Source: an uncultured Actinomycetes bacterium (GTDB lineage: Bacteria > Actinomycetota > Thermoleophilia > UBA2241). Taken from it: 54,150 bases of DNA. The translations under genes were made by a program, and so were the position numbers. Shown piece by piece: positions 1 to 54,150 of the stretch. Position 1 is the first letter of the stretch. Each line of letters begins with the position of its first letter. The notes below the pieces were generated by a model. It was not told where the DNA came from. It saw nothing but the letters and a program-made list of their open reading frames with translations, and searched no databases. The stretch spans positions 1 to 54,150 of the forward strand of contig CAVYCN010000005.1 in the NCBI GenBank assembly GCA_963767005.1, in the 5' to 3' direction.

Positions 1-328
1 TTACGTGTTACCACCCGTGGCTCGAGAGAGGCGGGGCTCGGCATCATCGGAAAGCGGACCAACGAGCAGGGCCAGGTCCAGAACGATGGCGTCGTTGCGT
101 TGGATGGATTCAGAGTGGAAAGGTGTTCCTCTTGTTTCAAATAGATGATCAGAGTTCGGCATTCGGTCAAACGAGTACTGACCACCCGTCGCCTCAGAGA
201 GAAGTGATCCCTGAAAGCCTGCAACCCGAAGGGGTAGAAGGTGTTGGGCCGTCGGTGAATCCATCCGAGGACGGCGGCCTGCCGACTTGCACCGCGCCAG
301 CCTGGGGCCGACAAGCTCGACCAACAAG

Positions 329-974
329 ATGCGCGCGCGGGTTCTCGACGACCCCAGACCGAGCTTGCCGCCCGCTGCCGCCAGGATAGTCGACGCCGCA
401 CAACGAGTGCTCTTGAGAAAGGGCTTCGGGGGGCTGACCCTCAAGGCGATCGCCGAAGACTCCGGCGAGAACTCCGCTATGGTGCAGTACTACTTCGATA
501 ACAAAGCGGGCCTGGTGAAGGCGATGATCGACGCAAACTTTCGCGAGGAGCAAGAGGACGTCGCCTTGGCCATGAGCTCGGTCACTGGTGACGACCTCCT
601 GCCCAAGTTCGTAGAGGGCCTGCGGACCATAAGTCTTTCGAGGTCGTATCGCGTCTTCTTCGACATTCTGCCCTACGTCCTGCGCCATGAGCGGTTCAAG
701 AATCGCATGGCTGAGGTGCTCGAGTGGTATCGCCAGATCAAGCTGGACTGGTTAAGGGCTAGGGTCGGATTCGCCAGCTCAGACTGACGCTATGCTAGGT
801 TTTGCCGAGCTAATGGTCGCGGTGGTGGATGGTCTTGCCATACAGAAGGCCGTCGACGACGAGTTCGACCTGGCGCGGCCCTACGCGGTGTTAGAGTCTA
901 TGCTGGATAAGTGTCTTCCGGAGCTGCTCGGCACCGATTCTGGTTCGGAGCTGAGAGCCGGTATCACCAAGTAG
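329..974 (+). CDS. TetR/AcrR family transcriptional regulator, split by a frameshift near 785
   Basis: N-terminal HTH 'RIVDAAQRVLLRKGFGGLTLKAIAEDSGENSAMVQYYFDNKAGL'. The C-terminal TetR helix 'AELMVAVVDGLAIQKAVD' continues in another frame (ORF 792-974). Confidence 0.85.
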
Positions 975-1040
975 CGCCACTGCACGTCGCCCTTCGAGTC
1001 AGGGTTCACGAGAGCGTCCCCACGCAGGACTGGTATCGTT

Positions 1041-1208
1041 GCCGGGAAGACCGTGCCGCTGCCCGAGTCGGTGCAGGCCGACATCGACTACGATCAGCTC
1101 CTCGTGCCGATCGTGGGTTCGCGGATCACGGACGAGATGATGGTGCTCGCCTGCCAGCTCGCCACCGAGAAGCAGTCCGGTGGGCAGCTGACGGAAAGCT
1201 GCGGCTGA
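1041..1208 (+). pseudogene. Fragment of a universal stress protein (USP) domain
   Basis: Hand translation from 1041, with no start codon: AGKTVPLPESVQADIDYDQLLVPIVGSRITDEMMVLACQLATEKQS. This matches the 'Y..ILVP..GS....A...A..LA' start of USP domains. Confidence 0.6.
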
Positions 1209-1529
1209 TGGTTCGGCAAGTCGACCTCGTCTACGCGCGTTGGGTAGCCTACGCGAGCGGTGTCGAGACGTGGCCGAGTCAGGCCGGCTATGACGAGGGC
1301 GGCGAGGCACGGGGCCGCGTCCCGCCAAGTGGTGTGCGATTCTGACTGCAGGGCCGTCCTCGCAGCGTGATGCTCCTGCACCGCGGCTATCGCTACCTCC
1401 AAGGCGGCCTCTGGGCCGCTCGATGCCACGGTCCCGCGATAGCCTCGAGGCTGACGTGCCGGCGGTTCCGTCGGCCCACTCACCGTTCTTCCGGCCAGCA
1501 GCGCGCCAATCAGGCGTAGCACAGCCGTG

Positions 1530-1845
1530 CGGTTGGGGAAGATGCCGACGTCGCTACGCCGGCGGACCTCGCGAGGATGTCGGGACCGGCCTGCTCAAGG
1601 AGCTCGGTCGCGGCCGGGAGCGCTCGGAGTTGCTCGACGATGCGCGCGTGCTGCTCATGTACTGAAGGCGCGTCGGGCCGCGCGAAGATCGAGTGCACCA
1701 TGCCGGCCACCGCCGGCTGAACGGGTTTGGGCACGCGGGCCAATAGGTTGCGCACAAAGTGCGTGCGACACCTCTGCCAGGACGCCCTGGGCGGGGTGGC
1801 CCCGAGGGCGTCGACGAGACCCTCGTGAGCGTCGCTTGTGACGGG
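1530..1845 (-). mobile_element. IS256-family (mutator-type) transposase internal fragment
   Basis: 'TSDAHEGLVDAL....PRASWQRCRTHFVRNLLARVPK....VAGMVHSIF' is the IS256 DDE-region signature. Both termini are missing. Confidence 0.85.
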
Positions 1846-1940
1846 CATCACCCGTGCGGACCGCGAGCCACCAGGCTGCACAGGAAGGCGGTCCAACCGG
1901 CGCCGTGCTCGGCGGTGACCCGGCGCCCGTGATCAGTCGT

Positions 1941-2030
1941 CCCGAGCGACCCCTGGCCAAGATGACGGCACTGGGCGCCTGCATGAACAAGCTCCTGCTC
2001 TACGCCTTTGCCGTGATAAAGCGCCAGCGA
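1941..2030 (+). mobile_element. IS110-family transposase C-terminal remnant
   Basis: 'PLAKMTALGACMNKLLLYAFAVIK' resembles the IS110 C-terminal 'K..AL.ACMRKLL...(F/Y)A.LK' helix. Confidence 0.55.
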
Positions 2031-2104
2031 GCCTCGAGGCGCTCGGGAGCCTCGGTTTTCACTTCGTCCAAAAAGTATAGGTACACATCAATCTTCTGGA
2101 CGTA

Positions 2105-2134
2105 TTGACAAATAATCAATTAGTTGATTAGGTT
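2105..2134 (+). promoter_or_regulatory. Sigma-70 promoter with a palindromic operator, upstream of the permease cluster
   Basis: TTGACA (2105-2110), 18-nt spacer, TAGGTT (2129-2134). Perfect inverted repeat TAATCAA-ttag-TTGATTA at 2113-2130. Confidence 0.7.
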
Positions 2135-2311
2135 GGCCCGTCGATCGCCAGGTCGGCGTTGGGACGGCCTATTGTCCTACAGGGGGGTAGTGCGTGCGGA
2201 CGTTTAGCTTCTAGACGGCAACCAAGTTTGAGTTTGGCAGCGTCTCGGCGCATGAACGCGACGAGATGCGATTCTGAACAGCCTCTGCAGCCAACCAGAG
2301 AGGAGTCGCGC

Positions 2312-3821
2312 ATGTCAGCACAAGGAAGTAGCCTCCCACCTCACGCCGGCTCAGTTCAGAGTGTTGATCGTCTGAAAGCCCACCAACTCGGCATTGTCGA
2401 ACTGATGGTCACGAGCGCTTCGTATACGGCTCCAGCCATGAGCCTCTTCTTCGCCGTTTCCGTTATGGCTGGATCCGTCGGGCTTCACATCGGGGCCGCG
2501 TTCATCGTCGCTGCGATCGGCATCTTCTGCACGACCAGCGCAATCGTCCAATTCTCCAAGAAGATCCCAAGTGCGGGCAGTTTTCAGACATTCATCGCCC
2601 GTAGCCTCGGGCCGAACCAATCTTTCTGGATCGCCATCTGTCTAGTCGTCGGCTATATCCTCCTCCAAGCCGGCGTGATCACCATCTTCGGGTGGTGGAT
2701 AACCAACATGATCAATCACTATGGGGAGTAAATATTCCTTGGCAGATTTTCGCCGTACTAGGTTCGGTTGGCTACGGTTATCTAATGATTCGTGGTGTCA
2801 GTATATCCACAAAGCTCACGGTCATTCTCTATGTGGTTGAGTTCGTTATCATCGCTGCATTGGGAGTGGTGATTCTAGTCGAGGGCGCTCCGACAGGCCA
2901 CGGCGTTTCCGTTACTCCCCTTCTTCCAACGTCGTTCTCGTTTGGTGGACTCAAACCATTGTTTCTTGCAATTGTCTTCTCAGTCTACTGTTTCATCGGC
3001 TTTGAAGGTGCCGCCTCGTACGCTGAAGAAACATCGAATCCGCGCCGCAACATCCCTATAGGGCTTTGGTCGGCGGTAGCTATTATTGGTGCGCTCTACA
3101 TCTTTTCGGGATGGACAACAGCGTTAGGATTTCGGTCTGGCGCTGACCTAGCTTCGTCAAGTTCTCCATATCTGGCACTAGGCCAGCACTATCTCGGCTT
3201 TCTTGTCATTATTATCTACATTTGTGGCTTTACGAGTACATCATCAAATATTATGTCGGCAGGAAATGCAAACATTCGCATTCTCTTCAACTGCGGTCGC
3301 GAAAGATTCCTGCCGAAATTCTTTGGTCATGTGCATGCCACACATCGTACGCCTGACTACGCTACTATATTCTTCCTTGGGGTGTGTCTGATACTTGCTC
3401 TCGGAGCGTCAATATGGTGGGGCGGCTTGACTATCTATGCTCTGTGGAGCGGACTTGGTGCGCTGCTCTGTATCATTGCGTACCTCGCATCGAATATAGG
3501 TGTGGGAGTCTACTATTACCAGAAATGGCGGTCAGAATTCTCCATTTTCACCATGCTATTGTGCCAATCATAGCAATTGCGGTGTGGGGATATACGCTTT
3601 ACGACTCTTTGAAGCCGGCTCCTTTCCCAGCGAATGTGTACCCCTGGGGACTGGGTGCCGTCGTGGCGGGTTCGATTGTCTATCTCCTGTTCAAACGTCG
3701 GCGTGATCCTGAGGTTGTGCGGAATATTGGTAGCATCATTACGAATGTTGATATGGAAGGTGCGGTGTTCGAGGAAGTTGATAAGGAGGTTGGTGCGGAA
3801 GCCATTGCGCCTTCGAACTGA
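2312..3821 (+). CDS. APC-family amino acid/polyamine permease (two frameshifts, near 2725 and 3560)
   Basis: RBS GAGGAG before ATG 2312. Motifs 'IPSAGSFQTFI..SLG', 'FIGFEGAASYAEETSNPRRNIP' and 'RERFLPKFFGHVH..HRTP' are spread over three ORFs, with about 12 hydrophobic segments. Confidence 0.88.
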
Positions 3822-3884
3822 ACAGCACTAATGATTGGAACGAACCGAAGTGAAGTCATGTGAGCGATTTGGAGGGCTGCAGGG

Positions 3885-5039
3885 ATGGAATTCGCGTTCT
3901 TTGCTCCGCAAAAGACGAAGTTCGGGGCCGGTGTTGTCGCAGAAGTTGGAGACGAAGTCCGACGGCTGGGGGGAAGTCGCGTCTTGGTCGTGACTGATCC
4001 TGGGCTGAAGGCAAGCGGCGTCGCTGAACGTGTTGTTGCAATCATTGGAGAGCGCGTCGAGCACGTTGAGGTATTCGATGAAGTTGTGGCTAACCCAATG
4101 GACGATGATTGCGCTCGGGGCGCCTCCCTGGCCTCCGACATGAAGGCCGACTTGATTGTTGGCCTCGGCGGAGGCAGCTCGATGGACACCGCCAAGGCGA
4201 TCGCAGTCATCATCACTCATGGCGGCAAGCCCAGTGACTACTTCGGCGCCGATACCCTGAGGAAGCCCATCGCTCCCCTCGTCTGCGTGCCAACGACCGC
4301 GGGCACCGGCAGCGAAGTGACTCCATTTGCGGTGATCACAGACTCGAAGACACGTGTCAAGATGAACATCCTTGACCCGGGCGTGGTCCCTACGTCGTCG
4401 TTCGTTGATCCCGAGCTCACCGTCTCCATGCCCGCCGGCCTAACGGCCTCGACAGGCATGGATGCCCTCACGCACGCCGTGGAAGCCTACACCTGCAAGC
4501 TCGCCAATCCCTTGACCGACGCGCTCGCGATCAAAGCTGTGGGGATCATCGCAGGAAGTCTGCGCCGGGCAGTTGCCGACGGGTCTGATGCCGACGCACG
4601 CAATGAGATGGCGCTCGGCAGCCTCATCGCCGGCTTCGCTTTCGGGAACGCCGACGTCGGCGGAGTGCACTGCATGGCTGAAGCCATCGGCGGCTTCTAC
4701 GACACGCCTCACGGAGTGGCCAACTCCGTCTTCCTGCCGCTGGTAACCGAATTCAACGTGCCCTTCGCCGTGAAGAAGCACGCTGATGTTGCAGTCGCGT
4801 TGGGAGCCGACACGACTGGCATGGATGACGCCGAAGCCTCAGCCGCTGGTGTTGCGGCCATTCGGCAGTTGGCGGCAGACCTGGACATCCCGAAGTTCAG
4901 TGGCCTCAAGGGCGTCAAGGAATCCGACTTCGCAACCCTGGCGAAGCTAGCAGCAGCGAACGTCTCGGCTGACAGCAATGCTCGACCTGCCGGAGAAGCA
5001 GAGTATCTCGAGCTCTTCGGCAAGGCGTGGGCAGAGTGA
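3885..5039 (+). CDS. Iron-containing alcohol dehydrogenase (1,3-propanediol dehydrogenase-like family)
   Basis: GGGSSMDTAK, VPTTAGTGSE, GMDALTHAVE, VHCMAE and PHGVANS motifs; 384 aa, intact. Confidence 0.95.
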   Translation: MEFAFFAPQKTKFGAGVVAEVGDEVRRLGGSRVLVVTDPGLKASGVAERVVAIIGERVEHVEVFDEVVANPMDDDCARGASLASDMKADLIVGLGGGSSMDTAKAIAVIITHGGKPSDYFGADTLRKPIAPLVCVPTTAGTGSEVTPFAVITDSKTRVKMNILDPGVVPTSSFVDPELTVSMPAGLTASTGMDALTHAVEAYTCKLANPLTDALAIKAVGIIAGSLRRAVADGSDADARNEMALGSLIAGFAFGNADVGGVHCMAEAIGGFYDTPHGVANSVFLPLVTEFNVPFAVKKHADVAVALGADTTGMDDAEASAAGVAAIRQLAADLDIPKFSGLKGVKESDFATLAKLAAANVSADSNARPAGEAEYLELFGKAWAE

Positions 5040-5260
5040 GCAGAGCACTTGGCCAGTTTGAGGACTCTTCTGCCGCGGCTCTTCGGAAGGAAGTCATTCG
5101 GAAGGGGCCAGCTCGGATAGCCGGCGCCGTGAGCAGCGCTCTTGAGGGCAGACAAGTGCTGGCGAGGGCCTGAACGGCCGCGGCCTCGCTATGTGCCAGT
5201 CAGGAACAGTCAGCCAGGGGCGAGTGGCCTGGGGGGAAGCCCCGGCACGGAAGGAGAAAC

Positions 5261-6772
5261 ATGGATCAGTTAGTCGAGACAGGCCGCTTCAACCTTCTCG
5301 AACCCTTCAAGCAGAACTACGGCACGATCCGCAACTTCGTCGACGGCGAGTGGGTCGAGCCCAAGACCGACCGCTACCTCGACATCATCAACCCCGCCAC
5401 GGCAGCGCCATCGGCAAGGTGCCGCTGACCACCAAGACCGAGACCGACAAGGCCATCAAGGCCGCCCACGACGCCTACTGGGACTGGCGCTCCACGCCGC
5501 CGATCGTGCGGGCGCGCTACATGTTCAAGATCAAGGCGCTCCTCGACAAGCACCACGAGGAGATCGCCCGCATCACCACGCAGGAGCACGGCAAGGCGAT
5601 CGACGAAGCCCGCGGCGAGACCCTGCGCTCGATCGAGAACGTCGAGACGGCGGCCGGCATCACCAGCCTGATGATGGGCTACAACCTCGAGGACGGCGCC
5701 GCCAAGAACATCGACGAGACCGTCGTGCGCCAGCCGCTCGGCGTCTTTGCCTGCGTCAGCCCCTTCAACTTCCCCGGCATGGTGCCGTTCTGGTTCTGGC
5801 CCTACGCCGTGGCCAGCGGCAACACCTTCGTGATCAAGGTCTCCGAGCAGACCCCGCTCACCCTCACGCGCACCTTCGAGATCCTGCAGGACGCCGACCT
5901 GCCCGACGGCGTGCTCAACCTGGTGCACGGCGACAAGGAAGCCGTCGACGCCATCCTCGACAGCCCGCTGGTCAAGGGCGTCACGTTCGTCGGCTCGACG
6001 CCGGTCGGCAAGTACATCTACGCCCGCTGCGGCGCAGACCGGCAAGCGCGCCATCGTGCCAGGCCGGCGCCAAGAACTTCCTCACCGTCATGCCCGACGC
6101 CGAGATCGACCGCTCCACCGGCAACATGATGGCCTTCGTTCTTCGGCTGCACCGGCCAGCGCTGCCTGGCCGGCGCCAACCTCATGGCCGTGGGCGACAT
6201 CTACGAGGAGCTCAAAGAGAAGTTCGTCGCCGCCGCCGAGCCGCTCAAGGTCGGCCCCGGCCTCGACGAGTCGGTCAACATGGGCCCGATCATCTCCCAG
6301 CAAGAGCCTCGAGCGCGTGCACGGCTACATCGAGCATGGCCGTCAAGCAGGGCGCCACGGTGCTGCTCGACGGCCGCGACGTCGTCGTGCCGGGCTTCGA
6401 GGGCGGCTACTACATCGGGCCGACCGTGCTCGACAACGTCACCCCCGACATGACCCACGCCCAGGAGGAGATCTTCGGGCCGGTCGCCTCGATCATCCGC
6501 GTCAAGGACTTGGACGAGGCGATCAAGATCACCAACGCCTCGCCCTTCGGCAACGCCGCCTAGCATCTACACCACGAGCGGCCGCAGCGCGCGCACGTTC
6601 TGGTACAAGGTCCAGGCCGGCAACATCGGCGTGAACCTGGGCATCGCCGCCGCCATGGCCTACTTCCCGTTCGCCGGCCAGAAGGACTCGTTCTTCGGCA
6701 CGATGCACGGCCAGGGCAAAGACGCGGTGCAGTTCTTCACCGACTCGCAAGGTCGTCATCACCCGCTGGTAG
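5261..6772 (+). CDS. mmsA: CoA-acylating (methyl)malonate-semialdehyde dehydrogenase (several indels)
   Basis: RBS AAGGAG. Motifs '[17 protein letters not shown]...[13 protein letters not shown]', '[12 protein letters not shown]', 'AKNF', 'GQRCLA', 'EEIFGP' and '[25 protein letters not shown]', typical of the MMSDH/IolA family. Confidence 0.88.
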
Positions 6773-6801
6773 GCGCGGGGCGACCGACAAAGGAGAGAGA
6801 C

Positions 6802-7251
6802 GTGGCTCGACAGTTCCCCGAGATCGTGGCCTACGGCTCGGCCTTCCGCTTCGCCCTGGAGGCCGAGGAGGCGTGCGCCGACCTCGCCGCCGCCGCCGAC
6901 GCCCTGGCGCCCGACGGCGCCTGGCAGGCCAAGCTCGAGGAGCTCGCCTGCGCGCCATCGCGACCGCGTCGAGAAGCTCACCGTGATCCGCCAAGAGGTC
7001 AACGAGATGATCCTCGAGCCGATCCACTCGCTCGACGGCGCGGCCTACCTCGGCGCCCTCGACGCAGGACCCGGCGACCACCTGGCCGGCCGTCGTCGAG
7101 CAGCTCATCGCCGCCGAAGAGCGACGCGGCGCGCTACCACGACGACTTCGTCGCGCAGTGCGAAGACGTGCTGGCCGCCAGCGCGCGCGCCTTCAAGAAG
7201 GCCGCCAAGCAGGACCGGGCGGCGGCCGACGAGCTGCGAGGGATGCTTTGA
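6802..7251 (+). CDS. Small ferritin/rubrerythrin-like helical protein (frameshifted)
   Basis: RBS AAGGAG before GTG. Reconstructed sequence '[11 protein letters not shown]...LEELACAHRDR...[11 protein letters not shown]...IAAEE.AARYH' shows the paired E..E/H helix pattern of ferritin-like bundles. Confidence 0.55.
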
Positions 7252-7255
7252 CCTT

Positions 7256-7430
7256 GATGGCAAGTGAAGTGTCGCTTCGGATGGAAGGTATGGCGGTCAT
7301 AGCCCCCATACGACCGCCCGCCCACGCCGAAGCGGCTAGGGGAGATTTGCCGTCTGGATCGTTGGATTCAGGATCTCCCTGCCTCCCAGGAAGCGGCCCC
7401 GGCCCGTCAGCCGCCCGGGGCCGCTTCTCT
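7256..7430 (+). ncRNA. Structured intergenic RNA / 5' leader of the aminotransferase (IS110 left-end-like)
   Basis: Nested stems 7256-7265/7345-7354, 7272-7280/7327-7335 and 7292-7298/7312-7318, plus a 13-bp hairpin 7390-7402/7415-7427 followed by TCTTT. Confidence 0.55.
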
Positions 7431-7488
7431 TTGAGTCAACCGAAGATCGCGGCGCGCATCGCGTACCGATGAGTGAAAGGCAGGCAGC

Positions 7489-8786
7489 ATGGGTGTCCAG
7501 GACCAGTACCGCGACTACGTCATGACCGGCTTCGTCAAGCGCATCGAGCCGGTCGTGGTCGACCACGGCGAGGGCGCCAGGCTCTACGACGCCGACGGCA
7601 AGGAGTACGTCGACTGCTTCGCCGGCATCTCGGTGACCAACGCCGGCCACCACAACGCGGCCATCCTCGAGGCCGCCAAGGCCCAGGCCGACAAGATCGT
7701 CCACGCCTGCAGCTACGTCTACTACGTGCCCACCGTCGGCGAGCTGGCCGAGAAGCTCGCCGAGGTCACCCCCGGCAAGCTGCAGAAGACCTTCTTCTGC
7801 AACTCCGGCGCCGAGGCCAACGAAGGCGCCATGCGCCTCGCCAAGCGCTACTCGGGCCGCTGCGAGTTCGTGGCCCTCGAGTCGAGCTTCCACGGGCGCA
7901 CCTACGCGACCCTCTCGATCACCGGCAACTCGGGCCGCAAGAAGGGCGGCGGCCCCTACATGCCGGGCGTCGCCTTCACCGTCACGCCGTACTGCTACCG
8001 CTGCCCGCTCGGCCTCGAAGAGGAGACCTGCGGTCTGGCCTGCGCCGAGCGCGTGCGCGAGGTCGTGCGCCTGCACCTGTCGGGCGAGTGCTGCGCCTTC
8101 ATCGCCGAGCCGGTGATGGGCGAGGGCGGCATCATCGTGCCGCCGGCCGGCTACTTCAAGGCCGTCAAGAAGATCCTCGACGACGAGGGCATCCTCTTCA
8201 TCGCCGACGAGGTGCAGAGCGGCTTCGGGCGCACCGGCAAGCTGTTTGCCATCGAGCACTACGGCGTGGAGCCCGACATCATCACCATGGCCAAGGGCAT
8301 CGCCGACGGCTGGCCGCTGGGCGCCTTCATCGGCCCGCGCCGAGATCGCCGACTCCTTCCAGGTCGGCGACCACCTCTCGACCTTCGGCGGCAACCCGGT
8401 GAGCTGCGCCGCCTCGCTCGCCAACATCGACTTCATGCAGAAGACCGACCTGCCCGGCCAGGCGCGCGGCCAAGGGCGAGAAGCTCATGGCGCGCTTCCG
8501 CGAGCACGCCGCCCACGAGCCGCTGATCGGCGAGGTGCGCGGCAAGGGCCTCATGATCGGCATCGAGCTCGTCAAGGACCGCGAGACCAAGGCCTACGCC
8601 ACGGCCGAGGCCGGCTTTGTGCGCAACTACTGCCTCGAGCACGGCGTGCTGATCGGCGTGGGCGGCAACTTCGGCAACGTGCTGCGCCTGCAGCCGCCGC
8701 TGGTGATCGACGACGCCGAGCTCGACACGGTGTTCGCCACCGTGGCCGAGGCCATCGAAGCGGCGCGCACGACCGTTCGGGCGTAG
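7489..8786 (+). CDS. Class III PLP-dependent aminotransferase (GabT/omega-amine transaminase family), frameshifts near 8335-8470
   Basis: 'LYDADGKEYVDCFAGI', 'NSGAEANEGA', 'SFHGRT', 'FIADEVQSGFGRTG', 'DIITMAKGIA', 'STFGGNP', 'VRGKGLMIG', 'VLRLQPPL'. Confidence 0.93.
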
Positions 8787-8921
8787 CAGCGAGGTTGAAT
8801 GAGCCTCGACTGAGGTTGAGAGGTGCGGGAGTGCAGGCTCCACTACGTTGCCGTAGCCAGACTAACAGGCGATTTCCGCTCAGTGAATAGCGCTTTGATC
8901 AAGCCACCCCGGAGGGGCGCC

Positions 8922-10850
8922 TTGGACTTCTACAAGGGCAGCGTGCTCAGGGTCGACATGACCTCCAGGACGGCCGACGTCGAGCCGCTCAACATGGAGT
9001 GGGCACGCCTGTACGTCGGCGGGAAGGGCCTGATGCTCCGCTATCTGTGGGAGCTGACCGAGCCGGGCATGGACCCCTGGTCGCCCGAGAATCCGCTGAT
9101 CGTCGTGCCGGGACCGTTCGCCGGCACCAACGTGAGCACCTGCTCGCGGGTGGTGCTGGGCGGCAAGAGCCCGTAACGGCATGATTCTCGACAGCTACTG
9201 CGGCGGCTCGTTGGTCATCTAAGTTCGCCGGCTACGACATGATCATCGTGCAGGGCTGCGCCGCCGAGCCACCACCAACGTGAGCACCTGCTCGCGCGTC
9301 GTGCTCGGCGGCAAGAGCCCCGCCAGCGGCACCATCCTCGACAGCTACTGCGGCGGTTCGTTCGGCTCGATCATCAAGTTCGCCGGCTACGACATGATCA
9401 TCGTCCAGGGGTGCGCGCCCGAGCTCACGGCGGTGCTGATCAAAGACGACCAGGTCAGCTTCGTGCCGGCCGCCAAGTACGCCGGCATGCTGACCGCCGA
9501 GCATCGAAGCCACGCTGCGCGCCGACTTCGATCCGCGCATGACTCACTGTCGATCGGCCCCGCCGGCGAGTACAAGCTGCCCTGGGCCTGCGTGTCGAAC
9601 GACCAGTACCACAAGGCCGGGCGCGGCGGCACCGGCGCCCTGATGGGCTCCAAGAACCTCAAGGCGATCGCCGTGGCCGGCACCGGCCGCGTCGAGGTCG
9701 GCGACGCCCGTGCGTTCCTCGAAGACGTCGAGCGCATCGACACCGACTACATCCTCACCGACGCCAACTACTGGGTCCACGAGGAGGGCACGCCCGGTGC
9801 TCGTCGACGCCACCAACGGCGCCGGCTGCCAGCCCACGCGCAACTACGCCGAGGGCACGTTCGAGGGCGCCGGCAAGATCGACTCCGAGGCGTTCCAGAA
9901 GATCCGCGTCAAGAAGCGCGCCTGCTACCAGTGCACGCTGGCCTGCCGCAACTTCCACCGCATCAACGACGTCGAGGGCGAGGGCCCCGAGTACGAGACG
10001 ATCGCTCTGTGCGGCTCGAACTGCGGCATCGACGACATCGCCGCCCTCATGGAGTTCAACCACCTCTGCGACGAGTACGGCCTCGACACCATCTCGACCG
10101 GCAACGTGCTCGGTCTGGCCATGGACCTGACCGAGAAGGGCATCCACGATTTCGGCGTGCGCTTCGGCGACGTCGAGGCCTACCTCAAGATCCCCGAGCA
10201 GCTCGCGCACGCGCACCGGCATCGGCGCCGAGCTCGCCATGGGCACGCGCGCCCTGGCCGCGAAGTACGGCCACTCCGAGCTGGGCATGCAGGTCAAGGG
10301 CCTCGAGGCGCCCGGCTACGACCCGCGCGGCTCGTTCGGCATGAGCATCGCCTACGCCACCTCAGACCGCGGCGCCTGCCATATGCGCTCGTTCCCGATC
10401 GGCGTCGAGATCGTCGAGGGCACCATGCCGGCCGACACGCTCGACGAAAGCAAGGCCGAGTTCAACGTCAACTTCCAGAACCACTACGCCTTCAAGTTCT
10501 GCGGCATCTGGTGCGACTTCTGGGCGATCGACTACGAGCAGATGGGCATGCTGATGAAGCACCTCTGGAGGCGCGACGTCAGCGAAGAGGAGATGACCCA
10601 GCGTCGGTGAGCGCGTCTGGAACCTCGGGCGCCTGTTCAACCTGCGCGAGGGCTACAAGGGCCGACGACGAGCGTGCCCGAAGCCTGGCTCGAGAAGCCG
10701 TTCACCAAGGGCGTCTCGGCGGGCAAGACGATCGGCACGGCGCGCTTCAACGAGGTCCTGGCCGAGTACTACGCCCTGCGTGGCTGGGACGAGAACGGCG
10801 TACCCACCGAGGCCAAGCTCACCGAGCTCGGCATCGACGTGCGGCTCTAG
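8922..10850 (+). CDS. aor: Aldehyde:ferredoxin oxidoreductase (W/Mo-bis-pterin AOR family) 1, with frameshifts and an internal duplication
   Basis: 'YVGGKGL', 'KSP...DS.CGG.FG..IKFAGYD', 'IGPAGE', 'GRGG.GALMGSKNLKAI', 'CYQC.LAC', 'EGPEYET', 'CDEYGLDTISTG', 'VKGLEAPGYDPR', 'ATSDRGACH', 'YY.LRGWDENGVPT'. Confidence 0.92.
9125..9424 (+). repeat. Imperfect tandem duplication of about 150 bp inside aor1
   Basis: Copy 1 (9125-9269) and copy 2 (9273-9424) both encode TNVSTCSRVVLGGKSP...KFAGYDMIIVQGCA.E. Confidence 0.9.
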
Positions 10851-10937
10851 GCCGTCGACCGACTACGTCGTCGCCGCTCGGCTGGCGTGACTACGTTGTG
10901 CGCCAGTGACTGACACGCGGCGAGAAAGGGACTGAAG

Positions 10938-11441
10938 ATGCCTCACGTGATGATCAGCAGCAAGAAGTGCACCGGCTGCCACATGTGCGAGCTCGGTTGC
11001 TCGGCGTGGCACGAAGGCGGCTTTCAGCCGTCGCGCGCCCGGCTGTTCGCCGACGTCAACCCGACCACCGCGGTGATCAAGGGTCATACCTGCCTGCAGA
11101 CCGGCTGCGCCAAGTGCGAGGCGGCCTGCACCAACGGCGCCATCGTACGACGCACCGTCGCCGTCACCCCGGCCGGCGCCTTCGCCAGCAAGGAGAAGGT
11201 CGGCGACTCGGTGACCGGCGTCGTGCTCGTCGTCGACGAGGACAAGTGCACGAACTGCGGTGACTGCTACGACGTGTGCCCCTACGGCGTGATCCACGAG
11301 CACCCCGAGCGCAAGGTGGCATTCAAGTGCGACCTGTGCGACGGTGACCCGCAGTGCATCGCGTTCTGCCAGAACCAGTACGTCCTGGCGGTCGACCTCA
11401 AGGTCGACAAGGCCGATCGCGCGCTCACGGTCGAGGTCTGA
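10938..11441 (+). CDS. 4Fe-4S dicluster/polyferredoxin protein (likely AOR electron-transfer subunit)
   Basis: CTGCHMCELGC, CLQTGCAKCEAAC, CTNCGDCYDVCP, KCDLCDGDPQC..FC. Confidence 0.93.
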   Translation: MPHVMISSKKCTGCHMCELGCSAWHEGGFQPSRARLFADVNPTTAVIKGHTCLQTGCAKCEAACTNGAIVRRTVAVTPAGAFASKEKVGDSVTGVVLVVDEDKCTNCGDCYDVCPYGVIHEHPERKVAFKCDLCDGDPQCIAFCQNQYVLAVDLKVDKADRALTVEV

Positions 11442-11502
11442 GGGTCGGCACGGCGAGAGCGGGGTGTCTCGTGGGCGCAGGCCTGGGTCCTGTGCGAGTG
11501 AC

Positions 11503-12057
11503 GTGAGCGGGGCCGGCTCAGCGGCGCAGCAGAGTGGCGGCGGCCGGCCGGGCCACCATCGCGCGCGGCACAACCAGAGCAACCCGAGCCACCTGCGCGT
11601 GCCGGCGCCGGCCAGCGTGGCCACGCCGTCCGGCCTGCACCCCGAGGGGCGAATCTGGCTGCAGGAGCGCGGTCTGCGGGTCTTCGGACCGGGCGCCCAG
11701 GAGCTCCTGCGCCGCGTCGACGAGACCGGCTCGCTCAACCAGGCCGCCAAGGACATGAAGATGGCCTACAGCAAGGCATGGCGCATGGTCGGCGAGATCG
11801 AACAGGGGCTTGGCGTGAACCTGCTCGAGCGCCAGACCGGAGGGGCGGTCGGCGGCGGCTCCCGGCTGACCGCCGAAGGCAGGCTGGTGCTCGAGCGGTT
11901 CGATGCGTTCCTGCGCGACGTCGACGGCATGCTCGAGACGCTCTTTCGCCGGCACTTCTCCGATCTCTCCTACGGAGGGACGCCGGCCGACACGTCCGAC
12001 GCCGAAGAGCGCCGAAGCGCTCCCAACGAACAACGGGGACCCTGGCGTGGGGTCTGA
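11503..12057 (+). CDS. ModE N-terminal-type winged-helix regulator (start uncertain)
   Basis: 'VFGPGAQELLRRVDETGSLNQAAKDMKMAYSKAWRMV..IEQGLG..LLERQTGG..GGGSRLT'. No TOBE domain follows. Confidence 0.88.
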   Translation: MSGAGSAAQQSGGGRPGHHRARHNQSNPSHLRVPAPASVATPSGLHPEGRIWLQERGLRVFGPGAQELLRRVDETGSLNQAAKDMKMAYSKAWRMVGEIEQGLGVNLLERQTGGAVGGGSRLTAEGRLVLERFDAFLRDVDGMLETLFRRHFSDLSYGGTPADTSDAEERRSAPNEQRGPWRGV

Positions 12058-12252
12058 CGTCCGGCGCCGTCCGTCCGCTTCCACTGCGGCGAATCGCTCG
12101 CCGCGGCGCCGGAGCGAGCGCGGTCCGGGGCGCCCTTCGCATAAGATGTCCGCGACGACGTGCTTCGGCACGCGCGGCTCGTGGCGCAGCGCGGCAAGGC
12201 CCGCTGTCGCCCGGACAGCGGACGCGTGATCGCGAGTCGGAAAGGAAGCGGC

Positions 12253-14001
12253 ATGGCGAACCTGCTCAGGATCGATCTTACCGCCGGCACGGTCACCCAG
12301 GAGACCATCCCGCCCGATCTCATCCGTGAGTACATCGGCGGCAAGGGCCTGGGCACGCACTACCTCGCGGCCGAGGTCGCTCCCGACGTTGGCGGGCTCG
12401 AGCCGGCCAACAAGCTGATCTTCGTGAACGGCCCGATCACCGGCACGACCATGTTCGGCAGCAACCGCTACGGCGTGCACTTCGTATCGCCGCTGACCGG
12501 CGGCTACGGCGAGTGCACCTCGGGCGGTCACGTCGCACCGCAGTTCGCGCGCAGCGGCTTTCGCGTGATGATCGTCGAGGGCGCGGCCGCCGAGCCCGTC
12601 TACCTCGAGATCTCCGAGGAGGGCGCCGTCATCCATCCGGCCGGCGACGTCTGGGGTCTCGACACCTACCGCGCCGAAGAGGCCCTGGTCGCGCGCCACC
12701 GTGAGCGCTTCCCCAAGGCGCAGGCCTGCGTCATCGGCCCGGCTGGCGAGAAGCTCGTGCGCTTCGCCTGCGTCGAGAACAACAAGTGGCACAGCCTGGG
12801 GCGCGGCGGCAGCGGCGCGGTCATGGGCTCCAAGAAGCTCAAGGGCATCGTGTTCCACGGCGACCAGAAGGTCGAGGTGGCACGCCCCGACGAGTTCAAG
12901 GCGCTCGTCAGGGACATGGCCGGGCGCGCCAAGGACGACGCCGGCGTGGCCGCCTACCGGCGCGGCGGCACCGTCAACATGGTGCGCACAATCAACGGCG
13001 TCAACGCCTTTCCCACCCGCTACTGGCGCAAGGGTCACCTCGACGACTTCGAGCCGCTCACCACCGAGGCCATGATCGAAGGCTACCTCGAGCACAACGA
13101 CGTCTGCCCACCCTGCCTGCTGCAATGCATCAAGCACAACGTGATCCGCGAGGGTCCGCACGCGGGCCTCGAGATCGACGGTCCCGAGTACGAGACGCTC
13201 TACGTCTTCGGCGGCCTGTGCGAGATCGTCGACTTCGGCCAGGTCATGCACCTGAACGACATCTGCGACCGCCTCGGCGTCGACACCATGACGGCCGGCA
13301 ACCTCTGCGCTCTGGCCATCGAGGCGTCGCGCCGCGGCCTGATCGACGCCGGCCTCGACTTTGGCGACGCCGACGGCGTCGCCGCGTTCCTCGAGTCGAT
13401 GTGCCTGCGCGACACCCCGCTCGGCGACCTGTTCGCCGACGGCGTGCTGCGCGTCGAGAAGGAGCTCGGGCTCGAGGGTGTGGCCGTGCACGTCAAGGGC
13501 ATGGAACCGGCCGGCTACGACCCGCGTTCGCTGCGCGGCATGGGCCTGGGCTTCTGCGCCACGTCGCGCGGCGCCTGCCACCTGCGGGCCACCTTCTACA
13601 AGGCTGAGCTCGCCGGTTTCAGCGACACCAACGTGCTCGAGGGCAAGGCGGGCGTCTACGTCGACTGGGAAGACCGCCTCTGCATCATGGACACCCTGAT
13701 CTTCTGCCGCTTCTACCGCGACCTCGTGCCGTGGCCGTACATCACCCAGGTCGTGAACGCCGCCATCGGCACCGACTACACTGAGGACGACCTGCACGCT
13801 TTGGCGGCCCGCATCATCACGGAATCGCATGCCTACAACGAGGCCCGCGGCTTCACGCCGCGCACCAAGGAACGGCTGCCCGCTTGGATCACTGAGCGCG
13901 CGACCGAGGACGAGCAGCACCTCACGGTGACCCAGGAGCAGATGGACTTCATGGTGAGCGACTACTACCGCGAGCGCGGCTGGGAGCCGCCGGAGCTGTA
14001 G
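12253..14001 (+). CDS. aor: Aldehyde:ferredoxin oxidoreductase 2 (intact)
   Basis: RBS GGAAAGGA. 'YIGGKGLG', 'SPLTGGYGEC.SGG', 'IGPAGEK', 'GRGG.GAVMGSKKLK', 'CPPCLLQC', 'GPEYET', 'HVKGMEPAGYDPR', 'RGACHL'. Confidence 0.95.
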   Translation: MANLLRIDLTAGTVTQETIPPDLIREYIGGKGLGTHYLAAEVAPDVGGLEPANKLIFVNGPITGTTMFGSNRYGVHFVSPLTGGYGECTSGGHVAPQFARSGFRVMIVEGAAAEPVYLEISEEGAVIHPAGDVWGLDTYRAEEALVARHRERFPKAQACVIGPAGEKLVRFACVENNKWHSLGRGGSGAVMGSKKLKGIVFHGDQKVEVARPDEFKALVRDMAGRAKDDAGVAAYRRGGTVNMVRTINGVNAFPTRYWRKGHLDDFEPLTTEAMIEGYLEHNDVCPPCLLQCIKHNVIREGPHAGLEIDGPEYETLYVFGGLCEIVDFGQVMHLNDICDRLGVDTMTAGNLCALAIEASRRGLIDAGLDFGDADGVAAFLESMCLRDTPLGDLFADGVLRVEKELGLEGVAVHVKGMEPAGYDPRSLRGMGLGFCATSRGACHLRATFYKAELAGFSDTNVLEGKAGVYVDWEDRLCIMDTLIFCRFYRDLVPWPYITQVVNAAIGTDYTEDDLHALAARIITESHAYNEARGFTPRTKERLPAWITERATEDEQHLTVTQEQMDFMVSDYYRERGWEPPEL

Positions 14002-14099
14002 CGGCGCGAGGGTCGCCGCGGCGCGTCGCCACGGCCGGCGAGGCGGCTGCTACAATCATCTGCGTCAAACCAGTCGCTCGCAGCACAAGGGGAGTCGTC

Positions 14100-14366
14100 G
14101 TGGCCAAGGTCCGCGTGAAGCTGCCGCTCGGGGTCACCTACCCCGACCCGCAGAAAGAGCTCGAATGCGAGGGCGGCACCGTCGAAGAGGCCCTCACCGC
14201 GGCGATCGCCGCCGAGCCTCGGCTCGAACCGCGCATCTACAAGGACGGCAGGCTCTACGTGGGCGTGTTCGTCAATGACCGCAACATCGCCCATCTGGGC
14301 GGTCTCACAGCGCCGCTCTCGGACGGAGATGTGATCCGCGTCCTGCCTCCCATCGCCGGAGGCTGA
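14100..14366 (+). CDS. moaD: MoaD/ThiS family ubiquitin-like sulfur carrier
   Basis: 88 aa, 'VFVND.NI..LGGL..PLSDGD.I.VLPPIAGG' with a C-terminal GG. TACAAT -10-like element at 14051-14056. Confidence 0.9.
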   Translation: MAKVRVKLPLGVTYPDPQKELECEGGTVEEALTAAIAAEPRLEPRIYKDGRLYVGVFVNDRNIAHLGGLTAPLSDGDVIRVLPPIAGG

Positions 14367-14405
14367 TGCCCGGCTCCGGGCCTCCCCGGCCCCGGGCATG
14401 GCAGT

Positions 14406-14771
14406 CTACGCGTGCTCGGCGTGGTCGCCGGGGACGGGCGGCCAGTCGGCGAAGTGCTTCATGTACAGCTTCTCGAGGTCACGATCGACGTCGGCCCGCA
14501 GCGCGTGAAAGCGACGCAGGAGCTCCTCGCCCTCGGGACTGAGTCGCGAGCCGCCGCCGTGCTCGCCGCCGATGCGACGCTCGAGCAGCGGAAAGCCCAG
14601 GCGCTCCTCGGCCGCGTGCAGCGTGCGCCAGGCCTTGTTGTACGACATGCCCATATGAGCGGCGGCACGGCTGAGCGAGCCCTCGGTGCCCACCAGGTCG
14701 AGCAGCGCGGCCGGCCCCTCACCGAACGCGCGCCCCCCGGCGTCGAGCCACAGTCGATACGCGAGTCGCAT
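14406..14771 (-). CDS. Second ModE N-terminal-type winged-helix regulator
   Basis: 'AFGEGPAALL..V...GSLSRAAAHMGMSYNKAWRTL...EERLGFPLLERRIGG..GGGSRL'. Confidence 0.9.
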   Translation of the reverse strand: MRLAYRLWLDAGGRAFGEGPAALLDLVGTEGSLSRAAAHMGMSYNKAWRTLHAAEERLGFPLLERRIGGEHGGGSRLSPEGEELLRRFHALRADVDRDLEKLYMKHFADWPPVPGDHAEHA

Positions 14772-14781
14772 GGCGCCCAGC

Positions 14782-15409
14782 CTACTCCTGCGCGAGCAGC
14801 CAGACGACCACTTCGCCCGGCCCGTGGACGCCGGTCACGTGGGTCGCCGCGATGTCCGACGTGCCGCTCGGCCCGCTGATCACGCTCACGCAGCTCGGGA
14901 GGGTGGCGGCAGGCGCGGCGGCGGCGGGCGGCGCAGCCGGCCCGCCGCCGCCCGACGGCGTTGCCCGTTCCGCGAGCGCGCGCAGCACGTCGCCGAGGCC
15001 GGCCACCAGCCGTGAAGCCGGCACGAAGAACGCGGCCACCGGCGGCAGCAGCGAGGTGCCGCGACGCACCGACGCACCGCTGCATACCACGACCCCGCCG
15101 GTCTCGGCGACGCCCCAGTCGGCCTCGCAGAGGCCGGCCTCAGCGTCGCGCGCCTCGTCGGTCCAGCGCCAGGGGGCGCCGTCCCAGCGCAGCGCCGGCG
15201 CGCCCGCCACTGCGCGCCAGCCGCGCTCGCCGGCGAGCCGCTCCAGGTCACGACGCGCCGCGGCCGTCGTGGCGACCACCGCGCCGGTGGCCCCGAGCTC
15301 GCCGAGGCGCTCGAGGAACAGGTCGACGAGCGCCGCCCGGTCGCGCCCGGTCGCTCTCGGCTCGACGGGAGAGCCAGCCGCAGGCGAGGGATCGACGGCC
15401 TGCCGTCAC
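14782..15409 (-). CDS. lutC: Lactate utilisation protein C (LUD domain), N-terminal frameshift
   Basis: 'ADWGVAETGGVVV......RGTSLLPP' and 'ISGPS.TSDIA.THVTGVHGP'; last gene of a lutABC arrangement. Confidence 0.85.
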
Positions 15410-16892
15410 CCCCGGCTCCCGGCCGTGCGGTGTCGTCGGGCGCGCGGCCTCGTCCCAGGCCGCCCGGAAGCTGCGCCCCTCGCCGCGCGGGAAGTCGCGC
15501 GTCGCGGGTCCAGGGGCCGAGCGGGCCGCGGCCGCGCAGGCGCGGCCCCGAGAGCGGCGCGCGCCGCAGCAGCGGCAGCGCGAGCCGCTCGAGCGCGCGC
15601 CACAGCCGCGGGCGCCGCGTGACCTCGGCGTACGCCGCAAGACCGGTGCCCCACGCCGGCGAGACCAACCCCTGCGCGACCGCGTCCTCGCGCAGCTCGC
15701 GGATCATCTCGGCCAGCGGGATGCGCGCCGAGCAGACCTCGGTGCAGGCGCCGCAGAGGCTGCTCGCGAAGGGCAGGTCGGGGTGGCGGTCGAGGCCCTC
15801 GAGCAGCGGGCTCAGCACAGCGCCGATCGGTCCCGGTGTAGACCGCGTCGTAGGCATGGCCGCCGATCTTGCGGTAGACCGGACAGACGTCGAGGCAGGC
15901 GCCGCAACGGATGCACGACAGGACCTGCTCGTAGCGGCCGCCGAGCAGGCGCGAGCGGCCGTTGTCGACGATCACGACGTGCAGCTCCTCGGGACCGTCG
16001 GCCTCGCCCGGGCGCCGCGGCCCGGTGATCGCGGTCACGTAGGCGGTCGTGCGCAGGCCCACGCCGGCGCGCGGCAGCACGCGCGAGGATGGCCTCGAGG
16101 TCGGGCAGCGCCGGCACCAGCCGCTCGACGCCCATGACCACCACGTGCGTGCGCGGCAGCGTGGTCGTCATGCGGCCGTTGCCCTCGTTCGTCACGAGCA
16201 CGATCGAGCCGCTCGCGGCGACCCCGAAGTTGGCGCCCGTGATGCCCATGTCGGCGGCCAGGAACTTGCCGCGCAGCACGTCGCGGGCGTAGCGCGTGAG
16301 CGAGGGCGGGTCGGCGCCGACGTCGCGGCCGGCGGCCGCCGAGAACAGCGCCCGGATGCGCTCGACCGACAGGTGGATCGCCGGCTTCAGAATGTGGAAC
16401 GGGCGCTCGCCGGAGAGCTGCACGATGTACTCGCCGAGATCGGTCTCGACGACCTCGGCGCCGGCCGCCTCGAGCGCCGGGTTGAGGCCGATCTCCTCGG
16501 TCACCATCGACTTGGACTTCACGACGCGGCGCACGCCGCGCTCGCGGGCGAGGCCGACCACGTGCTCGCGCGCCTCGGCCGCGTCGGCGGCGAAGAACAC
16601 GTGGCCGCCGGCCCGCTCGACGTTGTCGGCGAACTGCGCGACGTAGCGGTCGAGGTGGGCGAGCGTCTCGGCCCGCACGCGGGCGATCTCGTCGAGGGCC
16701 GCGTCCCACGCGGGCTCGGCTCGCGCCGGCGCGGCGAGCGCCTGCACGTAGTCCTGGCCGTCGCGCAGCACGGCGCTGCAGGGCGGCGTCGTCAAGCGCG
16801 CCTTCGACGCGCGCGTCAAAGCCGCGCCGCGACGCCGCCGCCCGCCGCCGGGCCTCGCCGCGCGTCGCCTTCAGATCGCGCGCGCCGCTCAT
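15406..16892 (-). CDS. lutB: LutB/LldF L-lactate oxidation iron-sulfur protein (frameshifted)
   Basis: 'VKSKSMVTEEI.LN', 'ETDLGEYIVQL..E.P.HI..PAIH', 'GITGANF', 'TNEGNGRM', 'CIRCGACLDVCPVY...GGHAY', 'SSLCGACTEVC'. Confidence 0.92.
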
Positions 16893-17714
16893 GGCGCACC
16901 TTCACGTCGTGCAGCGGGCCGCTCACCCCGCCACCCCGCGGCCAGCACCTCGGCGAGGTGGCGCACCTCGATCGCGCTGCCCCGCCGGCGCAGCCGGCCC
17001 TCGATGTTCAGCAAGGCAGCTCGCATCGAGCCCGACGAGCAGGTCGGCGCCCGATGGCGAGCACGTCGTCGACCTTCTCGTCGACCATCGCCGCCGAGAT
17101 GCGCGACATCTTCACGGCGAACGTGCCGCCGAAGCCGCAGCACAGCTCAGGGTGGACGAGCGGCACCAGCTTCGAGGCCGTCGACCATGCCGAGCAGGGC
17201 GAGCGGCTGCTCGGCCACGCCGAGCAGCCGCTGCGTGTGGCAGGAGTGGTGGAAGGTGGCGCGGCGGGCGCCCTGCGGGCGCCCGCCGCTCCGCCGGGCG
17301 CTCGCGGCGGCCAACGGTCGCGCCGGCCGGCCGCGGCCGTCACCGGCAGCTCCGTCACGCCGAGCACGTCGACCAGGAACTCGGAGAACTCGAACGTGCG
17401 GGCGGCAAGGTCGGCCGCGGCCTGCTCCTCGGGCCGGCCGGCGAACAGCCGCGGGTAGCCGTCGCGCACCATCGCCGTGCACGAGCCCGAGATCGAGACC
17501 ACGTGCTCGCTGCCGTCGAAGGCGCGCAGGAAAGCGCGGGCGCTGATGCGTGCCGCGTCGGCGTAGCCGGCGTTGTAGGCCGGCTGGCCGCAGCAGGTCT
17601 GGCCGGCGGGAAAGTCGACGGCGACGCCGAGCCGGCGCAGCACCTCGACGGCGGCCGGCCCACCCGCGGGAACAGCGCGTCGCCCAGGCAGGTGATCATG
17701 AGCGACGCGCGCAC
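16889..17714 (-). CDS. lutA: LutA/LldE cysteine-rich (CCG) Fe-S protein (frameshifted; start may be 17780)
   Basis: 'LMITCLGDALFP', 'QTCCGQPAYNAG', 'SGSC..MVR', 'HHSCH', 'LCCGFGGTFAVK', 'HLAEVL'. The stop overlaps the lutB ATG (ATGA). Confidence 0.9.
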
Positions 17715-17980
17715 GGGCTGCGGCCGGTCGCCGCAGTGCTCGACTCCGCCTGATGCATCGCCGGCGCGACGATCAGCCATGCCGCGCGCAACGAGCCTGT
17801 CCGCCGGGGTCGTGTACGGCCCCGATCTGCCCCCGCCGTCGGCCGCCCGACATTCGGTCGGGCGCCGATCATGTGATGCAGGCATGATGGCGCGCAGCAC
17901 CGGGGCGGGGTGCCAGCATGATGGCACGAGAGTGATGGCATGATGGCAGCGCCAGATACCCAGGGACACGGGAGGGGACC

Positions 17981-18428
17981 ATGCATCTGTTCGGCGGCGG
18001 CAGCGGACCATACCTCGCCTACTTCCACGCGCGCCGCGAGGGGACTCAGGCCTTCCTCGAGTGGGAGGTGCGCAACGCACCGGACCTCTCCTGGCGGGTC
18101 CTGCGCTCCGAGTCGGGCTTCGCCGACGAGGCCACCGCGCCTGCCCGGGGCGACCAGACGCTCGTATGGAGGGGACGCAGGACCATCTACTGAGGAAGGC
18201 CTGGCCGACGGCGTCACCTACTACTACACGGCTTCGCGGCCGGCCAGGACGGCACCTGGCATCGGCAGGTCAAGACGCAGGCTCGAGCCGCACCACGATC
18301 ATCTTCACTGGCGTCACGGCGAGGCGGCGTTGGTCGACAAGGCGCACAACGGTCGAGCCGTGGCGCTCGAGCCTGTCCCTGGAGCTTCACTTGGCTCATT
18401 CGCGCGCCGAGGTCCCTCCGCACCGTGA
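17981..18428 (+). CDS. Hypothetical beta-rich protein (fibronectin-III-like), frameshifted
   Basis: RBS GGAGG. 'AFLEWEV....SWRVLRS.......GLADGVTYYYT' resembles the FN3 pattern, split across frames. Confidence 0.45.
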
Positions 18429-18511
18429 GTCGCAGCTCAGCGACAGGACGCACCGAGACAGCAGCGATCCCGCGCGCGGGGAATGCAGGGTACACCCGGC
18501 GCCGGGCCGCC

Positions 18512-19460
18512 CTACCCCAGCGAGAACCAGCGCTCGCGGCGCTCGAACAGGTAGCGGTCGGTCAGCAGGTTGAGGATCAGGCGGGCGTGACGGAAGTGCT
18601 CGGCGACGTAGCCGAGCGCCGGCGACAGGCCGAGCTCGCCGCCGGTCGCCTCCCAGGCAAGACCATAGGCACGCCGCCCGGCCCACTCCAGCAGGCGCAG
18701 ATCGCCCAGGTCGCCGGCGCCGCCGCTCGCCGCGCCACCTGCTCGAAGTCCGGCGCCATCCATCTCGTCGGCGCTCGACGGCGACGCGCCGCCGCCCACC
18801 GCGCGGCGCAGCCGGCCGGCGGCGATCGGGGTGAGCACACGGCCACCGGCGTGATCGGGGAACACGCCGGTCAGGAAGAGGGCGAGATCGCCCAGGCGCC
18901 GGTAGAGCGCGAGGCGCTCGTCAGGCGGCACCGACAGGATCAGCTCGGCGAACTGACGCCGGGTCGAGCTCGCTGAAACGCCGGTGGCGCCAGCCGCTGC
19001 GGCCCTTGACCCAGAGCGCGCCGCTGGCCACGTGCGTGTACGAGGCGAGCAGATCGGCCAGGAACAAGCGGCGCAGAGGCTCGGCGACGAACTCGCGCAA
19101 GGGGTCGATCTCGAACACCGGCACGACGCTGCGCCGGCCGACGCGCTCCGGCACGAAGCTCAGCCCGGCGAGCAGGGCCGGCGTGGCGGCGAGCAGCACG
19201 GCGAAGGCGAGGAAGGGACCGGCGGCGACGATCGGGTCGACGGCGGCCTGGCCCGCGACGGTCGGGTCCTCGCGAGCGCCGACGCCCTCGTAGAGCGCCG
19301 CGAAAACGTCGGGGCGGGCGAGCAGCTCCTCGATGTCGGCGGGCCGCTCGCGCAGGCGAGCGGCCCGCTCCTCGGCCGGGCCCGGCTCGCCGGCCAGCGC
19401 GGCGAGCAGCGCGAGGTCGCGATCGGAGAGCCGTTCGAGCAGGAGCAGATCGGCCAGCAT
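18512..19460 (-). CDS. Hypothetical protein (frameshift near 18950)
   Basis: Two overlapping ORFs with coding-like composition: 'FLADLLASYTHVASG..W....GWR.RRFSELDP' and 'LYRRLGDLALFLTGVFPD...ARLILNLLTDRYLF'. Confidence 0.7.
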
Positions 19461-19577
19461 GTCCCCGTTGTTCCCGGCTTGGCGAGGCTTACCGTATCGC
19501 GCGGGCCGGCCGCACGTTGCCGGCTCCACGGCAGCCGGGGCGCGGACTATCATAGGTGCGGCGCGAAGGGACTTGGC

Positions 19578-20741
19578 GTGGACGCGCAGGACGGCATTCG
19601 CATCGGACAATCGTGCGCCGGCGAGGCGCGGGCCGCCGTCTGCGAGTTCCACGAGGCCGTCGACCAGCCCGACCTGGCGCTCGTCCTCTTCTTCTGCAGC
19701 GATGAGTACGACCTCGACGCCGTCGCCGCCGAGATGGCGGCGCGCTTCGGCGACGTGCCGGTGGTCGGCTGCACCACGGCCGGCGAGATCGGCCCGGCCG
19801 GCTGCCGCGAGCACAGCATCGCCGGAGTGAGCCTGGCGCGCTCGGCGTGCACGGCCGAGAGCGGCGGCGTCGAGCGGCTCCGGCAGTTCACCGCCGCCGA
19901 GGGGCGCGCGCTCGCCCGCGAGCTGCTCGACCGTCTCGACCGGCGCGCGCCGGCGGCCGACAGCCGCGGCCGCTTCGCCTTCATGCTCGTCGATGGCGAG
20001 TCGGTGCGTGAGGAGCCGGTCGCAGCCGCCTTTCAGGACGCGCTGGGCGACGTCACGCTGATCGGCGGCTCGGCCGGCAGCGGCCTGCGCTTCACGAGCA
20101 CCTTCGTCTACTTGGACGGCCGCTTCCGCTCAGACGCGGCGGTCCTGGTCGTGGCCGACACGCCGCTGCCCATCATGCCGTTCAAGACCCAGCATTTCGT
20201 GGCCACCGACGAGCGCCTCGTCGTGACCGAGGCCGACCCGCTGCGGCGCACCGTGAGCGAGATCAACGGCCTGCCGGCGGCGGCCGCGTACGCGCGCGCC
20301 CTCGGTGTGGCCGAGAGCGAGCTCGGCCCCAGCCGCTTCGCCTCGTCGCCGGTCGTCGTGCTGGTCGACGGCGGCAACTACGTGCGCTCGATCCAGCAGG
20401 CGAACCCCGACGGCAGCCTCACGTTCTTCTGCGCCATCGAGGCCGGCGTCGTGCTGCGCATGGCGCGCGGCGTCGACCTGGTCGCCAATCTCGAGGACGC
20501 CTTCGCCCAGGTACGGGCGCGCATCGGGGAGCCGCGCCTGGTGCTCACCTGCGACTGCATCCTGCGCCGGCTCGAGGTCGTCGAGGGCGGCCTGCAGGAC
20601 CGCGTCGACGAGATCCTCACGGCCAACAACGCGGTCGGCTTCAACACCTACGGCGAGCAGTTCTGCGGCGTGCACATCAACCAGACGCTCACGGCGATCG
20701 CCTTCGGCGCCGCGGCCGGCGAACCCGGCGCAGGCCGGTGA
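19578..20741 (+). CDS. FIST N/C-domain sensor protein, NosP-like
   Basis: 'LVLFFCS.EYDL', 'VVGCTTAGEIG', 'F..LVDG.S.REE', 'GGSAG', 'FKTQHF', 'EINGLPAA', 'YVRSIQ..NPDGSLTFFCAIE.G', 'CDCILRRLE', 'VGFNTYGEQF.G.HINQTLT'. Confidence 0.92.
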   Translation: MDAQDGIRIGQSCAGEARAAVCEFHEAVDQPDLALVLFFCSDEYDLDAVAAEMAARFGDVPVVGCTTAGEIGPAGCREHSIAGVSLARSACTAESGGVERLRQFTAAEGRALARELLDRLDRRAPAADSRGRFAFMLVDGESVREEPVAAAFQDALGDVTLIGGSAGSGLRFTSTFVYLDGRFRSDAAVLVVADTPLPIMPFKTQHFVATDERLVVTEADPLRRTVSEINGLPAAAAYARALGVAESELGPSRFASSPVVVLVDGGNYVRSIQQANPDGSLTFFCAIEAGVVLRMARGVDLVANLEDAFAQVRARIGEPRLVLTCDCILRRLEVVEGGLQDRVDEILTANNAVGFNTYGEQFCGVHINQTLTAIAFGAAAGEPGAGR

Positions 20742-22375
20742 GGCCGGTGGCTGGTGGAGGCCGCCACTCGACGGGCCCGGCGCCGGGCGCTCGACAGAGC
20801 GGGGCGTTCGCGCCGGGCGCGCGACGCAGCGGGGCACCCGCGCCCGGCGTCCGGAGTCGCAAGCCGAGGCCGACGCCCTGCGCGCCGAGGTCGCACGGCT
20901 CGAGGCCGAGGTCACGCGCCTGAACAAGGTGGTGCGCGTGCTCATGGACCGCGCCGAGTCGACGGCGAGCGCGCCGGCCACCGACTACGGCCTGTTCCAG
21001 ACCACGATCATGCTGCAGAACCAGGTGCGCCTGCGCACCGAGGAGGCGCGCGCCGCGCTACGCGGCGGCGAGGGCGCGGCCCTGGGCCGCAGCGACTCGG
21101 CGGCACGCGACATGCACGCCCTGCGGCGCACGGCCGCCCTGCAGATCCAGCTCCTGGAGCTCGTCGTGCAGCAGCGCGACCTGGGCGAGCTGATCGACCG
21201 GGTCGCCGACATCGTCGACGTGCCGATCGTGCTGTTCGACGCGCGCGGCCACGCCCTGCACCGCTCGCCGGCGGCGCGGCCCGGGCTCGACGAGCGGCTG
21301 TGGCACGTCTACGCCGGCCTGCGCGGCGCACGCAGCATGCCCGACTTCGTCGCAGGACGGCGACGACTGGATCGCGTTTCGCGACGTCACCGTGATGGAC
21401 CGCGTCGAGCGCGTGATCGCCGCCGTGGCCGCCCAGCCGCGCCGCACCGGCTTCACCGACGCCTCGCTGTCGTTCCTGCAGCAGCTCGCCATTCTCGACG
21501 CGCTGCATCACCGCACCGAGCTTGCCCAGGACCGGCGCGAGCGCGAGCGTCTGCTGCACGACCTGCTGACCGGCGCGCAGCCGGCCGCCGAGCTCGACGG
21601 CCGGCTGCACCAGCACGGCTTCGACGACGAGGCCGTCTGGCGAGTCGTGGTCGTCGAGACGGGCGCGGGGCGCGCCCGGTCGGGACCGGGCGCGCCCCGC
21701 GCCCCGCGCAATGCCGACGGCGGCGAGCCGCCCGCGCGCGAGCCCGTCGCCGCCCTGCAGCACGCCGTCGACGGCGTGCTCGGCCGGCGCCGCCTGTCGT
21801 TTCTCAGCGTGACGCTCGAGGGCCGTGCGGCGGCCCTGATCGCGCTGCCCGGCGAGAGCGGTGGCGCGGCGACCGGCACGCTGCTCGCCGAGCTGCGCGA
21901 GGCGGGCGCCCGCGCCGCCCCTGGCCCCGAGGTCGTCGCCGGCTGCTCGGCCCCGCTTGCCAGCGCGGCCGGCGGGCGGCGCGCCCTGCAGCAGGCGCTC
22001 GTCGCCTGCCTGGGCGCGCAACGCGACCCCGATAGCGGCGTCGCCGCCTTCGACGAGCTCGGCGGCCGGCTGCGCCTGCTCGACGGGCTCGACGCCGCGG
22101 CGCTGTCCGAGCTCGTGCGGCGCACGTTCGCGCCGCTGCTCGACTACGACGCCCACCACCGCACGCAGCTCTACGAGACGCTGCGCGTGCTCTTTGCCCG
22201 CCACCTCGCCGTGCAGGACACGGCGGGCGCGCTGCACGTCCACCGCAACACCCTGCAGCGCCGCCTGGCCCACGCCGAGCGGCTGCTCGGCATCGACCTC
22301 GACGACCTCGACGACGTGGTCGACGTGCGCCTGGCCTTCGACGCCGCCGAGCTGCTCGAGCGGCTGCCCTCCTAG
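20738..22375 (+). CDS. PucR/CdaR-family transcriptional regulator with an N-terminal coiled coil (frameshifts near 20860 and 21355)
   Basis: GTGA overlap with the FIST stop. Central 'RERLLHDLLTG'. C-terminal 'PLLDYD.HHRTQLYETLRVLF......TA.ALHVHRNTLQRRL...E.LLGIDL' HTH. Confidence 0.88.
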
Positions 22376-22449
22376 CGCTTCCGGCCGGCGCGACCCCGGC
22401 CGGCGCGGCTCCCCCGGCCTGCGCGCTCCCGCCCGACGCCGTACCCGCC

Positions 22450-22500
22450 AGCGTCCAACCCCGTGCGCGCTAGCGTCCAACGCCGTGCGCGCTAGCGTCC
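22450..22500. repeat. 22-bp tandem repeat (about 2.3 copies) upstream of the ALDH
   Basis: AGCGTCCAAC(C/G)CCGTGCGCGCT twice, then AGCGTCC. Confidence 0.85.
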
Positions 22501-22682
22501 GGCATGGTGCACGCGACCACACCAGCGCCCAAAGTGTGGTCGCGTGGTGCCTCCCGTCATGGTGCATTGTGCCTCATCGTTTGCGACAAGCCCGTCGCCG
22601 GCGGCGCACGTCTGGGGAGGCGCGAGCCCGACCGGCAATGGGCACAGGGGAGCCCCGCTCCACCCAAGCGAAGGAGAGAGCC

Positions 22683-24188
22683 ATGGCTATGGTAGTCGAC
22701 AAGGAGACGCAGGCGCCGAAGGTGACCGACGAGAGCTACGGCCTGTTCATCGACGGGACGTGGCGCCCGGCGTCGACCGGCAAGACCTTCAAGGCGTACA
22801 ACCCCGGCAACGGCGAGCTCCTGGCCACCTGCGCCGACGCGAGCCGCGAGGACGTCGCGGTAGCCGTCAAGGCGGCCTGGAAGGCCTACGAGAGCTGGAA
22901 GAAGGTCAGCCCCCAGGAGCGCTCGCGCGCGCTGCTGCGCATCGCCGACCTGATCGACGCAAACGCCGCCAAGCTCGCCATGGTCGAGACCCTCGACAAC
23001 GGCAAGCCGATCCGCGAGACCACGGCGATCGACGTGCCGCTCGCCTCGGACCACTTCCGCTACTTCGCGGGAGCGGTGCGCACCGAGGAAGGCCAGGCCG
23101 TCATGATCGACGACGACACGCTCAGCATCATCCTGCGCGAGCCGATCGGCGTCGTCGGCCAGATCATCCCCTGGAACTTCCCGTTCCTGATGGCCGCCTG
23201 GAAGATCGCCCCGGCCCTGGCCGCCGGCGACTGCGTGGTCATCAAGCCGTCGTCGACCACGTCGCTGTCGCTGCTCGAGCTGGCCAAGCTGCTGCAAGAG
23301 GTGCTGCCGGCCGGCGTCGTCAACGTGATCACCGGCACCGGCTCGGGCGCCGGCAACTTCATGCTCGAGAACGAGGGCTTCAGCAAGCTCGCCTTCACCG
23401 GCTCGACCGAGGTCGGCTACACGGTGTCCGACGCGGCCGCCAAGAAGCTGATCCCCGCCACCCTCGAGCTCGGCGGCAAGTCGGCCAACATCTTCTTCCC
23501 CGACGCGCCCTGGGAGAAGGCGATCGAGGGCCTGCAGCTCGGCATCCTGTTCAACCAGGGCCAGGTGTGCTGCGCCGGCTCGCGGGCCTTCGTCCACGAG
23601 GACATCTACGACAAGTTCATGGCCGCGGCCGTGAAGGCGTTCAAGCAGGTCACGGTCGACCTGCCCTGGAAGCAGGCCACGCAGATGGGCGCCCTGGTCA
23701 ACGAGAGCCAGATGGAGAAGGTGCTGGGCTACGTCGAGGTCGGCCAGCGCGAGGGCGCGACCGTCGCCACCGGCGGCGTGCGCATCACCGACCGCGGCCT
23801 GGGCGCCGGCTGCTTCATCGAGCCGACCATCCTGTCCGACGTCGACAACGACATGCGGGTCGCCCAGGAGGAGATCTTCGGACCCGCCGTGTGCGTCATC
23901 AAGTTCCGCAGCGAGGACGAGGTCATCCGCCTGGCCAATCAGAGCGAGTACGGCCTGGGCGGCGCGGTCTGGACGAAGGACGTCAACCGCGCCTTCCGCG
24001 TGGCGCGCGGCGTCGAGACCGGCCGCATGTGGGTCAACAACTACAACAACCTGCCGGCCCACGCCCCCTTCGGCGGCTACAAGAAGTCGGGCATCGGCCG
24101 CGAGACCCACAAGATGATGCTCGAGCACTACTCGCAGAAGAAGAACATCTTCATGAGCTTCACCGAGACCAAGGTCGGGATGTACTGA
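22683..24188 (+). CDS. NAD(P)-dependent aldehyde dehydrogenase (AcoD/AldA-like family)
   Basis: RBS AAGGAG. 'GQIIPWNFP', 'FTGSTEVG', 'LELGGKS', 'FNQGQVCCAGSR', 'QEEIFGP', 'PFGGYKKSGIGRETH'; intact. Confidence 0.96.
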   Translation: MAMVVDKETQAPKVTDESYGLFIDGTWRPASTGKTFKAYNPGNGELLATCADASREDVAVAVKAAWKAYESWKKVSPQERSRALLRIADLIDANAAKLAMVETLDNGKPIRETTAIDVPLASDHFRYFAGAVRTEEGQAVMIDDDTLSIILREPIGVVGQIIPWNFPFLMAAWKIAPALAAGDCVVIKPSSTTSLSLLELAKLLQEVLPAGVVNVITGTGSGAGNFMLENEGFSKLAFTGSTEVGYTVSDAAAKKLIPATLELGGKSANIFFPDAPWEKAIEGLQLGILFNQGQVCCAGSRAFVHEDIYDKFMAAAVKAFKQVTVDLPWKQATQMGALVNESQMEKVLGYVEVGQREGATVATGGVRITDRGLGAGCFIEPTILSDVDNDMRVAQEEIFGPAVCVIKFRSEDEVIRLANQSEYGLGGAVWTKDVNRAFRVARGVETGRMWVNNYNNLPAHAPFGGYKKSGIGRETHKMMLEHYSQKKNIFMSFTETKVGMY

Positions 24189-24241
24189 TCGCCCCCGCGA
24201 GCCGGGGCCTCACCCCCCACTCCCGGTTCGCAGTGACAGAC

Positions 24242-24275
24242 GAGGCGGGCGGGCTGCACGCAGCCCGCCCGCCTC
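24242..24275. terminator. GC-rich hairpin between convergent genes
   Basis: GAGGCGGGCGGGCTGC-ac-GCAGCCCGCCCGCCTC, a perfect 16-bp inverted repeat. Confidence 0.75.
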
Positions 24276-24333
24276 ACGTCCGTTGCGGCCACGGATATCA
24301 CCGTGCGGTCGTGACGGGCGACGAGCGGCCGGC

Positions 24334-25698
24334 CTACGGTCGCCCGGTCGTGGTCAGCACCGTGCCGCCGGCACCGACCACGCAGGCGCCGTGCGGCGGC
24401 AGCACGGCGATGGCGTGCAGCGCCTGGGCGCTCGACAGCTCGGTCTGCCAGTGAAGGCCGCCGTCGCGCGTGACGATGACGAAGAAGCGCCGCGTGCGCG
24501 CATCCTCGCCCACCGCCCAGCCGTGGCGAGCGTCGGCGAAGGCCAGTCCGGTGATGAGGGTCCGAGCGTCGCCCAGCGTCAGACGCCGCCAGTGCGCCCC
24601 GCCGTCGGTCGTGCCCAGCACGACGGCGCGACCGCTCAAGGGGCCGCGCACATAGGCGCCGGCCGCCCAGCCGTGGCGCCGGTCGCTGAAGGCGACCGCG
24701 TACAGGTCGATGGACGAGAGCAGCGGCTGCCGCGCCCACGTGGCGCCGCCGTTGCTCGTCGCCACGATCGCGTTCCCGCCGACGGCCCAGCCGTGCCGCG
24801 TGTCTACGAAGGCGACGTCGCGCAGCATCCTGACGTGCGGGATGCGCCGCTCGACCCAGGTGGCGCCGTTGCTCGTCGCCACGATCCGGGCGCCGGTGCG
24901 GCCGGGCTCCAGGCCGTAGCCGACCGCCCAGGCGTGAGCGCCGACCTGCGCGATCCCCCTGAGCCAGGCGGTGGACCGGGTCTGGGTCCACGTGGCGCCG
25001 CCGTTGGTCGTGCCTCTGATGACCGAACCGTGCGCGCCGCTGCCGAGCACCCAGCCGTGCGCGGCGTCGATGGACACGACCCGGGTCAGCCAGCGGTCGA
25101 AGGCCGCGCCGCGTGAGAACCAGGTCGCGCCGCCGTCGGTCGTGACGAACAGACGGGCGTGCGGGCCGCCGGTCGCCCAGCCGTCGGTCGGGCTCGAGAA
25201 GTGCACCGACACGAGCTCGACCGACGCGCCGACCCAGTGCCTCCGCCACTCGTCGCGCAAGGCGGCGGGGGCCGGTGGCCACGCCACGATCGACACAGTC
25301 GGCCGCGCGCTGGGCTTGGGGTTCGGCGACGGCCTCTTCGTCGCGGTAGCCGTCGGGGACGGGCTGGGCGGCGAGGAATGCGATGGCGCTGCCGACGGCG
25401 TCGGCGACAGACTCGACGCCGGCGACGCGACGTGGTGCGTCGGCCCGAGCAGGCGGAACCCCGAGCCGAACGGGTTGGGCAGGCCGACCCAGGCGCCGGC
25501 GCCGCTTGCCAGGAAGGCGAAGACGGCGACCGCGACGCAGGCGGCGACCAGCAGCCGCAGGCGCGCGCGCCGCAGCCGCGTGGGGCGCGCGCCCAACGCC
25601 GTGTGCAGCCGCTCCTCCCAGTCGGGCGCTGCGGGCGGTACCTGGCGCGCGTCGAGCGCGTCGAGGGCGAGCTTGAGATCGAGGTCGATGCTGCTCAT
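24334..25698 (-). CDS. Putative anti-sigma factor with a TM helix, Pro/Ser linker and YCF48/BNR (Asp-box) beta-propeller
   Basis: Coupled to the sigma gene (ATGA overlap). TM 'LLVAACVAVAVFAFLA'. Six T-x-(D/N)-G(G)-x-x-W repeats. Confidence 0.75.
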   Translation of the reverse strand: MSSIDLDLKLALDALDARQVPPAAPDWEERLHTALGARPTRLRRARLRLLVAACVAVAVFAFLASGAGAWVGLPNPFGSGFRLLGPTHHVASPASSLSPTPSAAPSHSSPPSPSPTATATKRPSPNPKPSARPTVSIVAWPPAPAALRDEWRRHWVGASVELVSVHFSSPTDGWATGGPHARLFVTTDGGATWFSRGAAFDRWLTRVVSIDAAHGWVLGSGAHGSVIRGTTNGGATWTQTRSTAWLRGIAQVGAHAWAVGYGLEPGRTGARIVATSNGATWVERRIPHVRMLRDVAFVDTRHGWAVGGNAIVATSNGGATWARQPLLSSIDLYAVAFSDRRHGWAAGAYVRGPLSGRAVVLGTTDGGAHWRRLTLGDARTLITGLAFADARHGWAVGEDARTRRFFVIVTRDGGLHWQTELSSAQALHAIAVLPPHGACVVGAGGTVLTTTGRP

Positions 25699-26423
25699 CG
25701 CTCCTCCTCACCGGCGAGCGCCGTGCGCAGCACGGTGCGGGCGTGGTTCAGCCGCGAGCCGACCGTGCCGTACGGGATGCCGAGCACGCTCGCCGCCGTG
25801 CTCAGGTCGAGGTCCTGCTGGATGCACAGATAGACGACCGCGCGATGCTCGGGCGAGAGCTGGTCGAGGGCGCGCGAGAGGCGGTCGCCGGCGGCGACCG
25901 CCTCGGCCGGGTCGGGCTCCTGGCGCTCGACCTCGTCGCCGACGCGCTCGACCAAGTGGAGCTGGCGCTTGCGACCGGCGAGCTGGTCGAGGCAGGCGTT
26001 GTAGGTCACGCGGTACAGCCATGTGCCGAAGCGCGCCTCGTCGCGAAAGCCCGAGAGCGAGCGGAAGGCGCGCAGGAACGTGTCCTGCAGCGCGTCGGCC
26101 ACGGTGTCGGGATCGCGCAACACGCGGTAGGCCAGCGCCCTCAGGCGCGGTTCGTAAAGACGAAGCAACGCGACGAAGGCGGCCTGGTCGCCGCCGCGCG
26201 CCGACTGCAGCAGCCGGCGCTCGTCGAGCAGTTCGGACAGGTCGATCGGCTGGGTGTCGGCCACGTCGGGCGGGGCGGTCTCGGTCGGACCGGCGTCGAG
26301 CGCCGGCCCACCGTACCCGGCGTCGCGCACGGGCGCGTCGGGCGCGCCGCCGGCGGCGGTCGTCTGCTCGCCGTCCGCCCGGTCGACCACTCCGATCGAC
26401 CCATCTCCGTCTTCAGACTCCAC
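25695..26423 (-). CDS. ECF sigma-70 factor
   Basis: 'GDQAAF..L...Y', 'DALQDTFLRAFRSL..FR..ARFGTWLYRVTYNAC.D', 'LGIPYGTVGSRLNHAR'. Confidence 0.93.
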   Translation of the reverse strand: MESEDGDGSIGVVDRADGEQTTAAGGAPDAPVRDAGYGGPALDAGPTETAPPDVADTQPIDLSELLDERRLLQSARGGDQAAFVALLRLYEPRLRALAYRVLRDPDTVADALQDTFLRAFRSLSGFRDEARFGTWLYRVTYNACLDQLAGRKRQLHLVERVGDEVERQEPDPAEAVAAGDRLSRALDQLSPEHRAVVYLCIQQDLDLSTAASVLGIPYGTVGSRLNHARTVLRTALAGEEER

Positions 26424-26580
26424 TGCGCGTCGCCCCCATGGTCTCTTTGACCCCGCGACGCGCCGATTCTTTCATCGGTCGCCGACTCCTCAGGAGCTGC
26501 CCCGGGTCGTCGCTCGAGCCGCAGTCCTGACGGCTACGTTACGACGCAGGTCATCGTAGAGCAATCGGCGCAAAGGGGCG

Positions 26581-26612
26581 GGGCGGCGGGCGGCTATTGC
26601 CGCCCGCCGCCC
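26581..26612 (-). terminator. GC hairpin downstream of the MFS gene
   Basis: GGGCGGCGGGCGGC-tatt-GCCGCCCGCCGCCC. Confidence 0.65.
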
Positions 26613-26662
26613 CGCCCGACGGTCCGTCAGGCCCCAGCGGCGCCGGGGCCGGCGTTTTTGGC

Positions 26663-28330
26663 CTACCCGGTCGGCTCGCAGGTGCCGAGCACCTCGTCGC
26701 AGGGCTGCTCGCGGCCGGCGACCACCGCCGAGCGCAGGCGCAGGTGACCGGTCCACGTGCCGATGAAGGCGACGACGAAGGCGAGGAGCACGACCACGCC
26801 GGTCACCTCGAGCGCGGTCGAGAATCCCGCGGTCAGGGCCTGGTTGGCGATCGCCGTCGGCACGTGGCCGGTCAGGCCCGACGCGCCGCTCGACGGGCCG
26901 CTCGCGGCGGCACCGCTCGCCCCGGTCACAGCGCCCGCGACGAGTTGCGGCGCCGCCGCGAGCTGGCTCGTCACGCTGTGGGCCACACCGCCCCAGGCGA
27001 TCGTGCCGATCGCCGCCAGGCCGATGGCGCCGCCGACCTGCTGGCCGATGTTGATGCCGCTCGACGCGACGCCGGCCTCTTGCGGTGCGACCTTCGACAC
27101 GACGGTCAGGGTGATCGGCACGAACATGAGGCCCATGCCGCCGCTCACCAGGAGCATGCCGGGCAGCAGGTCGGACCAGTAGCTGCCCGTCTCGCTGAGC
27201 CGCGACAGCAGCAGGAACCCGACACCCGCGAGCAGCGGACCGAGCATCATGAGCGGCCGCACCCCGACACGCTGCACGAGCACGCGAGAGACGAGGATGC
27301 TCATCACGATGATCGTGATCGGGAACGGCACCCAGGCGATCCCGGTGCGCACCGCGCTGTAGTGATACACGGTCTGGATGTAGATCGTGAGGAAGAAGAA
27401 CGCGCTGAACACGCCGGTGAAGAGCAGCAGCATCATCACGTAGGCGCCGGTGCGAGCACGCGAGCCGAGCAGCCGCAGCGGCAGCTCCGGGTGCGACACG
27501 CGGCGCTCGATCTGCACGAATGTGACGAACAGCACGGCCGACGCGGCGAGCGCCGTGATCGTCACCGGGCTGCCCCAATGCGACACGCCGTCCAGGCCGG
27601 CGGCCGCGTGCGTCAGGCCGTAGACGAGCAGGGCAAGGGCGCTGCTGCTCGTGACCACCCCGGGGATGTCGAGCCGCGAGCGCAGGCGCGGCGTGGCGAC
27701 CAGCGCGATCGGCGCCAGGCTGACGACGACGATGCCGATCGGCACGTTCACGAAGAAGATCCAGCGCCACGAGGCGTAGGTCGTGAGCACGCCGCCGAGC
27801 AGCAGGCCCACGGCGCCGCCGGCGCCGCTCATGCCGGCGTACACGCCGAAGGCGCGGTTGCGCTCCGGCCCCGCCGGAAACGTGGTGGCGATCAGGGCGA
27901 GCGCGGTCGGCGCGGCGAGCGCGCCGCCCGCGCCCTGCACCGCGCGCGAGGTGATGATCCAGGCTTCGCTCGTGGCCAGGCCGCCGAGCAGCGAACCCAC
28001 CGAGAAGATGACGATGCCGGCGATGAAGACGCGGCGCCTGCCGTAGATGTCGCCGAGCCGGCCGCCGAACAGCAGCAGGCTGCCGAAAGCGAGCGAGTAG
28101 GCGGTGACGACCCACTCCAGGCCGGAGCCGCTGAAGTGCAGGGCACGCTGGATGTGAGGCAGCGCCACGTTCACGATGGTGGCGTCGAGCACGATCATGA
28201 GCTGCGCCGCGGCGATCACCACGAGCGCGAGACCGAGGCGCCGAGGGACCTCGGGCCTGGCGACCTCGGGCCTGGGTCGTGCGGCGTGCTCTGCGGTCGG
28301 TTCTGCGGTCGGCACGGGTTCGAATGCCAT
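26663..28330 (-). CDS. DHA2 (14-TMS) MFS drug efflux transporter
   Basis: 'LDATIVNVALP', 'WVVTAYSL', 'GGRLGDIYGRRR', 'SWRWIFFVNVPIG'. Confidence 0.93.
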   Translation of the reverse strand: MAFEPVPTAEPTAEHAARPRPEVARPEVPRRLGLALVVIAAAQLMIVLDATIVNVALPHIQRALHFSGSGLEWVVTAYSLAFGSLLLFGGRLGDIYGRRRVFIAGIVIFSVGSLLGGLATSEAWIITSRAVQGAGGALAAPTALALIATTFPAGPERNRAFGVYAGMSGAGGAVGLLLGGVLTTYASWRWIFFVNVPIGIVVVSLAPIALVATPRLRSRLDIPGVVTSSSALALLVYGLTHAAAGLDGVSHWGSPVTITALAASAVLFVTFVQIERRVSHPELPLRLLGSRARTGAYVMMLLLFTGVFSAFFFLTIYIQTVYHYSAVRTGIAWVPFPITIIVMSILVSRVLVQRVGVRPLMMLGPLLAGVGFLLLSRLSETGSYWSDLLPGMLLVSGGMGLMFVPITLTVVSKVAPQEAGVASSGINIGQQVGGAIGLAAIGTIAWGGVAHSVTSQLAAAPQLVAGAVTGASGAAASGPSSGASGLTGHVPTAIANQALTAGFSTALEVTGVVVLLAFVVAFIGTWTGHLRLRSAVVAGREQPCDEVLGTCEPTG

Positions 28331-28547
28331 TGGACTCGCTCCGCTTGTCAGTGGACCTGAACGACCTCTACCGCCGACGTTCACGCCGGCGACGGCCCGG
28401 GGACTGAGACCGCTGTCGCGCCCCACAGGTGCGCGCAGTTACGAGGTCCGGGATAGACGTTTCATGACAGGTTCCTCGCCGCGCGCCGGTCGAAACGCCC
28501 CACGCTCGGGGTGACTCACGCGGTCTCCGCGATGTCTCCCGGCCGCG

Positions 28548-28566
28548 TTCACAATCCCTCCACATT
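28548..28566 (+). promoter_or_regulatory. Candidate OmpR-family direct-repeat binding site
   Basis: TTCACAAT and TCCACATT 11 bp apart, upstream of the membrane protein/RR/HK cluster. Confidence 0.4.
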
Positions 28567-28679
28567 GCCGGGCCATCCTCAATCTCAGGCGACACGGTGA
28601 CCGGGTCGCCACAGGGCTCGGTCCGGCGGGCGGTTCTTGCGAAGGCCCGCCGCGAGCAACGTCGAGAAGGAGGACAAGC

Positions 28680-29251
28680 GTGTTTCGAAGGGTCATCCTG
28701 GTGATCCTGGTCGTGCTCGCGGTGGTCGCGCTCGTCGGGGCCATCGGCGCCGGCTTTCACCACGCCGGCTACTGGGGCCCCGCGGGCGGCCACATGATGC
28801 GGTACGGACCGGGCTACTGGGGCTACGGCAGAGGCTTCTTCCCAGGTCTCTTCCTGTTCCCCGTGATCCTGCTGCTCATCCTGGCGGCCGTGCTCTGGCG
28901 GCCGTGGCACCACCACTGGCGGTACGGCTACGGCCCCGGTCCGTATGGCCCCGGCCCGTACGGTGGGCAAGGCGGTCCGCGCCAGATGTTCGAGGAGTGG
29001 CACCGTCAGGCGCACGCCGGCGGCCCGGCCGGTCAGGGCGGCACGCCAACGCCCCCGGGCGGCGGCGAGACGTGGCCCGGCTACGGTGCCGGCCGCCGAC
29101 GCCCGGCCAGGGCGGCTTCGTGCCCGGCCAGGGCGGCTTCGTGCCCGGCCAGGGCGCGCCGACGCCGCCCAGCGGCGGCACCGCGAGCCCGCCGCCTGCC
29201 GAGCCGCCGACGCCCCCGCAGGCGCCCGGCGGCGGCGAGAGCGCGACCTGA
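28680..29251 (+). CDS. Small membrane protein with a Gly/Pro-rich tail (frameshift near 29095)
   Basis: RBS AGGAGG. Two hydrophobic segments, 'FEEWHRQAH', then PGQGGFV repeats. Confidence 0.7.
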
Positions 29252-29381
29252 CGCGGGCAAGCGGCGGGCGGCGGCGGGGCAAGCGCCCCGCCGCCGCCCG
29301 CCGCGCCCACCCCACCGACCCGCGGCCACTCACTCTGCCCCGCCCCGACCCGCCCCGTCCCGGAAGGGGGATACTAGGGCC

Positions 29382-30062
29382 ATGAAGACCATCCTCGTCG
29401 TCGAGGACGACACGCAGATCGCCCGCCTGGTGCGCGACTACCTCGAGCACGCCGGCTTTGCCGTGCACCTCGCAAGCGACGGCGAGAACGCCCTGCACCA
29501 CGTGCGCGCGACCAAGCCCGACCTGATGGTGCTCGATCTCGGCCTGCCCGACATGGACGGCCTCGACGTCACCCGCGCCGTGCGCGCCTTCAGCGCGCTG
29601 CCGATCATCGTGCTCACCGCGCGCGACGACGAGGCCGACCGCATCGTCGGTCTCGAGCTCGGCGCCGACGACTACGTGGTCAAGCCCTTCAGCCCCAAGG
29701 AGCTCGTCGCCCGCGTGCGCGCCGTGCTGCGCCGCACCGAGGGCGCCCAGCGGGCCGACGAGGTGCTGCACGTCGCCGACCTCGAGATCGACGTGCCGGC
29801 GATGCGCGCGAGCGCCGCCGGCGCGCGGCTCGACCTCACGCCGACCGAGTTCCAGCTCCTGGTCGCGCTGGCCCGCCGGCCCGGCCGCGTGCTCACCCGC
29901 GGCCAGCTCCTGCAGGCGGTGCGCGGCGTCGCCTTCGACTCCTACGAGCGGGCGATCGACGCCCACGTCAAGAACATCCGCCGCAAGCTCGAGTCCCACG
30001 AGGGCGCGCCACGCTACATCGAGACGGTCTACGGCGTGGGTTACCGCTTCACCGACGGGTGA
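29382..30062 (+). CDS. OmpR/PhoB-family response regulator
   Basis: 'ILVVEDD', 'VLDLGLPDMDG', 'GADDYVVKPF', 'IDAHVKNIRRKL', 'TVYGVGYRF'. Confidence 0.96.
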   Translation: MKTILVVEDDTQIARLVRDYLEHAGFAVHLASDGENALHHVRATKPDLMVLDLGLPDMDGLDVTRAVRAFSALPIIVLTARDDEADRIVGLELGADDYVVKPFSPKELVARVRAVLRRTEGAQRADEVLHVADLEIDVPAMRASAAGARLDLTPTEFQLLVALARRPGRVLTRGQLLQAVRGVAFDSYERAIDAHVKNIRRKLESHEGAPRYIETVYGVGYRFTDG

Positions 30063-31207
30063 TGAGCGACCCCCCGCCGCCGTACGGCCCGCCCTGGCAT
30101 CGCCACGGCCGCTGGAGTGCGCCACCGCCCTGGTGGCCGCAGAACGAGCCCTGGCCGCCGGCCGGGGGCTGGCGCGGCGTGCGGCGCCGCTTCGTGCGCC
30201 GCTTCGCGCTGCTCCTGCTCGGCCTGCTCGTCGTCGTGATCGTCCTCAGCAGCCTGTGGAGCGCCTTCGGCCCCCGCACCTTCTACGGCCCCCACATGAT
30301 GACGCAACGCGCCTATCACCCGTTCTTCCTGGTGGGGCCGCTGCTGGTCATCCTGCTGGTCGGCGGATACGTCGCCTGGCGCCTGCTGCAGCGTACGGCG
30401 GCGCCGATCGGCGACGTCATGGACGCCGCCGGCAGGGCCGCCGCCGGCGACTACTCCGCCCGGGTCCAGCCGCAGGGGGCCGACGAGGTGCGTCGCCTGG
30501 CCGACTCGTTCAACGAGATGGCGACGCGCCTGCAGTTGAACGAGGACCAGCGGCGCGCCCTGCTCGCCGACGTCGCCCACGAGCTGCGCACGCCGCTGTC
30601 GGTCGTGCGCGGCAACGTCGAGGGCATGCTCGACGGCGTCTACCCGCGCGACGACGAGCACATGGCCGAGCTGCTGGCGGCGACCCAGCGCATGACCCGC
30701 CTGCTCGAAGACCTGCAGACGCTGTCGACCGCGCAGGCCGGCGTGCTGCAGCTCCACCGCGAGCCGACCGACGCCCGCCGTCTGGCCGACGACGTGGCGC
30801 ACGCCTTCGCGCCGCTCGCCGCCGAGCGTGGCGTGAGCCTGACCGCGCAGGTCGACGGCCTGCCCGAGCTCGACGCCGACCCGGTGCGCCTGCGCCAGGT
30901 GCTCGACAACCTGGTCGCCAACGCGGTGCGCTACACGCCGCGAGGTGGCTCGGTGGTCGTCGCGGCGCGGCGTGAGGCCGACCAGGCCGTCTTCGCGGTG
31001 GCCGACAACGGCCGCGGCATCGCTCCCGACGAGCTCGCCCACCTGTTCGATCGCTTTTCGAAGTCGGCCGACTCGAAGGGCAGCGGCCTGGGCCTCGCCA
31101 TCGCCCGCGGCCTGGTCGAGCGCCACGGCGGCACGATCGCGGCCGCCAGCGAGCCGGGGCGCGGCACCACCATCACCTTCCGCATCCCGCTGACAGCGCC
31201 GGCCTGA
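30059..31207 (+). CDS. HAMP-domain sensor histidine kinase
   Basis: Two TM segments, HAMP 'DEVRRLADSFNEM', H-box 'DVAHELRTPL', 'NLVANAVRYT', 'DNGRGI', 'GSGLGLAIA'. Confidence 0.95.
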   Translation: MMSDPPPPYGPPWHRHGRWSAPPPWWPQNEPWPPAGGWRGVRRRFVRRFALLLLGLLVVVIVLSSLWSAFGPRTFYGPHMMTQRAYHPFFLVGPLLVILLVGGYVAWRLLQRTAAPIGDVMDAAGRAAAGDYSARVQPQGADEVRRLADSFNEMATRLQLNEDQRRALLADVAHELRTPLSVVRGNVEGMLDGVYPRDDEHMAELLAATQRMTRLLEDLQTLSTAQAGVLQLHREPTDARRLADDVAHAFAPLAAERGVSLTAQVDGLPELDADPVRLRQVLDNLVANAVRYTPRGGSVVVAARREADQAVFAVADNGRGIAPDELAHLFDRFSKSADSKGSGLGLAIARGLVERHGGTIAAASEPGRGTTITFRIPLTAPA

Positions 31208-31210
31208 GAG

Positions 31211-31693
31211 TTACGCTCGCGCCCTGCCCCGGGCCGAGCGCTGGTGGGCCTTGAACCACTCCTCGTGGGGCGGCGTCGGGCGGTCGACGGTCCACAGAAA
31301 GACGTAGGCGCCGTTGTCGCCGAGAAAGCGGAACTCGCGACGCAGCTCGGCGACCGTGGCCTCGAACGAGCCGAGGCCGTCCAGGTACCGGGCGAAGCCG
31401 CCATGCAGGCGGTCGAGCTCGAGCATGCGCTCGGCGTTCTGGATCGTCGCCTCGATCTTGCGGCGATTGCGGATGATGCGCGTGTCTTCGGTCAGCCGGT
31501 CGACGTCGTCCGGCGTCATGTCGGCGACCTTGCGCGGGTCGAAGCCGTGGAACGCGTCGCTGATGCCGTCCCACTTGGCCTCGACGACGCTCCAGCTCAT
31601 GCCGGTCGAGAAGATCGGCCGGGTCAGTGCTTCGAGGTAGCCGGCCAGCGACGCCGGCTTTGCCGACTCCCAGCCCGGTGGCCTCATTACCAT
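31211..31693 (-). CDS. tag: DNA-3-methyladenine glycosylase I family
   Basis: 'F.TGMSW..V..KW....AFHGFDP..VA', 'IIRNRRKIEATIQNA', 'FRFLG'. Confidence 0.85.
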   Translation of the reverse strand: MVMRPPGWESAKPASLAGYLEALTRPIFSTGMSWSVVEAKWDGISDAFHGFDPRKVADMTPDDVDRLTEDTRIIRNRRKIEATIQNAERMLELDRLHGGFARYLDGLGSFEATVAELRREFRFLGDNGAYVFLWTVDRPTPPHEEWFKAHQRSARGRARA

Positions 31694-31857
31694 GTTCCCC
31701 CTCCGTGTCAGTCGGCCGCGCAGACCCGCCCGGCCGGCTCGTCCGTTTCGCATTCGTGTCCCCGCGAATCTTCCCCATCGGTACCCGTTCCGCCACCAAC
31801 GGTGCCGCCGCCGAGGGACCGGGAACCTTCACCCCCGCAGTCGACAAGGGAGGGGCG

Positions 31858-32178
31858 ATGAGCCGTTATCTTATATCGGGCACGTACGCGGCGGAGGGCG
31901 CCAAGGGCCTGCTGCGCGAGGGCGGCACCAAGCGCAAGGCGGCCATCGAGACGCTCATCGGTGAGGCCGGCGGGAAGCTCGAGTCGATCTACTGGGCGTT
32001 CGGCGACACCGACTTCTACATCATCGCCGAGCTGCCCGACTCGGCCACCACGGCCGCCATCGGCCTGACTACCTCGGGCTCCGGCCTGGTCCGCGTGCGA
32101 ACGACGGTGCTGATCAGCGCCGAGGAGATCGACCAGGCGGCGGGCAAGAGCGTCACCTACCGCGGACCGGGGGCGTGA
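31858..32178 (+). CDS. GYD domain-containing protein
   Basis: 'GGKLESIYWAFGDTDFYIIAELPD' with RBS GGAGG. Confidence 0.85.
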   Translation: MSRYLISGTYAAEGAKGLLREGGTKRKAAIETLIGEAGGKLESIYWAFGDTDFYIIAELPDSATTAAIGLTTSGSGLVRVRTTVLISAEEIDQAAGKSVTYRGPGA

Positions 32179-32257
32179 GGGCCCGGCCCACAGAAGCGCG
32201 GCCGGCACAGCGGACCACGCCCCAGCCCCGGCCGGCCGCGCCCCGGCCCCGGTCGGC

Positions 32258-32665
32258 ATGACCCCGCAACCGGACACCGCCCTCTCGGTGATGCTGATCG
32301 TGCCCGACGCCGACGCGGCGGTCGCCTGGTACAAGGACGCCCTGGGGGCGACCGAGCTCTGGAACCTGGGCGGCGTCGCCGGCCTGGCCGTCGACGGCGC
32401 CCCCTTCTTCATCCACGAGGTCAACCCGAACAACCCGACCGAGCGCAGCCCCGACCAGACCGGCTTCACGGGCGTGCGGATCGAGCTCTTCGTCGCCGAC
32501 CCCGACGCCCTGGTGGAACGCGCCCTTGCGGCGGGCGCGACGCCAGGGCTGCCGGTCGTGGACCACCAGATGCCGTGGGGCGTCCACCGCCAGGGCGGCT
32601 TTCGCGACCCGTTCGGTCACACCTGGTCCGTGGGCGACAGGTCGCCGCTGGGCAGCGGCCGGTAG
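32258..32665 (+). CDS. VOC/glyoxalase family (PhnB-like) protein
   Basis: 'AVAWYKDALGA', 'DPDALVERALAAGA', 'PWGVHRQGGFRDPFGHTW'. Confidence 0.9.
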   Translation: MTPQPDTALSVMLIVPDADAAVAWYKDALGATELWNLGGVAGLAVDGAPFFIHEVNPNNPTERSPDQTGFTGVRIELFVADPDALVERALAAGATPGLPVVDHQMPWGVHRQGGFRDPFGHTWSVGDRSPLGSGR

Positions 32666-33204
32666 CGCAGGCCGACCCGGCCGCTGGCGAACCGCCGTTC
32701 CTCGAGCAGCTCGAACCGCAGGTCGAGGCCGGCCGCGAAGGCCGGCGTGCCGCCGCCGATCACGACCGGGACAAGGAAGAGCAGGCATTCGTCGACGAGG
32801 CCGGCGGCAAGCGCCTGACCGGCGAGCTCCGACCCGCCGACGCTGAGGTCGCGAGGCGACTCGGCCTTGAGCCGTCGCACCGCTACGGGGTCGAACTCGC
32901 GCTCGACCGTCGCGCGCGGCGCGCTCGCCTCGGCCAGCGTCCGCGAGTAAACGATCTTGTCGGCGGCGCGCCAGATGCCGGCGAAGTCGTGCATCACTGC
33001 GGGCTCCCCCTCGAGCTCGAGCGTGTCCCAGACGGCGACCGTGTCGTACATGCGGCGCCCAAGCAGAAAGGTGCCGACCGGCCGGAGCAGGTCGTTGACC
33101 GCGGCGTGGACCTCGTCGTCGGGTGCGGACCAGCCGATACCGCCGCGCTCGTCGGCGATGTAGCCGTCAAGCGACACCGTCGCTAGGTAGATCAGTCTGG
33201 CCAT
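32617..33204 (-). CDS. Dihydrofolate reductase/RibD C-terminal family protein
   Basis: 'SLDGYIAD', 'LLGRRMY', 'KIVYSRTL', 'VGGSELA', 'GLVDE....VPVVIGGG'. Confidence 0.92.
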   Translation of the reverse strand: MARLIYLATVSLDGYIADERGGIGWSAPDDEVHAAVNDLLRPVGTFLLGRRMYDTVAVWDTLELEGEPAVMHDFAGIWRAADKIVYSRTLAEASAPRATVEREFDPVAVRRLKAESPRDLSVGGSELAGQALAAGLVDECLLFLVPVVIGGGTPAFAAGLDLRFELLEERRFASGRVGLRYRPLPSGDLSPTDQV

Positions 33205-33375
33205 GGTCGCCTCCCTCGGTGAGCACGCGCGCACGAACGTTCGGTTAGATACCCGAAGGCGCGGCGACCGCGGCGACCGCCCGTCGCCGGCTCGCGTCCG
33301 GCTCCCTCTTGAGTACCGTACGGGTGCGGACGTAGGGTGGCGGCGGCGCACGCGACATCGACTTGGGGGTCAATC

Positions 33376-33960
33376 GTGAAGAGAGCCTCGGCGGTCCTTT
33401 CGATCCTGGCGCTCCTGGCCTGCCTGCTCGCGGCGGCCTGCGGCGGCAACGCGGCGGCCCAGCAGTCCGGCTCGCCCACGGTCTCGGTGCGGGCCGCGAC
33501 GGACACGGAGTTCGGCGACAGCGAAGTCTGGACGCTCACCCTCGCGCCGACCGGCAGGCCGAGCGGCATCATCGCGCTCGTCACCGTGCGTGACGGCAAG
33601 GTCGACACGCTCGAGTCCGTGCCCTTCCACGACATCACCGGCGGATCCGCGTCGGTGCTGGTCACCCCGCGTGGCATCGAGGCGGCCGTGAGCACAAGCC
33701 GCGGCGGGGTCACGAGCGGGAACGGCTCCGGCCCGTTTGCGTTCCCGAAGGGCTCGACCGACGAGGCCACGGCCTGGGGCGGCGCAGAGACCGGTTCGAG
33801 CCAGACCATCGTCCTCTGGACCCAGGACCGCTTCGTCGCGCCGCGGCCCTCAGCAGGCCCGCAGGAGACCGGCGGCGCCTTGGCGGACGTGGTCACCGCC
33901 AGCAAGGCGCAGCCGCGAGTGACCTCCTACTGCCTCACCCTGAAGGTCGACACGAAGTAG
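33376..33960 (+). CDS. Putative lipoprotein, hypothetical
   Basis: Signal peptide 'MKRASAVLSILALLACLLAAA-CGG' with a lipobox. Confidence 0.65.
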   Translation: MKRASAVLSILALLACLLAAACGGNAAAQQSGSPTVSVRAATDTEFGDSEVWTLTLAPTGRPSGIIALVTVRDGKVDTLESVPFHDITGGSASVLVTPRGIEAAVSTSRGGVTSGNGSGPFAFPKGSTDEATAWGGAETGSSQTIVLWTQDRFVAPRPSAGPQETGGALADVVTASKAQPRVTSYCLTLKVDTK

Positions 33961-33979
33961 GCGGCGCAGAGATGGCAAA

Positions 33980-34015
33980 GGGCGGGCGGCGGGCTGCAAG
34001 GCCCGCCGCCCGCCC
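33980..34015. terminator. Bidirectional GC hairpin between convergent genes
   Basis: GGGCGGGCGGCGGGC-tgcaag-GCCCGCCGCCCGCCC, flanked by AAA and TTT. Confidence 0.75.
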
Positions 34016-34034
34016 GGCCTTTCGAGGCGGCGGG

Positions 34035-35555
34035 TCAGCCCGCCGCCTCGTCGCGCTCCTCGACTCGCACCGGGATCATGGCCGGCTCGCCGAGGCGCGC
34101 CCGGCCGAGGGCAAGGCCCGCGCCCACGCCCTCCCCGTCTTCGCTGCCATCGTCGAGCAGGTACGAGACCGAGTCGACGACGTCCTGCCTGGGCGGGATC
34201 ATGACGGCGGCGATGATGGCCACGCCCACCGCCGCGGCGCCGACCCAGAGGGCCGCCGTCAGGCCGTTCACGAACGACTGCGGCGTGAGGTAGCTGCCGG
34301 CCGCCGAGAACACGCTGGCCAGCACGGCCACGCCAAAGACGCCGCCGACCTCGCGCATGGTGTTGTTCACGCCCGATGCCTTGCCCTCTTCGGAGCGGCG
34401 CACGCTCGACAGCACCAGGTTGGCGACCGGCGCGAAGTACAGGCTCATGCCCACACCGGCCATGACGAACGCGGGCACCAGGTGCAGGTAGGCCACGGTC
34501 GGCGAGCTGATCAGCGCCATCCAGCCCAGGGCGGTAGCCATGAGCGCCATGCCGGCGATCAGCAGCGGCCGGCTGCCGATGCGGTCCGACAAGATGCCGG
34601 CGATCGGCGCGACCAGCATCGGCATGGCCGTCCAGGGCAGCGTGCGCAGGCCCGCCTGCAGCGGCGAGTAGTGCTGCACGATCTGGAAGAACTGGGCCAG
34701 CAGGAAGATCGAGCCGAACATGCCGAAGCTCATGAAGACCGAGGTCAGGTTGGCCGCCGAGAAGGCGCGCCGGCGAAAGAAGCGCATCGGCACCATGGGC
34801 TCGCGGGCGCGCAGCTCCCAGGCCACGAAGCCGACGACCAGCAGCGCGCCGACGATCATGGGCGGCAGCACGCCGAGGCTGGTCCAGCCGTGGGCGTTGC
34901 CGCGCACGAGGCCCCAGACCAGGCCGAACAGGCCGACGCTGACCAGGCTCAGGCCGGGCAGGTCGAGCGAGCGGTTCGGGCCCTTGCTCTCGGACAGGCG
35001 GAAGTACGCGACCGGCAGCAGGGCCAGGCCGATCGGCACGTTCACCCAGAAGATGAACTGCCAGGAGAAGCCGTCGACGATGGCGCCGCCGATCACTGGG
35101 CCGAGCGCCACGGCCAGGCCGGCGGTGCCGCTCCAGATGCCCAGGGCGAGGCCGCGGCGGGCCGGCGGCACGGCGGCCGAGAGGATGGTCAGGGTGAGCG
35201 GCGTGACGATGGCGCCGCCCACGCCCTGCGCGGCGCGCGCCGCGATCAGCCAGCCGATGCTGGGCGCCAGGGCCGCGGCGGCCGAGCCCAGCGTAAAGAC
35301 GATGAGGCCGACCAGGAACATGCGCTTGCGACCGAAGCGGTCGCCCAGGGCGGCGCCTGTCAACAGCAGCACGGCGAAGGTCAGCGTGTAGGCGTTGACG
35401 GTCCATTCGAGACCCGAGAGGCCGGCCCCCAGGTCGTGCTTGATCACGGGCAGCGCGGTGGTCACGACGAGGTTGTCGAGCGACACCATGAACACGGCGA
35501 CGGCCGTCACGACGAATGTCCAGATCGTCATGGCTCGTTTGCTCATCCCGCTCAT
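34035..35555 (-). CDS. DHA2 (EmrB/QacA-type) MFS efflux transporter
   Basis: 'SLDNLVVTTALP', 'WTVNAYTL', 'LGDRFGRKR', 'SWQFIFWVNVPIG'. Confidence 0.94.
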   Translation of the reverse strand: MSGMSKRAMTIWTFVVTAVAVFMVSLDNLVVTTALPVIKHDLGAGLSGLEWTVNAYTLTFAVLLLTGAALGDRFGRKRMFLVGLIVFTLGSAAAALAPSIGWLIAARAAQGVGGAIVTPLTLTILSAAVPPARRGLALGIWSGTAGLAVALGPVIGGAIVDGFSWQFIFWVNVPIGLALLPVAYFRLSESKGPNRSLDLPGLSLVSVGLFGLVWGLVRGNAHGWTSLGVLPPMIVGALLVVGFVAWELRAREPMVPMRFFRRRAFSAANLTSVFMSFGMFGSIFLLAQFFQIVQHYSPLQAGLRTLPWTAMPMLVAPIAGILSDRIGSRPLLIAGMALMATALGWMALISSPTVAYLHLVPAFVMAGVGMSLYFAPVANLVLSSVRRSEEGKASGVNNTMREVGGVFGVAVLASVFSAAGSYLTPQSFVNGLTAALWVGAAAVGVAIIAAVMIPPRQDVVDSVSYLLDDGSEDGEGVGAGLALGRARLGEPAMIPVRVEERDEAAG

Positions 35556-35658
35556 CTCCTTTCGCTTGTCGTCAGGTCCCGGCTCGCGGCCTGCGGCCTC
35601 GCTTGGGCCGGGTCCTGTGGGTCATCGTGACCCCGATTTGCTTCCTGACTGTGCTTGT

Positions 35659-35676
35659 TAAGTTAGTAATCACTTA
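35659..35676 (-). promoter_or_regulatory. Putative TetR operator upstream of the MFS gene
   Basis: TAAGTTAGTAATCACTTA, matching TAAGTAAGTGGTCACTAA at 36438-36455 upstream of the TetR gene. Confidence 0.75.
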
Positions 35677-35687
35677 GTTTTGAAGGG

Positions 35688-35733
35688 AAAAAGAGAGACG
35701 ACGCCCCACGCGCGAGCGCGTGCGGCGGCGTCT
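35688..35733 (-). terminator. Rho-independent terminator after tetR
   Basis: Imperfect hairpin 35696-35733 followed on the minus strand by CTCTTTTT. Confidence 0.65.
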
Positions 35734-35752
35734 GAGGGAGCGCTTCGCTTGC

Positions 35753-36421
35753 TCAGCCGCCGCCCCCCTTCGCCTTGCCGTGGCCGTGGATGTCGCCGGC
35801 CTTGGCGTGGACGGCGTCCTTGAGCGCCACGCCCTTCTTGTGCAGCTCGGCGACGTGCTCAAGCAGCCAGCGGCCGGTGCACATGCGGGCCCAGTCCTCT
35901 TGCACCTCGACGAGGCCCAGGGCGGCCGCGACGGTCATGAGCATGCCCTCGGCCAGCCAGGGCCGGATGGCCTCGTCGGGCGCGCCCGAGGCCGACTGCA
36001 CGAAGCGCACGAGGCGCAGGAACTCCTCGCGCACGGCCTCGCGCACCTCTTCGTCTTCGGAGGCTGCGTAGGCTTGGAGCTGCATGAGCAGGATCTCGCG
36101 ATCGCTCTCGAGCAGGTTGGCGTAAGCGACGCCCATGGTCATGAGGATCTCGTCGGTGCTCGCCTCGGCGCCCGCCTCGGCCGCCGCCTGGCGGAACACG
36201 GCCACCGTGCGCTGAAAGCCGCGCCGCATGGCCGCGATGAAGAGGTCCTTCTTGGTGCCGAAGAGCTGGAACAGGTAGGGCTGCGAGACGCCGACCCGCT
36301 TGGCGATCGCCTCGACCGGCGTGCCGTACAGACCGTACACCGCGAACTCGCGCATGGCCGCCTCGACGATCTCGCGGCGGCGCTCCTCTTTGGTGGATCT
36401 CGTTGTGGCTCTCTCACTCAT
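35753..36421 (-). CDS. TetR/AcrR family transcriptional regulator
   Basis: 'RREIVEAAMREFA..GLYGT.VEAIAKRVGVSQPYLFQLFGTKKDLF'. Confidence 0.95.
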   Translation of the reverse strand: MSERATTRSTKEERRREIVEAAMREFAVYGLYGTPVEAIAKRVGVSQPYLFQLFGTKKDLFIAAMRRGFQRTVAVFRQAAAEAGAEASTDEILMTMGVAYANLLESDREILLMQLQAYAASEDEEVREAVREEFLRLVRFVQSASGAPDEAIRPWLAEGMLMTVAAALGLVEVQEDWARMCTGRWLLEHVAELHKKGVALKDAVHAKAGDIHGHGKAKGGGG

Positions 36422-36428
36422 GGCGCGG

Positions 36429-36455
36429 AGTATACCATAAGTAAGTGGTCACTAA
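36429..36455 (-). promoter_or_regulatory. tetR leaderless promoter with an autoregulatory operator
   Basis: Minus-strand TATACT (36434-36429) lies 7 nt before the ATG. Operator with core palindrome AGTG-gt-CACT. Confidence 0.7.
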
Positions 36456-36544
36456 ACAAGAGTCCCTCGCCCTCTTCGCTCATCCCGAACACGTGGACTA
36501 CAATCCGATGTACGTGCCGGACCCGAGAGGCGACTGGGGGCTCC

Positions 36545-39244
36545 ATGGATGCACCACGCGCTGGGCTGACGTACCGCAAGTTCGACCTCCACGTCCACAC
36601 GCCGGTTTCCCCGTGTTTTGGTGACAAGTCGGTCACTGCCAAGGACATCGTTCAGAGGGCCCTTGCCGTAGGTCTCGACGGAGTGGCCATTACAGACCAC
36701 AACTCCGGGACCATGGTTGACGACGTGAAGGCTGCCGCCCACGGCACGGCGCTGACGATCTTCCCTGGTGTCGAGATTCACGCCAGTGGCGGCCGCAGGG
36801 GGATTCACGTCATTGCGCTTCTCGATCCCTCCAAGGGCACCGCCGACGTGGAAGACCTGCTGAGCAAGGTCGGACTCTCGCCGCACCAGTTCGGTGATCC
36901 CGATGCAGTTGCGAAGCCAATCGAGGAAGTCGTTGCCACGATCGAATCGGTCGGCGGAGTAGCTGTGTGTGCTCACGCGAACTCCACGAAGGGTGCTACG
37001 GCCGACATGCAAGGTCGCCAGCGTACGAAGCTGTTCGAACTGCAAGCGCTACGAGCCGTCGAGGTCACCCCGAGCGATTTCGCGAAACCTGCGGGTCAAC
37101 GCGTCACGGATTTCCTGTCGGGGACCGACCCCAACTACGGGTTCCGCCACATGGCCGTCTACGTTGCTTCTGACAATCAGGAACTCGATGCGCAGGGGCA
37201 GCCCACGGGAAGGCATTGCTGCGAGGGGATCGGGTCCTCGTACTGCTACTTCAAGACAGAGGAGAATCCCACCCTTGAAAGCCTTCGACAGTGCTTCATC
37301 GACCCCGAAGTGCGCATCCGCCTGCCCCGTGATATCGCAAGCGCGACTCCGGAAGACATCGAAGACTACCCGCGAATCGTCGACGTGTCGGTAAACGATG
37401 GGTTTCTCCGCAACCAGCTCTTCGAGTTCCATCCCGGACTCAACACGGTGGTGGGCCCGAAGGGGTCGGGGAAGTCGATGCTAGTCGAGGTGATGCGCTT
37501 TGCCTTAGATAGCCACTCTCTCGTCGAACACATTCAGCGCGACCACAACAGCAAGCTGGAGAAGCGGCTTGGGCTTCACGGCGGGGTCACACTCCGACTC
37601 TGCGACCGGACCGGCAGCGTCCAGGAGATCCAGCGGGAGTTCAATCCCCAATCGGACCATCCGTTCTCCTCGCCAACCATGTACGACGTGGCTCACGATT
37701 TCCCAATCCTCTTCTTGAGCCAAGGCGAGATGGTCAGAATCGCAGAGGACCGAGAGCAGCAGATGGCTTTTCTCGATCGGTTCTTCGACTTCCGATCCTT
37801 TGTTGAGCGCATCGCGGTAATCGAAGCTGATCTTGCAGTGCTCGACAAGCAGCTGGGCGACGCAATACGAAATCAACAAGCTACCTCCGCCACGAAGCGG
37901 CGGGTAGAGGCTCTGACGAAGCGCATCCAGCAGCTCGATAAGACGCTGAAGGATCCGGCATTCCGGGCCTACTATCACCAGAAGATGCGCTTGGACCTCG
38001 CCGATCGACTGGGGAAATCAATCGAAGAGCACCGGGATGCTCTCACGCTCCTGGTTTCGGAGACTCAGCCCTTCGTTCCGCCGAAGGTGCCGGAGTCGCT
38101 CGAGAAAGACCCTGGCCTCAGGCGGCTTGCAGATATCGCCTCGCAGTCACGGACCAAAGCAATCGGCTCCCTCAAGAAGGCTGCAGCGGCAGCAAACGAG
38201 GACCTGAAGCGTGCGCAAGATGAACAGGCCACCATCTTGGCAGACCACGAGGTGGCGAAGAAGGCCTATCTGACGCGCGCCCGTGAGCTTGGCGGAAATC
38301 AGCAGACCCTGTCAGCGGAACGGGAAACCAAGCAGACCGAGCTGGAGCGCGAGACGCGGAAACTGGATGTCCTAAACCAATCGCCGGGCGCCATTCAAAC
38401 GGCGGCCAAAGCCCGGAACGCCAAGCTGTCCGAGCTAGAGGCCGTATACGCGGAGTACACGGCGGCGCGCAGGGAGTTGTGTGATCGAATCACCAGCGAG
38501 TCGAGCGACAGGGTGAGGGTGACGGTTGAGGAGCAGGGCAACAGAGCTATCTTCGGCGCGCGGCTCGCGTCGCTGAAGGTTGGGTCCTATGTGTCGGGGG
38601 CGGACGTTGACGCGATCGTCGCCGCGGTGACACCCCGTGAACTCGTGAGCGCCGTGCTCAACTACGAACTCAACAGAAAGGACTCCGCACTGGAGACCGT
38701 TGCCAAGAAGTCTTCCCTCGAGATTGACGTCGTCCGGAAGCTCGCGGAGCACATGTTGGGCTCGCATGAGTACGAGGACATACTCGCCTTCCAGTACAGT
38801 GTCACGCCCAGCGATTCGCCCCTGATTGAGGTCGAGGTCGGCGGCGGAAGATACGCGCCTATCGATGAGGTTTCCACAGGGCAGAAGTGCACCGGGTTAA
38901 TCGTGATCGCCCTATCGGCGACGGACGGCCCCGTTGTGATTGACCAACCCGAGGACTCACTGGACATCACCGGCATATGGGATGACATGTGCAGGACACT
39001 GCGGCGTGGCAAGGATTACCAACAGTTCATCCTGACGAGCCATAGCTCGAACCTCGCGGTCGCCTCCGATACCGACTGCTACTCGGTTTTGGCGGCATCG
39101 GCCAGCGAGGCGCACCTCGTTAGGGCAGGTGCGCTGGATGGCAGTGACGTGCGCGAGGATGTGCTCAAGGTGTTGGAGGGCGGCAAGAAGGCGTATGGCC
39201 TGAAGTCCCGGAAATACGGAATTGAGCTGGCGGACGGCCGTTAA
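36545..39244 (+). CDS. PHP-domain + coiled-coil ABC/SMC-type ATPase fusion (TrlF/Ppl-like defence protein), 899 aa
   Basis: PHP motifs DLHVHTP, ITDHN, GVEI, HVIAL, AHAN, SD. Walker A GPKGSGKS, long coiled coil, signature STGQK, Walker B VVIDQPED, H-loop TSHS. Confidence 0.88.
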   Translation: MDAPRAGLTYRKFDLHVHTPVSPCFGDKSVTAKDIVQRALAVGLDGVAITDHNSGTMVDDVKAAAHGTALTIFPGVEIHASGGRRGIHVIALLDPSKGTADVEDLLSKVGLSPHQFGDPDAVAKPIEEVVATIESVGGVAVCAHANSTKGATADMQGRQRTKLFELQALRAVEVTPSDFAKPAGQRVTDFLSGTDPNYGFRHMAVYVASDNQELDAQGQPTGRHCCEGIGSSYCYFKTEENPTLESLRQCFIDPEVRIRLPRDIASATPEDIEDYPRIVDVSVNDGFLRNQLFEFHPGLNTVVGPKGSGKSMLVEVMRFALDSHSLVEHIQRDHNSKLEKRLGLHGGVTLRLCDRTGSVQEIQREFNPQSDHPFSSPTMYDVAHDFPILFLSQGEMVRIAEDREQQMAFLDRFFDFRSFVERIAVIEADLAVLDKQLGDAIRNQQATSATKRRVEALTKRIQQLDKTLKDPAFRAYYHQKMRLDLADRLGKSIEEHRDALTLLVSETQPFVPPKVPESLEKDPGLRRLADIASQSRTKAIGSLKKAAAAANEDLKRAQDEQATILADHEVAKKAYLTRARELGGNQQTLSAERETKQTELERETRKLDVLNQSPGAIQTAAKARNAKLSELEAVYAEYTAARRELCDRITSESSDRVRVTVEEQGNRAIFGARLASLKVGSYVSGADVDAIVAAVTPRELVSAVLNYELNRKDSALETVAKKSSLEIDVVRKLAEHMLGSHEYEDILAFQYSVTPSDSPLIEVEVGGGRYAPIDEVSTGQKCTGLIVIALSATDGPVVIDQPEDSLDITGIWDDMCRTLRRGKDYQQFILTSHSSNLAVASDTDCYSVLAASASEAHLVRAGALDGSDVREDVLKVLEGGKKAYGLKSRKYGIELADGR

Positions 39245-40314
39245 CGCTCACCGTCCTTCACGCTGGCCGCCTTCGACGAGGCTCGCTGGACGAGAAGCCC
39301 CAACCCCGCCAAGCTCCCCGCCGTCGCCAATATGGCCTCCTCGTTCGACCGCGGCTCCCAGCCAAGCACCCGCCGGGCCTTCTCGTTGCTGGCCCGGCGC
39401 ACCTTGCCCAGGTCACCCACGATCTCCCGCGCCTGCGGGCTGACCAGCGCCATCGCCCGGATCACGAAGTCCGGTACCTGACGGGTCGGCACGCGCGCGG
39501 CCGCCTCACCCAGGTGCGCCCGCAGCACGTCGCAGACCTCCTTGATCGACACCGGGCCGTCGGCCACGGCCAGGAACCGCTCGCCCGCGGCGGCCGGTGA
39601 GGTCATAGCACGCAGGTGCAGGTCGGCCACGTCGCGCACGTCGACCACGTTGAAGTACAGGCGCGGGGCGCCCGGCATGTCGCCGTCGAGCGCCTGCTTG
39701 ACCAGGCGGATCGAGCTCGACAGGTCGGGACCGAGCACCGGGCCGAGCACGCCGACCGGGTTGACCACCGCGAGCTCCAGCGCGCCGCCTTCGCTCGCGG
39801 CGTAGTCCCAGGCGGCGCGCTCCGCGAGCGTCTTGGAGCACACGTAGGGGCTCGCGCTGTCGTCGAGCTCGGTCCAGTCCTGTTCGGTGAAGGTCCGCTC
39901 GGTCGGCGGGTGGCCGTAGCCGACGGCGGCAAACGACGAGGTCAGCACGACGCGCGCGACGCCGGCGTCGCGCGCCGCCCGCAGCACGCGCAGCGCGCCC
40001 TGACGCGCCGGCACGATCAGCTCGAAGGGGTTCTTCGGCTGGCGTGGGGGGAACGGCGAGGCGACGTGCAGCACGTAGCGGCAGCCGGACACCGCCTCGG
40101 GCCAGCCCTCGTAGGCCAGCAGGTCGGCCGCCACGACCTCGAGCGCCGCGCCCGGCTCGGAGCCGCCCTCGGCCAGCATGGCGCGCACGTCGGCCTCGCG
40201 GGCGAGCGAGCGCACCGTGGTGCGCACCCGGTAGCCCGACTCGAGCAGCCGCAGGATGCAGTGCACGCCGATGAACCCCGAGCCGCCGGTCACCAGCACC
40301 AGGTCGTCGCTCAT
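39241..40314 (-). CDS. NAD-dependent epimerase/aldehyde reductase (extended SDR)
   Basis: 'VLVTGGSGFIG', 'VLHVASP', 'TSSFAA', 'YVCSKTLAE'. Confidence 0.93.
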   Translation of the reverse strand: MSDDLVLVTGGSGFIGVHCILRLLESGYRVRTTVRSLAREADVRAMLAEGGSEPGAALEVVAADLLAYEGWPEAVSGCRYVLHVASPFPPRQPKNPFELIVPARQGALRVLRAARDAGVARVVLTSSFAAVGYGHPPTERTFTEQDWTELDDSASPYVCSKTLAERAAWDYAASEGGALELAVVNPVGVLGPVLGPDLSSSIRLVKQALDGDMPGAPRLYFNVVDVRDVADLHLRAMTSPAAAGERFLAVADGPVSIKEVCDVLRAHLGEAAARVPTRQVPDFVIRAMALVSPQAREIVGDLGKVRRASNEKARRVLGWEPRSNEEAILATAGSLAGLGLLVQRASSKAASVKDGER

Positions 40315-40518
40315 GCCGTCCTCCCCGCTCGTCGCCGACCACGCCCGGTCTGCAAGATATATGCGGCCTAACGGCACTCCCCACATCACTCCTCGCCCGG
40401 TCGGGCATGCCCCTGAGACGGGCCGTCCACACGGCGACGGCCGACAGATAGCGCGCCGACGGCCGCCGACAGGCCCGGCCGTCAACGCCCCGACACGACA
40501 GCCGCAAGGAGGACACCC

Positions 40519-41391
40519 ATGGCGACCTTCACGGCACACGAGCAGCAGCAGATCGAGCAGGCGAAGGCGAGCGGCCGCACCCCGGTCGTGTTCATCCACG
40601 GGCTCTGGCTCCTGCCCAGTAGCTGGGACCGCTGGGCCGAGCTCTTCGACAGCTCCGGCTACATCTCGCTCAACCCCGGCTGGCCCGACGACCCCGAGAC
40701 GGTGGCCGAGGCCAACGAGCACCCCGAGGTCTTCGCCGGCAAGTCGATCGAGCAGGTCGCCGACCACTACTGCGACGTGATCGGCGAGCTCGGCCGCAAG
40801 CCGGCCGTGATCGGCCACTCGTTCGGCGGCCTGATCGCCCAGATCGTCGCCGGGCGCGGCGATGCGGCGGTCACCGTGGCGATCGACCCGGCGCCGTTTC
40901 GTGGCGTGCTGCCGCTGCCCGTGTCGGCGCTCAAGTCGGCCTCGCCGGTGCTCGACAACCCCTTCAACATCAGCCGCGCCGTGCCTCTCACCTACGACCA
41001 GTTCCGCTACGCCTTCGCCAACGCCGTGAGCGAAGACGAGGCCCACGAGCTCTACGACACCTACGCCGTGCCGACGTCGGGCAAGCCGCTCTTTCAGGCG
41101 GCCACGGCCAACCTCAACCCCTGGACCGAGGCCAAGGTCGACACCAAGAACCCCGACCGCGGCCCGCTGCTCATCATCGACGGCGAGCAGGACCACACGG
41201 TGCCCTGGGCGATCGCCAACGCCTCGTTCAAAAAGCAGAAGGCCAACGAAGGCGTCACCGAGATCGTGAAGCTGCCGAGCCGCGGCCACGCGCTCACCAT
41301 CGACAGCTGCTGGCGCGAGGTGGCCGACACGGCCCTGCAGTTCGTGGAGCAGTACACCAAGGCGAAGGGGCGCGCGAAGCGCGCCGCATAG
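40519..41391 (+). CDS. Alpha/beta hydrolase
   Basis: 'VFIHGLW', nucleophile elbow GHSFGG, 'DHTVP', 'GHAL'. Confidence 0.93.
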   Translation: MATFTAHEQQQIEQAKASGRTPVVFIHGLWLLPSSWDRWAELFDSSGYISLNPGWPDDPETVAEANEHPEVFAGKSIEQVADHYCDVIGELGRKPAVIGHSFGGLIAQIVAGRGDAAVTVAIDPAPFRGVLPLPVSALKSASPVLDNPFNISRAVPLTYDQFRYAFANAVSEDEAHELYDTYAVPTSGKPLFQAATANLNPWTEAKVDTKNPDRGPLLIIDGEQDHTVPWAIANASFKKQKANEGVTEIVKLPSRGHALTIDSCWREVADTALQFVEQYTKAKGRAKRAA

Positions 41392-41518
41392 GGCGCACGC
41401 CGCCAGAACACCGCGTGCGCGGGGGTGTTTCCCCGCCACCTTGGCCTTGGCCGGTCACGGAATCTCGCCGGCGAGCATTGACGCTATAGAGAGGAATGCT
41501 GCCGCCGCGATCTAAGGG

Positions 41519-42085
41519 ATGCCCGTGAACGGTGACACTCAGCGAGCCGAGGACCTGCTGGTCGCTTCTGCTGGGAAGGCCGGAGAATTCGTGGCCTTCT
41601 ACGACCGCATGATGCCCGGGCTGCTGCGGTTCTTCGCGCGGTGCACGCTGGACGGACAGGTCGCCGCCGACCTTACTGCCGAGACGCTGGCAGATGCCTT
41701 TGCGGCGCGGCACCGATTTCGCGACCGTGGCGATGGCTCTGCTCGCGCCTGGCTCTACACCATCGCGCACCGCAAGTTCGCGCGGCTGGCCAAGCGCCGA
41801 CGGGTAGAGACGAAGGCTCGGCGCCGTCTCGGGCTCGATCGCATCGAGCTCGCGCCAGACGACATCGCACGCGTCGAGGCGCTGGTCGACTTCGAGGAGG
41901 TCGGCCGTGCAGTCGCCACGGCATTCCGCGGCCTTGGCCCGACGCAACGTGAAGCCCTCCACCAGCGAGTGGTCGAGGGCAGGTCGTACCGCGAGATCGC
42001 GGCGGACCTCGGCTGCTCAGAGGACGTCGTGCGGGCCCGCGTGTGCCGCGGGCTCAGACAGCTGGCGACGCAGCTGGACAAGTGA
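41519..42085 (+). CDS. ECF sigma-70 factor
   Basis: 'AADLTAETLADAF..R.RFR....SARAWLYTIA', 'SYREIAADLGCSEDVVRARVCRGLR'. Confidence 0.9.
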   Translation: MPVNGDTQRAEDLLVASAGKAGEFVAFYDRMMPGLLRFFARCTLDGQVAADLTAETLADAFAARHRFRDRGDGSARAWLYTIAHRKFARLAKRRRVETKARRRLGLDRIELAPDDIARVEALVDFEEVGRAVATAFRGLGPTQREALHQRVVEGRSYREIAADLGCSEDVVRARVCRGLRQLATQLDK

Positions 42086-42095
42086 GGTGTCGAAC

Positions 42096-42884
42096 GTGGT
42101 AGCTCGAGACGACAGCGAGATCGCAGATATCGGCTTTGCCGATGAGTTGCGACGGCAGTTCGAGGCGCTGGACGACAAGACCGGCCGCAGGACGCGGCGC
42201 ACCATCGTGACGGCGGTAGTCGCCATCATCGCCGCGGCAGCGGTTGCCGGTTCCCTCACGCTGGTGCTCGGGGGCTCGTCCTCGGCTCCGGACGCGGCGC
42301 AGATGGCGGCGATCCAGTCGGTGATCGGCGACTACCTGGCGGCGCGCGCACAAGCCCTGGCTCCTCAGGACGCCGCGTACCAGTCGGATGCCGCCTCCGT
42401 TCCGCAATCCGTGTACGACCAGGCGAACGCTCGCTTTCACGCCGCAGTCGCACGCGACGGCACGCCCGAGTTCGTCGACCGCCTGGCCGGTACCGATATC
42501 GCGTTCGCCCTGGCCGGTGAGCGCAAGAACGGCGACGTCATGCTGCGCTCCGACGCTCGCGTTCTGAGCCTCGACTACATGCGCAGGCTCGCCGGCGGCG
42601 ACGTCGTCGTGTGGGCGAAGCTCTGGCTGGGCGACGTGCGCCGCCACTTCGCCTCGAACGAGGTCGGCGTCGGGACCGCCACGACGGCGTACGTCGACGA
42701 AACGCCGACGTATCAGTACCAGATGCGAAATGTCGGCGGAGAATGGAAGATCGTCTCTCAGGCCATGGTCTACGAGTCCGAAGACAGCGCGCTGGGTCCT
42801 GCGCAGTTCGGCCCGAACACGCCCCACTATGTCAGTTCAACGCCCCTGATCACCGGCGACCAGGGTCTTGTCGTTTCGCCGTAG
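42096..42884 (+). CDS. Single-pass membrane protein, putative anti-sigma factor
   Basis: Immediately follows the sigma gene. Short cytoplasmic N-terminus, TM 'IVTAVVAIIAAAAVAGSLTLVL', extracellular domain ending 'GGEWKIVS'. Confidence 0.6.
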   Translation: MVARDDSEIADIGFADELRRQFEALDDKTGRRTRRTIVTAVVAIIAAAAVAGSLTLVLGGSSSAPDAAQMAAIQSVIGDYLAARAQALAPQDAAYQSDAASVPQSVYDQANARFHAAVARDGTPEFVDRLAGTDIAFALAGERKNGDVMLRSDARVLSLDYMRRLAGGDVVVWAKLWLGDVRRHFASNEVGVGTATTAYVDETPTYQYQMRNVGGEWKIVSQAMVYESEDSALGPAQFGPNTPHYVSSTPLITGDQGLVVSP

Positions 42885-42961
42885 GCGTTTCCCTGTCGGC
42901 CTCCCTGAGGACGGCTCACGGTCGTGACGCGCGCGACGCCGCGGGGTAGGCTCTCCCCACC

Positions 42962-44098
42962 ATGACCGACCTGCTGTTCTACGGCGACACCCTGCGCTCG
43001 GCCGCCATGCGCCACGAGCTGCCCGTCGCGATCATGGACCCGTTCCTGCTCGCCGTCGTGGGCGACCGGCTGCACGTGACGGCCAGCAACCTCGAACGCG
43101 ACCGGGTGGTGGCGGCCGCGCCCGACGCCGTCATCCACGACATCGCCGACCTGGGCTTCTACGAGCTGATCGGCAGCGGCATGACCGCCTACGAGATCGA
43201 GCGTGAGCTGGTCTCGCGCGCCGTCGCGGCGATGGGCCTGCGCGAGGCGACGGTCGACCCGGACATGCCGGTCGGGATCGCCGACCGGCTGCGCGCCGAC
43301 GGCGTCGTGCTGCAGCCCGACAAGCAGGCGGTGGCGGCGCGGCGCCGGTGCAAGTCGCCGGCCGAGCTGGCCGGCATCCGCCGCGCCCAGGTGGCGGCGC
43401 ACGCCGGCATGCGCGCCGCCGCCGAGCTGCTGCGCTACTCGGTGCCCCAGGGCGACGGCCTGGTGCGCGCCGGCGAGATCGTGACGGCCGAGGCCGTGCG
43501 CGACACGCTGCGCGAGGCCTGCCGGCGCCACGGCGCGCCGGCGACCCCCGACGTGATCGTCGCCTCGGTCTGGCAGGGCGTCGGCCACGACCCCGGCTCG
43601 GGCCCGCTGCCGGCCGGCCTGCCCATCGTGATCGACCTCTGGCCCCAGGACGAGGCCTCGGGCTGCTGGGCCGACATGACGCGCACCTTCGTGGTCGGCG
43701 AGGTCAGCGAGCCGGTGCGGGCGCTCGAGGACCTGGTGCGCACGGCGCTCGAGCGGGCCCGCGCGGCGGTGCGTCCGGGCGTGACCGGGCGCGAGCTGCA
43801 CGACATGGCCTGCGAGGTGTTCGAGGCCGCCGGCCGCCGCACGCAGCGCACCGGCCCGGGCGACGACCCCAACGAAGGCTTTCAGTTCTCGCTGGGGCAC
43901 GGCGTCGGCCTGGCGGTCCACGAGGCGCCGTCGCTCGGTCAGACCGGGCGCGACGAGCTGGTCGCCGGCGACGTCGTCGCCATCGAGCCCGGGCTGCGGC
44001 AGGCCGGCATCGGCGAGGTGCGCCTCGAGGACCTCCTGCTGGTGACCGACGAGGGCAGCGAGACCCTGACCGACTACCCCTACGATCTGACCCCCTGA
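42962..44098 (+). CDS. Xaa-Pro aminopeptidase family (M24)
   Basis: 'VIDLWP....GCWADMTRT', 'GHGVGL.VHEAP', 'IEPG', 'VRLEDLLLVT'. Confidence 0.92.
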   Translation: MTDLLFYGDTLRSAAMRHELPVAIMDPFLLAVVGDRLHVTASNLERDRVVAAAPDAVIHDIADLGFYELIGSGMTAYEIERELVSRAVAAMGLREATVDPDMPVGIADRLRADGVVLQPDKQAVAARRRCKSPAELAGIRRAQVAAHAGMRAAAELLRYSVPQGDGLVRAGEIVTAEAVRDTLREACRRHGAPATPDVIVASVWQGVGHDPGSGPLPAGLPIVIDLWPQDEASGCWADMTRTFVVGEVSEPVRALEDLVRTALERARAAVRPGVTGRELHDMACEVFEAAGRRTQRTGPGDDPNEGFQFSLGHGVGLAVHEAPSLGQTGRDELVAGDVVAIEPGLRQAGIGEVRLEDLLLVTDEGSETLTDYPYDLTP

Positions 44099-44101
44099 TA
44101 G

Positions 44102-44593
44102 ATGCGCATCGTTCAGCCCTCCAGCCCCGAGCAGCTCGAGGCGTTCCGCGGCCTGCTGCGCGAGTGGTTCGACTACCTGGTGAACGATCGCGGCATCGAC
44201 ATGGGCTACCAGTCGATCGAGGCCGAGATGGCCGGCCTGCCGGGCTCCTACGGCCCGCCCGGGGGAGCGTGCTGGCTTGCCTACGACGACGCCGGCGCCG
44301 CGGTCGGCTGCGTCGCCCTGCGGCCCATGGCAGACGAGGGCGTCTGTGAACTCAAGCGGCTCTATGTCAGGCCGGCCCACCGCGGCGAGGGCATCGGCAG
44401 GGCGCTCACCGGCCGGGCGATCGCCGAGGCGCGCGCCATGGGCTACCGCCTCATGCGCCTCGACACGGGCACCTTCCTCGACGCTTCGCGCCGGCTCTAC
44501 GCCTCGCTCGGCTTCGCCGAGCGCGGGCCGTACTACGACGTGCCGGACGACGTGCGGCGAGTCACCGTGTTCATGGAGCTTCCGCTGGCGTAG
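44102..44593 (+). CDS. GNAT N-acetyltransferase
   Basis: 'GCVALRP', 'ELKRLYVRP.HRGEGIG', 'LYASLGF'. Confidence 0.92.
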   Translation: MRIVQPSSPEQLEAFRGLLREWFDYLVNDRGIDMGYQSIEAEMAGLPGSYGPPGGACWLAYDDAGAAVGCVALRPMADEGVCELKRLYVRPAHRGEGIGRALTGRAIAEARAMGYRLMRLDTGTFLDASRRLYASLGFAERGPYYDVPDDVRRVTVFMELPLA

Positions 44594-45602
44594 CGGCGCG
44601 ACCGCCGGCCTGCGCGACCATCAGGACGACCTTGCCCTTCGCCAGCCCGGCGTGCGCGTAGCGCACCGCCTCGGCCGCGTGCGCGAGCGGCAGCACGCGG
44701 TCGACGACCGGTGTCACCTTGCCGGCCTCGATCAGCAGGCGCAGCGCCTGCAGATCGGCGCTCGTCACCTTGGCCATCACCGGGCGGAACCGCTGATCGC
44801 TGACCAGGGACAGGGCCGGCGCCCGCACCATCTGACGGTCGAAGCCGCCCAGCCAGCGATCGCCGCCCTCACCGCCGATGACGGCGAGCGTGCCCCGCGG
44901 CGCCAGCGCGCGACGCAGCAGCGTGAGGGGCCGCCGGCCGGCGATGTCGAGGATCAGGTCGTACTGTCGCGCGCCGCTCGTGATGTCCTCATCGGCGTAG
45001 TTGATCACGTGGTCGGCGCCGAGCGAGCGCACCAGCTCGACCTTGGCCCCGCCGCACACGCCGGTCACCTCGGCGGCGCCGAGCGCCTTGGCGATCTGCA
45101 CGGCGAAGCTGCCCACGCCGCCGCCGGCGCCGGTGACGAGCACCGTCTGGCCGGGCTGCAGCGCGCCCGCGTCGCGCAGCGCCTGCAACGCGGTGACGCC
45201 CGACACCGGCACCGCCGCCGCCTGCTCGAAGCTCAGGTTGGCCGGCTTGGCCGCGAGGCGGCCCGCCTGCACCCGCGCGAGCTCGGCGAAGGCGCCGCCG
45301 GCCACCGGGTCGCACGAGCCGTAGACTTCGTCGCCCGGCTTGACCGTCGTCACGCACGCGCCCACCGCCTCGACGACGCCGGCGAGATCGGTGCCGCGGA
45401 ACCGCGACTTGGGCGCGCGCAGCCCCAGGCCTATGGCGCGCACCAGGTACGGCAGGCCGGCCACCATGTGCCACACGCCGGCGTCGACGCCGGCCGCCAC
45501 CACGCGCACCAGCACATCGTCGTCGCCGACCTGCGGCGGCTCGACCTCGGCCAGCCGCAGTACCTCGGGCGGACCGTATCTGTCCTGGACGATCGCCTTC
45601 AT
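44571..45602 (-). CDS. NAD(P)-dependent MDR oxidoreductase (quinone-reductase-like alcohol dehydrogenase family)
   Basis: 'MKAIVQDRYGPPEVL', 'GTDLAGVV', 'GAGGGVGSFAVQIAK', 'KGKVV'. Confidence 0.92.
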   Translation of the reverse strand: MKAIVQDRYGPPEVLRLAEVEPPQVGDDDVLVRVVAAGVDAGVWHMVAGLPYLVRAIGLGLRAPKSRFRGTDLAGVVEAVGACVTTVKPGDEVYGSCDPVAGGAFAELARVQAGRLAAKPANLSFEQAAAVPVSGVTALQALRDAGALQPGQTVLVTGAGGGVGSFAVQIAKALGAAEVTGVCGGAKVELVRSLGADHVINYADEDITSGARQYDLILDIAGRRPLTLLRRALAPRGTLAVIGGEGGDRWLGGFDRQMVRAPALSLVSDQRFRPVMAKVTSADLQALRLLIEAGKVTPVVDRVLPLAHAAEAVRYAHAGLAKGKVVLMVAQAGGRAATPAEAP

Positions 45603-45828
45603 GCGGCCCCTCCCTTCGATTCTGCCGGTCCTGCTTATCGCCGTCCCTACCCTATCGCCGGGCGAACGCCGGCGATGGGGATGCCCGTCGCCCTCTGAAA
45701 CACGGCCGGGTCGCGCCCGCGTCACGCACGTGCATCGTCACCGTCGAGAAGTGTCGTAGGCTTTGTCTTGTGGGGTGCGGCCGAGCGCCGAACGGGCAGC
45801 CGCCGCAAGCGGCAGAAGGGACCGGGCC

Positions 45829-46080
45829 ATGACCATCCAGCTCGACCAGCAGGCCGAGGAGTACCTCCTTAAGTCGATCCGCCAGTTCTTCGCCGACGAG
45901 CTCGACGACGACATCGGCGACCTCAAGGCGCGCTCCGTGCTCGAATTCTGCGTGCGCGAGATCTGCCCCAGCGTTTACAATCGAGCCATCGCCGACGCAC
46001 AAGAGACGCTGCAGATCGCCGTGCTCGACCTCTCGGGCGTGCGCTACGAGCCCGAGTTCGACTACTGGAAGAAGCGCTAG
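45829..46080 (+). CDS. DUF2164 family protein
   Basis: 'SIRQFF..ELD.DIGDLKA..VLEF...EI.PSVYN.AIADA'. Confidence 0.85.
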   Translation: MTIQLDQQAEEYLLKSIRQFFADELDDDIGDLKARSVLEFCVREICPSVYNRAIADAQETLQIAVLDLSGVRYEPEFDYWKKR

Positions 46081-46138
46081 CGTCGCGGCGACCGCGGGGT
46101 CGCGCCGGTTCGGCGAACGAGGCGACGGGGGGCCGCCC

Positions 46139-46537
46139 ATGAGGGTCACGATCGACGACATCGACGTCATGTACGTGGCCGCCGCGGGCGGCTCGAGCGG
46201 TGCGCCGGCCGCGTTCGCGGCGATCGAAGCGGCACTCGGCAGCCTGCGCGGCCGGCGTTTCTTCGGCATCTACGACGGCGACGAGTACCGCGCTTGCGTC
46301 GCCGTCCAGGACGGCGACGACCCCGACCTGCTCGGCCTCGCCGCCGGGCGCATCCCGGGCGGCGACTACGAGCGCACCAGGCTCGCCGACTGGCAGCAGC
46401 ACGTCGACGAGATCGGCCCGACCTTCGACGCCATGGCGGCCGCCACCGAGCCCGACTGGTCGCGACCCTGCATCGAGTCCTACCGCAGCTCCAACGAGCT
46501 GCTGCTGCTGCTGCCGGTCGTGACCGAGGGCGCATGA
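46139..46537 (+). CDS. GyrI-like small-molecule-binding domain protein
   Basis: 'FFGIYD...YRACV', 'IPGGDY', 'RP.IESYR.....LLLPV'. Confidence 0.7.
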   Translation: MRVTIDDIDVMYVAAAGGSSGAPAAFAAIEAALGSLRGRRFFGIYDGDEYRACVAVQDGDDPDLLGLAAGRIPGGDYERTRLADWQQHVDEIGPTFDAMAAATEPDWSRPCIESYRSSNELLLLLPVVTEGA

Positions 46538-46553
46538 ACGGCAGGGGCGGCGC

Positions 46554-47117
46554 GTGAGCCGGCGCGACCCCCTCGCCGCGTCCGGCCCAGCGCTCGGCCC
46601 TGCGGCCGGCCGCTGGCTCTGGCTCTTTCCCGCCGTCTTTGCCGCTCACATCGCCGAGGAGAGCCTGGCGGGCGAACGCTTCTATCGCTGGATCCGCCGC
46701 GCCACTGGCCGCGAGATCGGCCCGGGCACCTTTGTCGCGGTCAACCTCGCGTTCGAGGCTGCCATGGTCTCGGCGGTGCGCCGCGCGACGCGGCCGGCGC
46801 GACCGGCGGGCGCCCCGGCCGACAGCGGCGTCGGCGCCTGGGTCGCGCCCGCGCTCGGCCTCATCGGCACGGCGAACGGCCTCGGCCACCTCGCCGGCAG
46901 CGTGGTCACGCGGAGCTACTCGCCGGGCGCCGTGTCGGGGGCCTGCCTGTGGGCGCCACTCGGTCTCGTCGCCCTGCGGCGCTCGCGGCGCGCGCTGCCA
47001 CGGCACACGTGGCGCCGTGGCGTCGTGATCGGCGCGCTGGCCGGCGCCGGCGTCATGCCGCTCGCGCTGGCGCTCAGCCACCACTCGCCGGCCGCCGGCG
47101 AGTCCGCGGCCTTCTGA
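46554..47117 (+). CDS. HXXEE-domain membrane protein
   Basis: 'FAAHIAEE', 'NGLGH', 'YSPGAVS'. Confidence 0.8.
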   Translation: MSRRDPLAASGPALGPAAGRWLWLFPAVFAAHIAEESLAGERFYRWIRRATGREIGPGTFVAVNLAFEAAMVSAVRRATRPARPAGAPADSGVGAWVAPALGLIGTANGLGHLAGSVVTRSYSPGAVSGACLWAPLGLVALRRSRRALPRHTWRRGVVIGALAGAGVMPLALALSHHSPAAGESAAF

Positions 47118-47129
47118 CCTGCGAGAGCC

Positions 47130-49340
47130 CTACTCGATCCGCGCCGTCTGCGGCTGCGTCATGCGGTCGAGCAGAGGCATGACGACGCAGACGACGCCGA
47201 GCGCCGCGAGCAGGCCGCCGATCATCAGCTCGTAGTAGCCCAGGCCCGGTGCGGCCACCCCGTAGTCGTGGGCGGTCGCCAGCAGGATGAAGTCGGCGGC
47301 CAGAAAGCCGGCGCCGGCCGCGACGAGCGCGGCGACCACGAGGGGCACCGCCGCCTCGAGCACGACGACCCGCCGCAGGTGACCGATCGGCATGCCGCTC
47401 AGGCGCAGCAGCGTGAGCGGCCGCTTACGCTCGATCAGCCCGCCGGCCGAAGCCACAGCGAGGCTGCAGCCGGCGATCACCAGGGTGAGGATGATGCCCA
47501 CGTCGACCATGCGCTGGAGCAGATCGATGAGCGCTGTGGACGAGCTCGAGAGCTGGCTCTCGGTGCTCGGTGGCGGGTACTGCGGCAGGGCGGTCTCGAG
47601 CGTGGTGCGCACGCGCTCCGTCGAGACGACGCTCCCGTCGGTGGTCACGAGCAGGGCGATCACGCGGTGTGAGGGCAGCGCCGCGGCGGCCACGCGGCTG
47701 GCCGGCCACGACGCCCGTCGCCCGAGGCCGCCGTAGAGGATCGAGCCCGGGTCGACCGCGACCGACCGGCCCGCCCCACCCGCGACCGGCCCGAAGACCG
47801 CGAGGCGGTCCCACACGGCGGCCGCCACCAGACCGGTCGAGTCGGTCACGTTCGGGCCGCTGTGGGCGCGCCACGCGTAGACGGGGACGACCGTCTGCAC
47901 GCCGCGCAGGCCGCGCAGGCGCGCGAGCAGCGGCTGCGCCTGCGCCGGAGCAAGCGCTCCCTTGTCCTGCGTGAAGTAGGACTCCACGACCGTGCCCTTC
48001 GGCAGCGTCATGGTCGACAGGAAGCTGCCATGGGCGATCGCCGTGCCGACCACACCGACGAAGACGGTGCCGACGAACACGGCCAGCACGAGGCCGCCGA
48101 TGGTGCGAAAGGCCTGGCCCGGCTGCTCGCTCAGGCGCCGCGCGGCGATGAGCGTCGAGTCGCCCCGGGCGAGCCGGGCCAGCAGCCTGGCCCCGACCAT
48201 GGTAAACCAGGGCCCGGCGATGGTGAGACCGACGACGATCTCGACGAAGCCCGCGAGGATGAACCAGATGCCGACGCTGCCCTCGGGCAGCGGCAGCACC
48301 GGGGCTGCGGCGAGCACCCCGAGACCGAGCGCGGCCGGCAGCAGGCGCCAGACGCGCGGCGGCTTGTGCGTGACGCGACGGCTCACGCCCAGCGGCGAGA
48401 TGCGCACGCGCCGCAGAGACCACACGGCGACGAGCATTGCGGCAAGCGGCACGCCGACGGCGACCGCGGCGCTGACCCGCCAGCTCGGGCTGAGGTCGCT
48501 CGTGAAGAACGGGTCGCCGGTGAACGGGATGCGCGCGACGAGCGGCCGCGACAGATAGAAGCCGGCGAAGCCCAGGCCCACCCCGGCGACCGCCGACAGC
48601 GCCGCCTCGACGGCGGCGATCTGGTTCACCTGACGTGGCGTGGCCCCGACCAGGCGCAGGGCGGCGAACCGCTCCTCACGGCGAGCGGCGGCCAGGCGCG
48701 TCGAGGTGGCGACGAACATGAGCACGGGTACGAGCAGGCCGGCCGCGCCCAGCGCCAGCACCGTCCTGAAGAAGCTCGTGTAGGAGTGCGGGTAGGGCAG
48801 CGTCTCGATGCTGCGCACCTGGTAGGTCCCGGACTCGTGACGCAGCTCGGCGGCCGAACGGCCCACGAAGGCCACCAGAGCATCGGGCGACGCGAGCGCC
48901 GCGCGGCCGACGGTGCCGGCACGCCGGCCGGGAAGCCGGTCGCCGAGAGCGTCGGCCGGCGTGGTCGCGAGCAGCCGGGCGAGGGCGGGCGACACGAAGA
49001 CCTCGCCGGCGCGCGGCACCCGCGAGAGCCCCGGCGGCAGCGGGCTGCGCGGACCAGTCGCGGCCACCTCGACGATCGTCAACGAGCGGCTGCCGTAGGA
49101 GTCGTAGATCGGCCGCCAGAGCAGCGGGTCCGACGTCTTCTCGTTCACGCTCGGGCGCGTGTTGTGGGGGGACGTGTTCATCCAGCCCTCACGCGCGTCG
49201 CGCTGCTTCAGGCCGTGGAAGCCGCTCAGGGTGAACAGCAGCAGGGCCACGCCGACGGCGACCCCAAAGGCGGTCAGCGCAAGGCGGACGCCCGACTCGC
49301 GCCCGCCCCGCAGCGAGAGCCGCAGACCCAGTGAGATCAT
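47130..49340 (-). CDS. FtsX-like ABC transporter permease
   Basis: Two FtsX repeats ('RREERFAALRLVGATP', 'ERKRPLTLLRLSGMP'); translationally coupled to the ATPase gene. Confidence 0.9.
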   Translation of the reverse strand: MISLGLRLSLRGGRESGVRLALTAFGVAVGVALLLFTLSGFHGLKQRDAREGWMNTSPHNTRPSVNEKTSDPLLWRPIYDSYGSRSLTIVEVAATGPRSPLPPGLSRVPRAGEVFVSPALARLLATTPADALGDRLPGRRAGTVGRAALASPDALVAFVGRSAAELRHESGTYQVRSIETLPYPHSYTSFFRTVLALGAAGLLVPVLMFVATSTRLAAARREERFAALRLVGATPRQVNQIAAVEAALSAVAGVGLGFAGFYLSRPLVARIPFTGDPFFTSDLSPSWRVSAAVAVGVPLAAMLVAVWSLRRVRISPLGVSRRVTHKPPRVWRLLPAALGLGVLAAAPVLPLPEGSVGIWFILAGFVEIVVGLTIAGPWFTMVGARLLARLARGDSTLIAARRLSEQPGQAFRTIGGLVLAVFVGTVFVGVVGTAIAHGSFLSTMTLPKGTVVESYFTQDKGALAPAQAQPLLARLRGLRGVQTVVPVYAWRAHSGPNVTDSTGLVAAAVWDRLAVFGPVAGGAGRSVAVDPGSILYGGLGRRASWPASRVAAAALPSHRVIALLVTTDGSVVSTERVRTTLETALPQYPPPSTESQLSSSSTALIDLLQRMVDVGIILTLVIAGCSLAVASAGGLIERKRPLTLLRLSGMPIGHLRRVVVLEAAVPLVVAALVAAGAGFLAADFILLATAHDYGVAAPGLGYYELMIGGLLAALGVVCVVMPLLDRMTQPQTARIE

Positions 49341-50227
49341 GAGGCCGTGGGCTCGGCGCCGTGTGGCCGGCGATTCGCGCCGCTTGCCGACGGAACGCCG
49401 GCGGCGCTTGCCGGCGGCGCTCCGTCGCTCGGGTCGGACACGCGGCCGTCGCGCACCATCACCTCGCGGTCGGCGTAGGCGGCCACGCGCGGCTCGTGGG
49501 TGACCATGACGACGGTCGTGCCGAGCTCGCGGGCACCGTCGACCAACAGGTCCATGACCTGCTCGCCGGTGAGCGAGTCGAGGGCGCCGGTCGGCTCGTC
49601 GGCAAAGAGTACACGCGGCTCGGCGACCAGGCCGCGCGCCAAGGCAACGCGCTGCGACTCGCCGCCCGAGAGCTCGCCGGAGCGGCGCCCTTGGAGGCCG
49701 TCGAGGCCGAGCGGCTCGAACCAGCGCTGCGCGGCGGCGAACGCCTGCGCGCGCCGCCGCCCGGCGAGCAGCAGCGGCAGGGCGATGTTCTCGAGCGCGC
49801 TGAGCTCGGGCACGAGCTGACCGAACTGAAAGACGAAGCCGAACGAGGCGCGGCGCAGCTCGCTGCGCCGCGCCTCGTTCAACGTGTCGAGGCGGCGGCC
49901 GTCGAAGGTGACCTGACCCTCGTCGGGCGTGAGGATACCGGCCAGGCAGTGCAGCAGCGTCGACTTGCCCGAGCCGCTCGGCCCCATGACGGCGACGATC
50001 TCGCCGGCCCGCACGCCGAAGTCGGCGCCGCGCAGCGCCGGCGTGGGGCCGAACCACTTCTGCAGGCCGCGGCAGGTCAGCAGGAAGCCGTTGGGGCCGC
50101 CGCTCGTCGGGTCGCCGCTCGTCGGGTCGCCGCTCGTCGGGTCGCCGCCCGTCGGGGCGCCGCCCGTCGGGGCGCCGCCGGCCCCCCGCGGGCGGCCGGT
50201 CTGTCCCGGCGTCGGGACGAGGTTCAC
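49337..50227 (-). CDS. ABC transporter ATP-binding protein (LolD/MacB type)
   Basis: GPSGSGKS, LSGGESQRV, FADEPTGALD, VTHE. Confidence 0.94.
   Translation of the reverse strand: MNLVPTPGQTGRPRGAGGAPTGGAPTGGDPTSGDPTSGDPTSGGPNGFLLTCRGLQKWFGPTPALRGADFGVRAGEIVAVMGPSGSGKSTLLHCLAGILTPDEGQVTFDGRRLDTLNEARRSELRRASFGFVFQFGQLVPELSALENIALPLLLAGRRRAQAFAAAQRWFEPLGLDGLQGRRSGELSGGESQRVALARGLVAEPRVLFADEPTGALDSLTGEQVMDLLVDGARELGTTVVMVTHEPRVAAYADREVMVRDGRVSDPSDGAPPASAAGVPSASGANRRPHGAEPTAS
50098..50179. repeat. 15-bp tandem repeat (about 5.5 copies) in the ABC ATPase N-terminus
   Basis: CGCCGCTCGTCGGGT x3, then CGCCGCCCGTCGGGG x2, encoding GAPTG/GDPTS. Confidence 0.9.
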
Positions 50228-50805
50228 CGCTGCGGCTCCCCGGCGAGTCGGTCGGTCGGGCCGGTCTGGTCCGTCCGGCCGCCGCGACTCAGCTCGGTTG
50301 TGAGCTGGTCGAGGCGCGCCGCAGTGAGCTCGATCCAGCGCAGGTCGGCTTCGAGGTGGAAGATCGCGTGGTCGGCGAGCAGCCCGTCGAGCAGCGGTCC
50401 CTCGCGGCGCACGGCGGTGAGCTCGCGCATGCGCACGAGGTGAGCGTGGCGTTGCGCGTCCAGGTAGGTGTCGGCGGGGCGCCCGAGCAGGATGGCGAGG
50501 ATCGTCTTGACGGCGAGGACGGTCTGCAGGTGGGGCTCGGGCGGCTCGGGCCGGGCGAGCCAGGCCGCGAGGGCGACCTCGCCCTCTGGCGTGATCGCGT
50601 AGAGCTTGCGCTCGGGCCCTTCGCCGGGTGCGTTGCCTTCGGCCAGCACCCTGCCGTCGCGCGCCAGGCGCGAGAGCGTGGCGTAGACCTGCCCGAACGG
50701 CAGCGGCTTGTCGCGGCCGAAGTACTCGTCGTACTGGCGCTTGAGGTCGTAGCCGTGGCTCGGTCGCTGATCGAGAAGACCAAGAAGTGCGTAGCTCACG
50801 CTCAT
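50224..50805 (-). CDS. PadR family transcriptional regulator
   Basis: 'LLGLL...PSHGYDLK', 'GQVYATLSRL.RDG', 'RKLYAITPEG', C-terminal 'HLEADLRWIE'. Confidence 0.95.
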   Translation of the reverse strand: MSVSYALLGLLDQRPSHGYDLKRQYDEYFGRDKPLPFGQVYATLSRLARDGRVLAEGNAPGEGPERKLYAITPEGEVALAAWLARPEPPEPHLQTVLAVKTILAILLGRPADTYLDAQRHAHLVRMRELTAVRREGPLLDGLLADHAIFHLEADLRWIELTAARLDQLTTELSRGGRTDQTGPTDRLAGEPQR

Positions 50806-50812
50806 GGCGGCC

Positions 50813-50842
50813 ACTATACTCTGAGTGTATACTTCGAGTCAA
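50813..50842 (-). promoter_or_regulatory. padR leaderless promoter with a palindromic operator
   Basis: Minus-strand TTGACT, 18 nt, TATAGT, then 7 nt to the ATG. Inverted repeat TATAC-tctgagt-GTATA at 50815-50831. Confidence 0.75.
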
Positions 50843-50875
50843 TACCGGCCCGGCGAGGTGTCGGTTCGCAACACA

Positions 50876-50907
50876 AGTTGACAACTGCTTGGTCTGTCAA
50901 CTATGGT
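50876..50907 (+). promoter_or_regulatory. Promoter with an inverted-repeat operator for the HTH/Clp-N pair
   Basis: AGTTGACA-N11-TGTCAACT. TTGACA, 18 nt, TATGGT, then ATG 6 nt later. Confidence 0.75.
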
Positions 50908-50913
50908 TGCGTC

Positions 50914-51195
50914 ATGTCGGATCCCGAGAACAGAGAGCCCCAGACGGCGACCGACGGCCTGGCTGCGGTCGTGGCCCTGCGCCGCCTCGCCGACCTGCTC
51001 GAGTCGGCCCAGGTCGACCGCGCCCTGCGCGAGGGCTGGAGCTGGACCGAGATCGCCGAGGCCCTCGGCGTCACACGCCAGGCGGTCCACAAGAAGCACG
51101 CCAGGCGCGTCGCCGTCGCCGGCCTCGACCTTGCGCCCGCGACCGACGCGACCGCCGGCGGACCCGAGCACGATGCCTGCGAGGAGGAGCTGTGA
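50914..51195 (+). CDS. Small HTH DNA-binding protein
   Basis: 'QVDRALREGWSWTEIAEALGVTRQAVHKKHA'. Confidence 0.88.
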   Translation: MSDPENREPQTATDGLAAVVALRRLADLLESAQVDRALREGWSWTEIAEALGVTRQAVHKKHARRVAVAGLDLAPATDATAGGPEHDACEEEL

Positions 51196-51683
51196 GCGAC
51201 CGTCTCGACCTTCGCCGGGTCGTGCGCGAGGCCCGGGTCGAGGCCTCGGCCATGGGCAGCGCGCGGATCGAGGCCGAGCACCTGCTGCTCGCCCTGTCGG
51301 CGCGACCCGACACCGAAGCCGGCCGCCTGCTCATCGGCCAGGGGCTCGGCCACGAGACCCTGCGACGCGCCCTCGACCTGGAGTTTCAGCAGAGCCTCGC
51401 GGCCGCGGGCGTCCGGCTCGAGGCCTTCGATCTGCCCGACGTGCGCACGACCCTCGTCCGCGAGTCGCGCCTGCTGGGCCGCTCGGTGCAGCTCGCCATC
51501 CAGCGCGCCATGAAGGCGAAGGCCGGCCGGGGCCGCGCCCGCCACCAGCTCCGCTCCCTGCACCTGCTCATCGGCATCCTCACGCCCGAGCTCGGCACCG
51601 TGCCGCGCGCCCTGGCGGCGATCGGCGCCGACCGCGCCGCCCTGCTCGCCACCGCCCGCGCGCGCGCCGAGCAGGCGGCCTAG
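51192..51683 (+). CDS. Clp protease N-terminal (Clp R) domain protein
   Basis: 'ARVEA..MG..RIEAEHLLLAL' and a second repeat 'SLHLLIGIL'; GTGA overlap with the HTH gene. Confidence 0.88.
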   Translation: MSDRLDLRRVVREARVEASAMGSARIEAEHLLLALSARPDTEAGRLLIGQGLGHETLRRALDLEFQQSLAAAGVRLEAFDLPDVRTTLVRESRLLGRSVQLAIQRAMKAKAGRGRARHQLRSLHLLIGILTPELGTVPRALAAIGADRAALLATARARAEQAA

Positions 51684-51860
51684 CCGAAGCGACGCGGCGC
51701 ACGGAGCGACCCCGTGCCGACGCGACCTGGCGAGCGTACCGACCCCATGCCGACGGCAACGACCAGCCTGCCCATCATCACCACCTGGAACCCGTTCCTG
51801 CTGTCGGTCTTCGGCTGGTCGACCCAGACCGGCTCCCGCCTGTCTCCTTCTCCCGATCAC

Positions 51861-51914
51861 TCCCCCGTTCCCGGCCGCTCTCCTGTTCCCGGCCGCTCTC
51901 CTGTTCCCGGCCGG
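51861..51914. repeat. 18-bp tandem repeat (3 copies)
   Basis: TCYCCYGTTCCCGGCCGS x3 (SPVPGR within ORF 51747-51968). Confidence 0.85.
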
Positions 51915-52048
51915 TCTGTTTCTCGCGCACGCGAGGACGGCCGCGCCCGGCCTGCGGCCCGGCCCTGAAGGAAACCGCCGAACCGTCCGATACCTCGTGA
52001 GTGCCGGCGCGGCGCGCCGGCTCAGGGCGATCGCACGACAGAGGTCAC

Positions 52049-53422
52049 ATGGCGGACACGTTCGGCACAGAGACTGCGCAGAGCGGCGGTATCGACGGCG
52101 CGGCTCCCGTCGGCGTGCGCTCCGGCAGGGCGACTTTCGCCGGCGACGGCGACGACGGCGCGACGCTGACTGAGCGGCTGACGTACGAGACCGGGCGCTA
52201 CCCGCTCGGCGCCTTCGCCGCGCTCGTGCTCGCCGCGCTCGCGCTCTACGTGGTGATCGTCCTTCTCGTGCCGGCCTCGCCCAGCGCCTTCAACCTGTGG
52301 AGCGCCGGCGTCGGCAGGCTCGCCGCCGCGGTCGCCGGCCTCGCGGCACTGTTCTGCTGCCGCGCGCTGGATCAGACCGCCGACGGGCCGGAGGCCTTCG
52401 CCGAGGGCGCGGTCCGCCGCCTCGTCGTGGCCCTCGTCCTCACGGCGGCGGTGCTGGCGCTGCTGTGCGTCCAGCGCGTGCTGCTCGCGCACTACCTCAA
52501 CGACCCCACCGTCACGCTCGGGGCTGCGATCCGCGCCGTGCTGACCGACCCCACGAAGTGGGCCGGGGCGCTGGCCGCCGGCCTGGTGCTTACGGCGGTC
52601 GCGGCGCCGGCCGGCACGGCCCGCCGGCTCGCCCGCTCGCTGGTCGTGGTCCGGCGACGTCGCGTCCAGGTGCTCACCGCTGTCGCGCTGATCGTGCCGC
52701 TCGCGCTCACCCTGGGGGCCGTCGTCTTCGTGCGGGCCCTGCCGACGGCCTCTACTTCGGGCGTCACGTCGGGCACACCGCTCGTGGGCATCGGTGAGCC
52801 GCTCGGCAGCTCGGCTATCGGGAGTCCGCTGCCATACGCGATCGCGAGCCTCGCGTGTGTCTTCGTCATCGCGCTGCCGCTCGTCTTTGCCTGGTACGGC
52901 TACGCGGCCGAACGCCTCGAGCGACGGCTGTCGCCGCTCTACGTTGGTGTCGTGATCGGCGCGGCGACCGCCCTGCCGAGCCTCGCCGTCACCGAGGTCA
53001 TCTACGGCCACTACGGCATCTCGGCAGCCGGCGGGATCGGCATCGGGCTCGCGCTTATCGGCGACGTCGCCCTGGCCGTGCTCGCCGTCAGGCTGCGCCA
53101 GCTCTCGCGGGGCAGCCTGCTGCCCAGCGCGGTGCTGCTCGCGACCGCCTCGGTCGCCTTCTCCGTCTTCGCCTGGTGGCCCCGCGCGGTGAGCGACCGC
53201 GGCATCATGGGCGAGAAGGTCTACACCTGGGCGATGGTCGGCGTCGCCGTCGTCGTCCTCTTTCAGGCGAGCATGTGGCGCAGGAGCGCGGCGACGGCCG
53301 ACGGCACGACAGGGCTCGACGGTGCGGCGGGGTCGGACGGTGCGGCGGGACCGCCGCACCGTCCGACCCCGCCGCCGGCCGCCTACGAGGTCGTGGTCAA
53401 AGACCTCGGCATGCCGCGGTAG
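52049..53422 (+). CDS. Multi-pass membrane protein with a degenerate CPBP/Abi (CAAX-protease-like) C-terminal domain
   Basis: About 12 hydrophobic segments. 'FAWYGYAAERLERRLSPL...VIG' and 'RGSLLPSAVL' resemble CPBP motifs. Confidence 0.6.
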   Translation: MADTFGTETAQSGGIDGAAPVGVRSGRATFAGDGDDGATLTERLTYETGRYPLGAFAALVLAALALYVVIVLLVPASPSAFNLWSAGVGRLAAAVAGLAALFCCRALDQTADGPEAFAEGAVRRLVVALVLTAAVLALLCVQRVLLAHYLNDPTVTLGAAIRAVLTDPTKWAGALAAGLVLTAVAAPAGTARRLARSLVVVRRRRVQVLTAVALIVPLALTLGAVVFVRALPTASTSGVTSGTPLVGIGEPLGSSAIGSPLPYAIASLACVFVIALPLVFAWYGYAAERLERRLSPLYVGVVIGAATALPSLAVTEVIYGHYGISAAGGIGIGLALIGDVALAVLAVRLRQLSRGSLLPSAVLLATASVAFSVFAWWPRAVSDRGIMGEKVYTWAMVGVAVVVLFQASMWRRSAATADGTTGLDGAAGSDGAAGPPHRPTPPPAAYEVVVKDLGMPR

Positions 53423-53492
53423 GCGCGGCGGTTCCCCTCCCGCGGCCCGCGGGTGTATGAAGGACGGGACGACGTCACGGAGGGAGGCTCAC

Positions 53493-54041
53493 ATGACGAC
53501 CGACGCAAGCAGGACCGCCGAACGCATGCTCGACGTGCTGGGGGCCGACGGTCCGCACCCCGACCACGCCGACGCGCTCATGCTCTACGGACGGTTCGTG
53601 GGCGCCTGGGAGGGCCGGGTCGTCGTGACGCGCCGCGACGGCACCCGGCGCGAGGAGAGCTGCGAGGTGTTCTTTGGCTGGGTGCTCGAGGGGCGTGCCG
53701 TGCAGGACATCTGGATCGGCCCGGCACGTGGCGACCGGGATGACCCGTCCCGCGACGCCAGGCTCGACACCTACGGCACCACGATCCGCGTCTATGACCC
53801 CGAGCACGACGTCTGGCACATCACCTGGATCGAGCCGGGCTCGCAGTCCTGCCGGCACATGACCGGCGGCCCGCGCGGCGACGACATCGTGCAGGAGTAC
53901 CGCGAGGCCGACGGCACGCTCTGGCAGTGGCTCTTCACCGACATCACGCCCGACGCGTTCCGCTGGGTCGCGCGCGAGTCGAGCGACGACGGCGCCTCGT
54001 GGCAGGTGCGCAACGAGTTCTCCTTGCGGCGACGCTCGTGA
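53493..54041 (+). CDS. Hypothetical beta-barrel protein (DUF1579-like)
   Basis: RBS GGAGG. 'FVGAWEG', 'FGWVLEGRAVQDIW', 'YGTTIRVYDP', 'SSDDGASW'. Confidence 0.75.
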   Translation: MTTDASRTAERMLDVLGADGPHPDHADALMLYGRFVGAWEGRVVVTRRDGTRREESCEVFFGWVLEGRAVQDIWIGPARGDRDDPSRDARLDTYGTTIRVYDPEHDVWHITWIEPGSQSCRHMTGGPRGDDIVQEYREADGTLWQWLFTDITPDAFRWVARESSDDGASWQVRNEFSLRRRS

Positions 54042-54111
54042 GCGGCGCGGTCGGCGAGAGCGGCGCGGTCGGCGGGAGCCGCGCGGCTGGCGAGGGCGGC
54101 GCGGCTGGCAA
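54040..54111. repeat. 18-bp degenerate tandem repeat (4 copies)
   Basis: GAGCGGCGCGGTCGGCGA and variants, in the 3' region of a probable convergent gene that enters from beyond the window. Confidence 0.8.
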
Positions 54112-54150
54112 GCGGCATCGGCTCGCTGTGGAGCCTGGCCTCCACGATGA

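Follow-up and report, generated by a model that had tools for sequence, protein, structure and literature searches.

A NosP-like FIST protein paired with a helix-bearing PucR-type regulator, a likely phosphorelay-free control of aldehyde-oxidation genes in uncultured Thermoleophilia

The window, a stretch of 54,150 nucleotides from an uncultured Thermoleophilia bacterium (genome G000, 100% complete), holds genes for a FIST protein, a PucR/CdaR-type regulator and an aldehyde dehydrogenase (ALDH) (Table 1). The first-pass annotation had described a complete FIST protein and an intact ALDH gene behind the regulator, and both descriptions hold: Pfam recognizes a stand-alone protein composed of FIST and FIST_C, and the ALDH gene is intact. 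The best NCBIfam match of this ALDH is ExaC (NF050026), with 613 bits, below the cut-off of 900; the ALDHs at two other loci reach 893 and 895 bits with the same model, and the locus ALDH shares 48% identity with the ExaC-like ALDH found elsewhere among the loci. The stop codon of the FIST gene (TGA, 20739-20741) shares bases with the GTG start codon of the regulator (20738-20740), giving the GTGA overlap that had been read as translational coupling. The overlap itself is present, but in the assembled sequence the GTG is out of frame with the N-terminal helix of the regulator, and the coupling is therefore valid for the corrected gene only.

Table 1. Genes, domains and candidate regulatory elements of the locus (positions within the window)
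Feature	Position	Strand	Support
NosP-like FIST sensor, 387 aa	19578..20741	+	Pfam FIST 35-231, FIST_C 234-362
PucR/CdaR-type regulator, broken in the assembly by two single-base indels	20738..22375	+	Intact 509-aa orthologue P0001 in G226
NahK-type N-terminal two-helix module, about 62-65 aa, predicted FIST-binding segment	20884..21069	+	NF041831 N-terminus; kinase-only profile
GAF/roadblock-like domain, approximate, spans the second indel	21110..21530	+	Model residues ~115-253
Degenerate GGDEF-like domain (PF17853)	21578..22006	+	E 1.4e-7
PucR C-terminal helix-turn-helix (PF13556)	22169..22342	+	E 6.3e-17
Conserved candidate operator and promoter	22506..22580	+	23/24 intergenic regions
Shine-Dalgarno of ALDH gene, GGAGAGAG	22673-22680	+	
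ALDH, NAD(P)-dependent, ExaC-related, 501 aa	22683..24188	+	Pfam Aldedh E 1.6e-167

Two indels in the regulator had been predicted, near 20860 and 21355. Alignment with a genome of the same genus (G226) confirmed their number and moved the first to 20769/20770, where the assembly lacks a base; at the second, position 21351, it has one base too many. Two frameshifts could mean that the regulator is a true pseudogene in this strain, or that an assembly error created the fusion, and that the system is dead here. We give this reading very little credence, and it would in any case bear on this strain alone and not on the system. Both G226 and 107 full-length relatives have an unbroken helix-PucR fusion, and short-read contigs from near strains have neither indel, with the base at 20769 present (run X2, one contig) and the extra base at 21351 absent (runs X1 and X2, one contig each). 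The FIST gene, the inverted-repeat site and the ALDH gene are all intact, and comparable isolated 1-nt indels relative to G226 occur in adjacent genes on this contig; genome-wide, 2 of 11 genes tested were split, both of them on this contig. Several further assembled copies of the regulator are also split (L042, L043/L109, L073, L083 and L093).

The part of the regulator in the frame 21352-22375 combines the expected PucR/CdaR helix-turn-helix (HTH) with a GGDEF-like domain, and its HTH/PucR fold matches are Rv2242 (9f80) and BAD_0249 (3onq). Model residues of about 115-253 resemble GAF and roadblock folds (Z 11-13) and have no Pfam match. The N-terminal string quoted in the first-pass annotation is located from 20884 onward, and its homology to the N-termini of NosP-associated kinases, which that annotation had proposed, is supported by two profiles. 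NCBIfam NF041831 (NahK/ErcS') matches this segment only (model positions about 2-126, E 6e-7 for the segment of this locus), the regulators scoring 26-28 bits against a cut-off of 1500 and having no kinase or receiver domains; the segment is homologous to positions of about 2-77 of the model. A kinase-only profile, built from 22 non-actinobacterial kinase N-termini, gave 82 bits (E 3.2e-23) with the locus helix, the next best score among 39,751 six-frame genome segments being 8.8; the same profile gave every one of the 107 full-length regulators at least 44.7 bits, and it reported none of 16 ordinary PucR paralogues. This search led us to reject a match to a non-specific coiled coil. The helix module had no Pfam match in the scans run, an ESM Atlas search with it returned low scores only (0.76), and the model of the intact orthologue P0001 places helices at residues 31-65 and 72-100 with low confidence (pLDDT about 50-70).

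The domain that opens PucR proper, PF07905, is missing from P0001 and from P0027, and it precedes the same junction in 5 of 5 PucR paralogues scanned; 16 paralogues align to P0001 only from about residue 104-113. Judged from these alignments, the NahK-type helix replaces the usual PucR input domain in these regulators. The helix-bearing regulators form one clade among PucR paralogues (SH-aLRT 100), and in a quick tree 20 PucR-coupled FIST proteins cluster with three GGDEF-coupled ones from Thermoleophilia (SH-aLRT 100). A single recombination that placed a PucR core behind the helix of a Thermoleophilia FIST-helix-GGDEF operon is the likely origin.

The proposal that the helix is portable is upheld by the range of proteins that it heads, namely kinases, GGDEF/EAL proteins, SpoIIE proteins and PucR regulators. 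A FIST gene lies directly upstream of the helix gene in 79 of 80 genome loci, whose outputs are PucR (21), kinase (24) and GGDEF/EAL (35), and in 41 of 41 helix-bearing metagenome loci; the linkage of helix and FIST also holds at 25 of 25 NosP loci of the class. A search of 400 further genomes, drawn from the whole phylum, did not find the helix. G000 has a single FIST gene and a single helix, and for this reason no helix-bearing kinase partner was found in it. Of 21 junctions examined, 20 have an in-frame overlap between the stop codon of FIST and the start codon that follows. We set aside P0243, P0244, P0247 and P0255, four apparent fusions of FIST, helix and output, as they may be read-through gene calls. 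The helix-FIST linkage and the homology suggest that the FIST protein probably binds the helix physically, and a two-hybrid assay has shown that NosP binds NosK (PMC12570481).

One could instead suppose that the regulator works on its own, as a one-component activator whose GAF domain senses the inducer, with the helix merely oligomerizing it and FIST acting as a passenger or a constitutive scaffold. The helix does occupy the PF07905 position of relatives, and GabR is an octamer; the helix is joined to the GAF-like domain by a variable linker of 12-15 residues, unlike the continuous coil of the kinase partners; and a single origin would suffice for the helix-FIST linkage. We nevertheless think this improbable, since the invariant residues of the helix are those of the kinases and cyclases despite divergence of the regulators to about 50% identity, and since FIST was never lost upstream of regulators for which upstream sequence exists (15/15, 21/21 and 41/41, counts that are not independent because the loci come from one family and probably one origin and the three sets overlap). 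The only one of the 80 helix proteins without an upstream FIST, L149, is a kinase.

We searched genomes for the FIST, helix-PucR and ALDH synteny and found the FIST/helix-PucR arrangement at 15 loci in 13 other genomes, which excludes chance. These loci are confined to one family of uncultured genomes, in which 13 of 55 members have them, as against none of 245 other genomes in the class. The gene after the regulator encodes an aldehyde enzyme at all 20 genome loci (ALDH at 8, ferredoxin plus AOR at 12) and at 25 of 28 metagenome loci (ALDH at 8, ferredoxin(-AOR) at 17). At the other three, two of them near-identical, the first gene belongs to an Mrp/NuoL-NuoB-NuoH-NuoI complex. Two ALDH types that are only 48% identical and the unrelated AOR share one substrate class. 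No consistent link to aldehyde genes is seen where the output of a FIST-helix locus is a kinase or GGDEF protein: within 4 kb of 59 such loci there were no ALDH and two AOR genes, and 105 neighbouring proteins scanned included two aldo/keto reductases.

Between the regulator and the ALDH gene lies a 13-bp inverted repeat (22510-22522 and 22534-22546, with an 11-nt spacer), followed by a -10-like CATCGT at 22575-22580. Besides the intergenic regions counted in Table 1, of which the one lacking the motif (L109) is shortened by the end of a frameshifted regulator set too far downstream, all 28 metagenome loci with room for it have the repeat. Across 26 distinct elements the two boxes have mean identities of 0.85 and 0.82, compared with 0.33-0.36 in flank and spacer, and the spacing to CATNNT is fixed at 40-41 nt in 23 of 25. 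A search of G000 returned this single strong match (E 4.7e-15, the next being 0.17) and no further operator site, and a strict pattern matched eight times in 301 genomes, every time at a FIST/helix-PucR locus. We rejected an RNA terminator as the function of the repeat: among 175 inner-pair cells there were 25 mismatches and one compensatory change, and a T run was missing in 25 of 25. A simple scan found neither a sigma-70 consensus promoter nor a terminator. GabR binds inverted repeats that lie just upstream of the -35 element (PMC7652997), and by analogy we think it very likely that the HTH would bind the repeat and activate the promoter just downstream.

Taken together, we consider it likely that the FIST-helix-PucR pair gates aldehyde-oxidation genes without a phosphorelay, and among the possible signals an aldehyde seems the likeliest. 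Direct kinase-free control of these genes is likely because the regulator carries a helix of the partner type and the pair mostly precedes aldehyde-oxidizing genes. In the proposed mechanism, the FIST protein would bind the NahK-type helix that heads the co-translated regulator and would thereby control the predicted activation of the downstream genes. By analogy with heme-bound NosP, which inhibits its kinase, it might keep the regulator off until a signal comes. As to the signal, an aldehyde or a close derivative could well be what is sensed; NO, heme or redox is a possible answer, and some other signal seems doubtful.

The structural model of the locus FIST protein (AF2, pLDDT 93.9) has as its nearest solved fold the FIST domain of human FBXO22 (Z 19.5, rmsd 3.3, 266 aligned residues, 13% identity), a protein that is a ubiquitin-ligase adaptor. 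Sequence searches of the PDB with FIST and regulator returned no relative and one weak unrelated match. In FBXO22, C326 and E362 form reversible adducts with aldehydes, which in that case are synthetic degraders, and the domain, which has no obvious pocket, binds the transcription factor BACH1 directly. The conserved residues of the locus FIST protein are C65, H206, C327, E360 and H366, and they include a Cys/Glu pair placed like that of FBXO22, matched by spacing and fold only.

With the same wiring, FIST might instead be a conventional heme/NO or redox sensor, for example one protecting the Fe-S and W/Mo enzymes of an aldehyde-oxidation operon, and an aldehyde, if any, would be read by the GAF-like domain of the regulator. 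Characterized NosP proteins bind heme and NO. In P. aeruginosa NosP the ligating residue is a histidine, and H206 is present in 74 and H366 in all 75 of the FIST sequences. The locus protein scores 430.5 bits with the NosP model NF041558, under the curated cut-off of 450. The class has 25 matches to this model, of which 4 pass; two of these four are PucR-coupled orthologues in G140 (454.7 and 454.3 bits). G000 has genes for ALAD and ferrochelatase, most of the target operons encode Fe-S-rich AOR complexes, and the retained GAF-like domain may itself bind an inducer, which is also a point against our main explanation. We nonetheless hold a heme/NO or redox role to be rather unlikely. An NO-detoxifying gene was recognized beside none of the annotated PucR-type loci, the only NO source looked for in G000, a Cu nitrite reductase, was not found, and the Fe-S rationale does not fit NAD-dependent ALDHs. 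Moreover, nosP-nahK of Pseudomonas is likewise found within a cluster for alcohol and aldehyde oxidation that includes exaC (PMC12997753), and the kinase of this pair modulates alcohol responses (PMC12551699). The genomic context favours an aldehyde-related signal over NO.

The pair resembles known systems in part. NosP-NahK (PA1975-PA1976/ErcS' in P. aeruginosa, PP_2663-PedS1 in P. putida) and NosP-NosK-NosR of Burkholderia likewise have a stand-alone FIST protein and a co-transcribed partner that begins with a homologous helix (the NF041831 N-terminus), whereas the partner described here lacks kinase and receiver domains and ends in a predicted DNA-binding HTH, and its predicted output is the local operon instead of a phosphorelay or c-di-GMP. 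With PucR/CdaR activators (B. subtilis PucR, PutR and AdeR, E. coli CdaR, C. glutamicum GabR) it has in common the GGDEF-like domain with HTH_30, an adjacent catabolic target, here a predicted one, and an inverted repeat just 5' of the promoter (PMC7652997); it differs from them in the NahK-type helix in place of PF07905 and in the obligate upstream FIST gene. A sensor protein that is separate from its CdaR-type regulator has been described before, though with another kind of sensor. EtnR1/EtnR2 of Mycobacterium NBB4 (PMC11197473) are likewise actinobacterial and control adjacent catabolic genes through a separate sensor and a GAF-bearing DNA-binding protein of the CdaR/PucR type without a kinase, although that sensor has a MEDS domain where ours has FIST, and the inducer is an epoxide. 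The papers searched described no FIST-regulator pair, and none combined 'FIST domain' with 'PucR'.

These results delimit a module of about 65 residues by which NosP partners can be recognized whatever their output, and which offers itself as the candidate route from NosP to its kinases. In a two-protein, one-promoter system the FIST ligand could be read from a reporter, and what FIST senses, be it NO, heme or small carbonyls, is therefore directly testable; the system could also give a portable aldehyde or NO biosensor. More speculatively, and with the odds against it, NosP-type FIST proteins in general might sense aldehydes via the conserved Cys327/Glu360, equivalent to Cys326/Glu362 of FBXO22, and signal through one portable helix to a kinase, cyclase, phosphatase or transcription factor. 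If this were true, the operon described here, having no kinase, would represent FIST aldehyde sensing in its minimal form, and an aldehyde-sensing FIST would account for the presence of a Pseudomonas 'NO sensor' in an alcohol-oxidation cluster.

The regulator gene of the window is preceded by a FIST gene whose stop codon overlaps the GTG at 20738, and is split between two reading frames. Alignment with G226, a same-genus genome carrying an intact 509-aa orthologue (P0001), revealed one base missing at 20769/20770 and one extra at 21351, as well as an in-frame 30-nt insertion in the window. The first-pass annotation had recognized both indels, having placed the first some 90 nt away, near 20860; its description of an intact downstream aldehyde dehydrogenase (ALDH) gene was accurate. 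Near-strain short-read contigs match G226 at both indel places, isolated 1-nt indels relative to G226 also occur in genes adjoining the locus, and 9 of 11 genes checked across this genome (3.4 Mb, ~71% GC, named relatives in Thermoleophilia) are whole. The frameshifts are likely assembly errors.

Features of the window and of related loci (window coordinates unless a locus is named)
Feature	Position (strand)	Remarks
Alcohol/aldehyde redox gene cluster	4161-14366	5-15 kb upstream
Fe-ADH gene	within 4161-14366	best match ErcA model, partial
MMSDH-like ALDH gene; class III aminotransferase gene	within 4161-14366	ALDH in four pieces
Fragmented AOR gene; ferredoxin-like gene; ModE-like gene	within 4161-14366
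Second AOR gene; MoaD-like gene	within 4161-14366	AOR intact
LutABC-like (CCG, LUD) genes and ModE-like regulator gene	14406-17655 (-)	several 1-nt indels vs G226; LutB and LutC apparently fused in G226
295-350 aa gene	18518-19460 (-); L031:4793-5749; L161:2784-3668; L078:1583-2632	divergent from FIST, ALDH-type loci
FIST gene	19578-20741	387 aa; Pfam FIST + FIST_C
Regulator gene	20738-22375 (+)
Helix segment	20884-21069
Direct repeat	22453-22500	~21 nt x2, directly 5′ of operator; absent from G226
Candidate operator	22506-22580
ALDH gene	22683-24188	intact
Membrane complex	L192:3195-8009; L193:5726-10170; L177:7524-9626; L169:5873-8005	after AOR or in its place, same operator; ~1030-aa Mrp/NuoL-like subunit, NuoB, NuoH, NuoI
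Ferredoxin-AOR-MoaD, then NuoE/NuoF/NuoG-N-like genes	L034-L041

The N-terminal helix of the regulator had been likened to that of NosP-associated kinases, and this resemblance held: NCBIfam NF041831 (NahK/ErcS′) matches the regulator at this segment only, and a profile built from 22 non-actinobacterial kinase N-termini scored it at 82.4 bits, versus 8.8 for the next-best segment of the genome. The same profile matched 107/107 regulators and 0/16 paralogues (ordinary PucR regulators without the helix). Because the 22 kinases had themselves been found with a profile seeded from PucR-type loci, the NF041831 match is the independent evidence.

The helix is closely tied to FIST. The genome has a single copy of each, the helix follows the NosP gene in 25/25 NosP loci of the class, and in the best 80 of 107 confirmed loci of a genome scan, FIST lies directly 5′ of the helix gene in 79. 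The outputs behind the helix in these 80 loci, from several phyla, are PucR (21), kinase (24) and GGDEF/EAL (35). The sole exception, L149, is a kinase locus, where an ORF judged by eye to be membrane transporter-like takes the place of FIST. At E 0.001, the helix profile matches 1101 proteins of a library clustered at 50%; a domain scan of 106 new proteins of at least 190 aa, from the best 150 of these matches, identified GGDEF/EAL proteins, kinases, PAS fragments, one SpoIIE phosphatase, one HisKA_2 kinase, four apparent FIST fusions, 13 proteins without a domain match and two carrying parts of transporters, probably miscalls. The helix heads the SpoIIE/SiaA-like phosphatase and HisKA_2 kinase (P0144, P0248) and is internal to the apparent FIST-helix-output fusions (P0243, P0244, P0247, P0255).

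With the N-terminal 166 aa of the regulator as query, 127 proteins were retrieved, 120 of them among the matches listed; 107 of the first 111 exceed 450 aa and carry the PucR HTH. The helix-bearing regulator form described by the first-pass annotation recurs among 301 genomes of the class, at 15 loci in 13 other genomes, all within the window's family (13/55 members) and directly 3′ of FIST; the FIST stop is overlapped in frame by the partner's start at 20/21 junctions. The P0001 model (pLDDT 78.6 overall, 50-70 in the helix region) predicts a disordered leader, two helices, a GAF/roadblock-like domain, a GGDEF-like domain and the HTH; its closest folds are Rv2242 and BAD_0249. We detected neither a receiver nor a kinase domain in the regulator. 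The 16 paralogues align with P0001 only from residue ~104-113 onward, and PF07905, the usual PucR input domain, precedes the same junction in 5/5 scanned. Helix-bearing regulators form a single clade among paralogues (20 + 14 rows, two paralogues missing the junction motif being left out; midpoint root only), and a quick tree, likewise rooted at the midpoint only, places PucR-coupled FISTs together with three Thermoleophilia FISTs that are GGDEF-coupled. We infer from these sequences that the output behind the helix was probably swapped once. Extra cysteines at FIST residues 76 and 363 (alignment A5) occur in 20/20 PucR-coupled FISTs and a minority of others; mostly common to the three GGDEF-coupled FISTs, they may be lineage marks.

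Downstream DNA was available for 20 of the 21 PucR loci from the best 80 of 107, and the next gene encodes ALDH in 8 and ferredoxin followed by aldehyde:ferredoxin oxidoreductase (AOR) in 12. At class loci, the genes after AOR are a ThiS/MoaD-like one and, mostly, NuoE/F-like ones. Among 43 metagenome loci, FIST is upstream in all 41 with the helix, the other two being truncated at the contig start; in the 28 where a following gene is visible, it is ALDH in 8, ferredoxin(-AOR) in 17 and an Mrp/NuoL-NuoB-NuoH-NuoI complex in 3, with an Mrp/NuoL-like gene after AOR in two further loci. The genome, class and metagenome sets overlap and share ancestry; even so, two ALDH types, 48% identical to each other, together with an unrelated AOR point to one substrate class. 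The membrane complex may serve aldehyde oxidation as an energy-conserving partner, and the L034-L041 gene set presumably resembles an NAD-coupled, possibly electron-bifurcating AOR. The divergent 295-350 aa gene, frameshifted in the window, matched neither Pfam nor NCBIfam models in any copy scanned; at several loci a 109-aa gene of no named family follows or replaces it.

Between regulator and target lies a conserved inverted repeat, GTGCACGCGACCA-N15/16-AGTGGTCGC, usually followed by GACTCG (GCCTCC in the window) and CATNNT at fixed distance. It was found 5′ of the target in 23/24 regions used for building its model and in 28/28 metagenome loci with room, regardless of target enzyme, the three Mrp/NuoL-type loci included. 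The boxes are conserved, and the spacer and flank are not. The site occurs once in the window's genome; a strict pattern, which misses that copy, has 8 matches in the 301 genomes, all at PucR-type loci, and one in the control. We rejected an RNA element, as the covariation is unlike RNA. GabR binds comparable repeats directly upstream of -35 (PMC7652997).

What the system senses may be NO/heme or an aldehyde. Published NosP proteins are kinase regulators that bind heme and NO, and NosP-NosK binding was demonstrated by two-hybrid (PMC12570481). The FIST protein scores 430.5 bits on the NCBIfam NosP model, below the cut-off of 450, and H206 and H366 are conserved. The genome has two heme-synthesis genes and one COX1-family match; a Cu nitrite reductase was sought in it and not found. 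The context for an aldehyde signal consists of the ALDH/AOR targets and the Pseudomonas nosP-nahK pair within the ped cluster, for which a review brings up NO "rather than (or in addition to)" alcohols (PMC12997753); the kinase of that pair tunes responses to alcohol (PMC12551699). Fold matches of the FIST model (pLDDT 93.9) include FBXO22 at Z 19.5, with 266 residues aligned at rmsd 3.3, chorismatase at 11.9 and barbiturase at 10.2. Such a fold relationship has already been published for FBXO22, whose FIST is described as lacking an obvious pocket and whose C326 forms aldehyde adducts assisted by E362. FIST C327 (73/75 sequences) and E360 (74/75), both late in the sequence, would be equivalent to that pair by position and similar spacing. 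Against a general aldehyde role of FIST, the 59 non-PucR helix loci have 0 ALDH and 2 AOR matches within 4 kb, and their neighbours are mixed (105/167 called proteins scanned, 43 loci). Alternatively, the regulator's own GAF-like domain could be the real sensor.

The system resembles NosP-NahK on the input side and GabR/CdaR on the output side; its regulator is neither a NahK nor a PF07905 PucR. EtnR1/EtnR2 provide a precedent for a separate sensor and CdaR-type regulator (PMC11197473), and Fig. 3e of PMC12997753, an AlphaFold model pairing PedS1 and PP_2663, may already show the docking segment. Published background was also drawn from PMC8846402, PMC13654575, PMC11208438, PMC13316043 and PMC12889525 and from the preprints 10.64898/2026.09.07.749794, 10.1101/2025.08.29.673087, 10.1101/2023.11.01.564830, 10.1101/2024.06.03.594717 and 10.1101/2025.09.24.678285. 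Among the papers searched, we found none on a FIST-regulator pair or on the helix. We conclude that the system is real and conserved, a variant of NosP signalling restricted to one lineage; it has a predicted DNA-binding output, a defined candidate operator and an aldehyde-oxidation target.
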